Assembly (NCBI GenBank): GCA_950097015.1
Contig: CATNEN010000038.1
Coordinates: forward strand, 1,612,001 to 1,676,000
Source of the DNA: Macrostomum hystrix
Taxonomy: Eukaryota; Animalia; Platyhelminthes
Length of the DNA stretch: 64,000 nt
Reading direction: 5' to 3'
In this document: positions 1 to 64,000 of the stretch, one piece after another
How positions within the stretch are numbered: the first letter of the stretch is position 1
Layout of the letters: the number at the start of each line of letters is the position of its first letter
Notes under the pieces: model-generated
Databases searched by the model: none
What the model was told of the DNA's origin: nothing
The model's input: only the letters and a program-made list of their open reading frames with translations
Position numbers and translations under genes: made by a program

Positions 1-418
1 ACCAGATGCGCCGGCAGCGACGCAGTGCCGGCCTCACGGGCTTCCTGGCCATTGTGGTCACGGAGACTCTGGTCTGTCTGGCCAGTGGCGTCTGCCTAGT
101 TCTGCACGTCGATCACATCCTGGCCAAGCGGAGCCTCTGCGAGCAGCTGTACGGCAATGGCAGTCGGGAGGGCGCGGCGCAGAACCTCACGAACACAGGC
201 GGCGGCGTCAGGGTCTACTTTGCATTGCCACTGCTGGTGTCATTCTACGCTACCAATTTCCTGCTGTTCGCGCGCAACTACTGCATTGTGGCCAAGACTG
301 GCCTCACCCTGCTGCAGGTGGCATTGCCGCTGCGCTCCCGTGTGCTGCTCACCGCCAGAAGGTTGCGCTTGATATTTGTCACCTGCTACGTGGCGGCAAC
401 TGTGCCCACATTTATTAG
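1..418 (+). CDS. Rhodopsin-like GPCR 5' exon (TM2-TM4 visible; begins upstream of window), paralog A
   Basis: ORF 6-422 is colinear with the 1887-2398 exon (GFL..VTE.L.CL..G.CL; LPL...FY.TN..LF.RNYCIV.KT.LT). It ends at a phase-2 donor AG|GTGAG (GT at 419-420). Confidence 0.8.
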   Translation, partial: PDAPAATQCRPHGLPGHCGHGDSGLSGQWRLPSSARRSHPGQAEPLRAAVRQWQSGGRGAEPHEHRRRRQGLLCIATAGVILRYQFPAVRAQLLHCGQDWPHPAAGGIAAALPCAAHRQKVALDICHLLRGGNCAHIY

Positions 419-639
419 GTGAGCTGCAATCCAGACAGGACACCTACGAGTATAGCAATGACCCATAAATGAGTCTCATGCACACAGATAAACACATAGA
501 CAGCTCAGAGCTACGGTTTCTGAATCAAACTGCTTAGAAAAAAGGACACGGACTCGAAATCAGTATTCAGTGGGTGAGAGAGCCACACGATTATCACAGC
601 ATTAGTAACGGTAATGACACTACTAGGTATATAGAGAAC

Positions 640-880
640 AATGACACGTCTACTTGAGTCAGATTATTTACAGTCAGACATAAAGACTGAGCAGAGACAC
701 AAAAGCTCAGTCCGTGGACTGGGGGGCCATTACATACTAAAAGTTCCCAGCTGGTACACATTTTACAGGTAAATAAGCTAAGGCAGCGGGGAACCAATTG
801 TCTTGTGCAAGGATACAAAAAGTCCCCCCTGAGATGAGATTCGAACTCCCGATCCTTCAGTTTTGGAACTTTTTTACGCC
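640..880 (-). mobile_element. tRNA-derived CORE-SINE (family A), degenerate copy
   Basis: Reverse strand has a B-box GAGTTCGAATC, a CORE-like tgtatccttgcacaagac...cctgtaaaatgtgtacc, and the ccagtccacggactga motif shared with the 14736-15041 copy. Confidence 0.65.
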
Positions 881-1886
881 ACATAAAAATTCTACATTCA
901 TGCTACATATTCATGAATTTCTGCTGCAACCTTAAACCTGACGCAAAAATGCAGAAAACTACTTGCTTTTCAAAAGAATGAAGATAGTTACTCTGCTTCG
1001 TGATCAGTAGACTTAGAAACGAGGGCTAACCCTGACCCTTCCCTAGTAGCAATTTTAAGTCGTAGGTATTAGCGATCTTAAAAAACAGAAAACAAAGGAG
1101 AACAAAAGAGCATTCCAGACCCGAAGTAAATTGCAGCCTATTGTAAAACAGCTGCATCATTTTTAACAATTTTGATAAGCCGGTCTAAAATTTATTTATG
1201 CGTAAAGCCAGGGCAGTCTAATCATTGTGCATCCCACCAGAGACCAATGCATGTAGCTGTCGTATCATATACACAGACTTCTACTAAAGTGGCCTCTCTA
1301 ACAAGGATAGGCAGACACAGGAAGAGGCAAGCAAATGCTTTAGGGGAAGACTGAAGCCGCAAAGTTCGCAGAAGTGCCACAGCCCCGACTTACTTGCAAA
1401 TCCGACTAGGCGGAGGGACATTGCGACAGTGTGAATACAGGATTGAGCTCAGGAACTGCCGGGAAGTAGATCAGCATTCCCGCAGACCTTCGCATCAGAC
1501 AGTCCAATAACTGATACTCCTGCAGAGTTCCCCTCCCCTAGCTCTCTGCTCTCTATCTCTGTCTCCGGTCTCTGCTTTGAGTCCTCTGAAATCGCTGCCG
1601 AATAGGGCATGTAGAGGACAAGACTCGCTGCGTCAAGAGGAAAGAGCTGGCAGCCAACCATTTCTCTTGTTACCCAGAAACAGCGAGCCCGCGCCGAGCT
1701 CTTTCGCCACTCGCTGGCGCGCCGTTAAAAATAACTGACAGCTGCAGAGAGGGGAGAGGGGCGGTACACTCGGACTGGAGATCAGGATCAGCGCTACAAT
1801 AATTACACCACAAAGGTTCAGACACACTGAAGCTTAACAAAGCGGCATAGAGACTCCTCTCGTGGCTGCCAAACTGTTCATGCGGA

Positions 1887-3956
1887 ATGGCAACTCCCGA
1901 CAAGCTTTATTCGGTCTGGCTGGTGGAGTTCGGCAGTTACGCTGCAATGATTCCTCTGTGCTTCGCCGCGGCCGCCGTCTTCGCGTTCGGCTCGCTGATT
2001 TTCCATCGCATCAGCCAGCACGACAGCCACACGGCTGTGCTCGCGGGTTTCCTTGTCCTGGCAGTCACCGAGTGCCTGTGCTGCCTCAGCGGTGGCCTGT
2101 GCTTGATTTTCAAGCTCGGCCTGCTGGAACTGGTGCGTCCGCCGCACAATGACTCGGAGATGTCCAATAGTTCGCTTCACAGCGAAGACCATCACGCCTA
2201 TCCGCTGCCGCTGATGATCACGTTCTATTTGACCAACTATTTCTTGTTCGTGCGCAATTATTGCATTGTGGTGAAGACGGCGCTGACGGCCGCTTACGTG
2301 TTCAGTCCAATGCGCGCACGTGCGGGACTCACCAGGTGCCGCATCCGGCTGGCCTACCTGTCCTGCTATGTGCTGGCCGTGGCGCCAGTCCTGTCTCGGT
2401 GCGCTTTTAAATGTGTACCAGTTTTTTATGAAGTTTTATCATCCAAAACTTTCAGCATATAAAATTATTACTCTGGATGCGTGCTTGAGTGCCCATGTCA
2501 CCCCATTGTTAAGAGGTGAATCGCCATTAAGTTGGTGAGACCCAGTTTGACTCAGCCTGGCGAAGTCTTAATTTTTAATAATGTGTAAAATACGTCACTT
2601 CTCACTAGCCAATTATGAGTTGATCAACTGAGACTTATTTCCCTTGGGATTTAAAGATCAGTGATCTAATTATCCTAGACAGAAGGCAGAAGTTCCTTTT
2701 CCAGCTGATTAATTTGCTTCTCCTTCTGCCTCATCGGAAGTTAGACCTGGGCCAAGTCGGCTATTCGACGACAGAAGCCGACTAGCACGCGAAATTATTG
2801 AAAGAAAATTGCAGCAACTTCTTCTAATTCAAAGGTGATAGCGCAGCCGCTGATGACAAGATTTCGGCTATTTTTTCACTTCAATCCAGACGAATCATTC
2901 TGCATCTTTGCCTGAGAATAATCCTAATGCCACTTGGAGGAAAGAGCAGAGATAATTAGCTTTGCCTAATCTCCGGGTGAATGTGAGAGTGCCGACGCGA
3001 AACGACCTGGCGAAACAAATTAATGAAACTTCCTTCCTTGGTGATTTTTCCTATGACCTCACCCCATGAGCAAAACTTAAATCTCAGTTAGTCCAACTTC
3101 AGCAGTCAATGTGCAGTCATGACAGTTTCCAACACTACGAAAGTACACTTTAGCATTTACTACTCAGTCACTCTCGCATCTCAAGCTCACGCCTGTTACT
3201 CAATAAACTCGCACAGTTCGCTGATGCTGCTATTATGCTCAATTCAGATCCTTTCGTAAATAATTTTAAATACGCTTAGACACACGCTAAAAAGTCTATG
3301 TGGCAAACTGGGCTCATGAATTAATCTAAGCAAGCAGCTCTTGCAACACACCTTCTCTCAACAGGTTCTCAGCCGAGGCCTTCACCATGTACGTCAGCCA
3401 AGAGTCCCTGCCCGCCTACGTCGTGTCGTTGTCCCAGAACCACGACACCGTCCACTCTGTCATATTCGCTCTGCAAGGCCCCCTGCCGGCCGGTCTCGGT
3501 GTCCTGATGTCTATGGCCATATCCGTCAAGTTGCTGAGGCGCGGCTCCACGATGCCCAACAACAGCACCAGCCGCGCAGACTTGTCAACACGGGCCGTGG
3601 TTCGAACCCTACTAGTGGCATTCGTGTTCGCTCAATGCGAGATCCCGACAACAGTGTTGGCCTTGCTGGACTCCAGGGAAGAGACTCAAAGTGTCGTGCT
3701 CAGCCGGGTCATAGGCAATCTGCTCATAATTCTGGACTCCTACTGCAACCTGGTTATCATCGTGCTGTCGAATCGGCGCTTTCTTCACGCCGCCGGTCGC
3801 ATGCTGGGCATTCGCAAGGCCGACAGCCGCAGCGCACCTGGAGGACCGGGCGGTTTGAACCGGAATTACACCTGCAACAACCACACGACCAACGGCTGCG
3901 CCGCGGAGGCCATTCCGCTGACCTCGCGTGGCGGCACCATTCTGATGAGGATGTGA
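1887..3956 (+). CDS. Rhodopsin-like (peptide-receptor-like) 7TM GPCR, paralog B, 2 exons, ~367 aa
   Basis: Exons 1887-2398 and 3365-3956. Phase-2 donor CG|GTGCG and acceptor CAACAG|G join ORF 1887-2462 to the frame of ORF 3387-3956. The product has seven hydrophobic segments, TM6 CEIP and TM7 LDSYCNL. Confidence 0.85.
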
Positions 3957-4225
3957 GCGCAGCCTGTACAAAGCTCAACTGTGACGTACAACTGGGCGTA
4001 CAGCTCCCTCGCACACAATGGACTAATTGCGTTTTGACTGCACGGAGACGTTGCTTAACTGTGGTTTGTAACTAAAGCTCTTAAAGCTCTTCGTCCTTCG
4101 TCCTAGCCCGGCCATCCCCGCGCTGGATAAATATTTGCAGCGCGTACTTTTTGTTGTCATTGGCAACCCTTCCGACATCGATGGGCTCATCGACGAGTAA
4201 TTAGGTTCATAATAAGACAAAACAA

Positions 4226-4460
4226 GGGGAGCTTTTGGCCGTGTGGTTGAAGCTTCTGACTTCGGACAGTACAGGGGACATTCGTGTCGCTTAGCGAGAA
4301 TTCCTGTTGCCCCAATCAGCTGTAAAATGGGTACCAGCAAAGTTTGCGCAGGTTTGGCAGCATCCCCAGTCCATGGACTGAGCGTCTGTACAGCCTTTGG
4401 AAGCGCGGAGCAATAGCTGGGGCTGTACATCTGACCCAACTTGGCCAGGTGTTGCATCTC
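4226..4460 (+). mobile_element. CORE-SINE family A copy
   Basis: Contains cagctgtaaaatgggtacc (CORE end) and the 3' body ccagtccatggactga...tgtacatctgacccaa matching the 14736 copy. Confidence 0.7.
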
Positions 4461-5220
4461 TTACATCTTCTAGTCGACAAAATCACTGTTCATTCCACGC
4501 TTTAAAAGCTTAGTTTTTTTCAAATCGAAAATAGTTTCTGTGTATAGTTTAAGCGCTACCAAACCTGGTGGACCAAAGCGGATTTCATTGGCATGAATGT
4601 ACACCAGCATATCAAGCGGATTCAATGAATATTTGGTGTAAAAATTCACTTGAAAACAGCCAGCCACGCATGACTCAAGTGCCTCGAGACGCAATTGTGA
4701 AAAAGTATGGGGCCGATTCGCCACTCATTGAACCCGCTTGATTCCATTGCTTATCGATTAAGAATTCCATTTCGCGATCTGTTAACGCAGGTCGATTTTA
4801 GTTCTCATTGCGGACTAAGCTCTGCTGCTTGTACATAGAAAGAGCTTCGATTTATTAGATTTTATTTTAGTGTCTACTATGACCACGACTATATTGATGT
4901 TCTTAGAATACTGCTTTGTGTCGTTAATTCAGTGTCAACACGCGAATGTGGATGCACTAAAGTGCAAAAGTAGAAACAGCCTGTCTCTCTGGTTGTGTAT
5001 TTTCTGAGAAACCAACTTTCACAACAGAAGCATATCTTATTAGAGCCGCACTGACTGCCCATTGTTTAACTTATTTTAAACAAACAAAAGAGCAAATTTT
5101 AAGTTTGCGACTTCCACCTGCCGTATTGTTCTTACTTTGTTTCATTAAATAAGAAAAAACAACATAGTTTAAAAAGTATAGCAAAAATTATAGGGTACTT
5201 CTGTTTAGTCGTTGGAGAAA

Positions 5221-6302
5221 TCTCAGTGAGAGATTCAGGGTGGTTGTAGACATCTCAGTGAGAGATTCAGGGTGGTTGTAGACATCTCAGTGAGAGATTC
5301 AGGGTGGGTGCAGACATCTCAGTGAGAGATTCAGGGTGGATGTAGATATCTCAGTGAGAGATTCAGGGTGGTTGTAGACATCTCAGTGAGAGATTCAGGG
5401 TGGATGTAGATATCTCAGTGAGAGATTCAGGGTGGTTGTAGATATCTCAGTGAGAGATTCAGGGTGGTTGTAGACATCTCAGTGAGAGATTCAGGGTGGA
5501 TGTAGATATCTCAGTGAGAGATTCAGGGTGGTTGTAGACATCTCAGTGAGAGATTCAGGGTGGATGTAGATATCTCAGTGAGAGATTCAGGGTGGTTGTA
5601 GACATCTCAGTGAGAGATTCAGGGTGGATGTAGATATCTCAGTGAGAGATTCAGGGTGGTTGTAGACATCTCAGTGAGAGATTCAGGGTGGTTGTAGATA
5701 TCTCAGTGAGAGATTCAGGGTGGTTGTAGACATCTCAGTGAGAGATTCAGGGTGGATGTAGATATCTCAGTGAGAGATTCAGGGTGGTTGTAGATATCTC
5801 AATGAGAGATTCAGGGTGGTTGTAGATATCTCAGTGAGAGATTCAGGGTGGTTGTAGATATCTCAGTGAGAGATTCAGGGTGGTTGTAGACATCTCAGTG
5901 AGAGATTCAGGGTGGTTGTAGATATCTCAGTGAGAGATTCAGGGTGGTTGTAGATATCTCAGTGAGAGATTCAGGGTGGTTGTAGATATCTCAGTGAGAG
6001 ATTCAGGGTGGTTGTAGACATCTCAGTGAGAGATTCAGGGTGGATGTAGATATCTCAGTGAGAGATTCAGGGTGGTTGTAGATATCTCAATGAGAGATTC
6101 AGGGTGGTTGTAGATATCTCAGTGAGAGATTCAGGGTGGTTGTAGATATCTCAGTGAGAGATTCAGGGTGGTTGTAGACATCTCAGTGAGAGATTCAGGG
6201 TGGTTGTAGATATCTCAGTGAGAGATTCAGGGTGGTTGTAGATATCTCAGTGAGAGATTCAGGGTGGTTGTAGATATCTCAGTGAGAGATTCAGGGTGGT
6301 TC
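5221..6302. repeat. 32-bp minisatellite (TCTCAGTGAGAGATTCAGGGTGGTTGTAGAYA), ~34 copies
   Basis: Direct tandem periodicity of 32 nt. Confidence 0.97.
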
Positions 6303-6375
6303 GGCGGAATAGAGAATCGAGTCGAGGTTCAATTTCTCACTCCGATGCAGTCAAAAGCAAGTCGCATCACAGGGC

Positions 6376-9300
6376 TCACTCATTTGATAAGAAGGGCTTT
6401 AGAGAGTCGTCCATCTGTTTCATGAAGGGAGAACTCAAGTTGGGATTCTTGGTGCCGTCAATCTTGCTGAGCATGCTGCGGTCTCGATATGTGAGAATGT
6501 TCTCCAGTTTGTGCGAGGCCCACTCGCAGAACCACCTGGCGGCGTTCAGGTCTGTCCCGTAGCCAGCCTCGTATGCCAGCTGGGTGAGAAAGTTGGTCTG
6601 GAAGTCCGCGCGCTGGAGGCCGTCGGTCAGTGTGGACTCCCTCAATGCGGTCGAGTTTTGCGAATTTTGTATCAGCTTCTAAGTAGGCCTTCTTAACAGT
6701 AAAAAGACCAACGCTATTTTCCCTGGCATCAGCTGGGGTGGTACTGGCATCAGCTGGGGTGGTACTGGCATCAGCTGGGGTGGTACTGGCATCAGTTGGG
6801 CTGGTACTGGCATCAGTTGGGCTGGTACTGGCATCAGTTGGGCTGGTACTGGCATCAGTTGGGCTGGTACTGGCATCAGTTGGGCTGGTACTGGCATCAG
6901 TTGGGCTGGTACTGGCATCAGTTGGGCTGGTACTGGCATCAGTTGGGCTGGTACTGGCATCAGCTGGGGTGGTACTGGCATCAGCTGGGGTGGTACTGGC
7001 ATCAGCTGGGCTGGTACTGGCATCAGCTGGGCTGGTACTGGCATCAGCTGGGGTGGTACTGGCATCAGCTGGGGTGGTACTGGCATCAGCTGGGGTGGTA
7101 CTGGCATCAGCTGGGCTGGTACTGGCATCAGCTGGGGTGGTACTGGCATCAGCTGGGGTGGTACTGGCATCAGCTGGGCTGGTACTGGCATCAGCTGGGC
7201 TGGTACTGGCATCAGCTGGGGTAGAGATCTAATGGGTGTGACAGCCTCCCCAGTCCGTAGACTGAACAGCTGTGCCAAGCCTTTAGAAGCTCCGCGCAGT
7301 AGCTGTGGTTGTACATCTGGCCCAACTGGGCTGTGTGAAACCATTCAATTTTTAATACCAAGGTTATCGTCCAATTAGAACAAGTTCGTAATGAAATTCA
7401 GAAAGGGCCTTATAGACTGAGGATTCACCTGTCCTGCCACTTTTTCGTCTCGGCCAGCATGACTGCTCGATCGGGCAACAGAATTCGGCCTTCAAATGTA
7501 CTTTATGACCCACAATGCCTGCGCGTCGAACATGATGAACGAGTAGCATTGGTCCTGAGCGCCAATGTACAGCATGCGGTGGTTGCCGCCGCCAAGCCAC
7601 TCGGTACATTTGTACAGCATCTCCGGGTACAGAGCATTCCTGCCCGACAGTCTCAGGCAGTCAGGCAGGTAGGGGTAGTGATGCAGGTAGCCTGTAGCCA
7701 GTATTATCGAGTCCACCTTCATTTGGTCGGGAGTGTCAGCTAAAAATGTTAGTTTCTTCTCCACTTTACACAACTTTAAACTCTGAGCATATCTGCACGA
7801 TAAGCCATGGAGAATTTGGAAACTGGAGAGACAAACACCCGTTTTCCGGACCAGTGTAGGCCGACTGGCTGTCCCGAAACGCACTAAGCAGATAGGAAAT
7901 TCTGATGCACTACTGGGAGAAAAAACACAGATAACTTCTGTATCGTGCATCATATTTGATAGTTTTATTGCAAAGCTGAATGAATTCTTTACATTTTAGC
8001 TGAAGCTTGTGCGTCTACCTGTTTTAGCTTATGAGCTCTAACCACTTCAGCCCAGCGCGCTATTCCATTCACGCTGAAAAAACCGCTGGCGGCAGAGCGG
8101 CCATAGACGATTTTGTCACCCGAATTTTGCACCCCGAGTCTACCCGCTATTGGTCACTTGATTTACTTCCGGCGACTCGGAGAAGCTGTCTATGACCCAA
8201 AGTGGTTGAGAGTTTGTACAGAGAGAGTGGCAGAGAGAAAACAGACCAAGTTATTAGATTCCTTGCCTCTTGCCTATTACTTGTCTAGAAGATTTCTATC
8301 ATTGCCTTCCTTAAACATTATTCAAGCAAAGCTCACTAGATAAAACAGGTAGACGCACAGTTAAAATGTAGAGAATTTATTCAGCTTTCTAATAAAACTG
8401 ACATTTTGAAAATCTGTTGCACAATACGGAAGTTATGCGTTTTTTTCAAATAGTTCATCAGAATTTCTTATGATCCACCCGGTGTATATCGTAACATCCA
8501 TTCAGCCTACACTTGTCCGGAAAATGGGGGTTTGGCGGGAAGTTGTCGTTCCAGTTTCTAGATTCAGAGCTCAGGACAAGCTGCTCAACTGACTCAAATA
8601 TCTCTTAAGCTGACAGATTCCTAAATCCCAGGCGCTGCGCACCTCATTTGTTGTGCCGTTCTGAAACTGAGCAACTCGACCGGTTATTCCCACCAGAGCA
8701 GGTCGCTCAACAACAATGTCCGGCCATCGGTAGCCCATGGGCTTGGTCCTGCAGCTGCAGACAACGCCAGAAGCACCGAACTTCACCAGCTGTTGGGCCA
8801 CGTCCTCGGCTGAGAAACTGCCGCCGACTACCAGGACGCGCTGCCCGGCGAACTCTTTCCAGTTTCGAAGGTCGTGCGAGTGCAGCACCCGGCCAGGAAA
8901 CTCATTGAGGCCTGCAAATGTCAGGGGTATCAAAACAACCCACATTTATGGCGGCCCAGGTGAGCCTTGAAGTGACTGGGTGAGCCTTGGAGTGACTGGG
9001 TGAGCCTTGGAGTGACTGGGTGAGGCTTGAAGTGACTGAGTGAGCCTTGGAGTGACTGGGTAAGCCTTGGAGTGACTGGGTGAGCCTTGGAGTGACTGAG
9101 TGAGCCTTGGAGTGACTGAGTGAGCCTTGGAGTGACTGAGTGAGCCTTGGAGTGACTGGGTGAGCCTTGGAGTGACTGAGTGAGCCTTGGAGTGACTGAG
9201 TGAGCCTTGGAGTGACTGGGTGAGCCTTGGAGTGACTGGGTAAGCCTTGGAGTGACCGAGTGAACCTTTGAAGGACTGGGTGAGCCTTGGAGTGACTGGG

Positions 9301-11992
9301 TGAGCCTTGGAGTGACTGGGTAAGCCTTGGAGTGACCGAGTGAACCTTTGAAGGACTGGGTGAGCCTTGGAGTGACTAGGTGAGCCTTGGAGTGACTGGG
9401 TGAGCCTTGGAGTGACTGGGTGAGCCTTGGAGTGACTGGGTGAGCCTTGGAGTGACTGAGTGAGCCTTGGAGTGACTGGGTGAGCCTTGGAGTGACTGGG
9501 TAAGCCTTGGAGTGACCGAGTGAACCTTTGAAGGACTGGGTGAGCCTTGGAGTGACCAAGTGAACCTTTGAAGGACTGGGTGAGCCTTGGAGTGACTGGG
9601 TGAGCCTTGGAGTGACTGGGTGAGCCTTGGAGTGACTGGGTGAGCCTTGGAGTGACTGGGTGAGCCTTGGAGTGACTGAGTGAGCCTTGGAGTGACTGGG
9701 TGAGCCACTCACTTGCCAGCTTTTTGCACATCACACTATTGCGCTAACATTAGGCAAGCCTATTTTTCCGGTTTTGACTGGCAAACAACTGACACGAGCT
9801 ACAAAATTGGCGATTTGCAAAAAAGGCCAGTAAACTTTGTAAGCCAAAGATATACTCCAAGATATTTAAAATAAGTAAGTCAGGACAATGTAAGGAGTGA
9901 TTTTAATCTAGCGTTACCTTCAAAGTGTGGTAGATTAGGAGTTGAGAAGTGTCCAGAGCAGTTGACGAAGTAGTCAAACTCTTTCTCGTCCAGTAGGCGG
10001 TCACGCTTCAAATCTTTGACCGTCACCTTGAACTTGTTGCGAACGGCGTCGAAAGTCACGCGGTAAACGCAGTGCAGGAAGTGGATCTTCTCTCGCAAGT
10101 TGAGCTGACTCCAGCGTCCTAAAGTTGACGTTACGAATCAATGAGTCTTGAAGTGGACAGACAGGACCCCTTGACTCCCAATGACCGGCGACTCAGAGTT
10201 CAAAATATGCTACTTAACCCACTGCTAAAACTAATGAAACGGTCCCTGACGAAATAGTTTCTGATTATACTTTTTTGCATCCAGGGTTTAGGCTAGACCT
10301 AAAAAATCTGATGATCGACGCCCCCCCAAATCCCTGGTGGCAACCCCCGAATCCCTGGTGGCAACCCCCGAATCCCTGGTGGCAACCCCCGAATCCCTAG
10401 TGGCAACCCCCGAATCCCTGGTGGCAACCCCCGAATCCCGGGTGGCAACCCCCGAATCCCTAGTGGCAACCCCCGAATTCCTGGTGGCAACCCCCGAATC
10501 CCTGGTGGCAACCCCCGAATCCTTGGTGGCAACCCCGAATCCCTGGTGGCAACCCCCGAATCCCTGGTGGCAACCCCCGAATCCCTGGTGGCAACCCCCC
10601 AGATCCCTGGTGGCAACCCCGAATCCCTGGTGGCAACCCCCGAATCCCTGGTGGCAACCCCCGAATCCCTGGTGGCAACCCCGAATCCCTGGTGGCAACC
10701 CCCGAATCCCTGGTGGCAACTCCCGAATCCCTGGTGGCAACCCCCGAATCCCTGGTGGCAACCCCCCAGATCCCTTGTGGCAGCTGACCCAAACCCATGG
10801 TGGAAAAATCCTGGCCTTGCCTCTAGTAGCAGGAGCTACTTGAGAATAGACTCACCAATTTGATAGCTGAGCATTGCCTCTCGCGGCATATATGATGGAA
10901 TCTTCTTGCCAAAGTGCTGCTCGAAAGTGTAGTCTGGAAATTCATTAATCTCCTTGGGCGCGTTGGTCCACAGGCTGTGATACATGCTGCCGTGCAACGC
11001 GTCGCCGAACTCATCTTGACCTGCGTACGGAAGGACAAGACTCTGCGTCTGAGACAGGACAAGACTAACTTGACAAGGACACGTCAGGACTAAAGGAAAA
11101 GTCTGGGTGGAGTAACACATCGATAATACCATACGATTTTTGCACTAAAGTCCCTTTCTCTTGAAGGCCACATTCGCTTGGAGCCCAGAGAGATTGAACG
11201 GAGGCTAGTCGTGCAATTTACGCCCCTGAGGGCCTGCTCTGAAATACACAGTGACAGCGTTTATTCTGCCTGAATGCCAGAAAGTCAGGACAGATGTACA
11301 GACTAGTGTACAGACTGTGAATGTCACTACTAATACTACTGAAGAACATCGAGGATACGCACACTTAAGACAGAGACTCAAGTCAGGACTGAAGGACATG
11401 ACAGAGACTCAAGTCAGGACTGAAGGACATGGCAGAGACTCAAGTCAGGACTGAAGGACATGGCAGAGACTCAAGTCAGGACTGAAGGACATGGCAGAGA
11501 CTCAAGTCAGGACTGAAGGACATGACAGAGACTCAAGTCAGGACTGAAGGACATGGCAGAGACTCAAGTCAGGACTGAAGGACATGACAGAGACTCAAGT
11601 GAGGACTGAAGGACATGACAGAGACTCAAGTCAGGACTGAAGGACATGACAGAGACTCAAGTCAGGACTGAAGGACATGACAGAGACTCAAGTCAGGACT
11701 GAAGGACATGACAGAGACTCAAGTGAGGACTGAAGGACATGACAGAGACTCAAGTCAGCACTGAAGGACATGACGGAGACACAAGCAGGACTGAAGGACA
11801 AGACAGACACGCACGCATACCGGTTCGCCAGGTGAAGTTCCAAAGGCCGCCCCAGTTAGCCTGCTTCTCGAAGCAGGTGACAGAAACTTTCTCCGCTTGC
11901 AAATCGCCTGACTGCCGCAGCTTCTCCAGCTGGTACAGCAGCGACATGCCAGACGGCCCGGCACCAACAAGGCAGACGCTCACTGCCGACAT
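6376..11992 (-). CDS. Flavin-containing monooxygenase, bacterial trimethylamine-monooxygenase-like; 6 coding exons; one +1 frameshift in exon 5 (possible pseudogene or sequence error)
   Basis: Exons 11992-11821, 11020-10856, 10118-9918, 8911-8643, 7716-7429, 6640-6376, all GT-AG. Motifs GAGPSG (FAD), WGGLWNFTWRTG, FPGRVLHSHD (FMO motif), GGSFSAED (NADP), ATGY. An extra T near 7495 gives a TGA; removing it restores YIEGRILLPDRAVMLAETKKWQDR and a ~452-aa protein. Confidence 0.88.
6723..7345 (+). repeat. 21-bp minisatellite (GGTACTGGCATCAGYTGGGST, ~24 copies, 6723-7222) running into the 3' body of a CORE-SINE family A copy
   Basis: Unit matches the SINE segment GGTACCAGCATCAGCTGGG (~14876-14894). 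7223-7345 continues with the SINE 3' body (ccagtccgtagactgaacagctgt...tgtacatctggcccaa). Confidence 0.9.
7779..8570. mobile_element. Non-autonomous DNA transposon/foldback MITE with ~200-bp imperfect inverted repeats (FMO intron 4)
   Basis: ~7815-8030 (gaaactgga...ttttccggaccagtgtagg...tgtgcgtctacctgtttta) is the reverse complement of ~8340-8560 (taaaacaggtagacgcaca...cctacacttgtccggaaaa...tccagtttc). Confidence 0.75.
8958..9706. repeat. 20-bp minisatellite (GTGAGCCTTGGAGTGACTGG), ~37 copies, FMO intron 3
   Basis: Direct tandem periodicity. Confidence 0.97.
10328..10775. repeat. 20-21-bp minisatellite (GAATCCCTGGTGGCAACCCCC), ~21 copies, FMO intron 2
   Basis: Direct tandem periodicity. Confidence 0.95.
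11369..11800. repeat. 31-bp minisatellite (GACAGAGACTCAAGTCAGGACTGAAGGACAT), ~14 copies, FMO intron 1
   Basis: Direct tandem periodicity. Confidence 0.95.
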
Positions 11993-12267
11993 CGCTCAGA
12001 ACTAAATGACCTGACAGCTGACCAATTATTAAGCTGTGGAAGGAGAGAAAATAATGATAAGACTAACCAGGGCAGAAAGCAACTATTATATTCGCTTTTT
12101 GGAGTGAAGAAAACAATACAGAATAGGGCACGGGGCATAAACAAACGCTGGATAAACAAGCTGAAAAACCACGCAGTTGCTTCACGACAAGCTCAACTGC
12201 TTGAATTGGCTAAATGGCAATTTATACTTTTATCCAAACTCGCGCAAACGCAAAAAATAATAGATTT

Positions 12268-12748
12268 TGTGTAGCCTTGGGTTTGTGAAGCCTTGGATTT
12301 GTGAAGCCTTGGGTTTGTGAGGCCTTGGGTTTGTGAGGCCTTGGGTTTGTGAGGCCTTGGGTTTGTGAGGCCTTGGGTTTGTGAGGCCTGGGGTTTGTGA
12401 GGCCTTGGGTTTGTGAGGCCTTGGGTTTGTGAAGCGTTGGGTTTTTTGTAGCCTTGGGTTTGTGAGGCCTTGGGTTTGTGAAGCGTTGGGTTTTTTGTAG
12501 CCTTGGGTTTGTGAAGCCTTGGGTTTGTGAAGCCTTGGGTTTGTGAAGCCTTGGGTTTGTGAAGCCTTGGGTTTGTGAAGCCTTGGGTTTGTGAAGCCTT
12601 GGGTTTGTGAAGCCTTGGGTTTGTGAGGCCTTGGGTTTGTGAGGCCTTGGGTTTGTGAGGCCTTGGGTTTGTGAGGCCTTGGTTTTGTGAGGCCTTGGGT
12701 TTGTGAAGCCTTGGGTTTGTGAGGCCTTGGGTTTGTGAGGCCTTGGTT
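12268..12748. repeat. 16-bp minisatellite (CCTTGGGTTTGTGARG), ~30 copies
   Basis: Direct tandem periodicity; possibly in a 5'UTR intron of the FMO gene. Confidence 0.95.
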
Positions 12749-13699
12749 GGTGATTAGTGTTGACTTTACTTTATGAGTCTGAGCACTGTGAAGCGTAGGC
12801 TTTATGAAACCCAAATTTCGTGTGAAGTTTCTATTCTTGACTTCTGAAGCCAATTACCTGATAAATTTTCTGCTCTGTGAGCTGCGCATTGCTCACCTTT
12901 CGAAGCCGAAGTTGAGCTAATAATAAACAGCAGAGAATTTCTAGAGTAATTTTTCACTGAAATTAAATTTAGCTGCTAAATCGGGTTCGTTAATACTGCA
13001 TTATCTTCGCCTAATAACTTACTTTATTCTTCATCAGATGCTTCGAGCATAAGTGCCAGGTCAAGTTACCCTGTCGGGATTAACTCCTGCAAAGCCACAG
13101 AGTTAGTAGAGAAGCATGGCCAGGAAATGAAAGCTTTATTAACGCACATCACATTTCAGAGGCCTGAGCCGTGAAACTTGGTGGAGTCACACTCTGCAGT
13201 GTGCATAGCCTTGCGGACGCAGGTGAGCAACTGCTCAGATGATTCCCGAGTCTGAGCAGTCATGAATTTCTCATAGAAATATCACATAGAAAGGACCACC
13301 GGGCATTACGGCACCCATGGGACTCAAAGCTGCGCCTTAGCCCAGGCTGGCTAGCTTGAATCATGCGATCGCGCATTTTAATTAAAGACTGAAAAACACA
13401 TCTCTTCCACTCTTTGGTTCGCAAAAAGGATTTCAATTATATATAGACAAACGTCTTGTCGCAAAGACATCGTCTGCAGTTCGCTCTTCCATTAAGCAGG
13501 AAGATTTTTTGCCGAATGGAACAGATCTGTCTTAGCATTTTTTGGCCGCTGTGGATTATATTATCTGCATTTGCTTTCATTTCTACTTGCAGTAGAATAT
13601 TTCAGTGTGCTCCCTGCATTAAGACTGACATTCACTGCTGAGCTTAAAATAAATAGTGCGCCTAACTATAGTTCGGGGACCAACTGTACCCTTTTGCCC

Positions 13700-14480
13700 A
13701 CAGTAACTGAACCATTTTGCTAACTATAACTGAACCATTTTGCTAAATGTAACTGTACCATTCTGCTAAATGTAACTGTACCATTCTGCTAACTATAACT
13801 GTACCATTTTGCTAACTATAACTGTACCATTTTGTTAACTATAACTGAACCATTTTGCTAACTATGACTGTACCATTTTGCTAACTAACTGTATACCAAA
13901 TGCTAACTAACTGTACCAAATGCTAACTAACTGTACCAAATGCTAACTAACTGTACCAAATGCTAACTAACTGTACCAAATGCTAACTAACTGTACCAAA
14001 TGCTAACTAACTGTACCATTTTGCTAACTAACTGTATACCAAATGCTAACTAACTGTACCAAATGCTAACTAACTGTACCAAATGCTAACTAACTGTACC
14101 AAATGCTAACTAACTGTACCAAATGCTAACTAACTGTACCAAATGCTAACTAACTGTACCATTTTGCTAACTAACTGTATACCAAATGCTAACTAACTGT
14201 ACCAAATGCTAACTAACTGTACCAAATGCTAACTAACTGTACCAAATGCTAACTAACTGTACCAAATGCTAACTAACTGTACCAAATGCTAACTAACTGT
14301 ACCATTTTGCTAACTAACTGTATACCAAATGCTAACTAACTGTACCAAATGCTAACTAGCTGTACCAAATGCTAACTAACTGTACCAAATGCTAACTAAC
14401 TGTACCAAATGCTAACTAACTGTACCAAATGCTAACTAACTGTATACCAAATGCTAACTAACTGTACCAAATGCTAATTA
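13700..14480. repeat. ~20-bp minisatellite (TGCTAACTAACTGTACCAAA and slightly longer variants)
   Basis: Direct tandem periodicity with higher-order blocks. Confidence 0.95.
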
Positions 14481-14735
14481 CTAGTAACAAAGCAATCTTG
14501 CGAGCTAAGAAAAGCTTTCAATGAAGCAACCAATTCGAGAGATTATGAATAATTTTTTTCGTAATATGATTGTTTATAAACATATGAAATATCACAGCTA
14601 CCAAATAAAACTGTCAAAGCCGTCCTTCATTGAAAAATGGCAAACAATAAAATGTTAGTTCATGTACGAGCTAGAATGTACAGAATAAACCCAGAGTAAT
14701 AATGTCGAGCTACTAAACAGATCCAAAAAGACAGT

Positions 14736-15041
14736 GAGGTTGTAGCCTAGTGGTTAGGGCGTCGGACTCACGACTTGAAGGTCGGGTGTTCGATTCCCGA
14801 TTCCACTGGAACAATTTGTGTCCTTTAGCAAGACACTTACCACTGCATTGCTTCAGTTCACCCAGCTGTTAAATGGGTACCAGCATCAGCTGGGATAATT
14901 GAAGGTGGGTGTGGCGTCCCTCCAGTCCATGGACTGAACAGCTGTACGCAGCCTTCAGATGCGCCGCGCATTGGCTGCGTCTGTGCTGTCGGCTGCACAT
15001 CTGACCCAATTGGGGCAGGTGTAATCAAAATAAATAAATAT
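14736..15041 (+). mobile_element. tRNA-derived CORE-SINE (family A), near full length
   Basis: A-box TAGCCTAGTGG and B-box GTTCGATTCC. Central gtgtcctttagcaagacacttacc...cttcagttcacccagctgttaaatgggtacc resembles the MIR/CORE domain. Ends in an (AAAT)n tail. Confidence 0.85.
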
Positions 15042-15558
15042 ATATTGAATCCTCCGAATGATCATTTTGTAACACATTAAAACAGGGACATTTGACTAAG
15101 CAGGGTGCCTAAGCAGGGTGCTGGAATATTAGACACTCCACTTTATGAATTCCATTGATTTCTACCGAGTTAAGAACAAGGAGAAAAGTATCAGCATACG
15201 TTGAATCAACAAACAGCTAAATTGCCAAAAATATGTCACCAGTTTAAGGGCTTGAATCGAGCACATCTAACGATTCTAGCCTTGATGCTGCAGTCAAAAA
15301 ATAAAATCGTAGTTCGGACCAAGATCGAGGCATTTTCCAGATGAAGCCTGATTTATTTCAAGGGTATTGAATGCCCAAACTCTGAGAGTCTAGATTAGAA
15401 TGCAAGCGGGGAGGGTAGGGGAGCGACTGCGCTTGGATTGGCTGGCGTGAGCAGACTGGGGTTCTCGCTGCTTACCCCGTCCGAATACAGACTCATTTAG
15501 CATCGGAGGCCACAGTCAGGAAACACTGCGAAACAGACAGGCGAAGCAGGGCTCGAAA

Positions 15559-16785
15559 ATGTTCCAGTTAGTGCTGCTTCCAGCTGGCTTCAATGCCAGC
15601 AACAGCACCAACTCCTCGGTCTGCGACAACTCCTTCGGCAGCGCCGATCCGCCTGGTCCGAACGTGCTGATATTTAAGGCGATCTTCGTAGCGCTAGGCG
15701 TGGTGAACCTCGCCTTGAACAGCCTGTCCGCTATTATCTTTCTTTGCCACAGGCGTCAAAAGGGGCGTCTAATCCGGCTTCTGCTGCTGATGCTGTCTAC
15801 CACGGAGGTGCTTGCCAACTTCGCAATGTCCAGCGTAGAGGCCAGCCGAATCGTGCTGGAGATTCGACGCGATTCAATTGTCTACGCGTCGGAAACAGTG
15901 GCTCGCCGGCTGGTACAATATCTGGCCGTGACCTGGGCCCTGGCTAATGCGGCACTGCTAGCCCGCAACTGGTGCATTGTGCTGATCGCAATCAGCCGTT
16001 GCGAAGCCGTGATTAGACCGTTCTCTCGACATACTGGTCGGCGCTGCAGTTCGCGAGCCGTCATCATCGCTTTCGCTGTCATCGCCTTGGCTGCTGGTTT
16101 TCTTAGCGCTCCGAAAGCATTCCAGGAACTGTACTACCTGTGCCCCGGCGAGCTGCGCATCGTTGGCAAGGATATCTTGATGCCGTTTGCGCACTACGGC
16201 GAGTTTTACTTGGTCACCGTGTTCTGCCAGGCCGTGCTGCCAGTGTTGATCGTCGGTGTTGCGTCTGTCGCAATGACGCTGGGCCTGCGGGCGCATCGCA
16301 GGCAAGTTGGTCAGGCGGCCGGTCGGGCGCACTACAAGGCCACTCGCATGATCCAGCTGCTGCTCGTGGTGTTCGTGTGCCTGGAGATGCCGATGTTCGT
16401 CACGGTGCTGGTTGGCATCAGAGTTCAGGACGGACCTGCTTGGGACACGTTCATGTTCTACGCTGTTGAAGTGTCCAACCTGTGCATCAATCTGGACTCC
16501 ACTTGCAACTTTGCCGTCTACATGAAAACCAACTGGGCCTTCCGCTCGGCTGTGCTGCGTCGATCTTTCCGGCTCAGGCGGGCGCCAAGGAACATTGCGG
16601 GACTGCGAGGCTCCTCCTACGTGGCATACCGGTCCACGGTCACGGCCGGTGCTAACAGGGCCAGCAGCTGCAACAACGCCAACAACGACAACAACAACAT
16701 GTCGCTGATCGTCGCTGAACAGCTCAGACGACAGCGACGAAGGCGGCTGATCAGAGCCAGCCATCAATTCGGCGTTGCCAGCTGA
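15559..16785 (+). CDS. Intronless rhodopsin-like (class A, peptide-receptor-like) GPCR, 408 aa
   Basis: Seven hydrophobic helices, N-terminal N-glycosylation sites, TM3 RNWCIVLIAISRCEAV (DRY equivalent SRC), TM6 CLEMP, TM7 NLDSTCNFAVY. Confidence 0.92.
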   Translation: MFQLVLLPAGFNASNSTNSSVCDNSFGSADPPGPNVLIFKAIFVALGVVNLALNSLSAIIFLCHRRQKGRLIRLLLLMLSTTEVLANFAMSSVEASRIVLEIRRDSIVYASETVARRLVQYLAVTWALANAALLARNWCIVLIAISRCEAVIRPFSRHTGRRCSSRAVIIAFAVIALAAGFLSAPKAFQELYYLCPGELRIVGKDILMPFAHYGEFYLVTVFCQAVLPVLIVGVASVAMTLGLRAHRRQVGQAAGRAHYKATRMIQLLLVVFVCLEMPMFVTVLVGIRVQDGPAWDTFMFYAVEVSNLCINLDSTCNFAVYMKTNWAFRSAVLRRSFRLRRAPRNIAGLRGSSYVAYRSTVTAGANRASSCNNANNDNNNMSLIVAEQLRRQRRRRLIRASHQFGVAS

Positions 16786-17429
16786 GCTGGGGACATTGCC
16801 TCGAGCTTGGAACTGAAATGAATTCGAAAGTCAGTTTTGAAAATTAAAAAATTTAAAAAATCTAAAGAGCTTTATCACCGGTCCCTCCAAGAATCATCAC
16901 TATTAAGTTTTTTCTCGCTGTATGAATAGTTTGACCGCAAAATAAAGTGTTTTCTGTATTGTAAATCGTTGCACAACCTTACCAACTACTATATTCATAC
17001 TTGTAGAGCTTAGTTGTACCTATACTAAAATTTATTCAGTGTTCTTTTTCGAAAAAATGTCCTTCAAATATAAATTGAGCAGTCGTTCAAACGCCTCGGA
17101 ATGCTGCCTGATCAAAGAGCTTTGTGTTTTTCATCAATTGATTTTCTATTTTTAAAGTTTGAGTAAGCTCCAGTAGCTTGCTCAAATGGAAAATAGTAAT
17201 TAAGAAAAATGCTTCAAAAGCGTTGGAGCAAAGCGATCGCATATTCATTTAATCCCACTTAGAAAATTAGCAAGGAGTTTGAGCTCTTGAAGCTTTTTTC
17301 TAAATTGCTAAATGTCTGGTAGGATATTGCCTTTCCTTCTTTGGTGCCGTGGAAAGATTCATTGCCTGTACAAATATAATATGAACAAAATTACAGCTTA
17401 TTTCTAAAATGTTACAGGTCACAAGTGCT

Positions 17430-17795
17430 TGGGCAAGTGGGGTGACCGGCAGTGTGGTTTACGCATGTGCCTCTCCCACCAAACTCCCTACTCCCTATTC
17501 CGCGGCGAGGCATATATTTTGGGCGCAGGTCCGCGGAGAGATGGCTTGGGGGCTTGTCGCGCCGCCGCCAACCGCCAAGGCAAAGTGACAGTGTACACTG
17601 TCTGACGATGAGAAAGTCAGGGCAGATGTACACACCTGCGTGAGCGTGTGCCTGCGTACCGTATCTGTGTGCGTGTGTGCTTAGGAGTCAGCGAAATGGG
17701 CAGAATTGCCTACTCGCTGGCTGAGGGTCGAGTGTCACTAAATGATGTGATATTGACTGTCGCACTCCTGCAATTACTATTATTATATTATTCTT
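17430..17795 (+). mobile_element. tRNA-derived SINE (family B)
   Basis: Colinear with the reverse complement of 47040-47415 (ccgcggagag...ctgacgatgagaaagtcagggcagatgtacac...gagtcagcgaaatgggcagaattg); (TTA)n-like tail. Confidence 0.8.
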
Positions 17796-18194
17796 ATGAT
17801 CAAGATGCGTCGTCCTTGGGACGTCCTTGGACTTCAGATCCCACAAGCACATTGTCACTGCCCAAATAATGAGGGGCTTGAAAGACGGCCTTGTCTATGT
17901 GCTGTTCTCATTGTCAGAAGACAAATTTCTACTTTACAGCCGCTTTCGTTGGGTGTCAGTTTTCTGTCTGGATCAGCTATGAGTTGCGTCAAGCTGAAGC
18001 AGAAAATGTCTGTCCGATCCAGGTTTCTGTGCAATTATAGCCAGGTCCCGCTAGATACTCAAGAGAACGCAATGAGCTCTGAAACTAGCGTCGTGTGATG
18101 CGACACTGACCAATTAATTTCTAGTCACTGAGGGGTCGCAAACTCTAATTTTCTCGAGCTCGAAAAGTCGCAACTTGCGAACTGGAAACTCGAC

Positions 18195-20775
18195 ATTCAC
18201 AATGAGACACAAAGACAATAATTACAGACGGTACAAACTCACAGTGAGACACAAAGCCAATAATTACAGCAGATGCAAACTCACAATGAGACACAAAGAC
18301 AATAATTACAGACGGTACAAACTCACAATGAGACACAAATACAATAATTACTGGCTGTGCAAACTCACAATGAGACACAAAGCCAATAATTACAGCCGGT
18401 GTAAACTCACAATGAGACACAAAGACAATAATTACAGCCGGTGCAAACTCACAATGAGACACAAAGCCAATAATTACAGCAGATGCAAACTCACAATGAG
18501 ACACAAAGACAATAATTACAGACGGTACAAACTCACAGTGAGACACAAAGCCAATAATTACAGCAGATGCAAACTCACAATGAGACACAAAGACAATAAT
18601 TACAGACGGTACAAACTCACCATGAGACACAAATACAATAATTACTGGCTGTGCAAACTCACAATGAGACACAAAGCCAATAATTACAGCCGGTGTAAAC
18701 TCACAATGAGACACAAAGACAATAATTACAGCCGGTGCAAACTCACAATGAGACACAAAGCCAATAATTACAGCCGATGCAAACTCACAATGAGAAACAA
18801 AGCCAATAATAACAGCCGGTGCAAACTCACAATGAGACACAAAGCCAATAATTACAGCCGGTGCAAACTCACAATGAGACACAAAGACAATAATTACAGC
18901 CGGTGCAAACTCACAATGAGACACAAAGCCAATAATTACAGCCGATGCAAACTCACAATGAGAAACAAAGCCAATAATAACAGCCGGTGCAAACTCACAA
19001 TGAGACACAAAGCCAATAATTACAGCCGGTGCAAACTCACAATGAGACAGAAAGCCAATAATTACAGCCGGTACAAACTCACAGTGAGACACAAAGCCAA
19101 TAATTACAGCAGATGCAAACTCACAATGAGACACAAAGATAATAATTACAGCAGATGCAAACTCACAATGAGACACAAAGCCAATAATTACAGACGGTAC
19201 AAACTCACCATGAGACACAAATACAATAATTACTGGCTGTGCAAACTCACAATGAGACACAAAGCCAATAATTACAGCCGGTGCAAACTCACAATGAGAC
19301 ACAAAGACAATAATTACAGCCGGTGCAAACTCACAATGAGACACAAAGCCAATAATTACAGCCGATGCAAACTCACAATGAGAAACAAAGCCAATAATAA
19401 CAGCCGGTGCAAACTCACAATGAGACACAAAGCCAATAATTACAGCCGGTGCAAACTCACAATGAGACAGAAAGCCAATAATTACAGCCGGTACAAACTC
19501 ACAGTGAGACACAAAGCCAATAATTACAGACGGTACAAACTCACAGTGAGACACAAAGCCAATAATTACAGCAGATGCAAACCCACAATGAGACACAAAG
19601 ACAATAATTACAGACGGTACAAACTCACCATGAGACACAAATACAATAATTACTGGCTGTGCAAACTCACAATGAGACACAAAGCCAATAATTACAGCCG
19701 GTGTAAACTCACAATGAGACACAAAGACAATAATTACAGCCGGTGCAAACTCACAATGAGACACAAAGCCAATAATTACAGCCGATGCAAACTCACAATG
19801 AGAAACAAAGCCAATAATAACAGCCGGTGCAAACTCACAATGAGACACAAAGCCAATAATTACAGCCGGTGCAAACTCACAATGAGACACAAAGACAATA
19901 ATTACAGCCGGTGCAAACTCACAATGAGACACAAAGCCAATAATTACAGCCGATGCAAACTCACAATGAGAAACAAAGCCAATAATAACAGCCGGTGCAA
20001 ACTCACAATGAGACACAAAGCCAATAATTACAGCCGGTGCAAACTCACAATGAGACAGAAAGCCAATAATTACAGCCGGTACAAACTCACAGTGAGACAC
20101 AAAGCCAATAATTACAGCAGATGCAAACTCACAATGAGACACAAAGATAATAATTACAGCAGATGCAAACTCACAATGAGACACAAAGCCAATAATTACA
20201 GCCGGTGTAAACTCACAATGAGACACAAAGACAATAATTACAGCCGATGCAAACTCACAATGAGAAACAAAGCCAATAATAACAGCCGGTGCAAACTCAC
20301 AATGAGACACAAAGACAATAATTACAGCCGGTGCAAACTCACAATGAGACAGAAAGCCAATAATTACAGCCGGTGCAAACTCACAATGAGACACAAAGAC
20401 AATAATTACAGCCGGTGCAAACTCACAATGAGACACAAAGCCAATAATTACAGCCGGTGCAAACTCACAATGAGACACAAAGCCAATAATTACAGCCGGT
20501 GCAAACTCGCAATGAGACAGAAAGCCAATAATTACAGCCGGTGCAAACTCACAATGAGACACAAAGACAATAATTACAGCCGGTGCAAACTCACAATGAG
20601 ACACAAAGCCAATAATTACAGCCGGTGCAAACTCACAATGAGACACAAAGACAATAATTACAGACGGTACAAACTCACAATGAGACACAAAGACAATAAT
20701 TACAGCCGGTGCAAACTCACAATGAGACACAAAGCCAATAATTACAGCCGGTGCAAACTCACAATGAGACACAAA
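18195..20775. repeat. 42-bp minisatellite (ACAATGAGACACAAAGMCAATAATTACAGCCGGTGCAAACTC), ~61 copies, higher-order structure
   Basis: Strict 42-nt period without indels; generates the 870-aa (+) and 900-aa (-) repeat ORFs. Confidence 0.97.
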
Positions 20776-22190
20776 AGCAATACATAAATAATAAGAATTG
20801 CAATAGCCTCTTCTAAAACACAAGAGATCGGCCTTAGTCGTTAGCATGCAAGACTATTTTCGCTTTATTCTCGGCACGCCCCAGCGGACAGTTAATTTAT
20901 AGCTAAGACAAGCCTGTATTATTCATAATGACTCAAAACGGGAGTAACTAGTTTTCCATTTGCGCACCCAATTTGCAACAAGAAAGGCGGCTCATTATCG
21001 GCTTTGAGAACGAGATAGGAGACAAGAGGTAGAGAGCTGGTCTGTGAAACCTGCCAGGCTGGAAATAAGGCTTCAAGAATGCAGAAAATTATTTTCTAGC
21101 AAACAAAGTGCAGAGCAAAAAAGATATCTGCTGCACTGAAGAAACTGCTTATCAGCGTGGCATTGTTGGAAGCCAAGATGAGTAAAACTGACTGAACATG
21201 TTATCGCTTGCAAAAGAAATTAATTAGTTTAGTGATTTCGAATGCTGCGATATTATTATAAATAAATAAAGACATAAGTGTGTGATTGAGGCTATTAGAA
21301 TTACAGCCTGTATGATGTCATTATCTCACTGTACATTAGATTCTGAGAGATTACAGCATCCAAATTTCTTCATTCTTGAAATCTTTGGATTCTGTGAAAT
21401 TCATTCGCTCTTCACGAAAAGTACACTTACCTGCATGGATATATCTGACAGGATAGCCGAGTTATAGTTAGTGATTTAAACTCAGCATAAATTTATTCTG
21501 TCTCAATTGATACTTGGTATTGGACACCAGCATATGCAGTGATTGAAGCGACTCCGATGGATTATACAAGTACTCGTATGATACTATCATCTTCCATTCT
21601 CCTCTAATCCGCTATCAGGCTTAACTTGCTCTTGCATGAATGGTTAATAACAGCATTCTCACCTGCTAATGAGATGCGAAATCAAAACCAATATCCGATT
21701 GTTACATTACACAGATCCCCAAGCCCCACGCATTCTTGACATTAGTCCAGTCTAGGGAATTGTCTTCAGCAGGTCTTCAGTGTTTCGACGTTTCAAATGC
21801 AGAGAAACTTGTCCGTTTAGACTATTTTGGCTAAACTAATCACAGTCTGAATTTGAGATCGAGAAAGGAAGTTTCGTCATCTAAAAAGTCCATATTTGGA
21901 TACTGAAAAAGGGTTAGAGACACGACCGTCCATCAGGCATCAAAGCGTCAGACGCGAATCTACACAAGTGCAGCGAGCAAAGTCTCGAAAAAAGTTTTTT
22001 GGTAATTAAGTTTCAAAAATGATAGCCACTTCACCTTAATAATATACCTTAATTCAAAAAAAGACATGGGTTCGGCCAGGTATAATAATGGAGAAGCGAA
22101 AATTAGAATGAGCTAAAGTCATAATTGTGAACATTGCTGCCAGTGTCTTAGGCACATGCACCTGCTTTGCGATGAAGCTAAAGCAAATTG

Positions 22191-23250
22191 AAGTTGGTTA
22201 GTTAGTTGGTTAGTTAGTTGGTTAGTTAGTTGGTTAGTTAGTTGGTTAGTTAGTTAGTTGGTTAGTTAGTTGGTTAGTTAGTTGGTCAGTTAGTTAATTA
22301 GTTAGTTAGTTGGTTAGTTAGTTAGTTGGTTAGTTAGTTGGTTAGTTAGTTAGTTGGTTAGTTAGTTGGTTAGTTAGTTAGTTGGTTAGTTAGTTGGTTA
22401 GTTAGTTGGTCAGTTAGTTAATTAGTTAGTTAGTTGGTTAGTTAGTTGGTTAGTTAGTTGGTCAGTTAGTTAATTAGTTAGTTAGTTGGTTAGTTAGTTA
22501 GTTGGTTAGTTAGTTGGTTAGTTAGTTAGTTGGTTAGTTAGTTGGTTAGTTAGTTGGTCAGTTAGTTAATTAGTTAGTTAGTTGGTTAGTTAGTTAGTTG
22601 GTTAGTTAGTTGGTTAGTTAGTTAGTTGGTTAGTTAGTTGGTTAGTTAGTTGGTTAGTTAGTTAGTTGGTTAGTTTGGTTAGTTAGTTAATTAGTTAGTT
22701 AGTTAGTTGGTTAGTTAGTTGGTTAGTTAGTTAGTTGGTTAGTTAGTTGGTTAGTTAGTTGGTCAGTTAGTTAATTAGTTAGTTAGTTGGTTAGTTAGTT
22801 GGTTAGTTAGTTGGTCAGTTAGTTAATTAGTTAGTTAGTTGGTTAGTTAGTTAGTTGGTTAGTTAGTTGGTTAGTTAGTTAGTTGGTTAGTTAGTTGGTT
22901 AGTTAGTTGGTCAGTTAGTTAATTAGTTAGTTAGTTGGTTAGTTAGTTAGTTGGTTAGTTAGTTGGTTAGTTAGTTGGTTAGTTAGTTGGTTAGTTAGTT
23001 AGTTGGTTAGTTAGTTAGTTGGTTAGTTAGTTGGTTAGTTAGTTAGTTGGTTAGTTAGTTAGTTGGTTAGTTTGGTTAGTTAGTTAATTAGTTAGTTAGT
23101 TAGTTGGTTAGTTAGTTGGTTAGTTAGTTAGTTGGTTAGTTAGTTGGTTAGTTAGTTGGTCAGTTAGTTAATTAGTTAGTTAGTTAGTTGGTTAGTTAGT
23201 TGGTTAGTTAGTTGGTCAGTTAGTTAGTTAGTTAGTTAGTTGGTTAGTTG

Positions 23251-23281
<31 letters not shown>

Positions 23282-23282
23282 G

Positions 23283-23313
<31 letters not shown>

Positions 23314-23373
23314 GGTTAGTTAGTTAGTTAGTTGGTTAGTTAGTTAGTTTGTTAGTTGGTTAGTTAGTTGGTA

Positions 23374-23413
<40 letters not shown>

Positions 23414-23555
23414 GGTTAGTTAGTTAGTTAGTTAGTTGGTTAGTTGGTTAGTTAGTTAGTTAGTTATTTAGTTAGTTGGTTAGTTAGTTAGTTAGTTGGT
23501 TGGTTAGTTAGTTAGTTAGTTAGTTAGTTGGTTAGTTAGTTAGTTAGTTAGGTAA

Positions 23556-23588
<33 letters not shown>

Positions 23589-23589
23589 T
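22191..23589. repeat. (GTTA/GTTG)n tetranucleotide satellite, ~1.4 kb
   Basis: Directly visible. Confidence 0.98.
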
Positions 23590-23592
23590 ATT

Positions 23593-23712
23593 TCGCTATC
23601 TAAAGCCCTTCATCGCTATCTAAAGCCCTTCATCGCTATCTAAAGCCCTTCATCGCTATCTAAAGCCCTTCATCGCTATCTAAAGCCCTTCATCGCTATC
23701 TAAAGCTCTTCA
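23593..23712. repeat. 20-bp tandem repeat (CGCTATCTAAAGCCCTTCAT), ~6 copies
   Basis: Directly visible. Confidence 0.95.
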
Positions 23713-24427
23713 AGCCCGAAGGCGGTTTGTGAATTTGAAAAACTCTGTAGACCAAAGGGAAGTGAATTGAGACGGGCACAATGGGAGGTGGTGTCAGCCA
23801 CCACACCCTGGGGGACTCGCTTCATGTCGCGCACTAAGGGCTGCATTGAGGAGAATTGAATAGATTTAAACAAAGAACGGTTGAGGCCGAGGTGCTCGGT
23901 TTCAATGCAACAAGAAACCCGCTCATCCAGCCATTGTGTATGCAGAATAGATTCCTCATCACTTCACTCGCTGATTCTGTCGCCTTAGAGACTGCTGGTT
24001 TGGTTTGAAATCCGCAGATAAAGCGGAGAGTTTATTTTAAGACTGGTCCCAGAATCAAATAAGTATCTGAAAGCAAATCAAACGCCTACTGTGGCTCATT
24101 CAATGCAACTACCTATGAGTTGTGATTAAATGATTTTCTATTTCTTAAATCTCCATTGTGTTGGTTGTCATTTAATTGAAAATGCGTTCCACGCAGGATG
24201 TCAGGAAATGAAAAACATGGTCACGAAAATATTCGCAATCAATTACATTAAGGATGCTGTCAGTTCTGCTCCCTAAGATTAGCCTAGGGATCTATCAGAA
24301 TTCAATTAGAGCACACTTATCATGAGTCACTTATATTTATTGCAATAGCGTTTTGCTAATTATGGCTCTCGCAAACTAATCTTAAAAAATTGAACAAACA
24401 CAATTGTGACAAAAGTCACGCAGCACG

Positions 24428-24712
24428 AAGCTGCTGGTGATGCGTCTAAGAGCTGCTGGTGATGCGTCTAAGAACTGCTGGTGATGCGTCTAAGAGCTGC
24501 TGGTGATGCGTCTAAGAGCTGCTGGTGATGCGTCTAAGAGCTGCTGGTCATGCGTCTAAGAGCTGCTGGTCATGCGTCTAAGAGCTGCTGGTGATGCGTC
24601 TAAGAGCTGCTGGTGATGTATCTAAGAGCTGCTGGTGATGCGTCTAAGAGCTGCTGGTGATGCGTCTAAGAGCTGCTGGTGGTGCGTCTAAGAACTGCTG
24701 GTGATGTATCTA
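24428..24712. repeat. 22-bp minisatellite (GCTGCTGGTGATGCGTCTAAGA), ~13 copies
   Basis: Directly visible. Confidence 0.95.
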
Positions 24713-25431
24713 GCTCGGATACAATACGCTCGTAAATGAACTCGTCTAGTAGCATCGTCTAAACTTATTTTGCAAACTTGTTATGTAAAATGTGCTATAG
24801 TACTCTTCAAAATAGCGAAAAGATACTCATTAACCTGCTCAAAAAAATGCTCATAAAAGTATATATTGAAGTGCATGCAAAAATACTCGTTAAAGTGCTT
24901 ATCGCAGTTCTCATTCAAGAGTACCCTGAATAAAGCCCAAGAATTACTATTTTAAGTCTAAATGTCGTCGTCGAAAATTTGCTCACGAATCGCTATCTCT
25001 TCCCTAGCAACTCTTTTGTTGTCTGGAGTTCAATTAGTTTTCTACGAGCTTTGAAGAAGACGATGGCATCATAATTAATCCCCCTAAATCTCAAAAATAG
25101 GGTCTTTTTAACAATAGGAAAACTCATAAGGAGAGTTTTCTGCTAGAGCCATTGGCTAACAAAAGATAATATTGCAGGAAGCGACACTTTCAAAAATGCT
25201 CACATTTTCCTTTGTTACATTTTTAATCTGCGTTCAAAATCAAGCACTCTCATAGCTCTCAAATGAGACTACAAACGCATGGAGAACAATCAAGCAAAGA
25301 GCAGAGTATTCTTTTCAAAATACTTCACTGTTAATAGCCCCAGCTTAAGCTAAAATTGAGGGGGTTAAGATAGGCGTCTTGATGCTTCTGAAGAGAATAT
25401 CCGCTTGTAGTTTGGAGTACAGAGCATAGAG

Positions 25432-28173
25432 CCGGGGCGTAGCCAGGGGGGGGCCGCGGCCTCCCTAATCGGCAGACAAATCTATGAGGCGCCCCCTGGT
25501 AGTGGCGCCTCCCAGTAGTGGCGCCTCCCAGTAGTGGCGCCTCCTAGTAGTGGCGCCTCCCAGTAGTGGCGCCTCCCAGTAGTGGCGCCTCCCAGTAGTG
25601 GCGCCTCCCAGTAGTGGCGCCTCCCAGTAGTGGCGCCTCCCAGTAGTGGCGCCTCCCAGTTGTGGCGCCTCCCAGTAGTGGCGCCTCCCAGTAGTGGCGC
25701 CTCCCAGTTGTGGCGCCTCCCAGTAGTGGCGCCTCCCAGTAGTGGCGCCTCCCAGTAGTGGCGCCTCCTAGTAGTGGCGCCTCCCAGTAGTGGCGCCTCC
25801 CAGTAGTGGCGCCTCCCAGTAGTGGCGCCTCCCAGTAGTGGCGCCTCCCAGTTGTGGCGCCTCCCAGTAGTGGCGCCTCCTGGTAGTGGCGCCTCCCAGT
25901 AGTGGCGCCTCCCAGTAGTGGCGCCTCCTTGTAGTGGCGCCTCCCAGTAGTGGCGCCCCCTGGTAGTGGCGCCTCCCAGTAGTGGCGCCCCCTGGTAGTG
26001 GCGCCCCCTGGTAGTGGCGCCTCCCAGTAGTGGCGCCTCCCAGTAGTGGCGCCTCCCAGTAGTGGCGCCTCCCAGTAGTGGCGCCTCCCAGTTGTGGCGC
26101 CTCCCAGTAGTGGCGCCTCCCAGTAGTGGCGCCTCCCAGTTGTGGCGCCTCCCAGTAGTGGCGCCTCCCAGTAGTGGCGCCTCCCAGTAGTGGCGCCTCC
26201 CAGTTGTGGCGCCTCCCAGTAGTGGCGCCTCCTGGTAGTGGCGCCTCCCAGTAGTGGCGCCTCCCAGTAGTGGCGCCTCCTTGTAGTGGCGCCTCCCAGT
26301 AGTGGCGCCTCCCAGTAGTGGCGCCTCCCAGTTGTGGCGCCTCCCAGTAGTGGCGCCTCCCAGTAGTGGCGCCTCCCAGTAGTGGCGCCTCCCAGTTGTG
26401 GCGCCTCCCAGTAGTGGCGCCTCCTGGTAGTGGCGCCTCCCAGTAGTGGCGCCTCCCAGTAGTGGCGCCTCCTTGTAGTGGCGCCTCCCAGTAGTGGCGC
26501 CCCCTGGTAGTGGCGCCTCCCAGTAGTGGCGCCCCCTGGTAGTGGCGCCCCCTGGTAGTGGCGCCTCCCAGTAGTGGCGCCTCCCAGTAGTGGCGCCTCC
26601 CAGTAGTGGCGCCTCCCAGTAGTGGCGCCTCCCAGTAGTGGCGCCTCCCAGTTGTGGCGCCTCCCAGTAGTGGCGCCTCCCAGTAGTGGCGCCTCCCAGT
26701 TGTGGCGCCTCCCAGTAGTGGCGCCTCCCAGTAGTGGCGCCTCCCAGTAGTGGCGCCTCCCAGTTGTGGCGCCTCCCAGTAGTGGCGCCTCCTGGTAGTG
26801 GCGCCTCCCAGTAGTGGCGCCTCCCAGTAGTGGCGCCTCCTTGTAGTGGCGCCTCCCAGTAGTGGCGCCCCCTGGTAGTGGCGCCTCCCAGTAGTGGCGC
26901 CCCCTGGTAGTGGCGCCCCCTGGTAGTGGCGCCTCCCAGTAGTGGCGCCTCCCAGTAGTGGCGCCTCCCAGTAGTGGCGCCTCCCAGTAGTGGCGCCTCC
27001 CAGTTGTGGCGCCTCCCAGTAGTGGCGCCTCCTGGTAGTGGCGCCTCCCAGTAGTGGCGCCTCCCAGTAGTGGCGCCTCCTTGTAGTGGCGCCTCCCAGT
27101 AGTGGCGCCCCCTGGTAGTGGCGCCCCCTGGTAGTGGCGCCTCCCAGTAGTGGCGCCCCCTGGTAGTGGCGCCTCCCAGTAGTGGCGCCCCCTGGTAGTG
27201 GCGCCCCCTGGTAGTGGCGCCTCCCAGTAGTGGCGCCCCCTGGTAGTGGCGCCCCCTGGTAGTGGCGCCTCCCAGTAGTGGCGCCCCCTGGTAGTGGCGC
27301 CCCCTGGTAGTGGCGCCTCCCAGTAGTGGCGCCTCCCAGTAGTGGCGCCTCCCAGTAGTGGCGCCTCCCAGTAGTGGCGCCTCCCAGTAGTGGCGCCTCC
27401 CAGTAGTGGCGCCTCCTTGTAGTGGCGCCTCCCAGTAGTGGCGCCCCCTGGTAGTGGCGCCCCTGGTAGTGGCGCCTCCTAGTAGTGGCGCCTCTTAGTA
27501 GTTGCGCCTCCCAGTAGTGGCGCCCCCTGGTAGTGGCGCCCCTGGTAGTGGCGCCTCCCAGTAGTGGCGCCTCCTAGTAGTGGCGCCTCCCAGTAGTGGC
27601 GCCTCCCAGTAGTGGCGCCTCCCAGTAGTGGCGCCTCCCAGTAGTGGCGCCTCCCAGTAGTGGCGCCTCCCAGTAGTGGCGCCTCCCAGTAGTGGCGCCT
27701 CCTTGTAGTGGCGCCTCCCAGTAGTGGCGCCCCCTGGTAGTGGCGCCCCTGGTAGTGGCGCCTCCCAGTAGTGGCGCCTCCTAGTAGTGGCGCCTCCTAG
27801 TAGTGGCGCCTCCCAGTAGTGGCGCCCCCTGGTAGTGGCGCCCCTGGTAGTGGCGCCTCCCAGTAGTGGCGCCTCCCAGTAGTGGCGCCTCCCAGTAGTG
27901 GCGCCTCCCAGTAGTGGCGCCTCCTTGTAGTGGCGCCTCCCAGTAGTGGCGCCCCCTGGTAGTGGCGCCCCTGGTAGTGGCGCCTCCCAGTAGTGGCGCC
28001 TCCTAGTAGTGGCGCCTCCTAGTAGTGGCGCCTCCCAGTAGTGGCGCCCCCTGGTAGTGGCGCCCCTGGTAGTGGCGCCTCCCAGTAGTGGCGCCTCCTA
28101 GTAGTGGCGCCTCCTAGTAGTGGCGCCTCCCAGTAGTGGCGCCCCCTAGACAAAAATCCTGATTACGCCACTG
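25432..28173. mobile_element. hAT-like MITE inflated by an internal 16-bp satellite (AGTGGCGCCTCCCAGT, ~165 copies, ~25490-28148)
   Basis: Imperfect TIRs CCGGGGCGTAGCCAGG (25432) / CCTGATTACGCCACTG (to 28173). Flanking 8-mers GCATAGAG / GCACAGTG match at 6 of 8 positions, consistent with a decayed 8-bp TSD. Confidence 0.75.
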
Positions 28174-28747
28174 GCACAGTGTACTTCATAAAAAGAATTG
28201 CAGCGTTGGAATGTCACTGAAATGTGCTAGCCTCAGTGCTTGTCTCAGTCAGCCAATCCTATTCACTGTGCACCCCCTCCTTCTCTAGCAACCCAGTTTT
28301 TTTGGCTGCCCCGTCCATGCAATACTGAATGTATATTTTCTGCGTCCCAATCTCGCGCTAACCCCTTCAGTTTGGCCTAGTTTGCATTCTCTCTCACCGT
28401 AAATTACGAGCTATTATCGATCGCTGTTAACCCAGCTCCTGCGTCTCCCTGTCTGGACTTAGTTGGCATTTTGTGATGCTTCTTTTCGAAATTCAATTCT
28501 TTACATTGCATGCAGTAATTAATTCTTCTAATGAAACCGAAACAATTCATTCTGCCTGCTTGTTTCTTAATGATTCTTTTACGAAGTTCAAGTTGAATCA
28601 AATTTATTTGAATGTACAGTCTTTTAACGCCAATAAAAGCTATCGAGCTAGCTTGCAAAATCGTTGATAATAATGAGAAAATAAAGGAATGTGCGAGTAT
28701 TATTGTCAGTAAACGGTTGATGATGCATTCACAGGCTGAGCTAGCAT

Positions 28748-31700
28748 TCAGACATAGGCCGCCGAGCGTAGATACTGAAAAAACATCAACATTTCTCACT
28801 GCCAGTATCATGGTAGCTGTGACGTTAATCAAATAATAGTCATAGATTATGTACAGGGGCTGTGACCAAGGACGCATCGTTTGGCGACTGCAATTCTGCC
28901 TTTTCCACTGACCCCTGAACACACATTCGCACAGGGGTATGTACATTGGCTCTGACTTTCTCTTCGTGAGGAAGTGTGAGTTTCAGTGTCGGTTGACACT
29001 GGGCGTATCAATTGTATCACAAGCTGCGAAGTTTTCTCTCCGCGGCGGCGCCACATTTCAACGTGCCCTCGCCGCGGATTCCAGCATGGTGCGATGGGGA
29101 CTCTGATGCGATTGCCAGACCCTTTTCCGCTTCGCAACTCAAACCCAGACGTCAATCAAGAGAACCATAGAATCTACAGAAAACCCCAAGAACCGTTGGA
29201 ATCAGATGCCACTTTAGAACGTAAAGTTTCGTCACTCACCTCGTCCTTGGAGAACGCAGCGTAAACTCCACCGTCCGCCTTCCCCTTGGCCCTGAAGGTC
29301 TCGAAGATCGTCTTGAGCCGCACGCAGCAGACAATGAAGTCGTTGAACTCTACAGTGCCCGCTCTGTCTGAGTAGCGCATCACCAGGCATTTGTAGATGC
29401 GGTTGCTCACTCGGAAGCCTGCAAGGTAGTTTGCAGGAATACTGCAGTAATGCGAGTATCCGTCACAAAGATCTTATTGCTTCACTCACCGACTGTGCTC
29501 AGCGCCTGCCTCAACTCGTAGCTGCTGAAACTTCCCAACTTTTCCCCGTCAAACCTCTTGAAGGCTGTCTTCCATATTCGCAAGCTGCTCCACAGCGCCT
29601 TGAACTCGTCGAAGCCCAGCCGGCCTGATTGGTCGGTGTCCATCATGGCCACCATGGAGCGACTCGTCTCCAGAGAGAAGCCCGCGAAATTGAACTCTGC
29701 GGGTTTCAGATTTGGTACACCCTCCGTCTATACTCTCTCCACTGCTGTTTTCTACTCAATGAGCTAGCCGTACCCCTCATGAAAGCCATGTTGAGAATGT
29801 CTCGCAGCTCGTAGGCGTCCACTTCCTGATCGGATCCGGAGACTTTGTCGAAGGCGTGCCGCAGTGCTAGCTCCTGACCCTGCTCGGTTGCTGACGATTC
29901 CATCACCGGCTTCTGCGGGTCAGTGAAGATTCAGATTCTTGAACGCGATTATTCCTTTCTGATACCGGAGTCCAACGATCATAAATATTTGAAGTAAAAA
30001 AAATTTACCGGCAGATCCACCATAGCAGTCACTTCGTCTAACTCCTCGCAACTGACTGGCCCTTCCGCGTATACTCGCAACAGGAATTCCGTCTCGCCGT
30101 CCGGATGAAAAGTAGTTGGCACGATAACGTAATCCCCTGGAGCTAGCTCGTGCCGACAACATACCTGGCGACGCTTGACATAGCCTGCATGATCCACGTT
30201 CTCGTTGTTCCTGCGATTGGTTTAGTAAGATCCCAGAGTGTCACTACTTCTTCATTTTCCTCTCCCTCGGTGTGTCTGTTTAAGTTGAAGCACGCTGTCC
30301 TACTGCGCTTTCTTTTCTCCCCCCCTGTACGTGTAACTTCTTAGCTTATCTTCACTTATCTCTTCTCTCCCTCATCTCTGATTGGCTCACTATTCGTATA
30401 TCTTTCCTCACCCACTCCTTATTATCTCATACCCTCTGGCCAATCCTTACACCTCTTACACTCTAACCCCCTCCTTATCTGGTGTTACTTAAATATATGG
30501 ACTCTCGGCACTAAGGTCGCTCGCGCTCTTTCTACATGCTCAAAGCCGTAAAGACGGTCACTTACTGCGAAGACTCAAATAAGTGCACGATTTCTTTGGA
30601 AAGAAATTGCACAGTGTGATACACAATCCACTTTCATTCCTGATCCCATAGAAGCCACACTCCTACACTCATTCCTGATGCCATAGAAGCCACACTCCTG
30701 CACTCATTCCTGATGCTATAGAAGCCACACTCCTGCACTCATTCCTGATGCCATAGAAGCCACACTCCTGCACTCATTCCTGATGCCATAGAAGCCACAC
30801 TCCTGCACTCATTCCTGATGCCATAGAAGCCACACTCCTGCACTCATTCCTGATGCCATAGAAGCCACACTCCTGCACTCATTCCTGATCCCATAGAAGC
30901 CACACTCCTGCACTCATTCCTGATGCCATAGAAGCCACACTCCTGCACTCATTCCTGATGCCATAGAAGCCACACTCCTGCACTTATTCCTGATGCCATA
31001 GAAGCCACACTCCTACACTCATTCCTGATCCCATAGAAGCCACACTCCTGCACTCATTCCTGATGCCATAGAAGCCACACTCCTGCACTCATTCCTGATG
31101 CCATAGAAGCCACACTCCTGCACTCATTCCTGATGCCATAGAAGCCACACTCCTACACTCATTCCTGATCCCATAGAAGCCACACTCCTGCACTCATTCC
31201 TGATCCCATAGAAGCCACACTCCTGCACTCATTCCTGATCCCATAGAAGCCAGTAGTATGCAAGAGGGGGCTTCTAGGACAAAAATAATCGCAGCCTCCA
31301 TTATCCACAAACCATTACTTTTATTATTCCCGAAGAGATCAGGAAAAAAAGGGTCCCCGCCTCTCTCTAAAAAACTCCGTCTCCGTATTCTAAATTCTCT
31401 ACTTTTAATATTCCACATCAGTTTGTAAGTTGAATATCTAGGACAAAAAATTATCGCAGCCTCCTTAATAAATAAACCATTACCTTTCCTGAAGGAACAA
31501 GGTTCCCCGCCAAAAAAAAAATACTTTCCAGTTTGTGAGTTGCACATCTTGGACAAAACAAATTATCGCAGCCACTCCCTAAGAGATCATGCACAAAATA
31601 GCGAAGCTGCAAAAAGCGTGCCAAGACAATCAAATTAGCACTAAAATCCCAATCAAGACCCCAAACCTTGGGTGCTCATCCTCCGAAAAAAAATTAAATT

Positions 31701-34700
31701 CTTATTAAAAATGCTCCCAATCGTCTCTCCAGGATCTTATTACAAAAGGCATGAGCCTAATTACAAGAGTAAGTACCAATGCAAACAAGAATGCAGCGAG
31801 TACATGAAGAAATATTGTCCCAACGTCGATATCAATGTCCCTAATATTAATCAAGCTCTCCAAAGTCACTGGTTTCATAAGTATGGAGTAATTATAAAGG
31901 ACTATGACAGCTACTATAACTTTGCAGAAATCATTAAGCAGCTATAGACTTTCGTTACAATAGGTTTAAGACTTCTAGACTGCATTAAAATCGATATTTT
32001 TACGTACAAGCGAATGATATTTTGCTGTGTGGCGGGTGGTGTTGAGCGGATTGGGTACGACAGCTGGTTCGGGAATATTCTAGAACGCCCCGTCACGTGA
32101 AGTGAACGTGTATAAATATGCACGCATATCGCTAGACACTGCATGGTATCATAGTGGCTCAAATCCCAGCTTTTTTCAGTGCGCTTCCTAGTCCAAAACC
32201 TAAAAACATGACGCAGAAAACTGGTATCTCTGACGAACTCGCGTGCAATTTATCTTTGGTACCAACGCTCGTAGAATCGCCGATGCAGATCTCGACGCAA
32301 GAAGAAGACCAGCTTTTAGCGCCGACGCAATCACAGTTGATTAGGACCGACACCGTATCCATCACAAGTACACTGAATGGAATGTTTGCCGATCTTCCAT
32401 CTGATCGACAAACAAAGTGGTCGGGTAAGAAAACAGCTGCGCTTTCTGAACTTAAAAAACTGGAGGCGACACTTGAAGAAGACGATGACGAGGAAGATTT
32501 CACCGAAGAAGAAAAACTAAAACAGAAAGAAGAGAAGACAAAGGAAAGGCTGAATCAGCTCAAAACCACACTAAAGGATAATGTCATCAAAGGGCCGCAA
32601 TGTGTATCACATGGCTTCAAAGTGTTCTCATTTGAGAGAAGAAATTCGCTTAAGATCGCCATAGAGCACCTGTCAAACATCAACCGCGACATCGAGCACA
32701 ATCGCCGGAACATTATATACCTGGCTGTTGCAGCCGGGCAAATACTTAAAACAGTGCAGCAGAAGCTGACAAACCGGAAGAAAGGATTTGCGAGCTTTCT
32801 GGACGAAAATCAAAAGAAGATGGGTATCAAGAAGTCAACAGCATATTTCTATATGAAGCTGGCAATGATCGCCGTAGACTTTCCGACGATTCAACAGTTG
32901 TCTCTACCATTGCGAAAACTGCAAGCGATCTTGCCTCGTTTGAGGGAAGTCTGCCGCGCCGATGAAGATTTTTGGAAGAATCTTCAGTAAGATTGATACT
33001 CCTTCAGCTGAAATCGACAGCGCTTCGGTGACGCACAGACTGTATTTCTCAACCATTTCTCCTTCTATGTTGCGAATGCTTTGGTTTGCATGGGTGCTTG
33101 CGCTTTTTCATTTTCTGCATATGTCATTAATTGCATGCTGACGTCATAAAATACATAGCTATTGAGGTCGCTTTTCGCTGCGCGCCTCCTGTGTCTTCTT
33201 GTGTGTTCGCTTTGTGTTCGGCTGGTCACTAAAGTACATTTGAAGGTCAAAGCTGTCCAACGCGTTGGAAAATCTGCCACTGCTAAGCTTTCTCAACTCC
33301 CAACTCTTTCAACAGTCTTCCCATTTCTCTATTTGGTGCCTGCAATACAAAACCAAACCTATCTCTACCCCCACACTCCACACCCGCCTTCCCACACACG
33401 CACCCCTCTTCCCACAAACAGCCACCAATCCCCAACCCCAACTTTGTCTTACCAAAAATAACAGCTTTAACTAGCTTCCGAGCGATCGATTCCCTCCACC
33501 CGCTTGAAGCCCCCATATTGTCTAGCATTCTGAGCATTTCTTTGTCCCAGCGAGTCTTCTCCTCTGGAAAATCCCTATACTTAATATCATGCCACATACA
33601 GACAGAGTCTAGCTCGTTCACAGGCTCATGCCCAGGATTTGGATTATTGTTTTTATCTAGCTGTATTTCAAGCGGATTCAAAGGCCCGCAATATTTGTAG
33701 CCGGGAATTGTCCAGCCTTTGTTTGGATGAGGAAGCTTTTCTACCAGTCCATGTGAGTCTAAGTTTCCACCAGAGCGTTGCATCATTTTTATAAAAAATT
33801 AAATAAAAAATAATGGCAGATCAGAAACTTCAAAAGCTCTACTACAGCGACAAAGGATTCTTTGTAGGAAAAAATGCAGTCACTAAACTCGCAGAACTAA
33901 GCAATGAATCAAAACAAACAGTTGAAAGATGGCTCTCTAAGCAAGCAGTTTACCAAGTCTATTTCCCACCTGTTAAATTTACAAGACCTCACTTTAACAT
34001 CTATAAACCTAATGAAGCGCACCAAGCAGATCTTCTGTTTCTCCCCAATGACTCAGGCTACAAGTATGCGCTCACTGTTATAGACATTGCCTCCAGATAT
34101 AAGGAAGCGAGACCGCTTAAGACTAAGAAGTCAGAAGCAGTTGCAGCTGCCCTCCAAGACATTTACAAAAACTCACCGCTCACATACCCCCAAACCTTTA
34201 TGACTGATCCTGGCAAAGAATTCATGGGAGCAGTCAAATCCCTTATGGAAAAGAACAATACGAAAATGCGCTATGGAAGAACTGAGCTCCATAGAGACCA
34301 GGCTTTTGTTGAAAGATTCAATCTAACTCTAGCAAAGAGACTTTTCACAAAGCAGACAGCTGAAGAGCTGAAACTAAAAAGTGGCCAATACTATACCAAG
34401 TGGACAGAAAGACTCCCCGCAGTAATAAGTCAACTGAACAATGAAGTATCTCGAATGACAAACCTGAAACCAAATACTGCCATCAAACAAGACACAGTTA
34501 AATCAAAACATTCAATCGCCCAATTCCCAATTCCAAAGCTCCCTGGTGTTTATTCCCCGGAAATTCTTACTAACTCTGAATTCGTTCGCTTCCTTTACTT
34601 ACCAGGAGAGCTGGAGAAGGACACAAAGAGAAGAGCAACAGACCCATACTTTAGTCTTGATGTACATAAGATAAACAGGCATTTCACATCAGCATCCGGT

Positions 34701-37700
34701 GATTACTATTTTCTATCCCAAGACTTTAATTCAAAAGCCCCCACACGATCATTCACAAGGGCTGAGCTTCTAGTGATTCCACATGACACAGAAATAAATT
34801 AAATTTTTTTTTAAATAAAATGATTGAAACCAGAACCGTGAATAAAATCAGCAGAATTATCGACTCTAAGAAGCCAGGCGTTGTATCAATTAAAGGTGTC
34901 AAAGTCAAAGTAGATCCAATCCAGCATCTGATCCATTGTAACAATCAAACGCACAATATCACTGATGAGAAGACAGGTGGGATTCTTCCTTTGCTAACTC
35001 TTATCCCCATCATCGCAGGTGCTCTTGGTGCTGCAGGAGGTGTAGCCGGCGGAGTTGCATCAGCTGTGAAGGCTGGCAATGACAGAGCACATCAACAAGA
35101 GATGGAGAAAATCGCTAGAGAAAAAGGAGTCAGAATCGGGGGTAGTTGTGAATCTGATGAATCAGCTGATGAATCAGTCAGCAAATCAGAAATCGTTAAA
35201 GCCATCATGACACTGCATAAAGCAGGATTTACAATACTCCGGATGTGAAAACAGAACAGAACAGAATCTGCTCTCATAACTATATTTAGCACTGTTGGTA
35301 GTAGTATGCCATACTTTACACTTAACTTGAGGGTGACCACCCTAAATTTTTTTTATAAAATTTTCATTAAAAATGCCTAAAGCAATTCCAGAAAAAAAAT
35401 TTGTCGAATCTTTCTTTCAAAATTATTGTCCTCAAGCCTCTTCTTTTCAGCAGAAAAGTAAAGTTTTGCAAGAGCTTTGCAGGCAGAAATTCAATACAGA
35501 TCCAGGCCACCTCGGGAGCTATGCAATACAGCAAGAAATTATTAATCAGCTTCTGCATTCAGAGCAGTACACACCAGTGAAGAAGCCGGCGACTGAACAC
35601 CAACAAAAGAGCCGCAGCTTAGTCAATAAGTATGAGACACTCACAGGTCAAAATGTGTCGAAATACCCACAGAATAAGCAAGAGCAAGAAGATCTAGAAC
35701 GCACAATCCACCAGGTTGAAGCAGAGCTACAAGCAGAAACTGAAGACCTTAAATTTGCACAGAGAAAATTCACAGAGTATTATATTGAATACACAATCCA
35801 GGAAGACACCACAAATTCCCAATCCGACATTTACGACTTCAAAGACAGAATTCAATCAGTAATTGATCACACACTGAAGTCACGTAAGACCTTCAAGCTT
35901 CAGTTATCATTCAAGATAGAATTTTACATGCCTGCAAAACCCACTGAGCGTCTTGAATACTACATGACTACTAAAGCTCTACCCTTTACTCCCACTGACA
36001 CACAGGATCCCTTTCTTCAAGAGATCAGTAAAAAGATTGACGCCTTTACTTCCAGAGGATCAGGTTGGGTTGTCAATGGCATTCAAAAAGCTACAGTAAT
36101 GATCATGAAATATGACCCTCTCAAAGCTTCATCATATATTGAGCTCCCGAAAAAGTTAGCGAGTAAAAAAGCTTGCATCAATGTGCAAAATGATGACCAA
36201 TGCTGTGCACTATGGGCCGTTCTGTCTGCAATATTGTATGAGAAAGATCGAGCCCACCCAGAGAGAACTTCTCATTATAAAATGTATTTTGACGCAAAAC
36301 TTTTAGAATGCCATGCTAAAGGAATTTCCTTCAATAGAGGCGGCTTGGCAATCGATCAAATCCCAAAGCTAGAGGAAGTATTTAACAATAAAATCAGAAT
36401 CACAGTCTTTGAATGGAATGAGAAGAGCGAAAAAGTACAATTAGTCAGAGCCAGTAAAAACACGCTAGATCCTGAAGGTAGGCGTCGCATAGATGTCGAT
36501 CTTCTAATCATAGGTGATTTGCGAGAAAATGCCCACTACGTTTGGATTAAAGATCTTTCCAGGCTCCTCCACAAGCAAATGAACAATCATCATGAATCGG
36601 TAGCAATCTGCCGTCTTTGTCTGAAGCATTATAGTGGACCCGATCGTGATGAAAAACTTAAAGAGCATGAACTGACCTGTGAAGATCATCCAACCAACTG
36701 CACACTTCCAACGGATAAGCATCTCAGATTTAAGAGTTATCACAAGATGGAGAAGCTCCCGTTTATAGTGTATGCCGACTTCGAATGTACTATAAACCCT
36801 GAAACCAATAAGCATGTCCCAAATTCTGTTGCGTATCTCTTTATTGGAAGAGACTCTTTTATTTGCTCAAACTATTTCTTAGGCGAACAGTGTGTTGAAC
36901 AATTCATTTACTCGATGATGGAATTACAGAAAAATGTTGCTGCCATTCAGCCTGTTCAAATAATTATGTCCGATCAAGATGAAATCGACTTCGGATCTGC
37001 AACTCATTGTCACATTTGCCGAAAGCTATTAACACCCTGCGACGTCAAAAACCACACAGTCAGAGACCACGATCACTTCACAGGAAAATTTAGAGGGGCA
37101 GCTCATAACACCTGTAATCTGAAACTTCAGAAAAACATCCGCGACCTTACCATTTTCTTCCATAACGGAAGGGGATATGATTATCACTTGTTGGTTGAGA
37201 AGCTGGGTATAATACCAGGCATTAAACTAGATTGCATCGCAGAGAACAAAGAAAAGTTTAAGTGCATTGATATTAAGCGAGATTCAGGCAAGATTAAGAT
37301 CAAAGATTCATTCCAGTTTCTGGCCGCAAGTCTCGATGCTTTGAGTAAAAATCTCACCGATGACCAATGTACTTATACCAAGATGCTGGCAGATTCCCCA
37401 GATTCATTTAAGCTTCTTAGAAAGAAAGGTGTCTACCCTTATGAATGTAATCACGTCTTTGCAGAACCACTACCACCCAAGGACAAGTTCTTTTCAAAGC
37501 TAACAAACTCTGGGATTTCTGATGAAGATTATGAGCATGCTCAGACTGTTTACAAACATTTTAACTGTCGAAACTTTCTTGATTATCACATGCTTTACCT
37601 TTGGACTGATGTCTTTCTTCTAGCTGATGTATTTGAAACCTTTAGAAAGACCTGGTACTCTGCTTATGGTCTCGACCCCGCTCATTATGTGTCTTTGCCT

Positions 37701-40700
37701 GCTACCAGTTGGGAATCATTGCTTAAAATGAAATGGGATCAAAATCCCAACTGGTACATCGAGCTGCTTACAGACATAGACATGTACAACTTTATAGATT
37801 CATCTAAGAGAGGTGGCATCTCAATTTGTGTCCATAGGCATGCAAAGGCAAACAATCCGTATCTAGAAGACTATGATAAAGAAAAGCCTTCAAACTACAT
37901 CCTTTATCTGGATGCCAACAACCTCTATGGTTGGGCTATGAGCCAAGATTTACCTGTTAGAGATTTTAGGTGGCTAGATACTTATAAACTCGACTTTTCA
38001 ATACCTGCGATCTATGAAGTTGATGTTGAAATCCCAAGGGAACTTCACGACGATTTCTCTGACTTTGCCCCCTTCCCTGAGAACATTAACTGTCCAAAGA
38101 TAATCCAGTACAATGATGGAAGCTGGCAGCTATCTGAAAAAGAAAAAGAGCGTGTGAAAAAGTTAACACAAAATCTCATGAACAAGACACGCTATAAAAT
38201 CCACTACAAACTGTTGCAGTATTTTATCTCCCTAGGCTGTAGGGTCACGAATGTTCACAGGGCTCTCGCATTCACAGAAGAAGCGTGGATGAAGCCATAC
38301 ATAGAAAAAAACACCCAGTTTAGAACTAAAGCAACAAACAGCTTTGACAAGGACCTGTTCAAGCTTGCAAACAACTCTGTCTATGGCAAGACCCTAGAAA
38401 ACGAACGCAACCGCACGAACCTGAAGCTCGTTACCTGTTATGAGCCTGGTACTATTCAGACAAGTTTATCAAAGCCCACTTTCAAAGAGCTTCATATCTT
38501 TAATGATTACTTGGGTGCCATACTGTTCTATAAGACTAAAGTTACCCTATGCAAGCCCATATTTACAGGTGTGACTGTACTCGATGAGTCGAAGCGTCTG
38601 ATGTATAAATTCTTCTATGACATGAAGCGGCAATATGGTGAGCAACTGAAACTTCTATATACTGACACAGACTCCCTAATTCTAAACATACAGACTGAGG
38701 ATGTCTATCAGGACATGTTGAATCAAAAACATCTGTATGACCTATCCGAATATCCAGAGTCCTTCAAGACTTTGAAAGGTGATCAAGTACGCGACACTGG
38801 AAATCAAAAAGTTGTAGGAAAAATGAAGGATGAAACGGCTGGCACCCTCATTACAGAGTTTATCGGTTTGAGGGCAAAGTCCTATTTTGTAAAAAGTTGT
38901 AAGTCTACCATTAAAAAATCAAAAGGAATCCCAAAACATGTTGTTAAAAACGATCTCCATGAAGCTTCATACAAGGACGCATTGATCAATAATAAAAACA
39001 CCACCCATGAATTTATGAAACTGCAGTCTAAGAACCACAACATTCACACAATTCAACAGAAGAAGATAGGCCTCTCAGGTGCTGATAACAAACGACATAT
39101 CTTTGATGACAACATTACCAGCCTACCATTTGGACACTATAGATTAAATAATTTGTAACAAAAAAGTTGTAACAAAAAAAATTTGTTAAAAAAATAATGA
39201 CAACCAATATTTTTTTAGAAGAGCTAGCTCAGCAATTAAAAATCCCAAACTTCAGAGGCGTCTTTATGAAGGATACACTGCCAGAATCCCCACTAGAAAA
39301 AGAATGTGGAATCATGAACTTTGACCCTGCAGAAAAGCCAGGTTCTCATTGGGTTTGTTGGGTAATTGATCCCAACCGTAAACACAAGTACTATTACTTT
39401 GATAGCTATGGTACGGCCGTGCCTGAAGTGCTGAGAAATTATATGACTCATATGAGACATAAAATGAGACATAAAATATACCGCTCAGATTTTATACTCC
39501 AGGGTATTAACAGTGATATTTGTGGCGAGCTATGTATGACTGTTTTGTATGCAATGACCCACACCCGAAAAAGTTACAAAGAAATCATTTTAGGGCTGAA
39601 AAAATAATTTTTTTAGGTCCCGTTAGGTCCTGTTAGGTCTTGTTCATTTTCGCTACTTTCGCGACATGCTGTTTGAACACATTCTCCAGATCATTTCTTA
39701 GCTGGCTCATTTCATCAATGGTATTTAGATTAAGCCTAACTCGTTGCTCATAGAGGTCTTGAATGTTTTTAAACTCATCCTCTGAAATGAACTTGTCTTC
39801 AATCGCCTTTGAGATGTACCCGATGATAGAGCTTTGTACTGATTTCTCATTTGTTTGCTTCGCATGTAGATGCTTTAGCTTTTGTCGTCTGTTCCGTGAT
39901 AGTGCTCCTGTAACTGCTGAAATCAGACCACATGTGGCACCAGCAGCTCCGAGTGGAATGGCGATTGGTACAGTGATTACAGGAAGTGTTGAAACAGCAG
40001 CTGCTGATCCCGATAGAACAGATACAGATCCAAGAAACATATTAAGGTAATCGAAGACCTTGCACTCTCTATTATAGCGCTTCAGTTTCTTGGTATTATG
40101 ATCAATTTGCCGTTCAATATCAGCTCGCATCTTTTGAATCTCCACCAATCTGAATTGCTGCGAGTTGCAAGTGAAAGTAACTGGGGTTGGGTAGATGGGT
40201 TGGTAAGGAGCACTAGGTTGGCTTGGAGGCGCACTAGGTTCATATAGAGAGTTAATTTTTTCAGACATTTTTTTGAACGAAAAAAATTATATATATTTTT
40301 TATGACCTTTCTCGCAAATCTGTTGCACGCCTTGCCGCCTCCCTTGATGCCTCTTCTGATGGTCCATCAGATACTCTTGCTTCTTCAATGTCAATGTCTG
40401 GCAGATTGTGCAGTCTCTCTAGTCGGCCGAGTCTTCTTTTCGTTTTCCCCCAGTCGTTGTATATCCTATTCAAATACTCAGTGTGTCTTGTTACGTTTAG
40501 CCCCATGGGTCTTAGTGTTTCCTTTGTTTCATTTGCTAGTCTCTGAAGAGCTGTTATATCTGACTCTGCTGCTGTGAGTCGCGAACTCAATCTATCATGC
40601 ACAGTGCTTGATCTTAGCATAAAGGCTTCTAAATTTCGAACTTTATTTGAATTTTCTGTTACTCTTTCTTCCACCAAGTTTGCTCGATTATTAACGGCAG

Positions 40701-43700
40701 TTCTCAGAGTGGCGATGTCTGATCTTAGAGTGGCGATGTCTGATCTCAGAGTGGGTATCGCTGCAACAAGAGTATCCCGATCATGAACAAACTGTACATA
40801 TAGTATGTCAATCTCTTCCTTCCGTTTTGCTACGCTCAACCGCAGGTCTTCCATGTTTATTTGTTGTTGGTGTGTTGCCCGCTCTAGGGCTTTCAAGCGA
40901 TCTTTATTGAGTTTGATTTCTGGAATTTTTTCGTCAACATTTATATAACGCCTGTCAAGGTAAGAAACTTGAGCACTAGTGAGTGTGCTTCCGCGATCCA
41001 ACGATTCACCTGCAAAATTAATAGACATTTTTTTAATAACAAAATTTAAATTACAGTTCTTTTTTCTTTGTTGATCATCACAAACTGGTAAGGTTGATTC
41101 CACTTTTCATAGCAAAGATTAACGAATTCCTCCTGTGAAATCTTTCTGTTGGAGTTTTTTGTTGGATTTACAAAATGGGCAGGCGCAATGACCTCATTGT
41201 AAAATCTTTTTAGCCTGTCCTGTGGAATTGTTGGAAACAGGAGGATCAGATTGCAGTTCCCACGAATTGTTTTGTTCGGGAGCTCGAACCAGTTCTGAGC
41301 AATGTAAATTACGTTACAATTGTTGTGCCGTCCTCTTGTAAAATAGTTTTCTATCTGCTTCTGTGGGCCTGTCATGCAATCATCAAAGACAATCAAATGT
41401 TTTCTCCCCTTTTCTAGCTCATCTGGTTGGGGTAGAAGTTTGGTCTTAGGATCAACCTGCGGATCTCCGTATGTGAACACTTTAATGTTCTGCCATTTTT
41501 CATTGTCTTTGAGGTACTTTGCATATTCGGCAGCTACAATTTCTGGGTTACTGGGAAGGCGCTTTTGGTTATTAAAACATTGAATAATGTTCTCTTTGGT
41601 CAGTTTGTTTTGAAGTCCAGAGATCAACATTTTATACTCATCTTGATACAGGGTGGGAGAGTAGATGTGCAGAGTGTCATAGTCGATAAAGCCAGGTCTA
41701 AGAAGCATGTTAAAGACTCTGAATGTTTTACCTGAACCTGACGAACCAACAACAATGCATCTGAAGTGACCCGGGATTGACTCATGATGAGAAAACTTAA
41801 TCTGATTACGTGTCCAGTGAGGATTGAAGTCGTTTGAAAAGTCCATTTTTCTATGATGAAAAATAAATTAAAAAAGTAAATCATTTATAAGATGTGTCTA
41901 GGACTTAGATGTGTCTAGGACTTAGATGTGTCTATTTGGGACTTAGATGTGTCTATTTGGGACTTAGATGTGTCTATTTGGGACTTAGATGTGTCTATTT
42001 GGGACTAGTCTTGTACCCTTACATGTCTTGTACCCTCGAAAAGCACCCTTTAGTCAAATTTGAAACCACTTCCTTTTTTAATGCTAGCTATGCTAGCTCT
42101 CATCTTCTCGTAGATTGCAGGGTCCACACTGTCTGGATTCGGGGCCAGCGGAGCCAGCGGAGCCAGCGGAGCCAGCGGAGCCAATGGTGGCTGAATATCT
42201 TGTGTTACAGTATCCTTTATCTTTTTAGCCGCAGTGACAACGCTTCCCACAGATTCAGCCACGTTCTTAATATTATCTTTGTTCTCACTAATGACTTTAA
42301 AGACCCGGGCACCCTGTGCAATTATATCAGCAAGACCATTCCCGGAGCGTTCTTTCCTCGGATAGTGGCCTGCCGGGAAAAGTCCGGATCCACGCTTAAT
42401 TAGATTAAGTTCCTCCTTGTCATAGTATTTGCTCACGTCTTTTTCGAAAATAATCGGCATTTTTATTAGGGAAGAAATTATTTTTTGTTAAAACGTGAAA
42501 GCAGAAGCTCTCTTGCCCGTTTGTCGATATACTTCTTTTCCATCATTTTGTCCAGGATGTTGACAAATTCTTTTCTATTTTCGTCTTTCATGCCAGTCTT
42601 TGCAGCTCCAAGAAGAACAGCCACTCGCTTATAGATGTCAGAAATTCCTTTTCCTTGAAATGATTGGTCAGTGGAGGACTGGTCGGTGGAGGACTGGGGT
42701 GAACTCTCAACTGCTCTTTGTTGTGGTGTGAACACTCTTGCTTTGATTTTATTCATTTGAGCTGGGGAGAAATTTTCTAGTTGTTGCCAGGCATCTGGGT
42801 GATCATTTTTATATTTAGCTACTTGAGTCGGATCTGCATTTTCAAGGGCACTGAGTACGTCTTCGGGTTTGAATGTTTGTTGCTGCTGTGGCGGTTGCTG
42901 CTGGGGCGGTTGCTGCTGGGGCGGTTGCTGCTGGGGCGGTTGCTGTTCTAGATATTTTATGGCATCTTCTTGATCTGGCAAACCAAACCATTGTTTAAAA
43001 TGCTTGTACTTTTTGAATCTAGTCAGGATGACACCGTTGTCATGCATTATTTTCAGAACTTGTGGGACCTTTAGTATTTCTATATCTCTAGCAAGAGCAA
43101 AACTCACTAGATCTCTATAGTTCTTTAGCTGCTTGTCCGAAATTTTCTCTTGGTTCTTAGTCATAAAATTCAGTAAGGTTTCTGTGTAAATTATTCTCTT
43201 AGTTTCTGAGCCTTTGACAACAGAAATATGGTTCTTATTTATGTCGATAAAATATTCCACTGGTTCATTATAAATGTTTTTTCTCCACATACTTATTCCA
43301 AATACATATTTCCCATCATGTTCTGCGCGTTCTACTGGTCCAAAAAAGTTATCTGTCACTTTTAGTTGTGACTGTTGTGGGACTTGGACTTGCGGATCTG
43401 CAGATTGTTGTATCTGCGGTGCTTCTGGAATTTTGTCCAAAGCCTTTTGCACCTGGGTTTCCTGTATGTCGTCAATAGTTTCTTTGACTTGATCAATATT
43501 TTTCTTAGCTTCTCCATACCCGGGTTTATGAAACTCTGTGGCTGCTTGGACAAACTCATTGTAGGATTGTTGCTCCTTATTGATTAGCCCGGTAACTCTC
43601 TTTTCTGCTTGTGCTAGCTTCTCCAATTCAGATATTTGGTGCGCATTTTTTCGCTTCATTTCTTATTTTATTTTTTTTTAGTTTAAAAAATGAACGACCC

Positions 43701-46700
43701 ACTGACACCAGTTTTCTACAAAATTAACAAGCCTATTTTGAGTGATGATAGCACAATCAAAGCGACTCAAGTAAGAGTTCCCAGTCAGGAAAATCAGAAT
43801 GAAACTAATCTTGGTCCTGGTCAAACACTGACATTCACCTACAATGGATGTTCGTCTCTGGTTAGTGTGCACAGTCTTAAGAGCGGTTTCCATATGACAT
43901 TTCAATTCAAGACAAAAGGAGGTGCGGATGCAGCTCATGCTAACGTTGAAAAGCATGATGCAGATGTGGCTCTGATTAGTAACTTTTGGGCGTACATGTT
44001 CAAGGAGTTTAGTGTATCGAATGGGAGCACAGAGTTGGAGCGAATCGCCAACTTTGGAATTGTCTATGACGCTCATTGTTTGATCGAGAATCCAGATTTT
44101 ATTCAGTTGGGGAGTGGTGCGGGTTTCATTGCAGATGAAAAAGAAGGAGATATCAATGACAGTGGCTATAAAAAGAGGAAGAAGAGATACAACTATGCGT
44201 TGCAAGGTGCTGATGATGCTGCTAAGAACCCGCTGTATCGGACTGTTGATGTATTCGTACCACTGAGATTCATGAGTGGATTCTGTAATACATTTAATCG
44301 ACTGACTAGTAACTTCAGCTACACCTTTAAGATGACTAGAGATGATCGCAGTAGAGTGTTGTGGACTGGGGCGGACCACACTAGGATGGAAGTGAAGCTA
44401 ACCGGAATCGAGCTGTATTTGGAAGTCATTGAGCCAAAGACCGCACTAAAAGCAGATTATCTCAAGGCAATAGAGAAGGACATTGATGTCGCCTACACGG
44501 CCTACATGTGTCGAGATGAGCGAAACGAAACCAGAACAAACATCTGCATTAAAGAGGGATCATGCAGCAATCCTAGGTATATTATTATTAACATGAGAAA
44601 CCCAAATAACATTATACGCTACATGCATGGAGATGTGCGGTCCATTCAGCATGAAATCAGTGATAATCTTTACCCCGCACTGCCACAAAATGGAAATTTC
44701 AGTCAGAACAAGATTAGCAAATTTTACAGCGAGTTGGTCGACTTGGCTGTGAAAGAGAACAATGGAATTGCTATCACTGCTCTTCAATATGGAACTCTTT
44801 ATCCAATGTTTGGTGCTGATGTGTCTGCCAGACAAATGCCTACTGATAACAGCCCTGTGAATATCGTGACTAACATTGAGAGGACTGCAGCAACTGCTGT
44901 TGACCTGTACATTATCTATGCGTTCGAGAGGAAGGTGAAGCTTAACATGATCAACAATTCATCCAGTAAAGTTTAAATATTTTTTTTTTCGGGGCTGAAA
45001 AATGTTAGCGATTGCTGAAAGACTAAATAATATTATTTCTCACTCTAAGGAGAGCATTCCTATTACAATAGCTGGGCGAATTAATGACTCAAACGGGATA
45101 TTTGTTGAAAAATTAGAGCAGGCGATTCGTCTGGATCCAGGTGCTAATTACCATGTATATCTTAACGACTTCACTGGTTGGTCAAACGTTCCCAATGTGA
45201 CAGCAGCAAATAATAAGTTTCATTACAAATGGAAAGGTGTAGCAGCAGAAGCTGTGGTATTCCCTGTGAGCACACAGGGCGTGGACACCTATAATTACTT
45301 TCTAGAAAACGTCTTTACTAAAAGAGGCCATTTTGAAACACCCAATGCGAGTAAGCCAGAGAAGAAACTGTTCCCTGTCAAACTATCCTATGATCTCACT
45401 GTAATGAGAGTGGTCATGCAAGTTCACAAAGAAGCGGAGGTTGAATTTAGAGATGACACTTGGTATAAGGAATTGGGATTCGAGAAGAAAGTTTATAAGG
45501 CGGAATCCGGGGAAAGCGGTCTGTTCTTAGCACCCAATATCGCAGACATTGTAAAGGGTTTGAATATTCTAATCAGAAGTAATCTCAGTCTTGATTGGGT
45601 ATTTAAGGGAAAGCGAACGAATATTTTGTACAACATCTCAAACTCTGTTGCTGGAGGACAGATGCTGGTAGAGAAACCAAATCCAGTGAAAAGAGTTGTG
45701 CTAAGTAATAAGGAGATTCACGAGATTGTGCTGCAGTTTGAGACGGAAGATGGTGTTGGCGTTGATTTCAACGGTGAAGAGTTTGTATTGACGTTGATCA
45801 TTGAGAGAATGTGAAAAAAAAAACATTTTACAATTGCCTAATGATTTCTGCAAAGTTATAGTAGCTGTCATAGTCCTTGACGTAGGTTACTCCATACTTA
45901 TGAAACCAGTGACTTTGGAGAGCTTGATTAATATTAGGGACATTGATATCGACGTTGGGACAATATTTCTTCATGTACTCGCTGCATTCTTGTTTGCATT
46001 GGTACTTACTCTTGTAATTAGGCTCATGCCTTTTGTAATAAGATCCTGGAGAGACGATTGGGAGCATTTTTAATAAGAATTTAATTTTTTTTCGGAGGAT
46101 GAGCACCCAAGGTTTGGGGTCTTGATTGGGATTTTAGTGCTAATTTGATTGTCTTGGCACGCTTTTTGCAGCTTCGCTATTTTGTGCATGATCTCTTAGG
46201 GAGTGGCTGCGATAATTTGTTTTGTCCAAGATGTGCAACTCACAAACTGGAAAGTATTTTTTTTTTGGCGGGGAACCTTGTTCCTTCAGGAAAGGTAATG
46301 GTTTATTTATTAAGGAGGCTGCGATAATTTTTGTCCTAGATATTCAACTTACAAACTGATGTGGAATATTAAAAGTAGAGAATTTAGAATACGGAGACGG
46401 AGTTTTTTAGAGAGAGGCGGGGACCCTTTTTTTCCTGATCTCTTCGGGAATAATAAAAGTAATGGTTTGTGGATAATGGAGGCTGCGATTATTTTTGTCC
46501 TAGAAGCCCCCTCTTGCATACTACTGAAGCCACACTCCTGCACTCATTACTGATGCCATAGAGGCCACACTCCTGCACTCATTCCTGATCCCATAGAAGC
46601 CACACTCCTACACTCATTCCTGATCTCATTCCATCCATCGAAAATCCATAAGTTTACCAAAAGAATTTGGTGTTCAGAGCCCTGTTGCTGTTTGGCTTCT

Positions 46701-49700
46701 GGTAGATCTGGTAACCGATGCTCAGCAGTTCAAATCCTACTGCCCGACACCGCTTCGGGTTGATCTGCATCAGACCGACTATCACGGGAACTCTGTTGTC
46801 ACCGGAAGCGTTTTTCGAATCAATGACCTTGACGTGAAACTGTGGATTTGCCGCATAGCTGCTCATGTAGTTCGTGCAGCCGCCAGCGCTGACTCGCCTT
46901 CTCCAAGTGCCCCTGCGACTAGCCGTGTCCCAGCGGGCCGCATCGGACAGGTGGCACATATCCAACCTCTGCGTAATGATGCGAATGAAATCTGTGGCCG
47001 AGCTGGTGTTGAATGCTCACGATAACTCGTGCAGTTATGGTAATAACAGTATAATAATAATTGCACGAGGGCTGCGGGCAATGGAACATCATTTGGTGAC
47101 ACTAAACCCGTAGCCAGACAATTCTGCCCATTTCGCTGACTCCTGAGCACACACGCACATGGATACTGTACACAGGCATACGCTCACACAGGAGTGTACA
47201 TCTGCCCTGACTTTCTCATCGTCAGGCAGTGTAAATTTTACTGTGACTTGGAGGTTGGCCCTCAATGGTGTAAATTGCACGACAAACCCCCAAGCCTTCT
47301 CTCCGCGGCTGCGCCCCAAATAGATGTGGAGTCGCCGTGGAATCGAACTTACGAGAAGAACCTTGGTGCGAGAGGCAAACGCGTTAACCGCTCTGCCACC
47401 TACCCCCGGGCCCAGTTATGGTATGAACCGGGAGCAAATTATAATAAATTCAAAGTAAATATATGACCAGGCTGTAATGAAGAGTCCAGGACGACTGGCT
47501 AGGAATTCTTCACAATCTGATGAATTTCGTAAAGCTAAATATTCAGATTTTGTTATTGTTCTGTTACGCAGACTTTGGTGTACCCGTACGAGTCTTACCC
47601 TACGAGTAGCAAGTACCATAGGGCAAATCATGATTAGACTGACTCAGATTAATAAATTGTTTGCTATTGTGTGCTACCTTGTTCACTTGCGTAAAAAGAT
47701 ACGACCATAATGCATTCCAACTGCGAACAAGAGCATTCAGCTAGTATGTTAAGCAGCTTACGGTGAAGCTCGCGCAGAAGTCGGCGATGCTCATCCAGAA
47801 CTCATCTTCTCTGGCTGACGTCACACCTAGGCGAGCCCTCTCGCCGGCTGATAGAAGCTTCCAATCCCTGGATTTTCTGCCCCACGCGCCGGTCCACACG
47901 CCGCTGGTCCCCCCGTAAGGGTCGCGAAGGCGCACCAGATGTACAGACACTGTGTTCCCAGGTGAAGTCACTCTATCGATGACCTTACGGAGGGGAAACG
48001 AAATACGCGCAGGTTGATTGATTGGTACTAAACAACGTCGAACTATCTGGAAAAATAACTCACCTTAGCGCCACCTGTCACCAGCATCATATTAAGATCT
48101 TTCGCCACTTCAGTATTCATTTTTACCTGAGAAATGTTGTTGCGATGTTTTAGCTATAAAGGGTAGGCGCAGACTTCACTACTTTGAGTGTACTTCTGCC
48201 TTCGAATTTCTCTGGCAATCGATGTACTCACTCACTCGCAGTACAATGACTATATTGATTTTTCTTTGAGTTTATTAGCTGAGAAAACCTATTTAATCGT
48301 CTGTTTTCCTCATTCTCCCACTTAATTTGCCTGCTCAATTAGCAGTAAAACTGAACCCACAGCTTTCAAGTCCGTGACCAGGTATTCACGGCCAGTGTGC
48401 AGTCCGCAGCTCTTCGATTTCTCCGGTTTGTCTGCGCCCAGGATCGCGCAGCTCATCAAGCAGCGGCGCCGGTCTGCCTCCAGCATGGTGTAGAACAGGC
48501 TGGTCGGAGACTTTGACATTCTGGGCGCCAGGCTGACAGTGATGCCACCAGTGAAGTCCTCTATGGCTTCGCTGAAGAGGCCATTGTTAAGCGCATCATA
48601 GCTGCCCAATAGCTTGGCGTAGGCCTTCTCCAGCAGGGCCACCCAGAACTGGTCCTGCTCTGAGGAGTGCATGAGCACCAGCTGACTGCTGTCTGACAGC
48701 AATGGCAGCCTGTCGGCGAGGTGGTTCAACAGCGATTGATTGGGTCCTACTGCGCATTTATATAAATTCTGTTTCCTATGATCTATAGCCTACTGTCAGT
48801 GAGAACCAGTAGTATATAGTGTCAAGCGAATCCACTATAACAGTACGCGTAGAAAGTATAAGAAAAGTTCGGAAATTTGCTGAGATTTAATGTTGAAATT
48901 CGGATCTTCCAGAGCTGCAAGAAAGCTTAGAAACCCCGCCGCTTAAAACCTCACCTGTCGTCCACGATCACGTGGACCCACTCGCCGCACTGCCAGAAGC
49001 GAAAGTAGAATAACCCGCAATAGTTGCCGCTATTAAAATCCTGATCCCGCGGCACAACATTGTTGAAGAGGTCCGGGTACAGCGATAGAGAGGCCAGTAC
49101 TGAGAGAAGCCAGAAGTCGTCTAGGTGATGTCCAATGAAGGTGTTTCTAACTTTATCAATGATAAATAACTCTTTCCTATTGAAGCCTTTTTAGCATCGC
49201 TCTCAGCTATTTAGCAGCAATGTTTTAACACTGAATGACTAATTACTTGTGGATATTAAGTGGTTTAAGTATTAGCCGAGCTAGTTTATAACACAGAACT
49301 AGTAATTTATTGTTTAGTAGATATATGCTATTTTGTGCTTAAATATTTTGTTTGAGTTGCAACGTTTATTTGATTCTTGAACTTTTAGATGCTTAGCAGT
49401 GATAATAAGATTAATTTTACTCTCTCAGTTGGTTGTCATATAGATTGTTTGGAAGGCTTATAGTCTAGCATGTTTGGTTAATAGGTAATGTTGGTAGACT
49501 GCCCTCCAACAACTCTCAGAATCCCAATTTTTAACTATCAATATGCTTCACTCGTATGTAAACTGTTGGTTTCTATCGATATTTTTAGATTGGTTTGACC
49601 ATTGACAGGCCACTAAAGAGCTAATGCAAATAACAAAACCAACTATTTACTAAAATGAAAATATCTGCCATTGTTGTCAGCTATTCACTCGGCTCGTGCT

Positions 49701-50252
49701 TCTCAAATTCAGCAACTGCGAATTTCCCAAAGCAAAAGCAACTTTTAGTATCTCAATGCAGCTACTTTTCGTGTGACAGACGTTCATAGTCACCAAAATC
49801 GATCCTCAGAGTTTTAGAACTCGCACAGAGCACCCAAGAAGAGTTGCAGTCAACAATAACTCCAGGTTTGAGCATACCGCTATAGACCAAAACTCAAACC
49901 AACTCACCCAGGCTGCCCTGTTTGACATCGAAACGACCGCCGTTTTGAGCAATGAATTTAGGCGCCCCATGAATTTCCTAATGGGATGTGGCGTTTTGTA
50001 AGGCAATTTTTTGGAAGGTGATCAAAGCTCGTTTTAAAATAAACACTGTAATTGAGTACCACTAAGTCTGCGCACCATGGGTCTCTTCCACTTGCAAGAA
50101 GCCTTCTTAACGGGACCGATGCGTTCCATCATGGCTGGGAAGTCGGGGTCCTCGAAAAGATGTCCTCGGGTGAGGAGGTCCGCTTTGATGCAGCGAATAT
50201 CTTCGACAGTCAGGCTGGTGCAGCCTGCACTCAGAACGTAGCGGTGGGCCAT
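28748..50252 (-). CDS. Classical calpain-like protein (CysPc + C2-like domain III + penta-EF-hand), ~682 aa, catalytically inactive; 11 exons
   Basis: Exons 50252-50076, 49977-49908, 49120-48955, 48709-48361, 47983-47762, 46968-46658, 30210-30009, 29912-29774, 29696-29490, 29418-29240, 28774-28748; all GT-AG and phase-compatible. Motifs LFEDPDFPA, FWQCGEWVHVIVDDRLP, FWVALLEKAYAK, EFWMS, SAGGC..NPQF, PGDYVIVPTTF, EF-hands DTDQSGRLGFDEF. Confidence 0.9.
28845..29130 (-). mobile_element. SINE family B, divergent copy (calpain intron 10)
   Basis: Reverse strand has ccgcggcgag...ccgcggagagaa...cacgaagagaaagtcagagccaatgtacat...ggtcagtggaaaaggcagaattg. Confidence 0.7.
30635..31251. repeat. 35-bp minisatellite (CATTCCTGATGCCATAGAAGCCACACTCCTGCACT), left part (~17 copies), interrupted by the Polinton
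   Basis: Directly visible; resumes at 46526-46625. Confidence 0.97.
31252..31891 (+). repeat. Left terminal inverted repeat (640 bp; imperfect extension to ~31947)
   Basis: Reverse complement of 45887-46525; the only difference noticed is A6 vs A5 at ~31445. Confidence 0.95.
31711..31947 (+). CDS. TIR-encoded small Tyr/Cys-rich protein, left copy (78 aa)
   Basis: ATG preceded by TTATTAAAA like other element genes; mirrored at 46067-45828 with a frame-preserving divergent tail. Confidence 0.65.
   Translation: MLPIVSPGSYYKRHEPNYKSKYQCKQECSEYMKKYCPNVDINVPNINQALQSHWFHKYGVIIKDYDSYYNFAEIIKQL
32049..32118 (+). promoter_or_regulatory. Pol II-type promoter: inverted CCAAT, 4-unit heat-shock element, E-box, TATA
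   Basis: GATTGG 32049-32054; gTTCggGAAtaTTCtaGAAc 32067-32086; TCACGTGA 32093-32100; TATAAATA 32111-32118, ~90 bp before the ATG at 32208. Confidence 0.7.
32208..32990 (+). CDS. Polinton accessory protein (acidic/coiled-coil middle, C-terminal putative HTH/DUF3102-like region), 260 aa
   Basis: First ATG of ORF 32154-32990. The C-terminal AVAAGQILKTVQQKL...FASFLDE...MGIKKSTAYFYMKLA pattern was recognised by eye only. Confidence 0.75.
   Translation: MTQKTGISDELACNLSLVPTLVESPMQISTQEEDQLLAPTQSQLIRTDTVSITSTLNGMFADLPSDRQTKWSGKKTAALSELKKLEATLEEDDDEEDFTEEEKLKQKEEKTKERLNQLKTTLKDNVIKGPQCVSHGFKVFSFERRNSLKIAIEHLSNINRDIEHNRRNIIYLAVAAGQILKTVQQKLTNRKKGFASFLDENQKKMGIKKSTAYFYMKLAMIAVDFPTIQQLSLPLRKLQAILPRLREVCRADEDFWKNLQ
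33283..33786 (-). CDS. Parvovirus VP1u-type phospholipase A2 (adintovirus PLA2-like)
   Basis: PGYKYCGPLN (Ca-binding loop, cf. PGYKYLGPGN), PVNELDSVCMWHDIKY (catalytic HD..Y), C-terminal KTKLGLG. Confidence 0.88.
   Translation of the reverse strand: MMQRSGGNLDSHGLVEKLPHPNKGWTIPGYKYCGPLNPLEIQLDKNNNPNPGHEPVNELDSVCMWHDIKYRDFPEEKTRWDKEMLRMLDNMGASSGWRESIARKLVKAVIFGKTKLGLGIGGCLWEEGCVCGKAGVECGGRDRFGFVLQAPNREMGRLLKELGVEKA
33813..34802 (+). CDS. Retroviral-like (rve, DDE) integrase, 329 aa
   Basis: QADLLF, YALTVIDIASRY, TDPGKEF, VERFNLTL. Confidence 0.95.
   Translation: MADQKLQKLYYSDKGFFVGKNAVTKLAELSNESKQTVERWLSKQAVYQVYFPPVKFTRPHFNIYKPNEAHQADLLFLPNDSGYKYALTVIDIASRYKEARPLKTKKSEAVAAALQDIYKNSPLTYPQTFMTDPGKEFMGAVKSLMEKNNTKMRYGRTELHRDQAFVERFNLTLAKRLFTKQTAEELKLKSGQYYTKWTERLPAVISQLNNEVSRMTNLKPNTAIKQDTVKSKHSIAQFPIPKLPGVYSPEILTNSEFVRFLYLPGELEKDTKRRATDPYFSLDVHKINRHFTSASGDYYFLSQDFNSKAPTRSFTRAELLVIPHDTEIN
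34820..35248 (+). CDS. Putative virion core protein with adenovirus pX-like hydrophobic segment, 142 aa
   Basis: TGGILPLLTLIPIIAGALGAAGGVAGGVASAV resembles the adenoviral pX C-terminus (GGILPLLIPLIAAAIGA). Confidence 0.75.
   Translation: MIETRTVNKISRIIDSKKPGVVSIKGVKVKVDPIQHLIHCNNQTHNITDEKTGGILPLLTLIPIIAGALGAAGGVAGGVASAVKAGNDRAHQQEMEKIAREKGVRIGGSCESDESADESVSKSEIVKAIMTLHKAGFTILRM
35373..39158 (+). CDS. polB: Protein-primed family B DNA polymerase with endonuclease-VII-like insertion, 1261 aa
   Basis: ExoI YADFE, ExoII HNGRGYD, ExoIII YLWTDV; polymerase motifs YLDANNLYGWAM, KLANNSVYGK, YTDTDS; CHIC...VRDHDHFTGKFRGAAHNTCN. Confidence 0.97.
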   Translation: MPKAIPEKKFVESFFQNYCPQASSFQQKSKVLQELCRQKFNTDPGHLGSYAIQQEIINQLLHSEQYTPVKKPATEHQQKSRSLVNKYETLTGQNVSKYPQNKQEQEDLERTIHQVEAELQAETEDLKFAQRKFTEYYIEYTIQEDTTNSQSDIYDFKDRIQSVIDHTLKSRKTFKLQLSFKIEFYMPAKPTERLEYYMTTKALPFTPTDTQDPFLQEISKKIDAFTSRGSGWVVNGIQKATVMIMKYDPLKASSYIELPKKLASKKACINVQNDDQCCALWAVLSAILYEKDRAHPERTSHYKMYFDAKLLECHAKGISFNRGGLAIDQIPKLEEVFNNKIRITVFEWNEKSEKVQLVRASKNTLDPEGRRRIDVDLLIIGDLRENAHYVWIKDLSRLLHKQMNNHHESVAICRLCLKHYSGPDRDEKLKEHELTCEDHPTNCTLPTDKHLRFKSYHKMEKLPFIVYADFECTINPETNKHVPNSVAYLFIGRDSFICSNYFLGEQCVEQFIYSMMELQKNVAAIQPVQIIMSDQDEIDFGSATHCHICRKLLTPCDVKNHTVRDHDHFTGKFRGAAHNTCNLKLQKNIRDLTIFFHNGRGYDYHLLVEKLGIIPGIKLDCIAENKEKFKCIDIKRDSGKIKIKDSFQFLAASLDALSKNLTDDQCTYTKMLADSPDSFKLLRKKGVYPYECNHVFAEPLPPKDKFFSKLTNSGISDEDYEHAQTVYKHFNCRNFLDYHMLYLWTDVFLLADVFETFRKTWYSAYGLDPAHYVSLPATSWESLLKMKWDQNPNWYIELLTDIDMYNFIDSSKRGGISICVHRHAKANNPYLEDYDKEKPSNYILYLDANNLYGWAMSQDLPVRDFRWLDTYKLDFSIPAIYEVDVEIPRELHDDFSDFAPFPENINCPKIIQYNDGSWQLSEKEKERVKKLTQNLMNKTRYKIHYKLLQYFISLGCRVTNVHRALAFTEEAWMKPYIEKNTQFRTKATNSFDKDLFKLANNSVYGKTLENERNRTNLKLVTCYEPGTIQTSLSKPTFKELHIFNDYLGAILFYKTKVTLCKPIFTGVTVLDESKRLMYKFFYDMKRQYGEQLKLLYTDTDSLILNIQTEDVYQDMLNQKHLYDLSEYPESFKTLKGDQVRDTGNQKVVGKMKDETAGTLITEFIGLRAKSYFVKSCKSTIKKSKGIPKHVVKNDLHEASYKDALINNKNTTHEFMKLQSKNHNIHTIQQKKIGLSGADNKRHIFDDNITSLPFGHYRLNNL
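39197..39607 (+). CDS. Adenain-like cysteine maturation protease, 136 aa
   Basis: GSHWVC, YFDSYG, LQGINSDICGELC (His-Asp-Gln-Cys). Confidence 0.92.
   Translation: MTTNIFLEELAQQLKIPNFRGVFMKDTLPESPLEKECGIMNFDPAEKPGSHWVCWVIDPNRKHKYYYFDSYGTAVPEVLRNYMTHMRHKMRHKIYRSDFILQGINSDICGELCMTVLYAMTHTRKSYKEIILGLKK
39633..40268 (-). CDS. Putative membrane protein (coiled coil + hydrophobic hairpin; N-terminal PSAP x2), 211 aa
   Basis: Long intact ORF; hydrophobic stretch LNMFLGSVSVLSGSAAAVSTLPVITVPIAIPLGAAGATCGLISAVTG. Confidence 0.8.
   Translation of the reverse strand: MSEKINSLYEPSAPPSQPSAPYQPIYPTPVTFTCNSQQFRLVEIQKMRADIERQIDHNTKKLKRYNRECKVFDYLNMFLGSVSVLSGSAAAVSTLPVITVPIAIPLGAAGATCGLISAVTGALSRNRRQKLKHLHAKQTNEKSVQSSIIGYISKAIEDKFISEDEFKNIQDLYEQRVRLNLNTIDEMSQLRNDLENVFKQHVAKVAKMNKT
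40300..41028 (-). CDS. Long coiled-coil protein (possible fibre/spike), 242 aa
   Basis: ATG at 41028 after an A-run; heptads LRSDIAT-LRSDIAT-LRT and LTAAESDITALQ. Confidence 0.75.
   Translation of the reverse strand: MSINFAGESLDRGSTLTSAQVSYLDRRYINVDEKIPEIKLNKDRLKALERATHQQQINMEDLRLSVAKRKEEIDILYVQFVHDRDTLVAAIPTLRSDIATLRSDIATLRTAVNNRANLVEERVTENSNKVRNLEAFMLRSSTVHDRLSSRLTAAESDITALQRLANETKETLRPMGLNVTRHTEYLNRIYNDWGKTKRRLGRLERLHNLPDIDIEEARVSDGPSEEASREAARRATDLRERS
41046..41846 (-). CDS. A32/FtsK-like genome packaging ATPase, 266 aa
   Basis: Walker A GSSGSGKT, Walker B LIVFDD, FTRGRHNNCNVIYIAQ. Confidence 0.95.
   Translation of the reverse strand: MDFSNDFNPHWTRNQIKFSHHESIPGHFRCIVVGSSGSGKTFRVFNMLLRPGFIDYDTLHIYSPTLYQDEYKMLISGLQNKLTKENIIQCFNNQKRLPSNPEIVAAEYAKYLKDNEKWQNIKVFTYGDPQVDPKTKLLPQPDELEKGRKHLIVFDDCMTGPQKQIENYFTRGRHNNCNVIYIAQNWFELPNKTIRGNCNLILLFPTIPQDRLKRFYNEVIAPAHFVNPTKNSNRKISQEEFVNLCYEKWNQPYQFVMINKEKRTVI
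41889..42006. repeat. 21-bp tandem repeat (GGACTTAGATGTGTCTATTTG, with shorter variants) inside the Polinton
   Basis: About 6 copies upstream of the ATPase gene. Confidence 0.9.
42050..42460 (-). CDS. Putative virion core/membrane-lytic protein with GxG motifs, 136 aa
   Basis: KRGSGLF, RSGNGLAD, KKGSGF; amphipathic segment LADIIAQGARVFKVISEN; (PLA)5 repeat. Confidence 0.7.
   Translation of the reverse strand: MPIIFEKDVSKYYDKEELNLIKRGSGLFPAGHYPRKERSGNGLADIIAQGARVFKVISENKDNIKNVAESVGSVVTAAKKIKDTVTQDIQPPLAPLAPLAPLAPLAPNPDSVDPAIYEKMRASIASIKKGSGFKFD
42478..43659 (-). CDS. Polinton structural/core-type protein, 393 aa (QQQPP repeats, C-terminal GKG + helical domain)
   Basis: Long intact ORF; C-terminal GKGISDIYKRVAVLLGAAKTG...EFVNILDKM resembles a helical tail often seen in Polinton proteins (recalled, not searched). 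Confidence 0.75.
   Translation of the reverse strand: MKRKNAHQISELEKLAQAEKRVTGLINKEQQSYNEFVQAATEFHKPGYGEAKKNIDQVKETIDDIQETQVQKALDKIPEAPQIQQSADPQVQVPQQSQLKVTDNFFGPVERAEHDGKYVFGISMWRKNIYNEPVEYFIDINKNHISVVKGSETKRIIYTETLLNFMTKNQEKISDKQLKNYRDLVSFALARDIEILKVPQVLKIMHDNGVILTRFKKYKHFKQWFGLPDQEDAIKYLEQQPPQQQPPQQQPPQQQPPQQQQTFKPEDVLSALENADPTQVAKYKNDHPDAWQQLENFSPAQMNKIKARVFTPQQRAVESSPQSSTDQSSTDQSFQGKGISDIYKRVAVLLGAAKTGMKDENRKEFVNILDKMMEKKYIDKRARELLLSRFNKK
43690..44976 (+). CDS. Major capsid protein (double jelly-roll), 428 aa
   Basis: Size, beta-rich pattern (VFVPLRFMSGFC, VKLTGIELYL, PRYIII, YPMFGADVS) and position next to the penton-like gene in a Polinton. Confidence 0.85.
   Translation: MNDPLTPVFYKINKPILSDDSTIKATQVRVPSQENQNETNLGPGQTLTFTYNGCSSLVSVHSLKSGFHMTFQFKTKGGADAAHANVEKHDADVALISNFWAYMFKEFSVSNGSTELERIANFGIVYDAHCLIENPDFIQLGSGAGFIADEKEGDINDSGYKKRKKRYNYALQGADDAAKNPLYRTVDVFVPLRFMSGFCNTFNRLTSNFSYTFKMTRDDRSRVLWTGADHTRMEVKLTGIELYLEVIEPKTALKADYLKAIEKDIDVAYTAYMCRDERNETRTNICIKEGSCSNPRYIIINMRNPNNIIRYMHGDVRSIQHEISDNLYPALPQNGNFSQNKISKFYSELVDLAVKENNGIAITALQYGTLYPMFGADVSARQMPTDNSPVNIVTNIERTAATAVDLYIIYAFERKVKLNMINNSSSKV
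45002..45814 (+). CDS. Minor capsid protein (penton, single jelly-roll), 270 aa
   Basis: WSNVPNVTAANNKFHY, ILIRSNL, and C-terminal IHEIVLQFETEDGVGVDFNGEEFVLTL typical of Polinton minor capsid proteins. Confidence 0.85.
   Translation: MLAIAERLNNIISHSKESIPITIAGRINDSNGIFVEKLEQAIRLDPGANYHVYLNDFTGWSNVPNVTAANNKFHYKWKGVAAEAVVFPVSTQGVDTYNYFLENVFTKRGHFETPNASKPEKKLFPVKLSYDLTVMRVVMQVHKEAEVEFRDDTWYKELGFEKKVYKAESGESGLFLAPNIADIVKGLNILIRSNLSLDWVFKGKRTNILYNISNSVAGGQMLVEKPNPVKRVVLSNKEIHEIVLQFETEDGVGVDFNGEEFVLTLIIERM
45828..46067 (-). CDS. TIR-encoded small protein, right copy (79 aa)
   Basis: Mirror of 31711-31947; tail KYGVTYVKDYDSYYNFAEIIRQL. Confidence 0.65.
   Translation of the reverse strand: MLPIVSPGSYYKRHEPNYKSKYQCKQECSEYMKKYCPNVDINVPNINQALQSHWFHKYGVTYVKDYDSYYNFAEIIRQL
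45887..46525 (-). repeat. Right terminal inverted repeat (639 bp)
   Basis: Reverse complement of 31252-31891. Confidence 0.95.
46526..46625. repeat. 35-bp minisatellite, right remainder (~3 copies)
   Basis: Same unit as 30635-31251. Confidence 0.95.
47040..47415 (-). mobile_element. tRNA-derived SINE family B, full length (calpain intron 5)
   Basis: Reverse strand has A-box TGGCAGAGCGG, B-box GTTCGATTCC, a body shared with the 17430 copy, and a (TTA)n tail. Confidence 0.85.
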
Positions 50253-51039
50253 TATGCAGAAGTTTTATCTTTGACTGAAAAAAACAGAACGGAAATCATT
50301 TTTAGGCGCGTGTAAGAGTGCATTCTAGACAGGAATAACCTGAATTTTTAACGCATCTAAATTTAAATAAAAGTGTGATTGATTTGGGGCTAGTAGGGAC
50401 GGATAGCAAGTTCAGGGTACTGGATCAGATGAAAAACTAGTTCCGGTAGCAGAAAACAGTTTACTTTAGGACAAAACACGTCAGTCAAGATAGATGCCTT
50501 AATTTCTGGATATGTGCTTTACATGTGTCCATATAGATGACTATATGCAGTGTAATTGGAAAATAGGCACGGAAAGGTGCAAATCAAGAATACGTTTTTA
50601 GTCTGTGTTGTGTCACTTTTTAGAGCGTACAACTATTCTAGTTTTACTTGCTAGACAAGACTTCAAACAAAATTTGCAATTAGATTTGAGATTCGGACTT
50701 GGTGAGTTCTGTGTGGGACCCTATGAGAAATATTCATATAGTGCTCATAATTATTTATCGTAAATTAAATAAATTTTAAAGGCATTAGTATAACCCTATT
50801 TTTACGATAATTAAAAAAGTTTACTTTGCTACAATTTAAGAAAATTTTACACATTGTTAGGTGCTAAGCCACGCCAAATTTGTTAAACTTTTACATGTTT
50901 TTATTTAAATGCCGGAAGACAACTTTTCTTACTTCCTTGAGTTCAACAAGACCGAGGTTATAATGCGCAGCCTGTGGCACCGAAGCAGCAGTTAATGGTC
51001 CAAAAGACTGCGAAAATATAATTAAGTACAGTCTCATTA

Positions 51040-51508
<469 letters not shown>

Positions 51509-51959
51509 ACGAATAGAGTCTCTCCAGTGTCTTACTTATTGGTCTTACTTACTTATGCAGCTGCAGAACCGGCGCAGGCTGGGGGCAGTAGTGGCGTGGA
51601 TCAGGTGGCCTGCCAGCTGTAGTCGCCGAGGTAGGTTTGAGGTATAGTGAACTAGAAGTAGGTTTTCATTGTGAAAAATAGAATGAGTAATCATGTCTTA
51701 TTCCAAAAAATTATATTACTTTAAGTAGAACGTAGAACCTCTCTACAAATGTTCAGCTCATTAGATTTTTTGCTGCGGGCACCACCACTTACGAATTCCA
51801 GACTCCTCGGTTAGGATTGAGTCCGAAGCTGAACCTCCACCACAAGTCAACCAGCTAGACTGCAAAGTATGCTTACTATTTGAAAGTGACAATTATTATT
51901 TTCTCAAACTACACAAAAACATTAATCTATATTCAATGATAAAATTATACTAATTTGCA

Positions 51960-52365
51960 GAGCTGTCTATTGCCGTCATCTGAGTCCCGGGGCATGCCGG
52001 CCAGGCTCTGAGCGAGGCTGCCGACGAGCTGGCCAGGCGAGGCTGCGCCATGCCGCAGGACCCCAGCCGATTCCAGTGGCGGCCGCCAGAGCCGCCCTCC
52101 GCCGCTAGGGACGGGCCTCCGAATCGGTTGAGTGAGACCGGCTGAGTCCCGGCGGACCATCCCAACAGGCTCTGCGGCGGAGCGCAGCACATTCACGGAC
52201 GTGGCTGGCCGTGGGGGGCCGAGGTGGTGCTGCATCAACTGCCGGCAAACCGTGCGCGCCGGCCACCCGACACCGCTGGGGCCCGCGGCCTGCCCGTACT
52301 GCAATGCTCCTGTGGAGGACACCCGGCACTTCCTGTGCGACTGCCTAGCGTGGGATCTGTACAAA
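51960..52365 (+). mobile_element. Degenerate non-LTR retrotransposon ORF2 C-terminal fragment
   Basis: GC-rich island encoding the CCHC motif ACPYCNAPVEDTRHFLCDC. Confidence 0.6.
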
Positions 52366-53330
52366 CGCACACACACACGAACAGCCAAGCATGTTAGGAG
52401 GAAAACGGCTACCAGGCGATGCACGCTCCAGGCCAACGCTCACCAGCTGATCAGCATATCCTTCAGCCTTGCAGTTCAGGAGAAACGCCAGTACAAGTAC
52501 CACACTGTGGAGCCGCGACTAACAATACTCAGCAATTCCACAGTTGCTGGTACCGAGCCTTCAGCGAGCTTGACTTTATCGCATCCCCGGACACACAATC
52601 GTACCCAGTCCGTCGGTCAGGCCCCATAAACCGTGATGGAGGCAGAATCGATTCATTTCGATATCAGACTGACGAGCACTGCCAACGCTAAAATGCGGGC
52701 CCACACCGAAGCTAGCAAAAACATCCAATACTACAGTCACCCGAGGCTGACCGCAACGTTGTGTGGAGTTGCATCAATGGCAAGCTGACGGGACGGCCAA
52801 TCTTGCACCAGCCGGTCCCCCAAAAGCAGCTACACAGCAGAGTACACGGGAGGCTCTAATACAAATGACAGAGCGCATTAGTAGTGAAGCTAAACGCATC
52901 AGATGATGCTTATTTTGAGTATAAGAGAGGATCAGACAAACTTGAGTTGATCAATTTTAGTGGGATTCAAGTCAGAATGGGCTTTGCTAGCTTCTTTCTT
53001 TGATGTTAAGCTAAGAAATGTGGAATCTTCTTAATTCGATTCCAAGTGCTACAAACGGCACCTGCGCTGTTCCAATTATCATATACATCCTGATGAATCG
53101 GAAGTAGCCCCCAGACAAACAGTGCGAACCAGAGTGCACTCTCATAATTAGCGCACAATAGGCACTTCCTAATAGTCTTAAATAAATAGACAATGCATCT
53201 CTTTTTAACAAACGACGGATGGCGGGGGCATAGGCAGTAGTACCTTTAAAATTCGACCTTTTTATGTTGGATAAGAAATGTGTGCACGGAACATCTTTTT
53301 AATACTCGCATGGCTACTTAGAAGCCATAT

Positions 53331-53450
53331 TTGGGCCTACAATACATCGAGCATAGAGCCCCAATCAAGGTGCGCTCATGGCTTCACGACACTCTTTCCT
53401 GGCTTCGAGAAGTGAGCACACTAGCCAAACACCTACGTAAGTCACACAGC
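53331..53450 (+). repeat. ~120-bp direct repeat, copy 1 (copy 2 at 56277-56397)
   Basis: gggcctac.atacatcgagcatagagccccaatcaaggtgc...ccaaacacctacgtaagtc.cacagc occurs twice. Confidence 0.9.
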
Positions 53451-53454
53451 CTTC

Positions 53455-53984
53455 ACACACAAGCTGGCTTTCGGCCCTGTCGCTCCACTGAGAGTCCCAA
53501 GTGCTCTGTCTCGTGCAATCTATCAGCGACGGATTTCAAGAGTCTTCAATGTGCCACACATTGCTGGCGCTCTTGGACTACTCCTCTGCTTTCGATATCG
53601 TCTAGCGAGATCGGCTCATGCGGAAACTGGTGCACCTGGGCGCCGCGTTCTTCTTCGCGTGGTGGATCCGTAGCTGAATCAATGCTTGTCATCTGCGATC
53701 CGCAACAACAATATGCTTTCTCGCGCCTGGCGGGTTCGTCAGGGTGTACCGCATGGCTGTGTCGTCTCGCCGCTCCTATGCATCATCTTCACTCACGACC
53801 TCACCTCCGTGATCCCGCCAGAGATATCCGTCAGCCTTTACGCCGATGACAGCGCCCTGCGGTCCAGCTCCACCTCCATCCAGGCGTTCGAGCAGTCCCT
53901 TTAACGCGCGGTGTCCGCAGCTGCTGGCCGTGGCTGCAGCCAAGAACAAGCTTAACCTGCACGTCTCAAAATGCAAGACCTGCC
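53455..53984 (+). pseudogene. Degenerate LINE reverse transcriptase fragment
   Basis: QAGFRPCRST, LLDYSSAFD, GVPHGCVVSPLL, YADD, LHVSKCK across frameshifts and stops. Confidence 0.85.
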
Positions 53985-56117
53985 TGTTGTGTATGCGGCT
54001 TGCATGCCGCCTTAGAGTGCGCGTGGCGCATTTTGATTGGCTGGGGGGGGTCGGTCCATCCGAACCGGTCTAGGCCGGGACGGGGGGTTGTTGTTTACTC
54101 TGACTGGCTAAAATATATATTAGTGCGCACAGGCCTTTGGAGGGCTCGCGTTTTTTCCAACCTTCTAACCCAGTGCTCCGTTCTTCATTTGGCCACGCTG
54201 CCTCACATACAACATGGCGACGAGCCTGAGCATTTCCGAGCCACGCGTGTTTCTCGCCCACCCAGGACAGCCACACACGCCTTGGAATCGTTGGATCGAA
54301 GGATTCAAGATCTACCTGGAGGCCTTGGACCTTAACGAAGCATCGGACGCACGCAAGAAGGCGATTCTCATCCATCTGCTTGGCGAGGAGGGCCAGCGAA
54401 TCTACACGCTGAGGAATCTGCCAACGGCTAACGTCGACACCTTCGACAAGCTGGTGAAAGAGCTGAAGACGATCTTCGGCCAGTCGCATAGCACCATCAG
54501 CAACCGCTACAGATTCAAGTCACGCGCCAAGATGCCCGGCGAGCCGATCAGCCGGTTCGTTGACGCCCTTCGCGAACTCGCAGCAGACTGCGAATACGGC
54601 GCTCTTCAAGACCAGATGATCAGGGACCAGATCATCGAGAAGACCCATTCGCCGCGCATCAGAGAGCGACTGCTCATGGAGAAGGTGCTTGAGCTGGAGA
54701 CAGCCACAGCCCTAGCGATTCAAGTTGAATCCGCCATCAACGACGCCAAGAACCTGCGCGACGGCAAGAACGACAAGGAGTTGGAGTCCCGCATCCAGAA
54801 GATCAGCCAGCGTCCGCCACGCTAGGGACCCAAGCATGCGATGCCGCAGAAATCTAGCTCGGACGCGCGATGCGGCAACTGCGGAATGGCTGGGCACGCC
54901 GCCCGCGCCCTTGAGTGTCCAGCGAAGGACAAGTCCTGCCTGCACTGCCACCGGGTCGGTCATTTTAAGTCATGTTGCCGACAGCGACGTAAGGTCCGCA
55001 CCGTCAAGGATGACGACGATGACAATGAGCCATTCGAGGTGTCTGCAGTTCAGGGTGACGCATCTCTTTTAAGCTTTGTAAACTGCAGCATCGCCGAAAT
55101 CGACGTCAAACTCTTGTTGGACACTGGCTCAAGGGTCAACATCATCAACGAGAAGACCATAAAGCGACTTCCGAAGCAACTTGTCATCACGCCGACCCAC
55201 AAGCAGCTGTTCTCTTACACCGGATCAGCAATCGAGGTTCTGGGGACGGCCGAGCTGCGCGTCGCGCACCATGGCAAGTCTGCGGTCTGCCGATTCTTCA
55301 TCACTCGACGAGGTGCCAACATCCTTGGTATCGACGGCATGGAAAAGCTGGGTTTATCGATCCGAGTCAACACGATCAGCAGCGTCGAAGACATCGCAGA
55401 GGAGTTCCCACGCATCTTCAACGGCATCGGCATGGCCAAGAAGTTCTGCCACAGGCCGCTGCTGCGCCAGGATGCGACGCCAACGGTCGAGCCGCTGCGC
55501 CGGGTGCCACTTGCGCTGCAGGACCGCGTGAAGGACGAACTGAACAAGATGGAGGCCGCAGGTATCATAGAGAAGATCGACGCGTCTCCTTGGGTCTCGA
55601 ACTTGGTCGTCTCCAAGAAGAAGAACGGCGACCTGCGACTCTGCGTCGACCTGCGAAACTGCAACCAGGCCATCAACCCAGACAAGTTCCCCGTGCCAAC
55701 GCAGGAGGAGCTGGCCGCCGAGTTCGCGGGCGCCCAGGTGTTCACCAAGCTGGACCTGAGTTCATCCCCGACTTCGCCAAGACTGCGAGGCCGCTGCGAG
55801 AGCTGCTCAAGAAAGACTCCGTTTTCCGCTGGACGAGCGAGTGCGACACAGCTTTTGTTGAGCTCAAGCGACAGCTGACGAGCCCGCCGGTGCTCAGCCA
55901 CTTCGACTGCAACGCCGAGACCATCGTTTAGTGCGACGCCTCCGACTACGCGCTTGGTGCGGTGCTGCTCCAACGCGTCGGTGATTCGGAGAAGCCGGTC
56001 GCCTACGCATCGCGAGCACTGACACCGACGGAGTCCCGGTATTCGGCAAGCGAGAAGGAGGCTCTGGCGTGCATCTGGGCCCTCGAGCGGTGGCACATCT
56101 ACACCTACGGCAGACGG
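53985..56117 (+). mobile_element. Truncated Ty3/Gypsy LTR retrotransposon (5' LTR, PBS, gag-PR-partial RT-RNaseH)
   Basis: LTR TGTTG...CAACA 53985-54214; PBS TGGCGACGAG 54215-54224. Gag from 54214 has an in-frame TAG at 54823. Zn knuckles CGNCGMAGH and CLHCHRVGH, protease LLDTGS. RT is deleted after FTKLDLS (~55760). RNase H CDASDYALGAVL...EKEALAC; no integrase or 3' LTR. Confidence 0.92.
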
Positions 56118-56276
56118 CTGAATTTGCAAGTTTTTTACAAATGATGGATGCTGGGGGATGTCGTCAGGCTAATATAATAATTCAAAAAATAACTCAGTAG
56201 TACCTAATTTATTTTTCGTCTTTTCTTCGTATAAAAATGCGAAAAAAATGTTTGCTCTGTACTACAATCAAAAGAT

Positions 56277-56397
56277 TAGGGCCTACCATACATCGAGCAT
56301 AGAGCCCCAATCAAGGTGCACTCATGGCTTCACCACACTCTAGCCTGGCTTCGAAAAGTGAGCACACTAGCCAAACACCTACGTAAGTCCCACAGCA
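56277..56397 (+). repeat. ~120-bp direct repeat, copy 2
   Basis: Near-identical to 53331-53450. Confidence 0.9.
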
Positions 56398-56490
56398 TCC
56401 ACTTTCTGATTCAAATTGGCAACGACGGTGACCAAAGAGCAGCAAGTTTCATCCCCTAGCAAACATTTTGTCGTTTAAAATTTGTCTGTT

Positions 56491-56706
<216 letters not shown>

Positions 56707-58574
56707 GTGTCATCAGTTAAAAATAGTAAAAATTAGTGAAAAAAAATCGACTAATCTAGATTTGGAGAATCCACTTTATGCCATTTTAATATACAGGCAA
56801 ACTTTTTTTAACAAAACAAAACACTAACAAAACACAATTTTATTTACTCTCGAACCAGCTAGCTAGTGTATGATGTATCTTGTTGTACATGTCTGCTAGA
56901 TAAAGTTACATTTCGAAGCTTTTTATTAAACTTTTGAGTGGACGTTCATGGATTAAAATACGAGTATTTTAATGTCTTTTGGTTTAATCAGCACCAAATA
57001 CATCCTCTTTGCAAAACCAATATGTAATAATATGTAATAACATCATCAAAGATCATGTCACAGGTGTTTAAGCGCCAGGTTTTGTGTAACAATTATCGCC
57101 ACGAGTAGTAGTGACTTCAACACAAAATGAGGTGATTCTAAATTATTTTATGCTGAGGTCTTAGTTCTGATCTTGAGTGTTAATTTGAACAGGGGCACCA
57201 CCACCTCAGGGGCGCCACCACCAGAGGGGCGCCATTAGTTTTTCCTAGTAAAAATTTGGCTTTGTTATCCTCAGCTAAAAGCTTCTGCGCACTTTACATT
57301 GGTTGTCATCTATATTAGTCCGTACACAAAGTGTATTCTCAAAATAGATCTCAATTGCCAGAGTACACCAACCATTTTTTGTACATTCTTCTCGCTACAG
57401 TCGTCATTGTACTAGCACGAGTATGTGTATTGTAACATTTTTGAACAATATGTTTCTCAAGTCTTTTTGACTATACCTGCAGTTATGTACCTTCTTTAAT
57501 TCCATAAATCCTAGCCACATTTTTTATAGATATGATACACTTAAGGTACACTTTGAGGTATCCTTTCTCATAGGCTTTATATTTAGCAAGGCGGTAGTAA
57601 CAGGTGAGACTAGTTTCTAGTTTCTAGTACTCGTACAGTTTTACTTTTTAAAACCACAAGATCGACCCGCAATTGCTGCTTTGAAGTCCTGCTTTCAAAC
57701 TAATTCTTTTCACGCGACCGAATGTGTCAATGTCAATGTCAATGCAATGTCAAATCAGCAATAAATAAATTAAACTCGTTTTATGATGTGAAATCCGTAT
57801 CTTTATATATATAGTGCAAATATCTTGCAGGGAAAAGCTTTCATAGAAAAAGGACTTCAGGAAATATTATATTCCCTATAACATATATGAGAATATTCCG
57901 TACACGACATGTTTCGCTATGTGTCAGGCTCTGATCTATTCTCAAAAAGTATATATTCTCGCGCATATTATGTGTACTTCTCTTAAGTAAATATATTATC
58001 AACTCACCCTACTTCAAGTAGTGAACTAAGTAGACCAGAATGAACATATAATTATATTATGCATAGAGTTATTTTTTTTCCTTACGTTTGGGGTTTAGAT
58101 AATTAAATTTAAACCTTTTAAACTTAGATAAAGCGTGTCGAGCCAACGTCTTTATTGACGAAGAACAGTAAAAACATAATTAAATGCATCAAAGCAAAAA
58201 TCTGCAAATTGTAGTAATCGATATTATACAATTTAACATATTCGTTAAATGCAAGCACTGCTCGCAGTTTCTAATCTAGTAAAAAATTAAAATTTTTAAA
58301 AAGAATTTTCTATTTAAAAAAAGTAATAATTTACAATCCAAAATCTAAGTACTTATTTCGAAAATGTGTATATTTTCTCAAGTCTTTTGTCCGATATGTG
58401 CCGAAAAATAGTTTACAAGGCTTAAGACTTTAATTCTGGCTCAAAGTTCACTTGTGTATATTTAAAGGGAAATAAATTATTGGTATGGTACTGATAAATA
58501 TTTAAAGGTGTTCAGAATCGACTTCGCAAACACAAAATTGTACAAAGCCTAACAGATTTTTTCAAAAATGTGGT

Positions 58575-58656
58575 CGTCGCAAGCAGGATTCGAACCTGCG
58601 CGGGGAAACCCCATTGGATTTCTAGTCCAACGCCTTAACCACTCGGCCATCGCGAC
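58575..58656 (-). tRNA. tRNA-Ser (AGA)
   Basis: GTCGCGATGGCCGAGTGGTTAAGGCGTTGGACTAGAAATCCAATGGGGTTTCCCCGCGCAGGTTCGAATCCTGCTTGCGACG: 82 nt, long variable arm, anticodon AGA, downstream TTTTT terminator. Confidence 0.95.
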
Positions 58657-59009
58657 TTGCCTCTAAATTGTCTCATAAGAGTATTTATACATATAATTTT
58701 TTTTCTCATTTGGCAAATGCAAGCCACCAGTTTCATGCTGCTTAGGAGCATAAACGTTAAAATCCCAATTTTATCAAATTATAATAATTAATAATTTGGG
58801 GTTAAGAAAATCTTGAAAAAATACTGTTCGGATAGCCTGTATCTCCTTCTCTTCTCCAGAACTCTCACCCCAGTCACCTGGTCATGGACACTTGCAGATT
58901 GTAGTTCCATTACTTCCATCTTCCATTATCTCTCTTCTCACCCAGTCTCGCCTCTCATATCTTATCTAGTACCGTCTCACATCTCACACAGACACATCTC
59001 TCTTATCAT

Positions 59010-59182
59010 CTAGTCCCGTCTCTCTTCTCCATCTCACCCAGTCCCGTCTCTCATCTCACCCAGTCCCGTCTCTCATCTCACCCAGTCCCGTCTCTCATCT
59101 CACCCAGTCCCGTCTCTCATCTCACCCAGTCCCGTCTCTCATCTCACCCAGTCCTGTCTCTAATCCTACATCAAGTCCCGTT
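59010..59182. repeat. 22-bp tandem repeat (GTCCCGTCTCTCATCTCACCCA), ~7 copies
   Basis: Directly visible. Confidence 0.9.
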
Positions 59183-60507
59183 TCTCTTCTGTCAAAAATG
59201 CTGGCTTCTATTTAGGCAGGCATCTAACAGTGCTGGGACTGAACTAGTTGCAAGTACATCTGCAGTACTCGTACAGTTATAATCCTACCGGCCTGCAAGG
59301 GCTTCTCTCCCCATCTGTAGACTACTGTACACATAGTGACTGCACTGACTGTTGAGTTAAACATCAGTTTCTCTTGCCCTCTCCCTTCCCCCGACTGTCG
59401 CCCGCGAAACCCGGCCTTTGATTGTCTGTGAGGTAAGTGTGCGTTATCATTGCGGGGAGCCTGGAGGACGGAGGGGGCAAGAAATGTGGGTAAAGGATTT
59501 AGCGTTGCCATGTCAACTCTCGCTTGACAAAGTAAAGCAAGAGAATTTAAGAAGCCAGTGGCTAATTTGACGGCAAAAAAACGAGCTTGAGTCCTTGGTT
59601 GAGAACATTGTGAGAGTACAGTGCGGCTGTTAATAATTCAGAGTGCCCAGCCGTTATCCAACAAGCAGTTGGCGGCAGAAGTTGCCAAACTTTCTGACCA
59701 AAGTCGCGCAAAATTCTCCACTCTGTTGGTGAGTCACCGTAATCCTTGTCTAAAATAAACGGAAGTAAAAAAGCTAAGAACCACACGAGGAAATTTAAAG
59801 GAATGAGAGAAGCGCTTTAGCCCCATGAGCATAGGCTCAGAAGTGGCCAGAAAGCAGAGCGGCATACGGTATAAGGCGTTGCCCCGCGGTCACTCCGGTA
59901 ACGGACCACACAAGTCCCAACCTCTATAGCGCGTGTAAGGCCGGCAGTCAGATTTTGCACATGCCACAATCGGCTCAATTTGCTTGCATAGAGACCAATA
60001 GAAAAATCTGCTTTGATTCATAATCATTTCTTGTTGAGTAGTCACGCTGGAGTATAATAGTCGGGCGAGTGAGTCCACACTGTTCACGGTTACTCAAAGG
60101 TATATACCTCTGCACCCACCCTGTGCTCACAACTTGAGGGTGGTACAAACGCACTGTCAAGACCAGAAAAACACACTCGGAGACGCAGGCTAGGTAAATG
60201 TACACGCGAAACCTGCGCCAATCTCTGCCCTTACAGTCAACAATGCATTGAAGCCTCCGCAACCCCCTTCCTACAAAGCTTGAGCACAATTGGTCACCGC
60301 CCAACTGCAAAGATAGGCGTGGGGTTGAATGAAATTCTTTGGTTTTATAGTGAGACATAATTAAACGTCCACGAACGGTCCTGGGCGTTTGCGCGTCACA
60401 CCAACTGCACTCAAATTGAGGCTAATGAAAAACTCGTCAGAGAATTGAACAAACAAAAATAATCAAAATTCTTCGGTCCCACCAGCATAGACTGCAGCAG
60501 TAGCACA

Positions 60508-61227
60508 ATGCTGTGCCTGGATGAGACCACACCGGTGATCATGGCGCTGTCCCTCCTGGGCGCAGTTCTGCTCATCGTGGGCGGCAGCCTGTGGGGCAGT
60601 GGAGAGGCTGCAGGGAAAGTGACACAAACCGCCGCCGGTATCGGGCTGTTCTGCGCCAGCCTTGTGCTGCTTGGACTCGCAGGCCTGGGCTGCTGGTGCA
60701 ACCAGTGCTTCTGCACGCCAGAGCGGAAGTCAAACCTGGCAAAACGCTTCTACGGCGGCTCTCACGACGGCGCAAATAAAAAGCCTGGCGACGCCGAGGC
60801 TGGCGAAGACGAGGACGCAGCCGACTGCGGCTCGCTCGGCTCCTCGTTTCGCTCGTTTCGCAGCTTCCGTCGAGCTTCGACTCGGCGGCAGTCACGCAGC
60901 GCTGGCAGCCTGAGAAGGGACCGGGTTAGGCCCGGGCCCGCGACAACAGCCGTCACTGAGGGCCACGCGCCAGAATCTGCCACGCCGACTGCGATACCAG
61001 AGCAGCCAGAGCCTTCGACGCAAGGCGAGCTGGCGTCGTCACACAATGCAACACTGCATGAACAGCAGCCGCAGATTCAGCAGACATCCATCGACGATGT
61101 GTCAGTCGATGAGGCATCCTCGATAGCGGAGACTTCGACACCCAATGGGACTTCAGCAGCTGTGCCAGGCGCAAGTGAACTGCCGCCCAGTGAGTCGCCG
61201 CGTGACACAGCACCAGTCAGCTGCTGA
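60508..61227 (+). CDS. Uncharacterised 239-aa protein, two N-terminal TM helices, Cys cluster, disordered tail
   Basis: GC-rich single ORF in an AT-rich background; hydrophobic segments at approximately residues 10-29 and 43-63, followed by CWCNQCFC. Confidence 0.7.
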   Translation: MLCLDETTPVIMALSLLGAVLLIVGGSLWGSGEAAGKVTQTAAGIGLFCASLVLLGLAGLGCWCNQCFCTPERKSNLAKRFYGGSHDGANKKPGDAEAGEDEDAADCGSLGSSFRSFRSFRRASTRRQSRSAGSLRRDRVRPGPATTAVTEGHAPESATPTAIPEQPEPSTQGELASSHNATLHEQQPQIQQTSIDDVSVDEASSIAETSTPNGTSAAVPGASELPPSESPRDTAPVSC

Positions 61228-62871
61228 GACAGGTGGGGCGACAGCTCCCATAGTCCCAGGTTTTCCCATTTTTCGCACTTCTTCGAAAACATTCCAAAAC
61301 ATTTGTCAAGCCTTAAACTGGTACATTTAAAGGTACCCATGGTACAGACGTGCCAGACGGGCGTTATTTCTTGGAAAATGTTTTGTTTTTTGCGATTTTT
61401 CAAAACACAGATTTTAGTCTGTCTATCAAGTTAATAGCTAGTGTTTCATATCGTCCCTTTCCTCTGTTCAAGAAATCGTCGAAGCAATAGTCACAAAAAG
61501 GTTTCGCTTGATTTAGATTTACGCCAATCCGTCACTGTGCACTATTTTGGCGCTCTTGAGTACAGTGCTCTGTCAAAAGATAACACGTATGCAATGTGAC
61601 GCATGTCACAAGCTTGAAAGATTATTTGAAATGCCATTCAAGAAAATTGTATGCGATAATTAGCAGGAACGCAGGAACGCAGGAAAAATATGTGAACAGT
61701 AAAACACTGATCATTCTGAAGGTGAATTAAGAAGAATAAAATTCATATGGGCACCATGAACGCGCGCGCACATGCTCAAAACTATTTTAATAACTTGTTA
61801 TAACCACAGATACAATATTTACTAGTTAATAGACCTTGAACATCTAGTTTACATCTAGTTCAATAAAGTATCTGTGGTTATAGCAAGCGTGCAGCTTCTC
61901 AAAAGCCATATTTGTGATGAACTAACTACATGTATAGTTTTTCTTCAAAAGCTTGAATAATATTTCGCGTATTTGCACACTTCTGTGTTCGATAACGGAT
62001 AAAGATTTAGATGGAGGAGTTTTTTGTAAGTTTTTAATAGAGCATCTGTTCTTTATATGGCAGTGCTGCAGTTCCTATGTCTTCTGACACTGCTCACACA
62101 CCTACGTTACATATGAGTTCTCTGATCAGATTGCAGCTTAATCTTGCTTGCAGTTCATGTATATTTCTATCTACCCAAATATTTGCATGAATGCCTCAAC
62201 TATCATTTCTAAGTTTTACCGTTTTTATGAGGAGTGGCTCATCACAGTGCTCATAGTCTCTATATTAACCATGTGAAGCCGGGTGACATTGCGATAAACA
62301 CTGTATTGACAATTTTTATGAGGCCAATTTCTGTATACCTCTGCTGGATCGTTACCTGTGAATTCAAACACCTGCTATCTTTCATTGCAATGAATGTAAC
62401 GACAAGCAATGCCGCAGACCATTCTACTTCTTCATGAAATCATTTAACAGGATAGATCGATGGCGCAATATATCATTTGCCTTTTTCGTGACCACTGGAA
62501 TCGCTAAGTATGAGTGTCTACTATGGCTACCCGACTATGGGATCTAGAGGTATTCGTCAGTTACAGCTTTTGTGTCAATTTGGCTTTGAATTGAAGTCAC
62601 AAGATTGAGTGCAATTTATTCCGCTTGTGCATTAATAGCCCATAAGATTCATATCCCAAGCTTTGTACTCGAAATAAAAAAGGAATATTTTTAGAGTTAA
62701 TAAGATCTCTAAAAGCTGTTAAAGCTTTTAGAGAATTGCGATCGAGGAAACTGAGAATCAGCGAACTTTTAAGCTCTCGCTGAGAAAGGTCAAGACCTTT
62801 TTACGATTATTTTGAGTTTACTTGTCAGACTTCAACACAAGCCAAAGAGTTCTATTACTTAATGACTGACC

Positions 62872-63901
62872 TCATGACGGCACATTCGCTTCGCTAGCAA
62901 TCGACGGATGCGGCCGGTGTCCCGACGGATGCCTCTGCTTGATATATTTCTCAACATAGCTCTTCTCACCTCTGGGGTCGTGCACCTGATCCGGCTCAGT
63001 TGCGGCGGACCCTTCCGGTGCTGTCCAGAAAGGCATGTGCGGCTGCAAATTGCGCTCAACCTCGCGAGCCATCCAACGGGCCAGAGGCCGGTCGAAGCAC
63101 TCCCGCAGCTGGAACTCTAGATTTCCTCTAGGCAGCAGCATGACGTCTTGCTTGTGCCCAGTCAGATGGATGATGGGCTTCAGCAGTAATCTTGTTACAC
63201 TGAAGGAACAAGAGCAAGTGTACCGCACTTAAGAAGCAATCCGACGTTTAGCGACGTCGGTGACGGGCGAATTAAAACATCAGCGCAAAACCGTCGAGAA
63301 ACGAGAAGCAAAGAACAATGGCTGGACCTAGGTCTAATGTACATGCTACCGTTATTCAGACACGTCACAACAGTTAGTCGTCGCCTGTAAATTCCTGCCC
63401 ATCTTTCTTTATCCATCCTTCACACAAAAACACGGAACATGGTTTAGGCTGAGTTGTATTTCTCAATCCGTGGTCTTCGACTTCACGAGCCTGAGCACGA
63501 CCGACTGAGGCTACAACACACACAACTGCTTATCAGCCGAGTCAGTTGAGATTTATAGTGGAGTCTGATCAAAAACACATTTTAGCTAGTTTAAATGTTA
63601 AAAATAACACTTGCCTGTCCATGTTTAGTGTCAAAGCATAGCTTATCCTCGAAGGGAAATACCGCAGCATCTCGCCAAACTGGGACACTGCGTCAGTGCG
63701 GATGTGACTCATGCGCATACCGGTGGTGTCAAAAACAATCACTAGAGTGTGCTGATCCTCAGGAATGGTCTTCTCGGCCTCACGGACCGCGAGTATCATG
63801 TGAAGGAAGTAGCTGTGTACCTGCTCCGGCTGGACCCCGGTCTCGAGGTCCTGATTTAGGCAGGTGTACAGAACAGGTCTGCCCACAAGGTCGAAGCCGA
63901 C
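62872..63901 (-). CDS. CRAL-TRIO/Sec14-like lipid-binding protein, last two exons (gene begins beyond window end)
   Basis: Exons 63901-63615 and 63199-62872 are joined in phase 2 via a GC-AG intron. Motifs GFDLVGRPVLY, LVIVFDTTG, YFPSRI, HDPRG. Confidence 0.8.
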
Positions 63902-63943
63902 CTGTGGAATGCACAAATTTGGCATTGTTGTTTTTACTAGCTG

Positions 63944-64000
63944 TGAGGGCGCAGCCGCGGAAAGAAGGCTTGGGGGCTTGTCGTGCGATTCCCGCCCTTG
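63944..64000 (+). mobile_element. SINE family B fragment (runs off window)
   Basis: gggcgcagccgcggaaagaaggcttgggggcttgtcgtgc matches the family B body. Confidence 0.65.

What the first reader, a model, noticed from the sequence alone, without database searches (positions are those of the whole stretch)
31252..46525. Intact, very recently integrated Polinton/adintovirus provirus inside a host gene intron
Seen: TIRs identical except one homopolymer base, a perfect 6-bp TSD, and ~14 uninterrupted ORFs covering replication (pPolB), integration (rve), morphogenesis (MCP, penton, ATPase, protease) and entry (PLA2). It expands calpain intron 6 to 16.4 kb without touching splice sites. Established: Polintons with this gene set are predicted to form virions. 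Inference: a potentially active endogenous virus, likely of an undescribed lineage in this host.
Basis: partly seen in the sequence, partly recalled or inferred. Interest (0 to 1): 0.85.

Follow-up and report, generated by a model that had tools for sequence, protein, structure and literature searches.

The report
Young intact Polinton provirus, multicopy family
A complete 15-kb virus-like element (a Polinton) sits in an intron of an animal gene, belongs to a family estimated at about twenty near-identical copies, and is predicted to make virus particles; it is a divergent new member of a known group.

Summary
31252-46525 is a 15,274-bp Polinton/Maverick with AGTAGT//ACTACT ends, 640-bp TIRs with no substitution and one homopolymer indel, and a true 6-bp target duplication inside a minisatellite. 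It has 15 open ORFs, with catalytic motifs intact in polymerase, integrase, protease, ATPase and PLA2, and a double-jelly-roll capsid gene. It lies in a 16,447-bp intron of a calpain-like gene.

New here, from public contigs: in a run whose host flank matches exactly, element contigs are about 20 times deeper than host DNA. Relatives occur at about 99% identity in a second organism label and 95-96% in a third (a run guessed to be RNA). This copy differs from its family mostly at silent capsid sites (9 of 12 listed), yet its two TIRs are identical. It therefore replicated under selection and inserted recently. Its polymerase is at most 48% and its capsid at most 78% identical to anything found. 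A 78/79-aa orphan gene is duplicated inside both TIRs.

Not shown: virions, expression in this host, insertion polymorphism, a junction-spanning contig, host identity. Verdict: new member of a known kind, and a good system for the open question of animal Polinton virions.

The parts
31246..31251 (.). left target-site duplication GAAGCC, inside a 35-bp minisatellite
   Evidence: repeat register shifted by 6
31252..31940 (+). left TIR: 640-bp identical core plus ~50-bp imperfect extension; AGTAGT end; imperfect 45-50-bp internal direct repeats
31711..31947 (+). 78-aa orphan ORF inside left TIR (Cys/His-containing, no family hit)
   Evidence: A-rich start context like the other genes
32208..32990 (+). 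260-aa ORF, no significant family; weak hints of a DNA-binding helical domain
   Evidence: best E 0.0045
33283..33786 (-). parvovirus-type phospholipase A2, YCGP and HD motifs present
   Evidence: PF08398 E 2e-14; motifs
33813..34802 (+). retroviral-type integrase with D-D-E motifs
   Evidence: PF00665 E 2e-9; motifs
34820..35248 (+). adenovirus pX/mu-like core protein
   Evidence: PF05829 E 1e-5, at cut-off
35373..39158 (+). protein-primed DNA polymerase B, 1261 aa: inferred terminal-protein and OTU-like domains, exonuclease with inserted endonuclease VII-like domain, polymerase
   Evidence: 6268 relatives, best 120 at 39-48% identity; Exo I-III and Pol A-C acidic residues shared with 118-120 of 118-120 aligned relatives, C278 104/104, H388 111/112, S230 99/103
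39197..39607 (+). adenovirus-type maturation protease
   Evidence: PF00770 E 1e-5; His/Asp/Cys motifs
39633..40268 (-). 211-aa two-TM SLATT-like protein
   Evidence: NF033634 E 5e-6, below cut-off; SLATT labels occur on adintovirus maps
40300..41028 (-). 242-aa coiled-coil protein (fibre-like by analogy only)
   Evidence: only non-specific coiled-coil hits
41046..41846 (-). A32/FtsK-type packaging ATPase
   Evidence: PF04665 E 6e-6; Walker A/B
42050..42460 (-). 136-aa ORF, no family
42478..43659 (-). 393-aa ORF with Gln/Pro repeats, no family
43690..44976 (+). double-jelly-roll major capsid protein, 428 aa
   Evidence: PF21738 E 7e-5; model (pLDDT 52) matches Sputnik, PBCV-1 and mavirus capsids at E 8e-11 to 1e-9
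45002..45814 (+). probable penton (minor capsid protein), 270 aa
   Evidence: low-confidence model (pLDDT 34); top 7 Foldseek rows are mavirus and Sputnik entries, E 0.003-0.01
45828..46067 (-). 79-aa second copy of the TIR orphan ORF
   Evidence: 2 of 2 listed differences in the third organism's run are synonymous
45835..46525 (-). right TIR ending ACTACT
46526..46531 (.). right target-site duplication GAAGCC
30211..46657 (-). host calpain-like gene intron that holds the element (16,447 bp)

Best explanation
This is an intact Polinton/Maverick provirus that inserted recently into an animal gene's intron as one copy of a multicopy family, and it likely still replicates and is predicted to package its genome into non-enveloped particles. 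Shown: the anatomy, the intact motifs, the 6-bp duplication, the related copies. Inferred from known families: the polymerase's N-terminal domain would prime synthesis at the AGTAGT ends and copy the genome by strand displacement. The displaced strand would pair through its TIRs, which makes both TIRs of one copy identical at each round. The integrase would insert the linear genome with a 6-bp staggered cut. Capsid, penton, pX core protein, ATPase and protease would build an icosahedral particle, and PLA2 would help it cross a membrane on entry. The TIR orphan gene is likely an early, double-dose regulatory gene; its function is a guess. Odds: identity and recent insertion about 0.95; family amplified by replication under selection on the capsid about 0.85; particles actually formed about 0.55.
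For: Anatomy and motifs. Recency: 0 substitutions in 639 TIR positions, 95% upper bound 0.47% pairwise. Multicopy: in run X1, two host-flank contigs with 0 differences over 485 and 1,872 bp have depth 84.6 and 80.2, while two capsid-gene contigs with 0 and 4 differences have depth 1802 and 1634, about 19-22 times more; TIR depth at one clean site is 3297, twice the body. Replication under selection: of 12 listed capsid-gene differences between this copy and X1's main contigs, 9 are synonymous (P 0.004 against a transitions-only expectation of 0.34); 12 of all 16 listed capsid rows are synonymous. Had those differences arisen after insertion, identical TIRs would have P 6e-6. TIR co-copying: at 8 of 8 listed variable TIR sites the left TIR carries the same letter as the right, including one site where all laid depth in X1, X2 and X5 shows the other letter. 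This also argues against polishing towards the family majority. Spread: about 99% identical contigs in X2 (another study) and X5 (another organism label), 95-96% in X15 (third label, RNA guessed). Same reasoning as for vertebrate Mavericks (PMC8097293).
Against: No listed contig spans the TIR/TSD junction, so the insertion is not independently confirmed, and X1 may be the window's own source. Contig depth is not a copy number and cannot tell integrated from free genomes. Only 40 of 389 difference rows were shown, the best supported. In the penton only 5 of 11 listed differences are synonymous (P 0.11-0.28). X15 is only guessed to be RNA and belongs to another organism label. The polymerase departs at 74 of 327 columns conserved in 90% of relatives (median relative 6.5): read here as lineage distance, but activity is untested. 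Purifying selection on the capsid can be a carry-over from an earlier viral phase. Particles had not been observed for Mavericks as of 2021 (abstract passage).
Confidence: 0.7

Rival explanations
1. It is a recently active intracellular DNA transposon. It copies itself with its polymerase and integrase, and the capsid module is intact only because too little time has passed or it is used inside the cell. No transmissible particle forms.
For: About 20 near-identical copies fit a burst within the genome; penton differences are not significantly silent; no virion evidence was testable.
Against: Capsid differences among near-contemporary copies are mostly silent; all five morphogenesis genes and PLA2 are open; close relatives occur under three organism labels.
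Confidence: 0.2
2. The depth excess reflects free linear viral genomes from an ongoing infection of the sequenced animals, with only one or a few integrated copies.
For: Main contigs are nearly uniform and far deeper than host DNA in X1; X2 and X5 assemble the element but hardly any host flank. Free-ended adintovirus assemblies are reported (PMC8502044).
Against: An excess appears in all three DNA or unlabelled runs laid, from two studies, which suits germline copies; this copy is integrated with a TSD; contigs cannot show ends.
Confidence: 0.07
3. The insertion at this site is an assembly chimera: a multicopy element was joined into a minisatellite by repeat-driven misassembly.
For: The site is a tandem repeat and no contig listed spans the junction.
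Against: The exact 6-bp duplication breaks the repeat register; both ends are complete; both TIRs share letters that differ from the family majority; the host exons continue the calpain domain without loss.
Confidence: 0.03

Closest known systems
Polintons/Mavericks of animals; family Eupolintoviridae (formerly Adintoviridae), order Amphintovirales, class Polintoviricetes (PMC12451622)
   Same: pPolB plus rve integrase, TIRs, 6-bp TSD, (AGT)2//(ACT)2 end motif, size within 12.7-24.6 kb, TIR within 46-1,447 bp (PMC8097293), DJR capsid, penton, ATPase, protease.
   Different: Gene order differs from the two convergent modules of vertebrate Mavericks; polymerase at most 48% identical to any hit and the longest terminal branch of 121 (1.03 against a median of 0.09); capsid in a small clade (23 clusters at E 1e-30 or better); orphan gene duplicated in the TIRs.
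Beta-class adintoviruses (Starrett et al. 2021, PMC8502044)
   Same: Polymerase has an OTU-like N-terminal dyad and no PF03175 match; 3 of 7 scanned relatives match PF03175 only at 46-71 bits. This fits that paper's 'divergent from pfam03175' definition.
   Different: It carries a PLA2 gene, which that paper calls characteristic of Alpha virion modules, and here pX is a separate ORF; no gasdermin-like hit. Named reference sequences could not be compared. A coral (Stylophora) hit also links PLA2, rve and this polymerase type (P0025), so the combination is not unique.
Coral polintoviruses (PMC11131425) and nematode Polintons (PMC10748475)
   Same: Multicopy families with complete capsid modules; capsid transcripts in corals; endonuclease inserts in some pPolBs. 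The nematode study lists 748 pPolB1 copies in 8 of 73 flatworm genomes.
   Different: No shared close sequence shown; named polymerase hits (Stylophora, Elysia, Mytilus, Pantherophis) are 39-42% identical.
Mavirus virophage
   Same: pPolB, rve integrase, DJR capsid and penton folds.
   Different: Mavirus has a superfamily 3 helicase and a vestigial exonuclease; this element shows no helicase hit and has full exonuclease motifs.

Membership tests
Polinton/Maverick (Eupolintoviridae) | protein-primed family B polymerase with exonuclease and polymerase motifs | tested here: met
Polinton/Maverick (Eupolintoviridae) | N-terminal terminal-protein and OTU-like domains on the polymerase | tested here: inconclusive
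   S230, C278 and H388 are conserved in 99/103, 104/104 and 111/112 relatives; domain names rest on papers and recalled motifs, with no fold test
Polinton/Maverick (Eupolintoviridae) | retroviral-type integrase | tested here: met
   PF00665 above cut-off; DDE motifs
Polinton/Maverick (Eupolintoviridae) | TIRs with (AGT)2//(ACT)2 or (AG)3//(CT)3 ends and a 6-bp TSD | tested here: met
   definition
Polinton/Maverick (Eupolintoviridae) | double-jelly-roll major capsid protein | tested here: met
Polinton/Maverick (Eupolintoviridae) | single-jelly-roll penton | tested here: inconclusive
   top fold matches are virophage entries but E is only 0.003-0.01 on a pLDDT-34 model
Polinton/Maverick (Eupolintoviridae) | packaging ATPase and adenovirus-type protease | tested here: met
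   PF04665 and PF00770 above cut-off
Polinton/Maverick (Eupolintoviridae) | forms virions | not testable with these tools
   needs particles from animals
Alpha adintovirus | pfam03175-type PolB | tested here: not met
   no PF03175 hit at E 0.1 or better
Alpha adintovirus | PLA2 fused to a C-terminal pX domain (PLA2X) | tested here: inconclusive
   PLA2 present; the pX hit lies in a separate ORF
Beta adintovirus | divergent OTU-PolB clustering with the Terrapene type | tested here: inconclusive
   fits by absence of PF03175; reference sequences not available; no phage tblastn hit
Beta adintovirus | GasderminX and cupiennin-like accessory genes | tested here: inconclusive
   no such Pfam hit; no profile-profile test against the paper's families
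Polinton-like viruses / virophages | helicase and tyrosine recombinase in place of, or beside, pPolB and rve | tested here: not met
   no significant helicase or recombinase hit among 15 ORFs; contrast stated

The most novel reading that the evidence does not exclude
This family is a currently circulating animal polintovirus: it forms virions, reinfects the germline of its host (about 20 fresh copies) and has crossed between at least three related host species, with a highly expressed orphan gene duplicated in its terminal repeats. It would be a tractable source of the first observed animal Polinton particles.
Probability: 0.25. Interest if true: 0.8.

Novelty: new member of a known kind. Interest (0 to 1): 0.45.

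Why it matters
Whether animal Polintons make virions is a long-standing open question. Most candidates are single or decayed copies. Here a complete copy belongs to a young family of roughly 20 copies, with silent-biased capsid variation and close relatives under three organism labels, one possibly transcribed. That makes purely observational tests (junction counting, RNA, protected DNA, microscopy of untreated animals) worth doing. It also adds a divergent polymerase and capsid lineage and a TIR-embedded orphan gene. The element type itself is not new.

Tried and rejected
No own genome is held, so copies could not be counted in the assembly. Reads were laid only on 43600-49250; the left junction, polymerase and integrase regions have no read evidence. 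All runs were contigs; no RNA holder was on record. 4 of 20 listed runs were laid; the shares of the other 16 are not used as evidence. My first guess, that runs with 0.39-0.42 of the words held only host flank (an empty allele), was wrong for the two laid: X2 and X5 hold the element and little flank. Missing flank cover in X2, X5 and X15 is not read as absence. Host identification failed: a search with the host GPCR gave no hit and exact look-ups of 8 window proteins found none. A resemblance to Macrostomum-type flatworms (minisatellite-filled introns) is recalled, not tested. No related loci in viral contigs or metagenome contigs, no PDB sequence hit for capsid or polymerase, no phage hit for the polymerase. 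The Atlas could not read the TIR ORF; a capsid homologue gave only unnamed and capsid clusters. Earlier scan notes: nothing. Horizontal transfer between host labels was considered: the element is 95-96% identical in X15 while calpain exons are only patchily covered at 80% likeness, but host divergence could not be measured, so it stays a lead. I suspected a frameshift in a calpain exon; one search shows the frame is open.
Full report
Observation. The element spans 31252-46525 (15,274 bp), starts AGTAGT, ends ACTACT and is flanked by GAAGCC on both sides. The target is a 35-bp minisatellite. The duplication is real: 17 unit starts to the left are spaced exactly 35 bp, the next unit starts at 31246, stops after 6 bases and starts again at 46526. 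The TIRs align over 640/639 bp with no substitution and one homopolymer indel, then continue through a short mismatch patch to 689/691 bp. Fifteen ATG ORFs cover 87% of the element; the 14 whose start context was printed all have an A-rich one.

Gene content. Pfam identifies PLA2, integrase, pX, protease and ATPase at or above cut-off, and the capsid and an endonuclease VII insert below cut-off. The 1261-aa polymerase has 6268 relatives among 7985 scored candidates; the best 120 are 39-48% identical. Its exonuclease and polymerase catalytic residues match nearly all of them, as do a Ser in a GSGW motif and a Cys/His pair that I read, from papers and recalled motifs, as the terminal-protein linking residue and the OTU-like dyad. 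A capsid model of modest confidence (pLDDT 52) matches Sputnik, PBCV-1 and mavirus capsids at E 8e-11 to 1e-9. The gene after it gives a poor model (pLDDT 34) whose top 7 matches are mavirus and Sputnik entries, E 0.003-0.01, so penton is probable, not proven. A 211-aa ORF is SLATT-like. Six ORFs remain unassigned, including a 78/79-aa gene present once in each TIR.

Host context. The element lies in a minus-strand calpain-like gene, 126 bp from the donor and about 1 kb from the acceptor of a 16,447-bp intron. The flanking exons match consecutive parts of the Calpain_III profile, 2-88 and 90-137. The catalytic Cys aligns to Phe and the His to Arg, so the host protein is likely a dead protease. 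Whether the enlarged intron is spliced is untested. The host was not identified.

Evidence from other data. No own genome is held. Twenty public runs share words with 40500-50400; 4 were laid, as contigs, on 43600-49250 only. In X1, host-flank contigs with 0 differences over 485 and 1,872 bp have depth 84.6 and 80.2; capsid-gene contigs with 0 and 4 differences have depth 1802 and 1634. That is about 19-22 times more, and one clean TIR site has 3297, twice the body. Depth is not a copy number and X1 may be the window's source, so 'about 20 full-length copies' is an estimate. X2 (same organism label, other study) and X5 (second label) hold the element at about 99% (8 differences in 664 and 8 in 694 bp). 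X15 (third label, RNA guessed) holds capsid and penton at 95-96% (32 in 737, 24 in 467, 23 in 463); its summed depth is 300-400 over the TIR gene and 5-26 over the non-coding TIR, a weak hint of transcription. No listed contig spans the junction.

Age and mode of change. The table shows 40 of 389 difference rows, the best supported. Sixteen fall in the capsid gene and 12 are synonymous; of the 12 where X1's main contigs differ from this copy, 9 are synonymous (P 0.004 against 0.34 expected for random transitions). In the penton only 5 of 11 are synonymous, which is not significant. The copy thus differs from its family by at least 0.9% in the capsid gene while its TIRs differ by 0 of 639 substitutions; if those differences were post-insertion decay, identical TIRs would have P 6e-6. 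At 8 of 8 listed variable TIR sites both TIRs of this copy carry the same letter, including a site where all depth in X1, X2 and X5 shows the other one. So the variation arose during replication, both TIRs were copied together, and insertion came last. Indels at the TIR mismatch patch also appear in X1, X2 and X5 (table 4), which suggests the patch is a family feature and not decay.

Mechanism. Inferred from Polinton, adenovirus and parvovirus biology: protein-primed strand-displacement replication from the AGTAGT ends with TIR pairing (model recalled from Kapitonov and Jurka 2006, not read); integrase insertion with a 6-bp stagger; an icosahedral particle from capsid, penton, pX, ATPase and protease; PLA2-aided entry. 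I put particle formation at about 0.55. Rivals are a transposon-only life (0.2), free viral genomes explaining the depth (0.07) and misassembly (0.03).

Comparison. All tested hallmarks of Polintons/Mavericks are met, apart from the inconclusive penton and N-terminal domains. Vertebrate surveys found 134 intact elements with the same end motif and TSD, and purifying selection on core genes. Corals hold hundreds to thousands, with capsid transcripts. Flatworms hold them too. The polymerase fails the Alpha (pfam03175) test and fits Beta by that definition, yet the element carries PLA2, described as an Alpha-module gene; a coral hit shows the same linkage, so this is not unique. The lineage is distant: longest terminal branch of 121 in an unrooted FastTree of the best hits only, and a capsid with 9 word-index hits at 43-78%, none carrying an organism name, and 23 clusters at E 1e-30 or better.

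Literature seen. PMC8502044: main text parts 1-3 of 6 and the first part of a cut supplement; its sequence files and host table were not visible and may bear on class and host. PMC8097293: passages and section 7. bioRxiv 2024.03.18.585575: part 2 of 5 and one passage. PMC10748475: passages, section 8, two supplement rows. PMC11131425, PMC12451622, PMC8532177 and bioRxiv 2025.04.19.649669: passages only; the last reports Polinton-order insertions in a flatworm, and its supplement, which I did not see, could include this family. Searches (guessed host group plus polinton or Maverick) listed no description of it. Searches (unspecific) listed no report of animal Polinton particles; subscription journals are largely not covered.

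Verdict. Real, intact and recent; a new, divergent member of a known kind. Interest 0.45, mainly because a young multicopy family makes the virion question testable.

Noticed in passing
window 29240-50252, minus strand: The host calpain has domains II, III and EF hands, but the catalytic Cys aligns to Phe and His to Arg; the Asn position reads Asp by eye. Likely a pseudo-protease.
   Followed up: partly
window about 47050-47410; inverted partial copies at 17594-17711, 11188-11234, 63947-64000: A very high-copy interspersed repeat (summed contig depth above 1 million in X1, also present in X2, X5, X15). No Rfam family reached threshold. SINE- or MITE-like.
   Followed up: partly
window 43690-45500, table 8: Low-depth contigs at about 82-87% identity in X1, X2 and X15 point to older sister subfamilies of this Polinton in the same genomes.
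   Followed up: no
window 45028-45537: A joint skipping 508 bp inside the penton gene is listed in X1 and X2, with only 22 letters on the short side: possibly a deleted variant, possibly chance.
   Followed up: no
window 31273-31573 and mirror in the right TIR: Imperfect 45-50-bp direct repeats inside the TIR (84-87% identity), candidate origin-binding sites.
   Followed up: no
window 25488-28143: A 2.6-kb GC-rich 16-bp satellite whose unit contains AGTAGT, the element's end motif; probably chance.
   Followed up: no
window 53674-55875: Retroelement remnants: an RT fragment (PF00078) and a gag-like ORF (PNMA, E 5e-5) followed by a protease/RT-like frame that had no Pfam hit at E 0.001.
   Followed up: partly
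window 1-16785: A single-exon rhodopsin-family GPCR at 15559-16782 (PF00001) with no hit in the homologue search, further GPCR-like frames near 1-4000, and flavin-monooxygenase-like exons on the minus strand at about 6400-12000 (by eye; the one exon scanned had no Pfam hit). Many introns hold minisatellites (38 TRF rows).
   Followed up: partly

Follow-up and report, generated by a model that had tools for sequence, protein, structure and literature searches.

The question here is what triggers animal Polintons to be expressed, to excise or to form particles; Maverick particles are stated, in the accessible part of PMC8097293, not to have been observed. It is raised by one such element within a 64,000-nt stretch of DNA (the window), where an earlier note had placed a perfect heat-shock element (HSE) in a host-style promoter ahead of the gene for a 260-aa protein and had seen in it a candidate switch operated by host stress. 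The answer reached is that an HSF-driven promoter of HSE, E-box and TATA box may make the 260-aa protein a stress-sensing early regulator of the Polinton, a reading to which we give even chances.

The element and its two styles of promoter

The window contains an intact, alpha-adintovirus-like Polinton/Maverick of 15,274 bp. It is divided as follows:

31252..46525, no strand: Polinton/Maverick (alpha-adintovirus-like), defined by termini, target duplication, TIRs and Pfam genes
31252..31940, no strand: left TIR of about 690 nt, matching the right TIR at 99% identity
31711..31947: 78-codon ORF within the left TIR (ORF list)
32208..32990, + strand: ORF of the 260-aa protein (ORF list)
33283..45814, no strand: core genes, with short A+T-rich spacers and an A-rich run at the ATG
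45835..46525, no strand: right TIR, from inverted-repeat comparison

The termini read AGTAGTA...TACTACT, which is of the (AGT)n type, and bound the long TIRs expected of a Polinton. On either side lies a 6-bp target duplication, GAAGCC, and the insertion site is a 35-bp minisatellite. The core genes encode a PLA2-like protein (parvovirus-type), an rve integrase (PF00665, E 2e-9), a pX-like protein, pPolB, an adenain protease (PF00770, E 1e-5), an A32 packaging ATPase (PF04665, E 6e-6), a double-jelly-roll capsid protein (PF21738, E 7e-5; the same family is present in capsid homologs), a probable minor capsid protein and four unknown ORFs. The polymerase is the 1261-aa ORF, which gave no Pfam PolB match and aligns over about 850–1200 aa, at 33–38%, to long ORFs of seven viral contigs; its PolB motifs we take to be those of a pPolB. 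Viral contigs scanned with the Polinton capsid and integrase returned nothing. Animal Polintons of the alpha-adintovirus type likewise have TIRs, a 6-bp duplication, rve integrase, pPolB and adenain, and also share the A32 ATPase, double-jelly-roll capsid, PLA2 and pX-like genes; the accessible part of the paper that defines them (PMC8502044) describes accessory genes named Oncoid and Adintoc and no promoter. The flanks of the element hold a rhodopsin-family receptor and gag-like ORFs, which suggest that the host is an animal, and an Rfam scan of 31200–35400 gave one weak match, at chance level. Contigs from another organism (X2) cover relatives of the PLA2, integrase and pX genes; none covers 32017–33186 at 80% likeness, a gap that carries no weight as a sign of absence.

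When the 14 ORFs of the element are compared, a TATA box occurs together with upstream sites and a long leader in the 260-aa gene alone. No other of the 14 leaves space for a host-type promoter and 5' UTR. The 30 nt before its ATG are 57% A+T, versus 77–97% in the other 13 genes. Nine of 11 gaps between core genes measure 17–38 nt and the divergent pairs are separated by 26 and 30 nt. TATA-like words lie 7–27 nt from the ATG in 4 of the 13 core genes, with another at 43 nt. This compact, A+T-rich spacer style is also found in eight distant pPolB contigs. The core-gene promoters may hide inside adjoining coding DNA.

The claim that the 260-aa gene has the only host-style promoter of the element thus holds as a comparison (1 of 14 ORFs), with a single competitor: a CRE and CATAAAA at 33139–33151, which begin the following patch.

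33139..33225, + strand: CRE TGACGTCA, then CATAAA/AATACA and a TG-rich tract (sequence)

This patch may be a variant poly(A) site of the 260-aa gene or a second promoter-like region, and the roles of its motifs, promoter-like or poly(A), are assumed by us. The CpG observed/expected ratio is 1.0–1.2 in the cassette at 31941–33282 versus 0.59 in the core (Fisher p 6e-10), and the cassette is therefore a distinct module. Its composition would fit either a separate acquisition or protection from methylation.

The heat-shock element and its conservation

The sites upstream of the 260-aa gene are:

32049..32054, − strand: inverted CCAAT box GATTGG, at chance level and at a different position in the homologous locus L132
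32067..32086, no strand: perfect four-unit HSE (gTTCg, gGAAt, aTTCt, aGAAc) with TTCTAGAA as its core, placed 43 nt before the TATA box
32086..32091, no strand: CGCCCC between HSE and E-box (sequence)
32093..32100, no strand: E-box TCACGTGA, in which CACGTG begins 17 nt before the TATA box
32111..32118, + strand: TATA box TATAAATA, 97 nt before the ATG of the 260-aa gene

By direct location, GATTGG, the HSE, TCACGTGA and TATAAATA were all confirmed at the positions that the earlier note had claimed for them. Its placing of the HSE just inside the left TIR is corrected to about 125 nt from where that repeat ends on its inner side (about 31940). Likewise, the 260-aa ORF lies where it was said to lie, and its rank as first internal ORF passes to the 78-codon ORF of the TIR, which precedes it. 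The CGCCCC word is presumably GC-box-like, and the TATA box sits within an imperfect 18-bp palindrome at 32107–32124.

The description of the HSE as a canonical HSF1 site is borne out: three nGAAn units suffice for stable HSF1 binding according to the accessible part of PMC9157408, and four alternating, perfect units are present. The HSE, TATA box and gene start are also as close together as in a canonical heat-shock promoter. Transcription of the 260-aa gene would begin near 32138–32143, about 30 nt past the TATA box, as inferred from the position of the latter. Among contigs of four runs compared with 31900–35400, one of sample X6 spans 32024–32179 with one other letter, and the promoter is therefore near-unchanged in that sample; the ORF, too, is near-unchanged in another sample. 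The X6 and X7 contigs over the ORF, which come from one study, start at 32160 and 32172, near the start given above, and are not counted as evidence for it.

Within the 64,000 nt, the HSE is the sole perfect match of at least three units. It scores 12/12 in the correct 5-bp phase and the next best places in the window score 10/12. In 2,000 dinucleotide shuffles of the element, such a site came up at a rate of 0.0085 per shuffle, and when the 267-nt region upstream of the 260-aa gene was base-shuffled 200,000 times, a fraction of 6e-5 contained one. TCACGTGA occurs once in the window. Taken singly, the motifs in the 300 nt upstream are weak, being found in 4,296 (CCAAT/ATTGG), 1,857 (TATAWAW) and 591 (CACGTG) of 10,000 shuffles. 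Jointly, HSE3 and TATA were reached in 5 of 50,000 shuffles, and with CACGTG in between in none of 50,000; these two figures are descriptive, because the pattern was defined on this very site.

Conservation was examined in loci from a metagenome scan, in which at least 594 candidate stretches included at least five loci with homologs of the 260-aa protein. L131 and L133 have their first letters within the gene and match L130 and L132, respectively, at 100% across the overlap, and L129 is 91% like L130. Therefore, two independent lineages with upstream DNA are represented among the loci listed. The layout of HSE, CACGTG and TATA was fixed on the window first and then tried out-of-sample on L132, where, counted from the ATG, CACGTG stands at −136, a perfect HSE3 with the TTCTAGAA core at −98, a further CACGTG at −54 and TATAAAA at −40. 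The HSE3 was reached in 28 of 10,000 shuffles, HSE3 with TATA in 3 of 50,000, and the arrangement with CACGTG in between in none of 50,000. The L132 and window proteins are 19% identical and their DNA cannot be aligned. From CACGTG to the start of the TATA box there are 17 nt in the window versus 14 nt in L132, and from HSE to TATA 43 versus 58 nt; the L132 TATA box is merely 40 nt from the ATG, and the position of the inverted CCAAT is not common to the two. The L132 homolog adjoins an adenain protease (E 2.7e-10) and the L129 homolog a pPolB fragment (E 2.6e-22). The Polinton status of L132 rests on the protease, because its capsid-like fragments missed significance against the capsid profile.

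The same layout was found in none of eight pPolB-related contigs that do not carry the gene and nowhere in 48,727 nt of host flank. An HSE4+TATA pattern scan of viral contigs returned at least 120 loci, and in none of the 120 listed did CACGTG lie between the two. As only 1 of these 120 resembled a protein of the element (the protease, E 2e-4), they serve as background only.

These results bear on the view that HSF is uninvolved and that the 20-mer is either an imperfect palindrome (8/10 pairs) of chance or self-made origin or the site of some other factor. Its motif was picked by free scanning, imperfect palindromes of at least 8 pairs occur 16 times in the element and an alternating nGAAn array is inherently palindromic; against this, all 12 HSE positions match in phase and an HSE, again in phase, occurs with E-box and TATA box in the promoter of L132, which is unrelated in sequence; this leaves the explanation very improbable. 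In our estimate, the HSE at 32067–32086 is probably functional.

The other lineage is built differently. In L129, there is no HSE within 498 nt upstream of the homolog, and a scan of the 300 nt upstream for twelve motif classes gave three sites each of STAT and ETS type and a single site each for NF-kB (by type), AP-1 and CRE. Such counts arose in 13 (STAT), 0 (ETS), 137 (NF-kB), 448 (AP-1) and 34 (CRE) of 10,000 shuffles and are not independent, because the STAT and ETS units form a local repeat. The site names are consensus words, which we assume to denote the corresponding factors. In L130, where a frameshift breaks the gene, an HSE follows downstream at a distance of about 150 nt, with an L129-like immune-type block further on; the HSE of L131 is likewise downstream of the gene. 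The family tree joins the window protein to neither L129 nor L132 with support. Overall, the check in related elements that was proposed in the earlier note finds the HSE upstream of the gene in one of two independent lineages. Because L129 has immune-type sites instead of an upstream HSE, the general rule looks like a host-signal-wired regulator, for which heat shock would be one input.

The 260-aa protein and a candidate operator

The 260-aa protein has a low-complexity N-terminus, an acidic run at residues 81–100 (net −9) and a conserved, all-helical C-terminal domain (about 140–258). A full HMMER scan returned 13 matches. The top match (P0010) is an Ig-repeat protein unlike the query and was removed, leaving 12 homologs that are 20–28% identical in the alignment. 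Conservation runs across the C-terminal 120 residues, and the homologs do not have the first ~45 residues. The 260-aa protein belongs to a Polinton-associated family, and its membership is newly found here. Elsewhere, none of 866 candidates from the word-index collection was homologous, and direct searches gave no homolog in viral contigs, metagenomes, phages or plasmids. PDB sequences yielded designed or coiled-coil helices only, and family alignments found nothing in viral contigs and prokaryote genomes.

A structure model of residues 95–260 built from 20 sequences is all-helical (pLDDT 84, pTM 0.78), while the single-sequence model (pLDDT 47) was unusable. No Pfam family is common to the members. 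One of 20 matched the Borrelia PF49 partition protein (E 0.0007–0.0045), at 17.5–20.1 bits against a cut-off of 60, and the 260-aa protein itself weakly matches the N-termini of two unnamed phage families. Foldseek gave no match with E <0.001; Leptospira phage LE1 Orf4 was matched with prob 0.90 and rmsd 2.7 A over 80 columns (E 1.9), and a DUF3102 protein with E above 1. Superposition gave Z 5.2 for Spo0J (rmsd 3.7, 91 aligned) and Z 4.0 for the ParB DNA-binding domain (rmsd 4.9, 92 aligned), neither above unrelated helical proteins; the best structural Z was 6.0. The likeness to ParB/Spo0J, PF49 and DUF3102 is thus a weak one of profile and fold over residues about 145–255, in which no match reaches a curated or significance threshold, and the protein differs from ParB in that no ParB N-terminal domain was detected. 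Concordant as these sub-threshold matches are, they weakly predict a ParB/DUF3102-type helix-turn-helix and lend the earlier description of a putative DNA-binding ORF a slight backing, short of any threshold match. We slightly favour the view that the protein binds the DNA of the element. An Oncoid/E1A-like identity was rejected, the protein having no LxCxE, CR1-like or CxxC motif (definition in the accessible part of PMC8502044).

A candidate for the DNA site is a palindrome near the end of the cassette.

33256..33269, no strand: perfect 14-bp palindrome TCCAACGCGTTGGA, centred on AACGCGTT, candidate site of the 260-aa protein

It lies 265 nt downstream of the stop codon of the 260-aa gene. 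In L129, an ACGCGT-centred palindrome is found 20–35 nt before the ATG, one symmetric pair of changes apart from that of the window, and in L130 a 20-mer is found just upstream of the homolog. The palindrome is also the top blastn match between the cassette and L129 (15/17, E 0.41). Its 8-mer appeared in 167 of 5,000 cassette shuffles, once across the host flank (48,727 nt) and in none of eight pPolB contigs; the 14-letter pattern, defined post hoc, was not reached in any of 5,000 shuffles of the cassette. In L132, the copy measures 12 bp and falls in what may be a coding frame, where it could be a chance product of coding sequence. The palindrome is common to these loci without support from the tree, because the tree groups the window protein with neither L129 nor L132 with support. 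The ACGCGT-centred palindrome is thus a candidate operator for the 260-aa protein.

These properties also bear on a rival account, in which the promoter does respond to HSF and its product maintains the element, in the manner of ParB- or EBNA1-like episome tethering, or represses it under stress. The nearest fold pointers are indeed partition proteins (PF49, Spo0J, ParB DNA-binding domains, LE1 Orf4), a functional HSE drives EBNA1 from EBV Qp (accessible part of PMC9157408), and a palindrome 20–35 nt before the gene's own ATG, as in L129/L130, is what an autorepression site would look like. However, the palindromes in these loci are single copies and no arrays were found, which speaks against this account. 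So does the acidic stretch, which could be an activation surface, although the homologs are without the first ~45 residues. We consider maintenance or repression unlikely. Given a functional HSE and DNA binding, activation as the net effect, rather than maintenance or repression, is evenly poised in our estimate.

A proposed stress-responsive regulator among known systems

As the HSE layout recurs before a distant homolog, host stress likely turns on the predicted DNA-binding regulator. The proposed course begins with host HSF, which would bind the HSE so that Pol II starts about 30 nt past the TATA box and the 260-aa gene is transcribed. A dimer of the protein would then recognise the ACGCGT-centred palindrome and influence either the compact core genes or the element's excision and replication. 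By this route, an integrated and otherwise quiet element could begin its cycle when heat, or another virus infecting the host cell, causes proteotoxic stress. In related elements, this gene would answer to other signals from the host, as the STAT/NF-kB/AP-1-like sites of L129 suggest. Extended to the family, this would make ParB-like Polinton regulators, lying near the TIR in a variable cassette, each respond to a different host alarm (heat-shock factor in the window and L132, STAT/NF-kB/AP-1 in L129), bind a palindromic operator and switch the provirus from a silent, host-read state to its core programme of compact promoters, a joint reading that we put forward only tentatively and find doubtful as a whole.

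Alternatively, the HSE could serve infection rather than latency. Here, HSF1 activated by replication of the element or by a co-infecting large DNA virus would boost the early gene, and a helper or recruited polymerase would read the A+T-rich core promoters, as in virophages. Consistent with this, vaccinia infection activates HSF1 (accessible part of PMC9157408), the TATA-like words 7–27 nt from the ATG in 4 of 13 core genes are too near for a Pol II leader, the compact spacers recur in the eight distant pPolB contigs, L129 has immune-type sites, and Polinton-like viruses associated with entomopoxviruses are reported (accessible part of PMC11296320). On the other hand, no helper virus or helper-type motif was identified and the short spacers may overlie promoters within adjoining coding DNA. 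Use in infection is also compatible with a stress regulator and not exclusive of it; as an explanation in its own right we think it quite unlikely.

HSF-wired parasites are already known. The ONSEN element of Arabidopsis is likewise mobile and has a heat-response element read by host HSF (accessible part of PMC3907296). There, the LTR houses the heat-response element, which drives the whole genome and whose function has been shown, whereas the HSE of the Polinton fronts one predicted-regulator gene; moreover, the ONSEN promoter is without CG sites, whereas the Polinton cassette is CpG-rich. Caenorhabditis Helitrons similarly carry HSEs inside a DNA transposon, but these are reported to up-regulate nearby host genes (accessible part of PMC6927752), while the single HSE of the Polinton fronts its own gene. 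Among latent or integrated viruses, HSF input at a key promoter, ahead of a viral DNA-binding protein or of a lytic switch, is described for EBV Qp-EBNA1 and the HIV-1 LTR (PMC9157408) and for HSF2 at KSHV ORF50 and EBV BZLF1 (PMC12047821), both sources being cited from their accessible parts. EBV, HIV-1 and KSHV are unrelated to the Polinton in virus and protein, and no homology is implied.

The major late promoter of adenovirus (MLP), to which the earlier note had compared the layout, has inverted CAAT, USF E-box and TATA in the same order (accessible part of PMC13457585). It differs in that its E-box is about −60 from the start site and it drives late genes, whereas the Polinton E-box is 17 nt before the TATA box. 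With the spacing off, the CCAAT at chance level and its position not kept in L132, the comparison fails beyond the order of the sites, and homology to the MLP was rejected.

In searches of the open literature, no paper on an HSE or a regulator promoter in a Polinton was found. The accessible parts of PMC8097293 and PMC11296320 contain no promoter analysis, and that of PMC8896005 no mention of Polintons. The recurring HSE-fronted regulator offers a specific gene and host factor, together with a candidate operator, for testing. If true, the proposal would connect stress from heat and infection with the activity of transposons or viruses in invertebrates, marine ones among them.

In heat-stress RNA data, the 260-aa gene, rather than the core genes, is where to look. 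In the coral Stylophora, core-gene expression of Polintons, pooled in that study, clustered by colony and not by heat, in a design that allowed no statistics (accessible part of PMC11131425). In Drosophila subobscura, a Polinton family was up after heat shock in all samples, in part by less than two-fold (accessible part of PMC10627563).

Candidate control words of the 260-aa gene and its homologs

Two small features lie within the leader of the 260-aa gene, which encodes a predicted DNA-binding protein:
32143–32154, upstream ORF of three codons
32171–32179, splice-acceptor-like TTTTTTCAG

The promoter of this gene in the window holds four RCGTG words (258 of 10,000 shuffles), and nine are found within the 300 nt upstream of the homolog in the metagenome locus L132 (positions 4150–4450; 0 of 10,000 shuffles). 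These words may hint at hypoxia-type or bHLH input, or at a self-binding site.

In Polinton-associated DNA, three other metagenome loci with homologs carry a compact block of STAT-, ETS-, NF-kB- and AP-1-like sites:
L129, 225–445, upstream of the homolog
L130, 2340–2403, farther downstream
L131 (overlapping L130), 765–828, farther downstream

The block could possibly be an immune-inducible Polinton promoter.

Terminal repeats and an internal copy of the terminus

Each terminal inverted repeat (TIR) contains an inward-pointing ORF of 78/79 codons as well as three related sub-repeats, the latter located here in the left TIR:
31711–31947, ORF of the left TIR
45828–46067, ORF of the right TIR
31273–31575, sub-repeats of about 45–50 nt with the core TCGCAGCC

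Family searches with the two ORFs gave no match, and their start context is A+T-rich, as it is in the core genes of the window Polinton. The sub-repeats, with their shared core, are candidate protein-binding sites. The terminal 10-mer AGTAGTATGC also recurs internally, between the pX-like gene and the polymerase gene, where it is followed by an imperfect hairpin of 20 nt (35300–35346). Together, this copy and the hairpin represent a possible origin-like or terminal-protein site.

Core genes and host flank

Very short A+T-rich spacers that finish with an A-rich run at the ATG are common to the core genes of the window Polinton (33283–45814) and of eight distant viral contigs related through the polymerase (L121–L128). 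Within the polymerase ORF lies one further feature:
37000–37150, endonuclease-VII-like stretch, residues about 543–592

The insertion site of the Polinton lies within a 35-bp minisatellite of the host DNA. Long minisatellites, with periods of 12–42 and up to 166 copies, crowd the host DNA at 5211–31252, and several long ORFs in this region are minisatellite artefacts.
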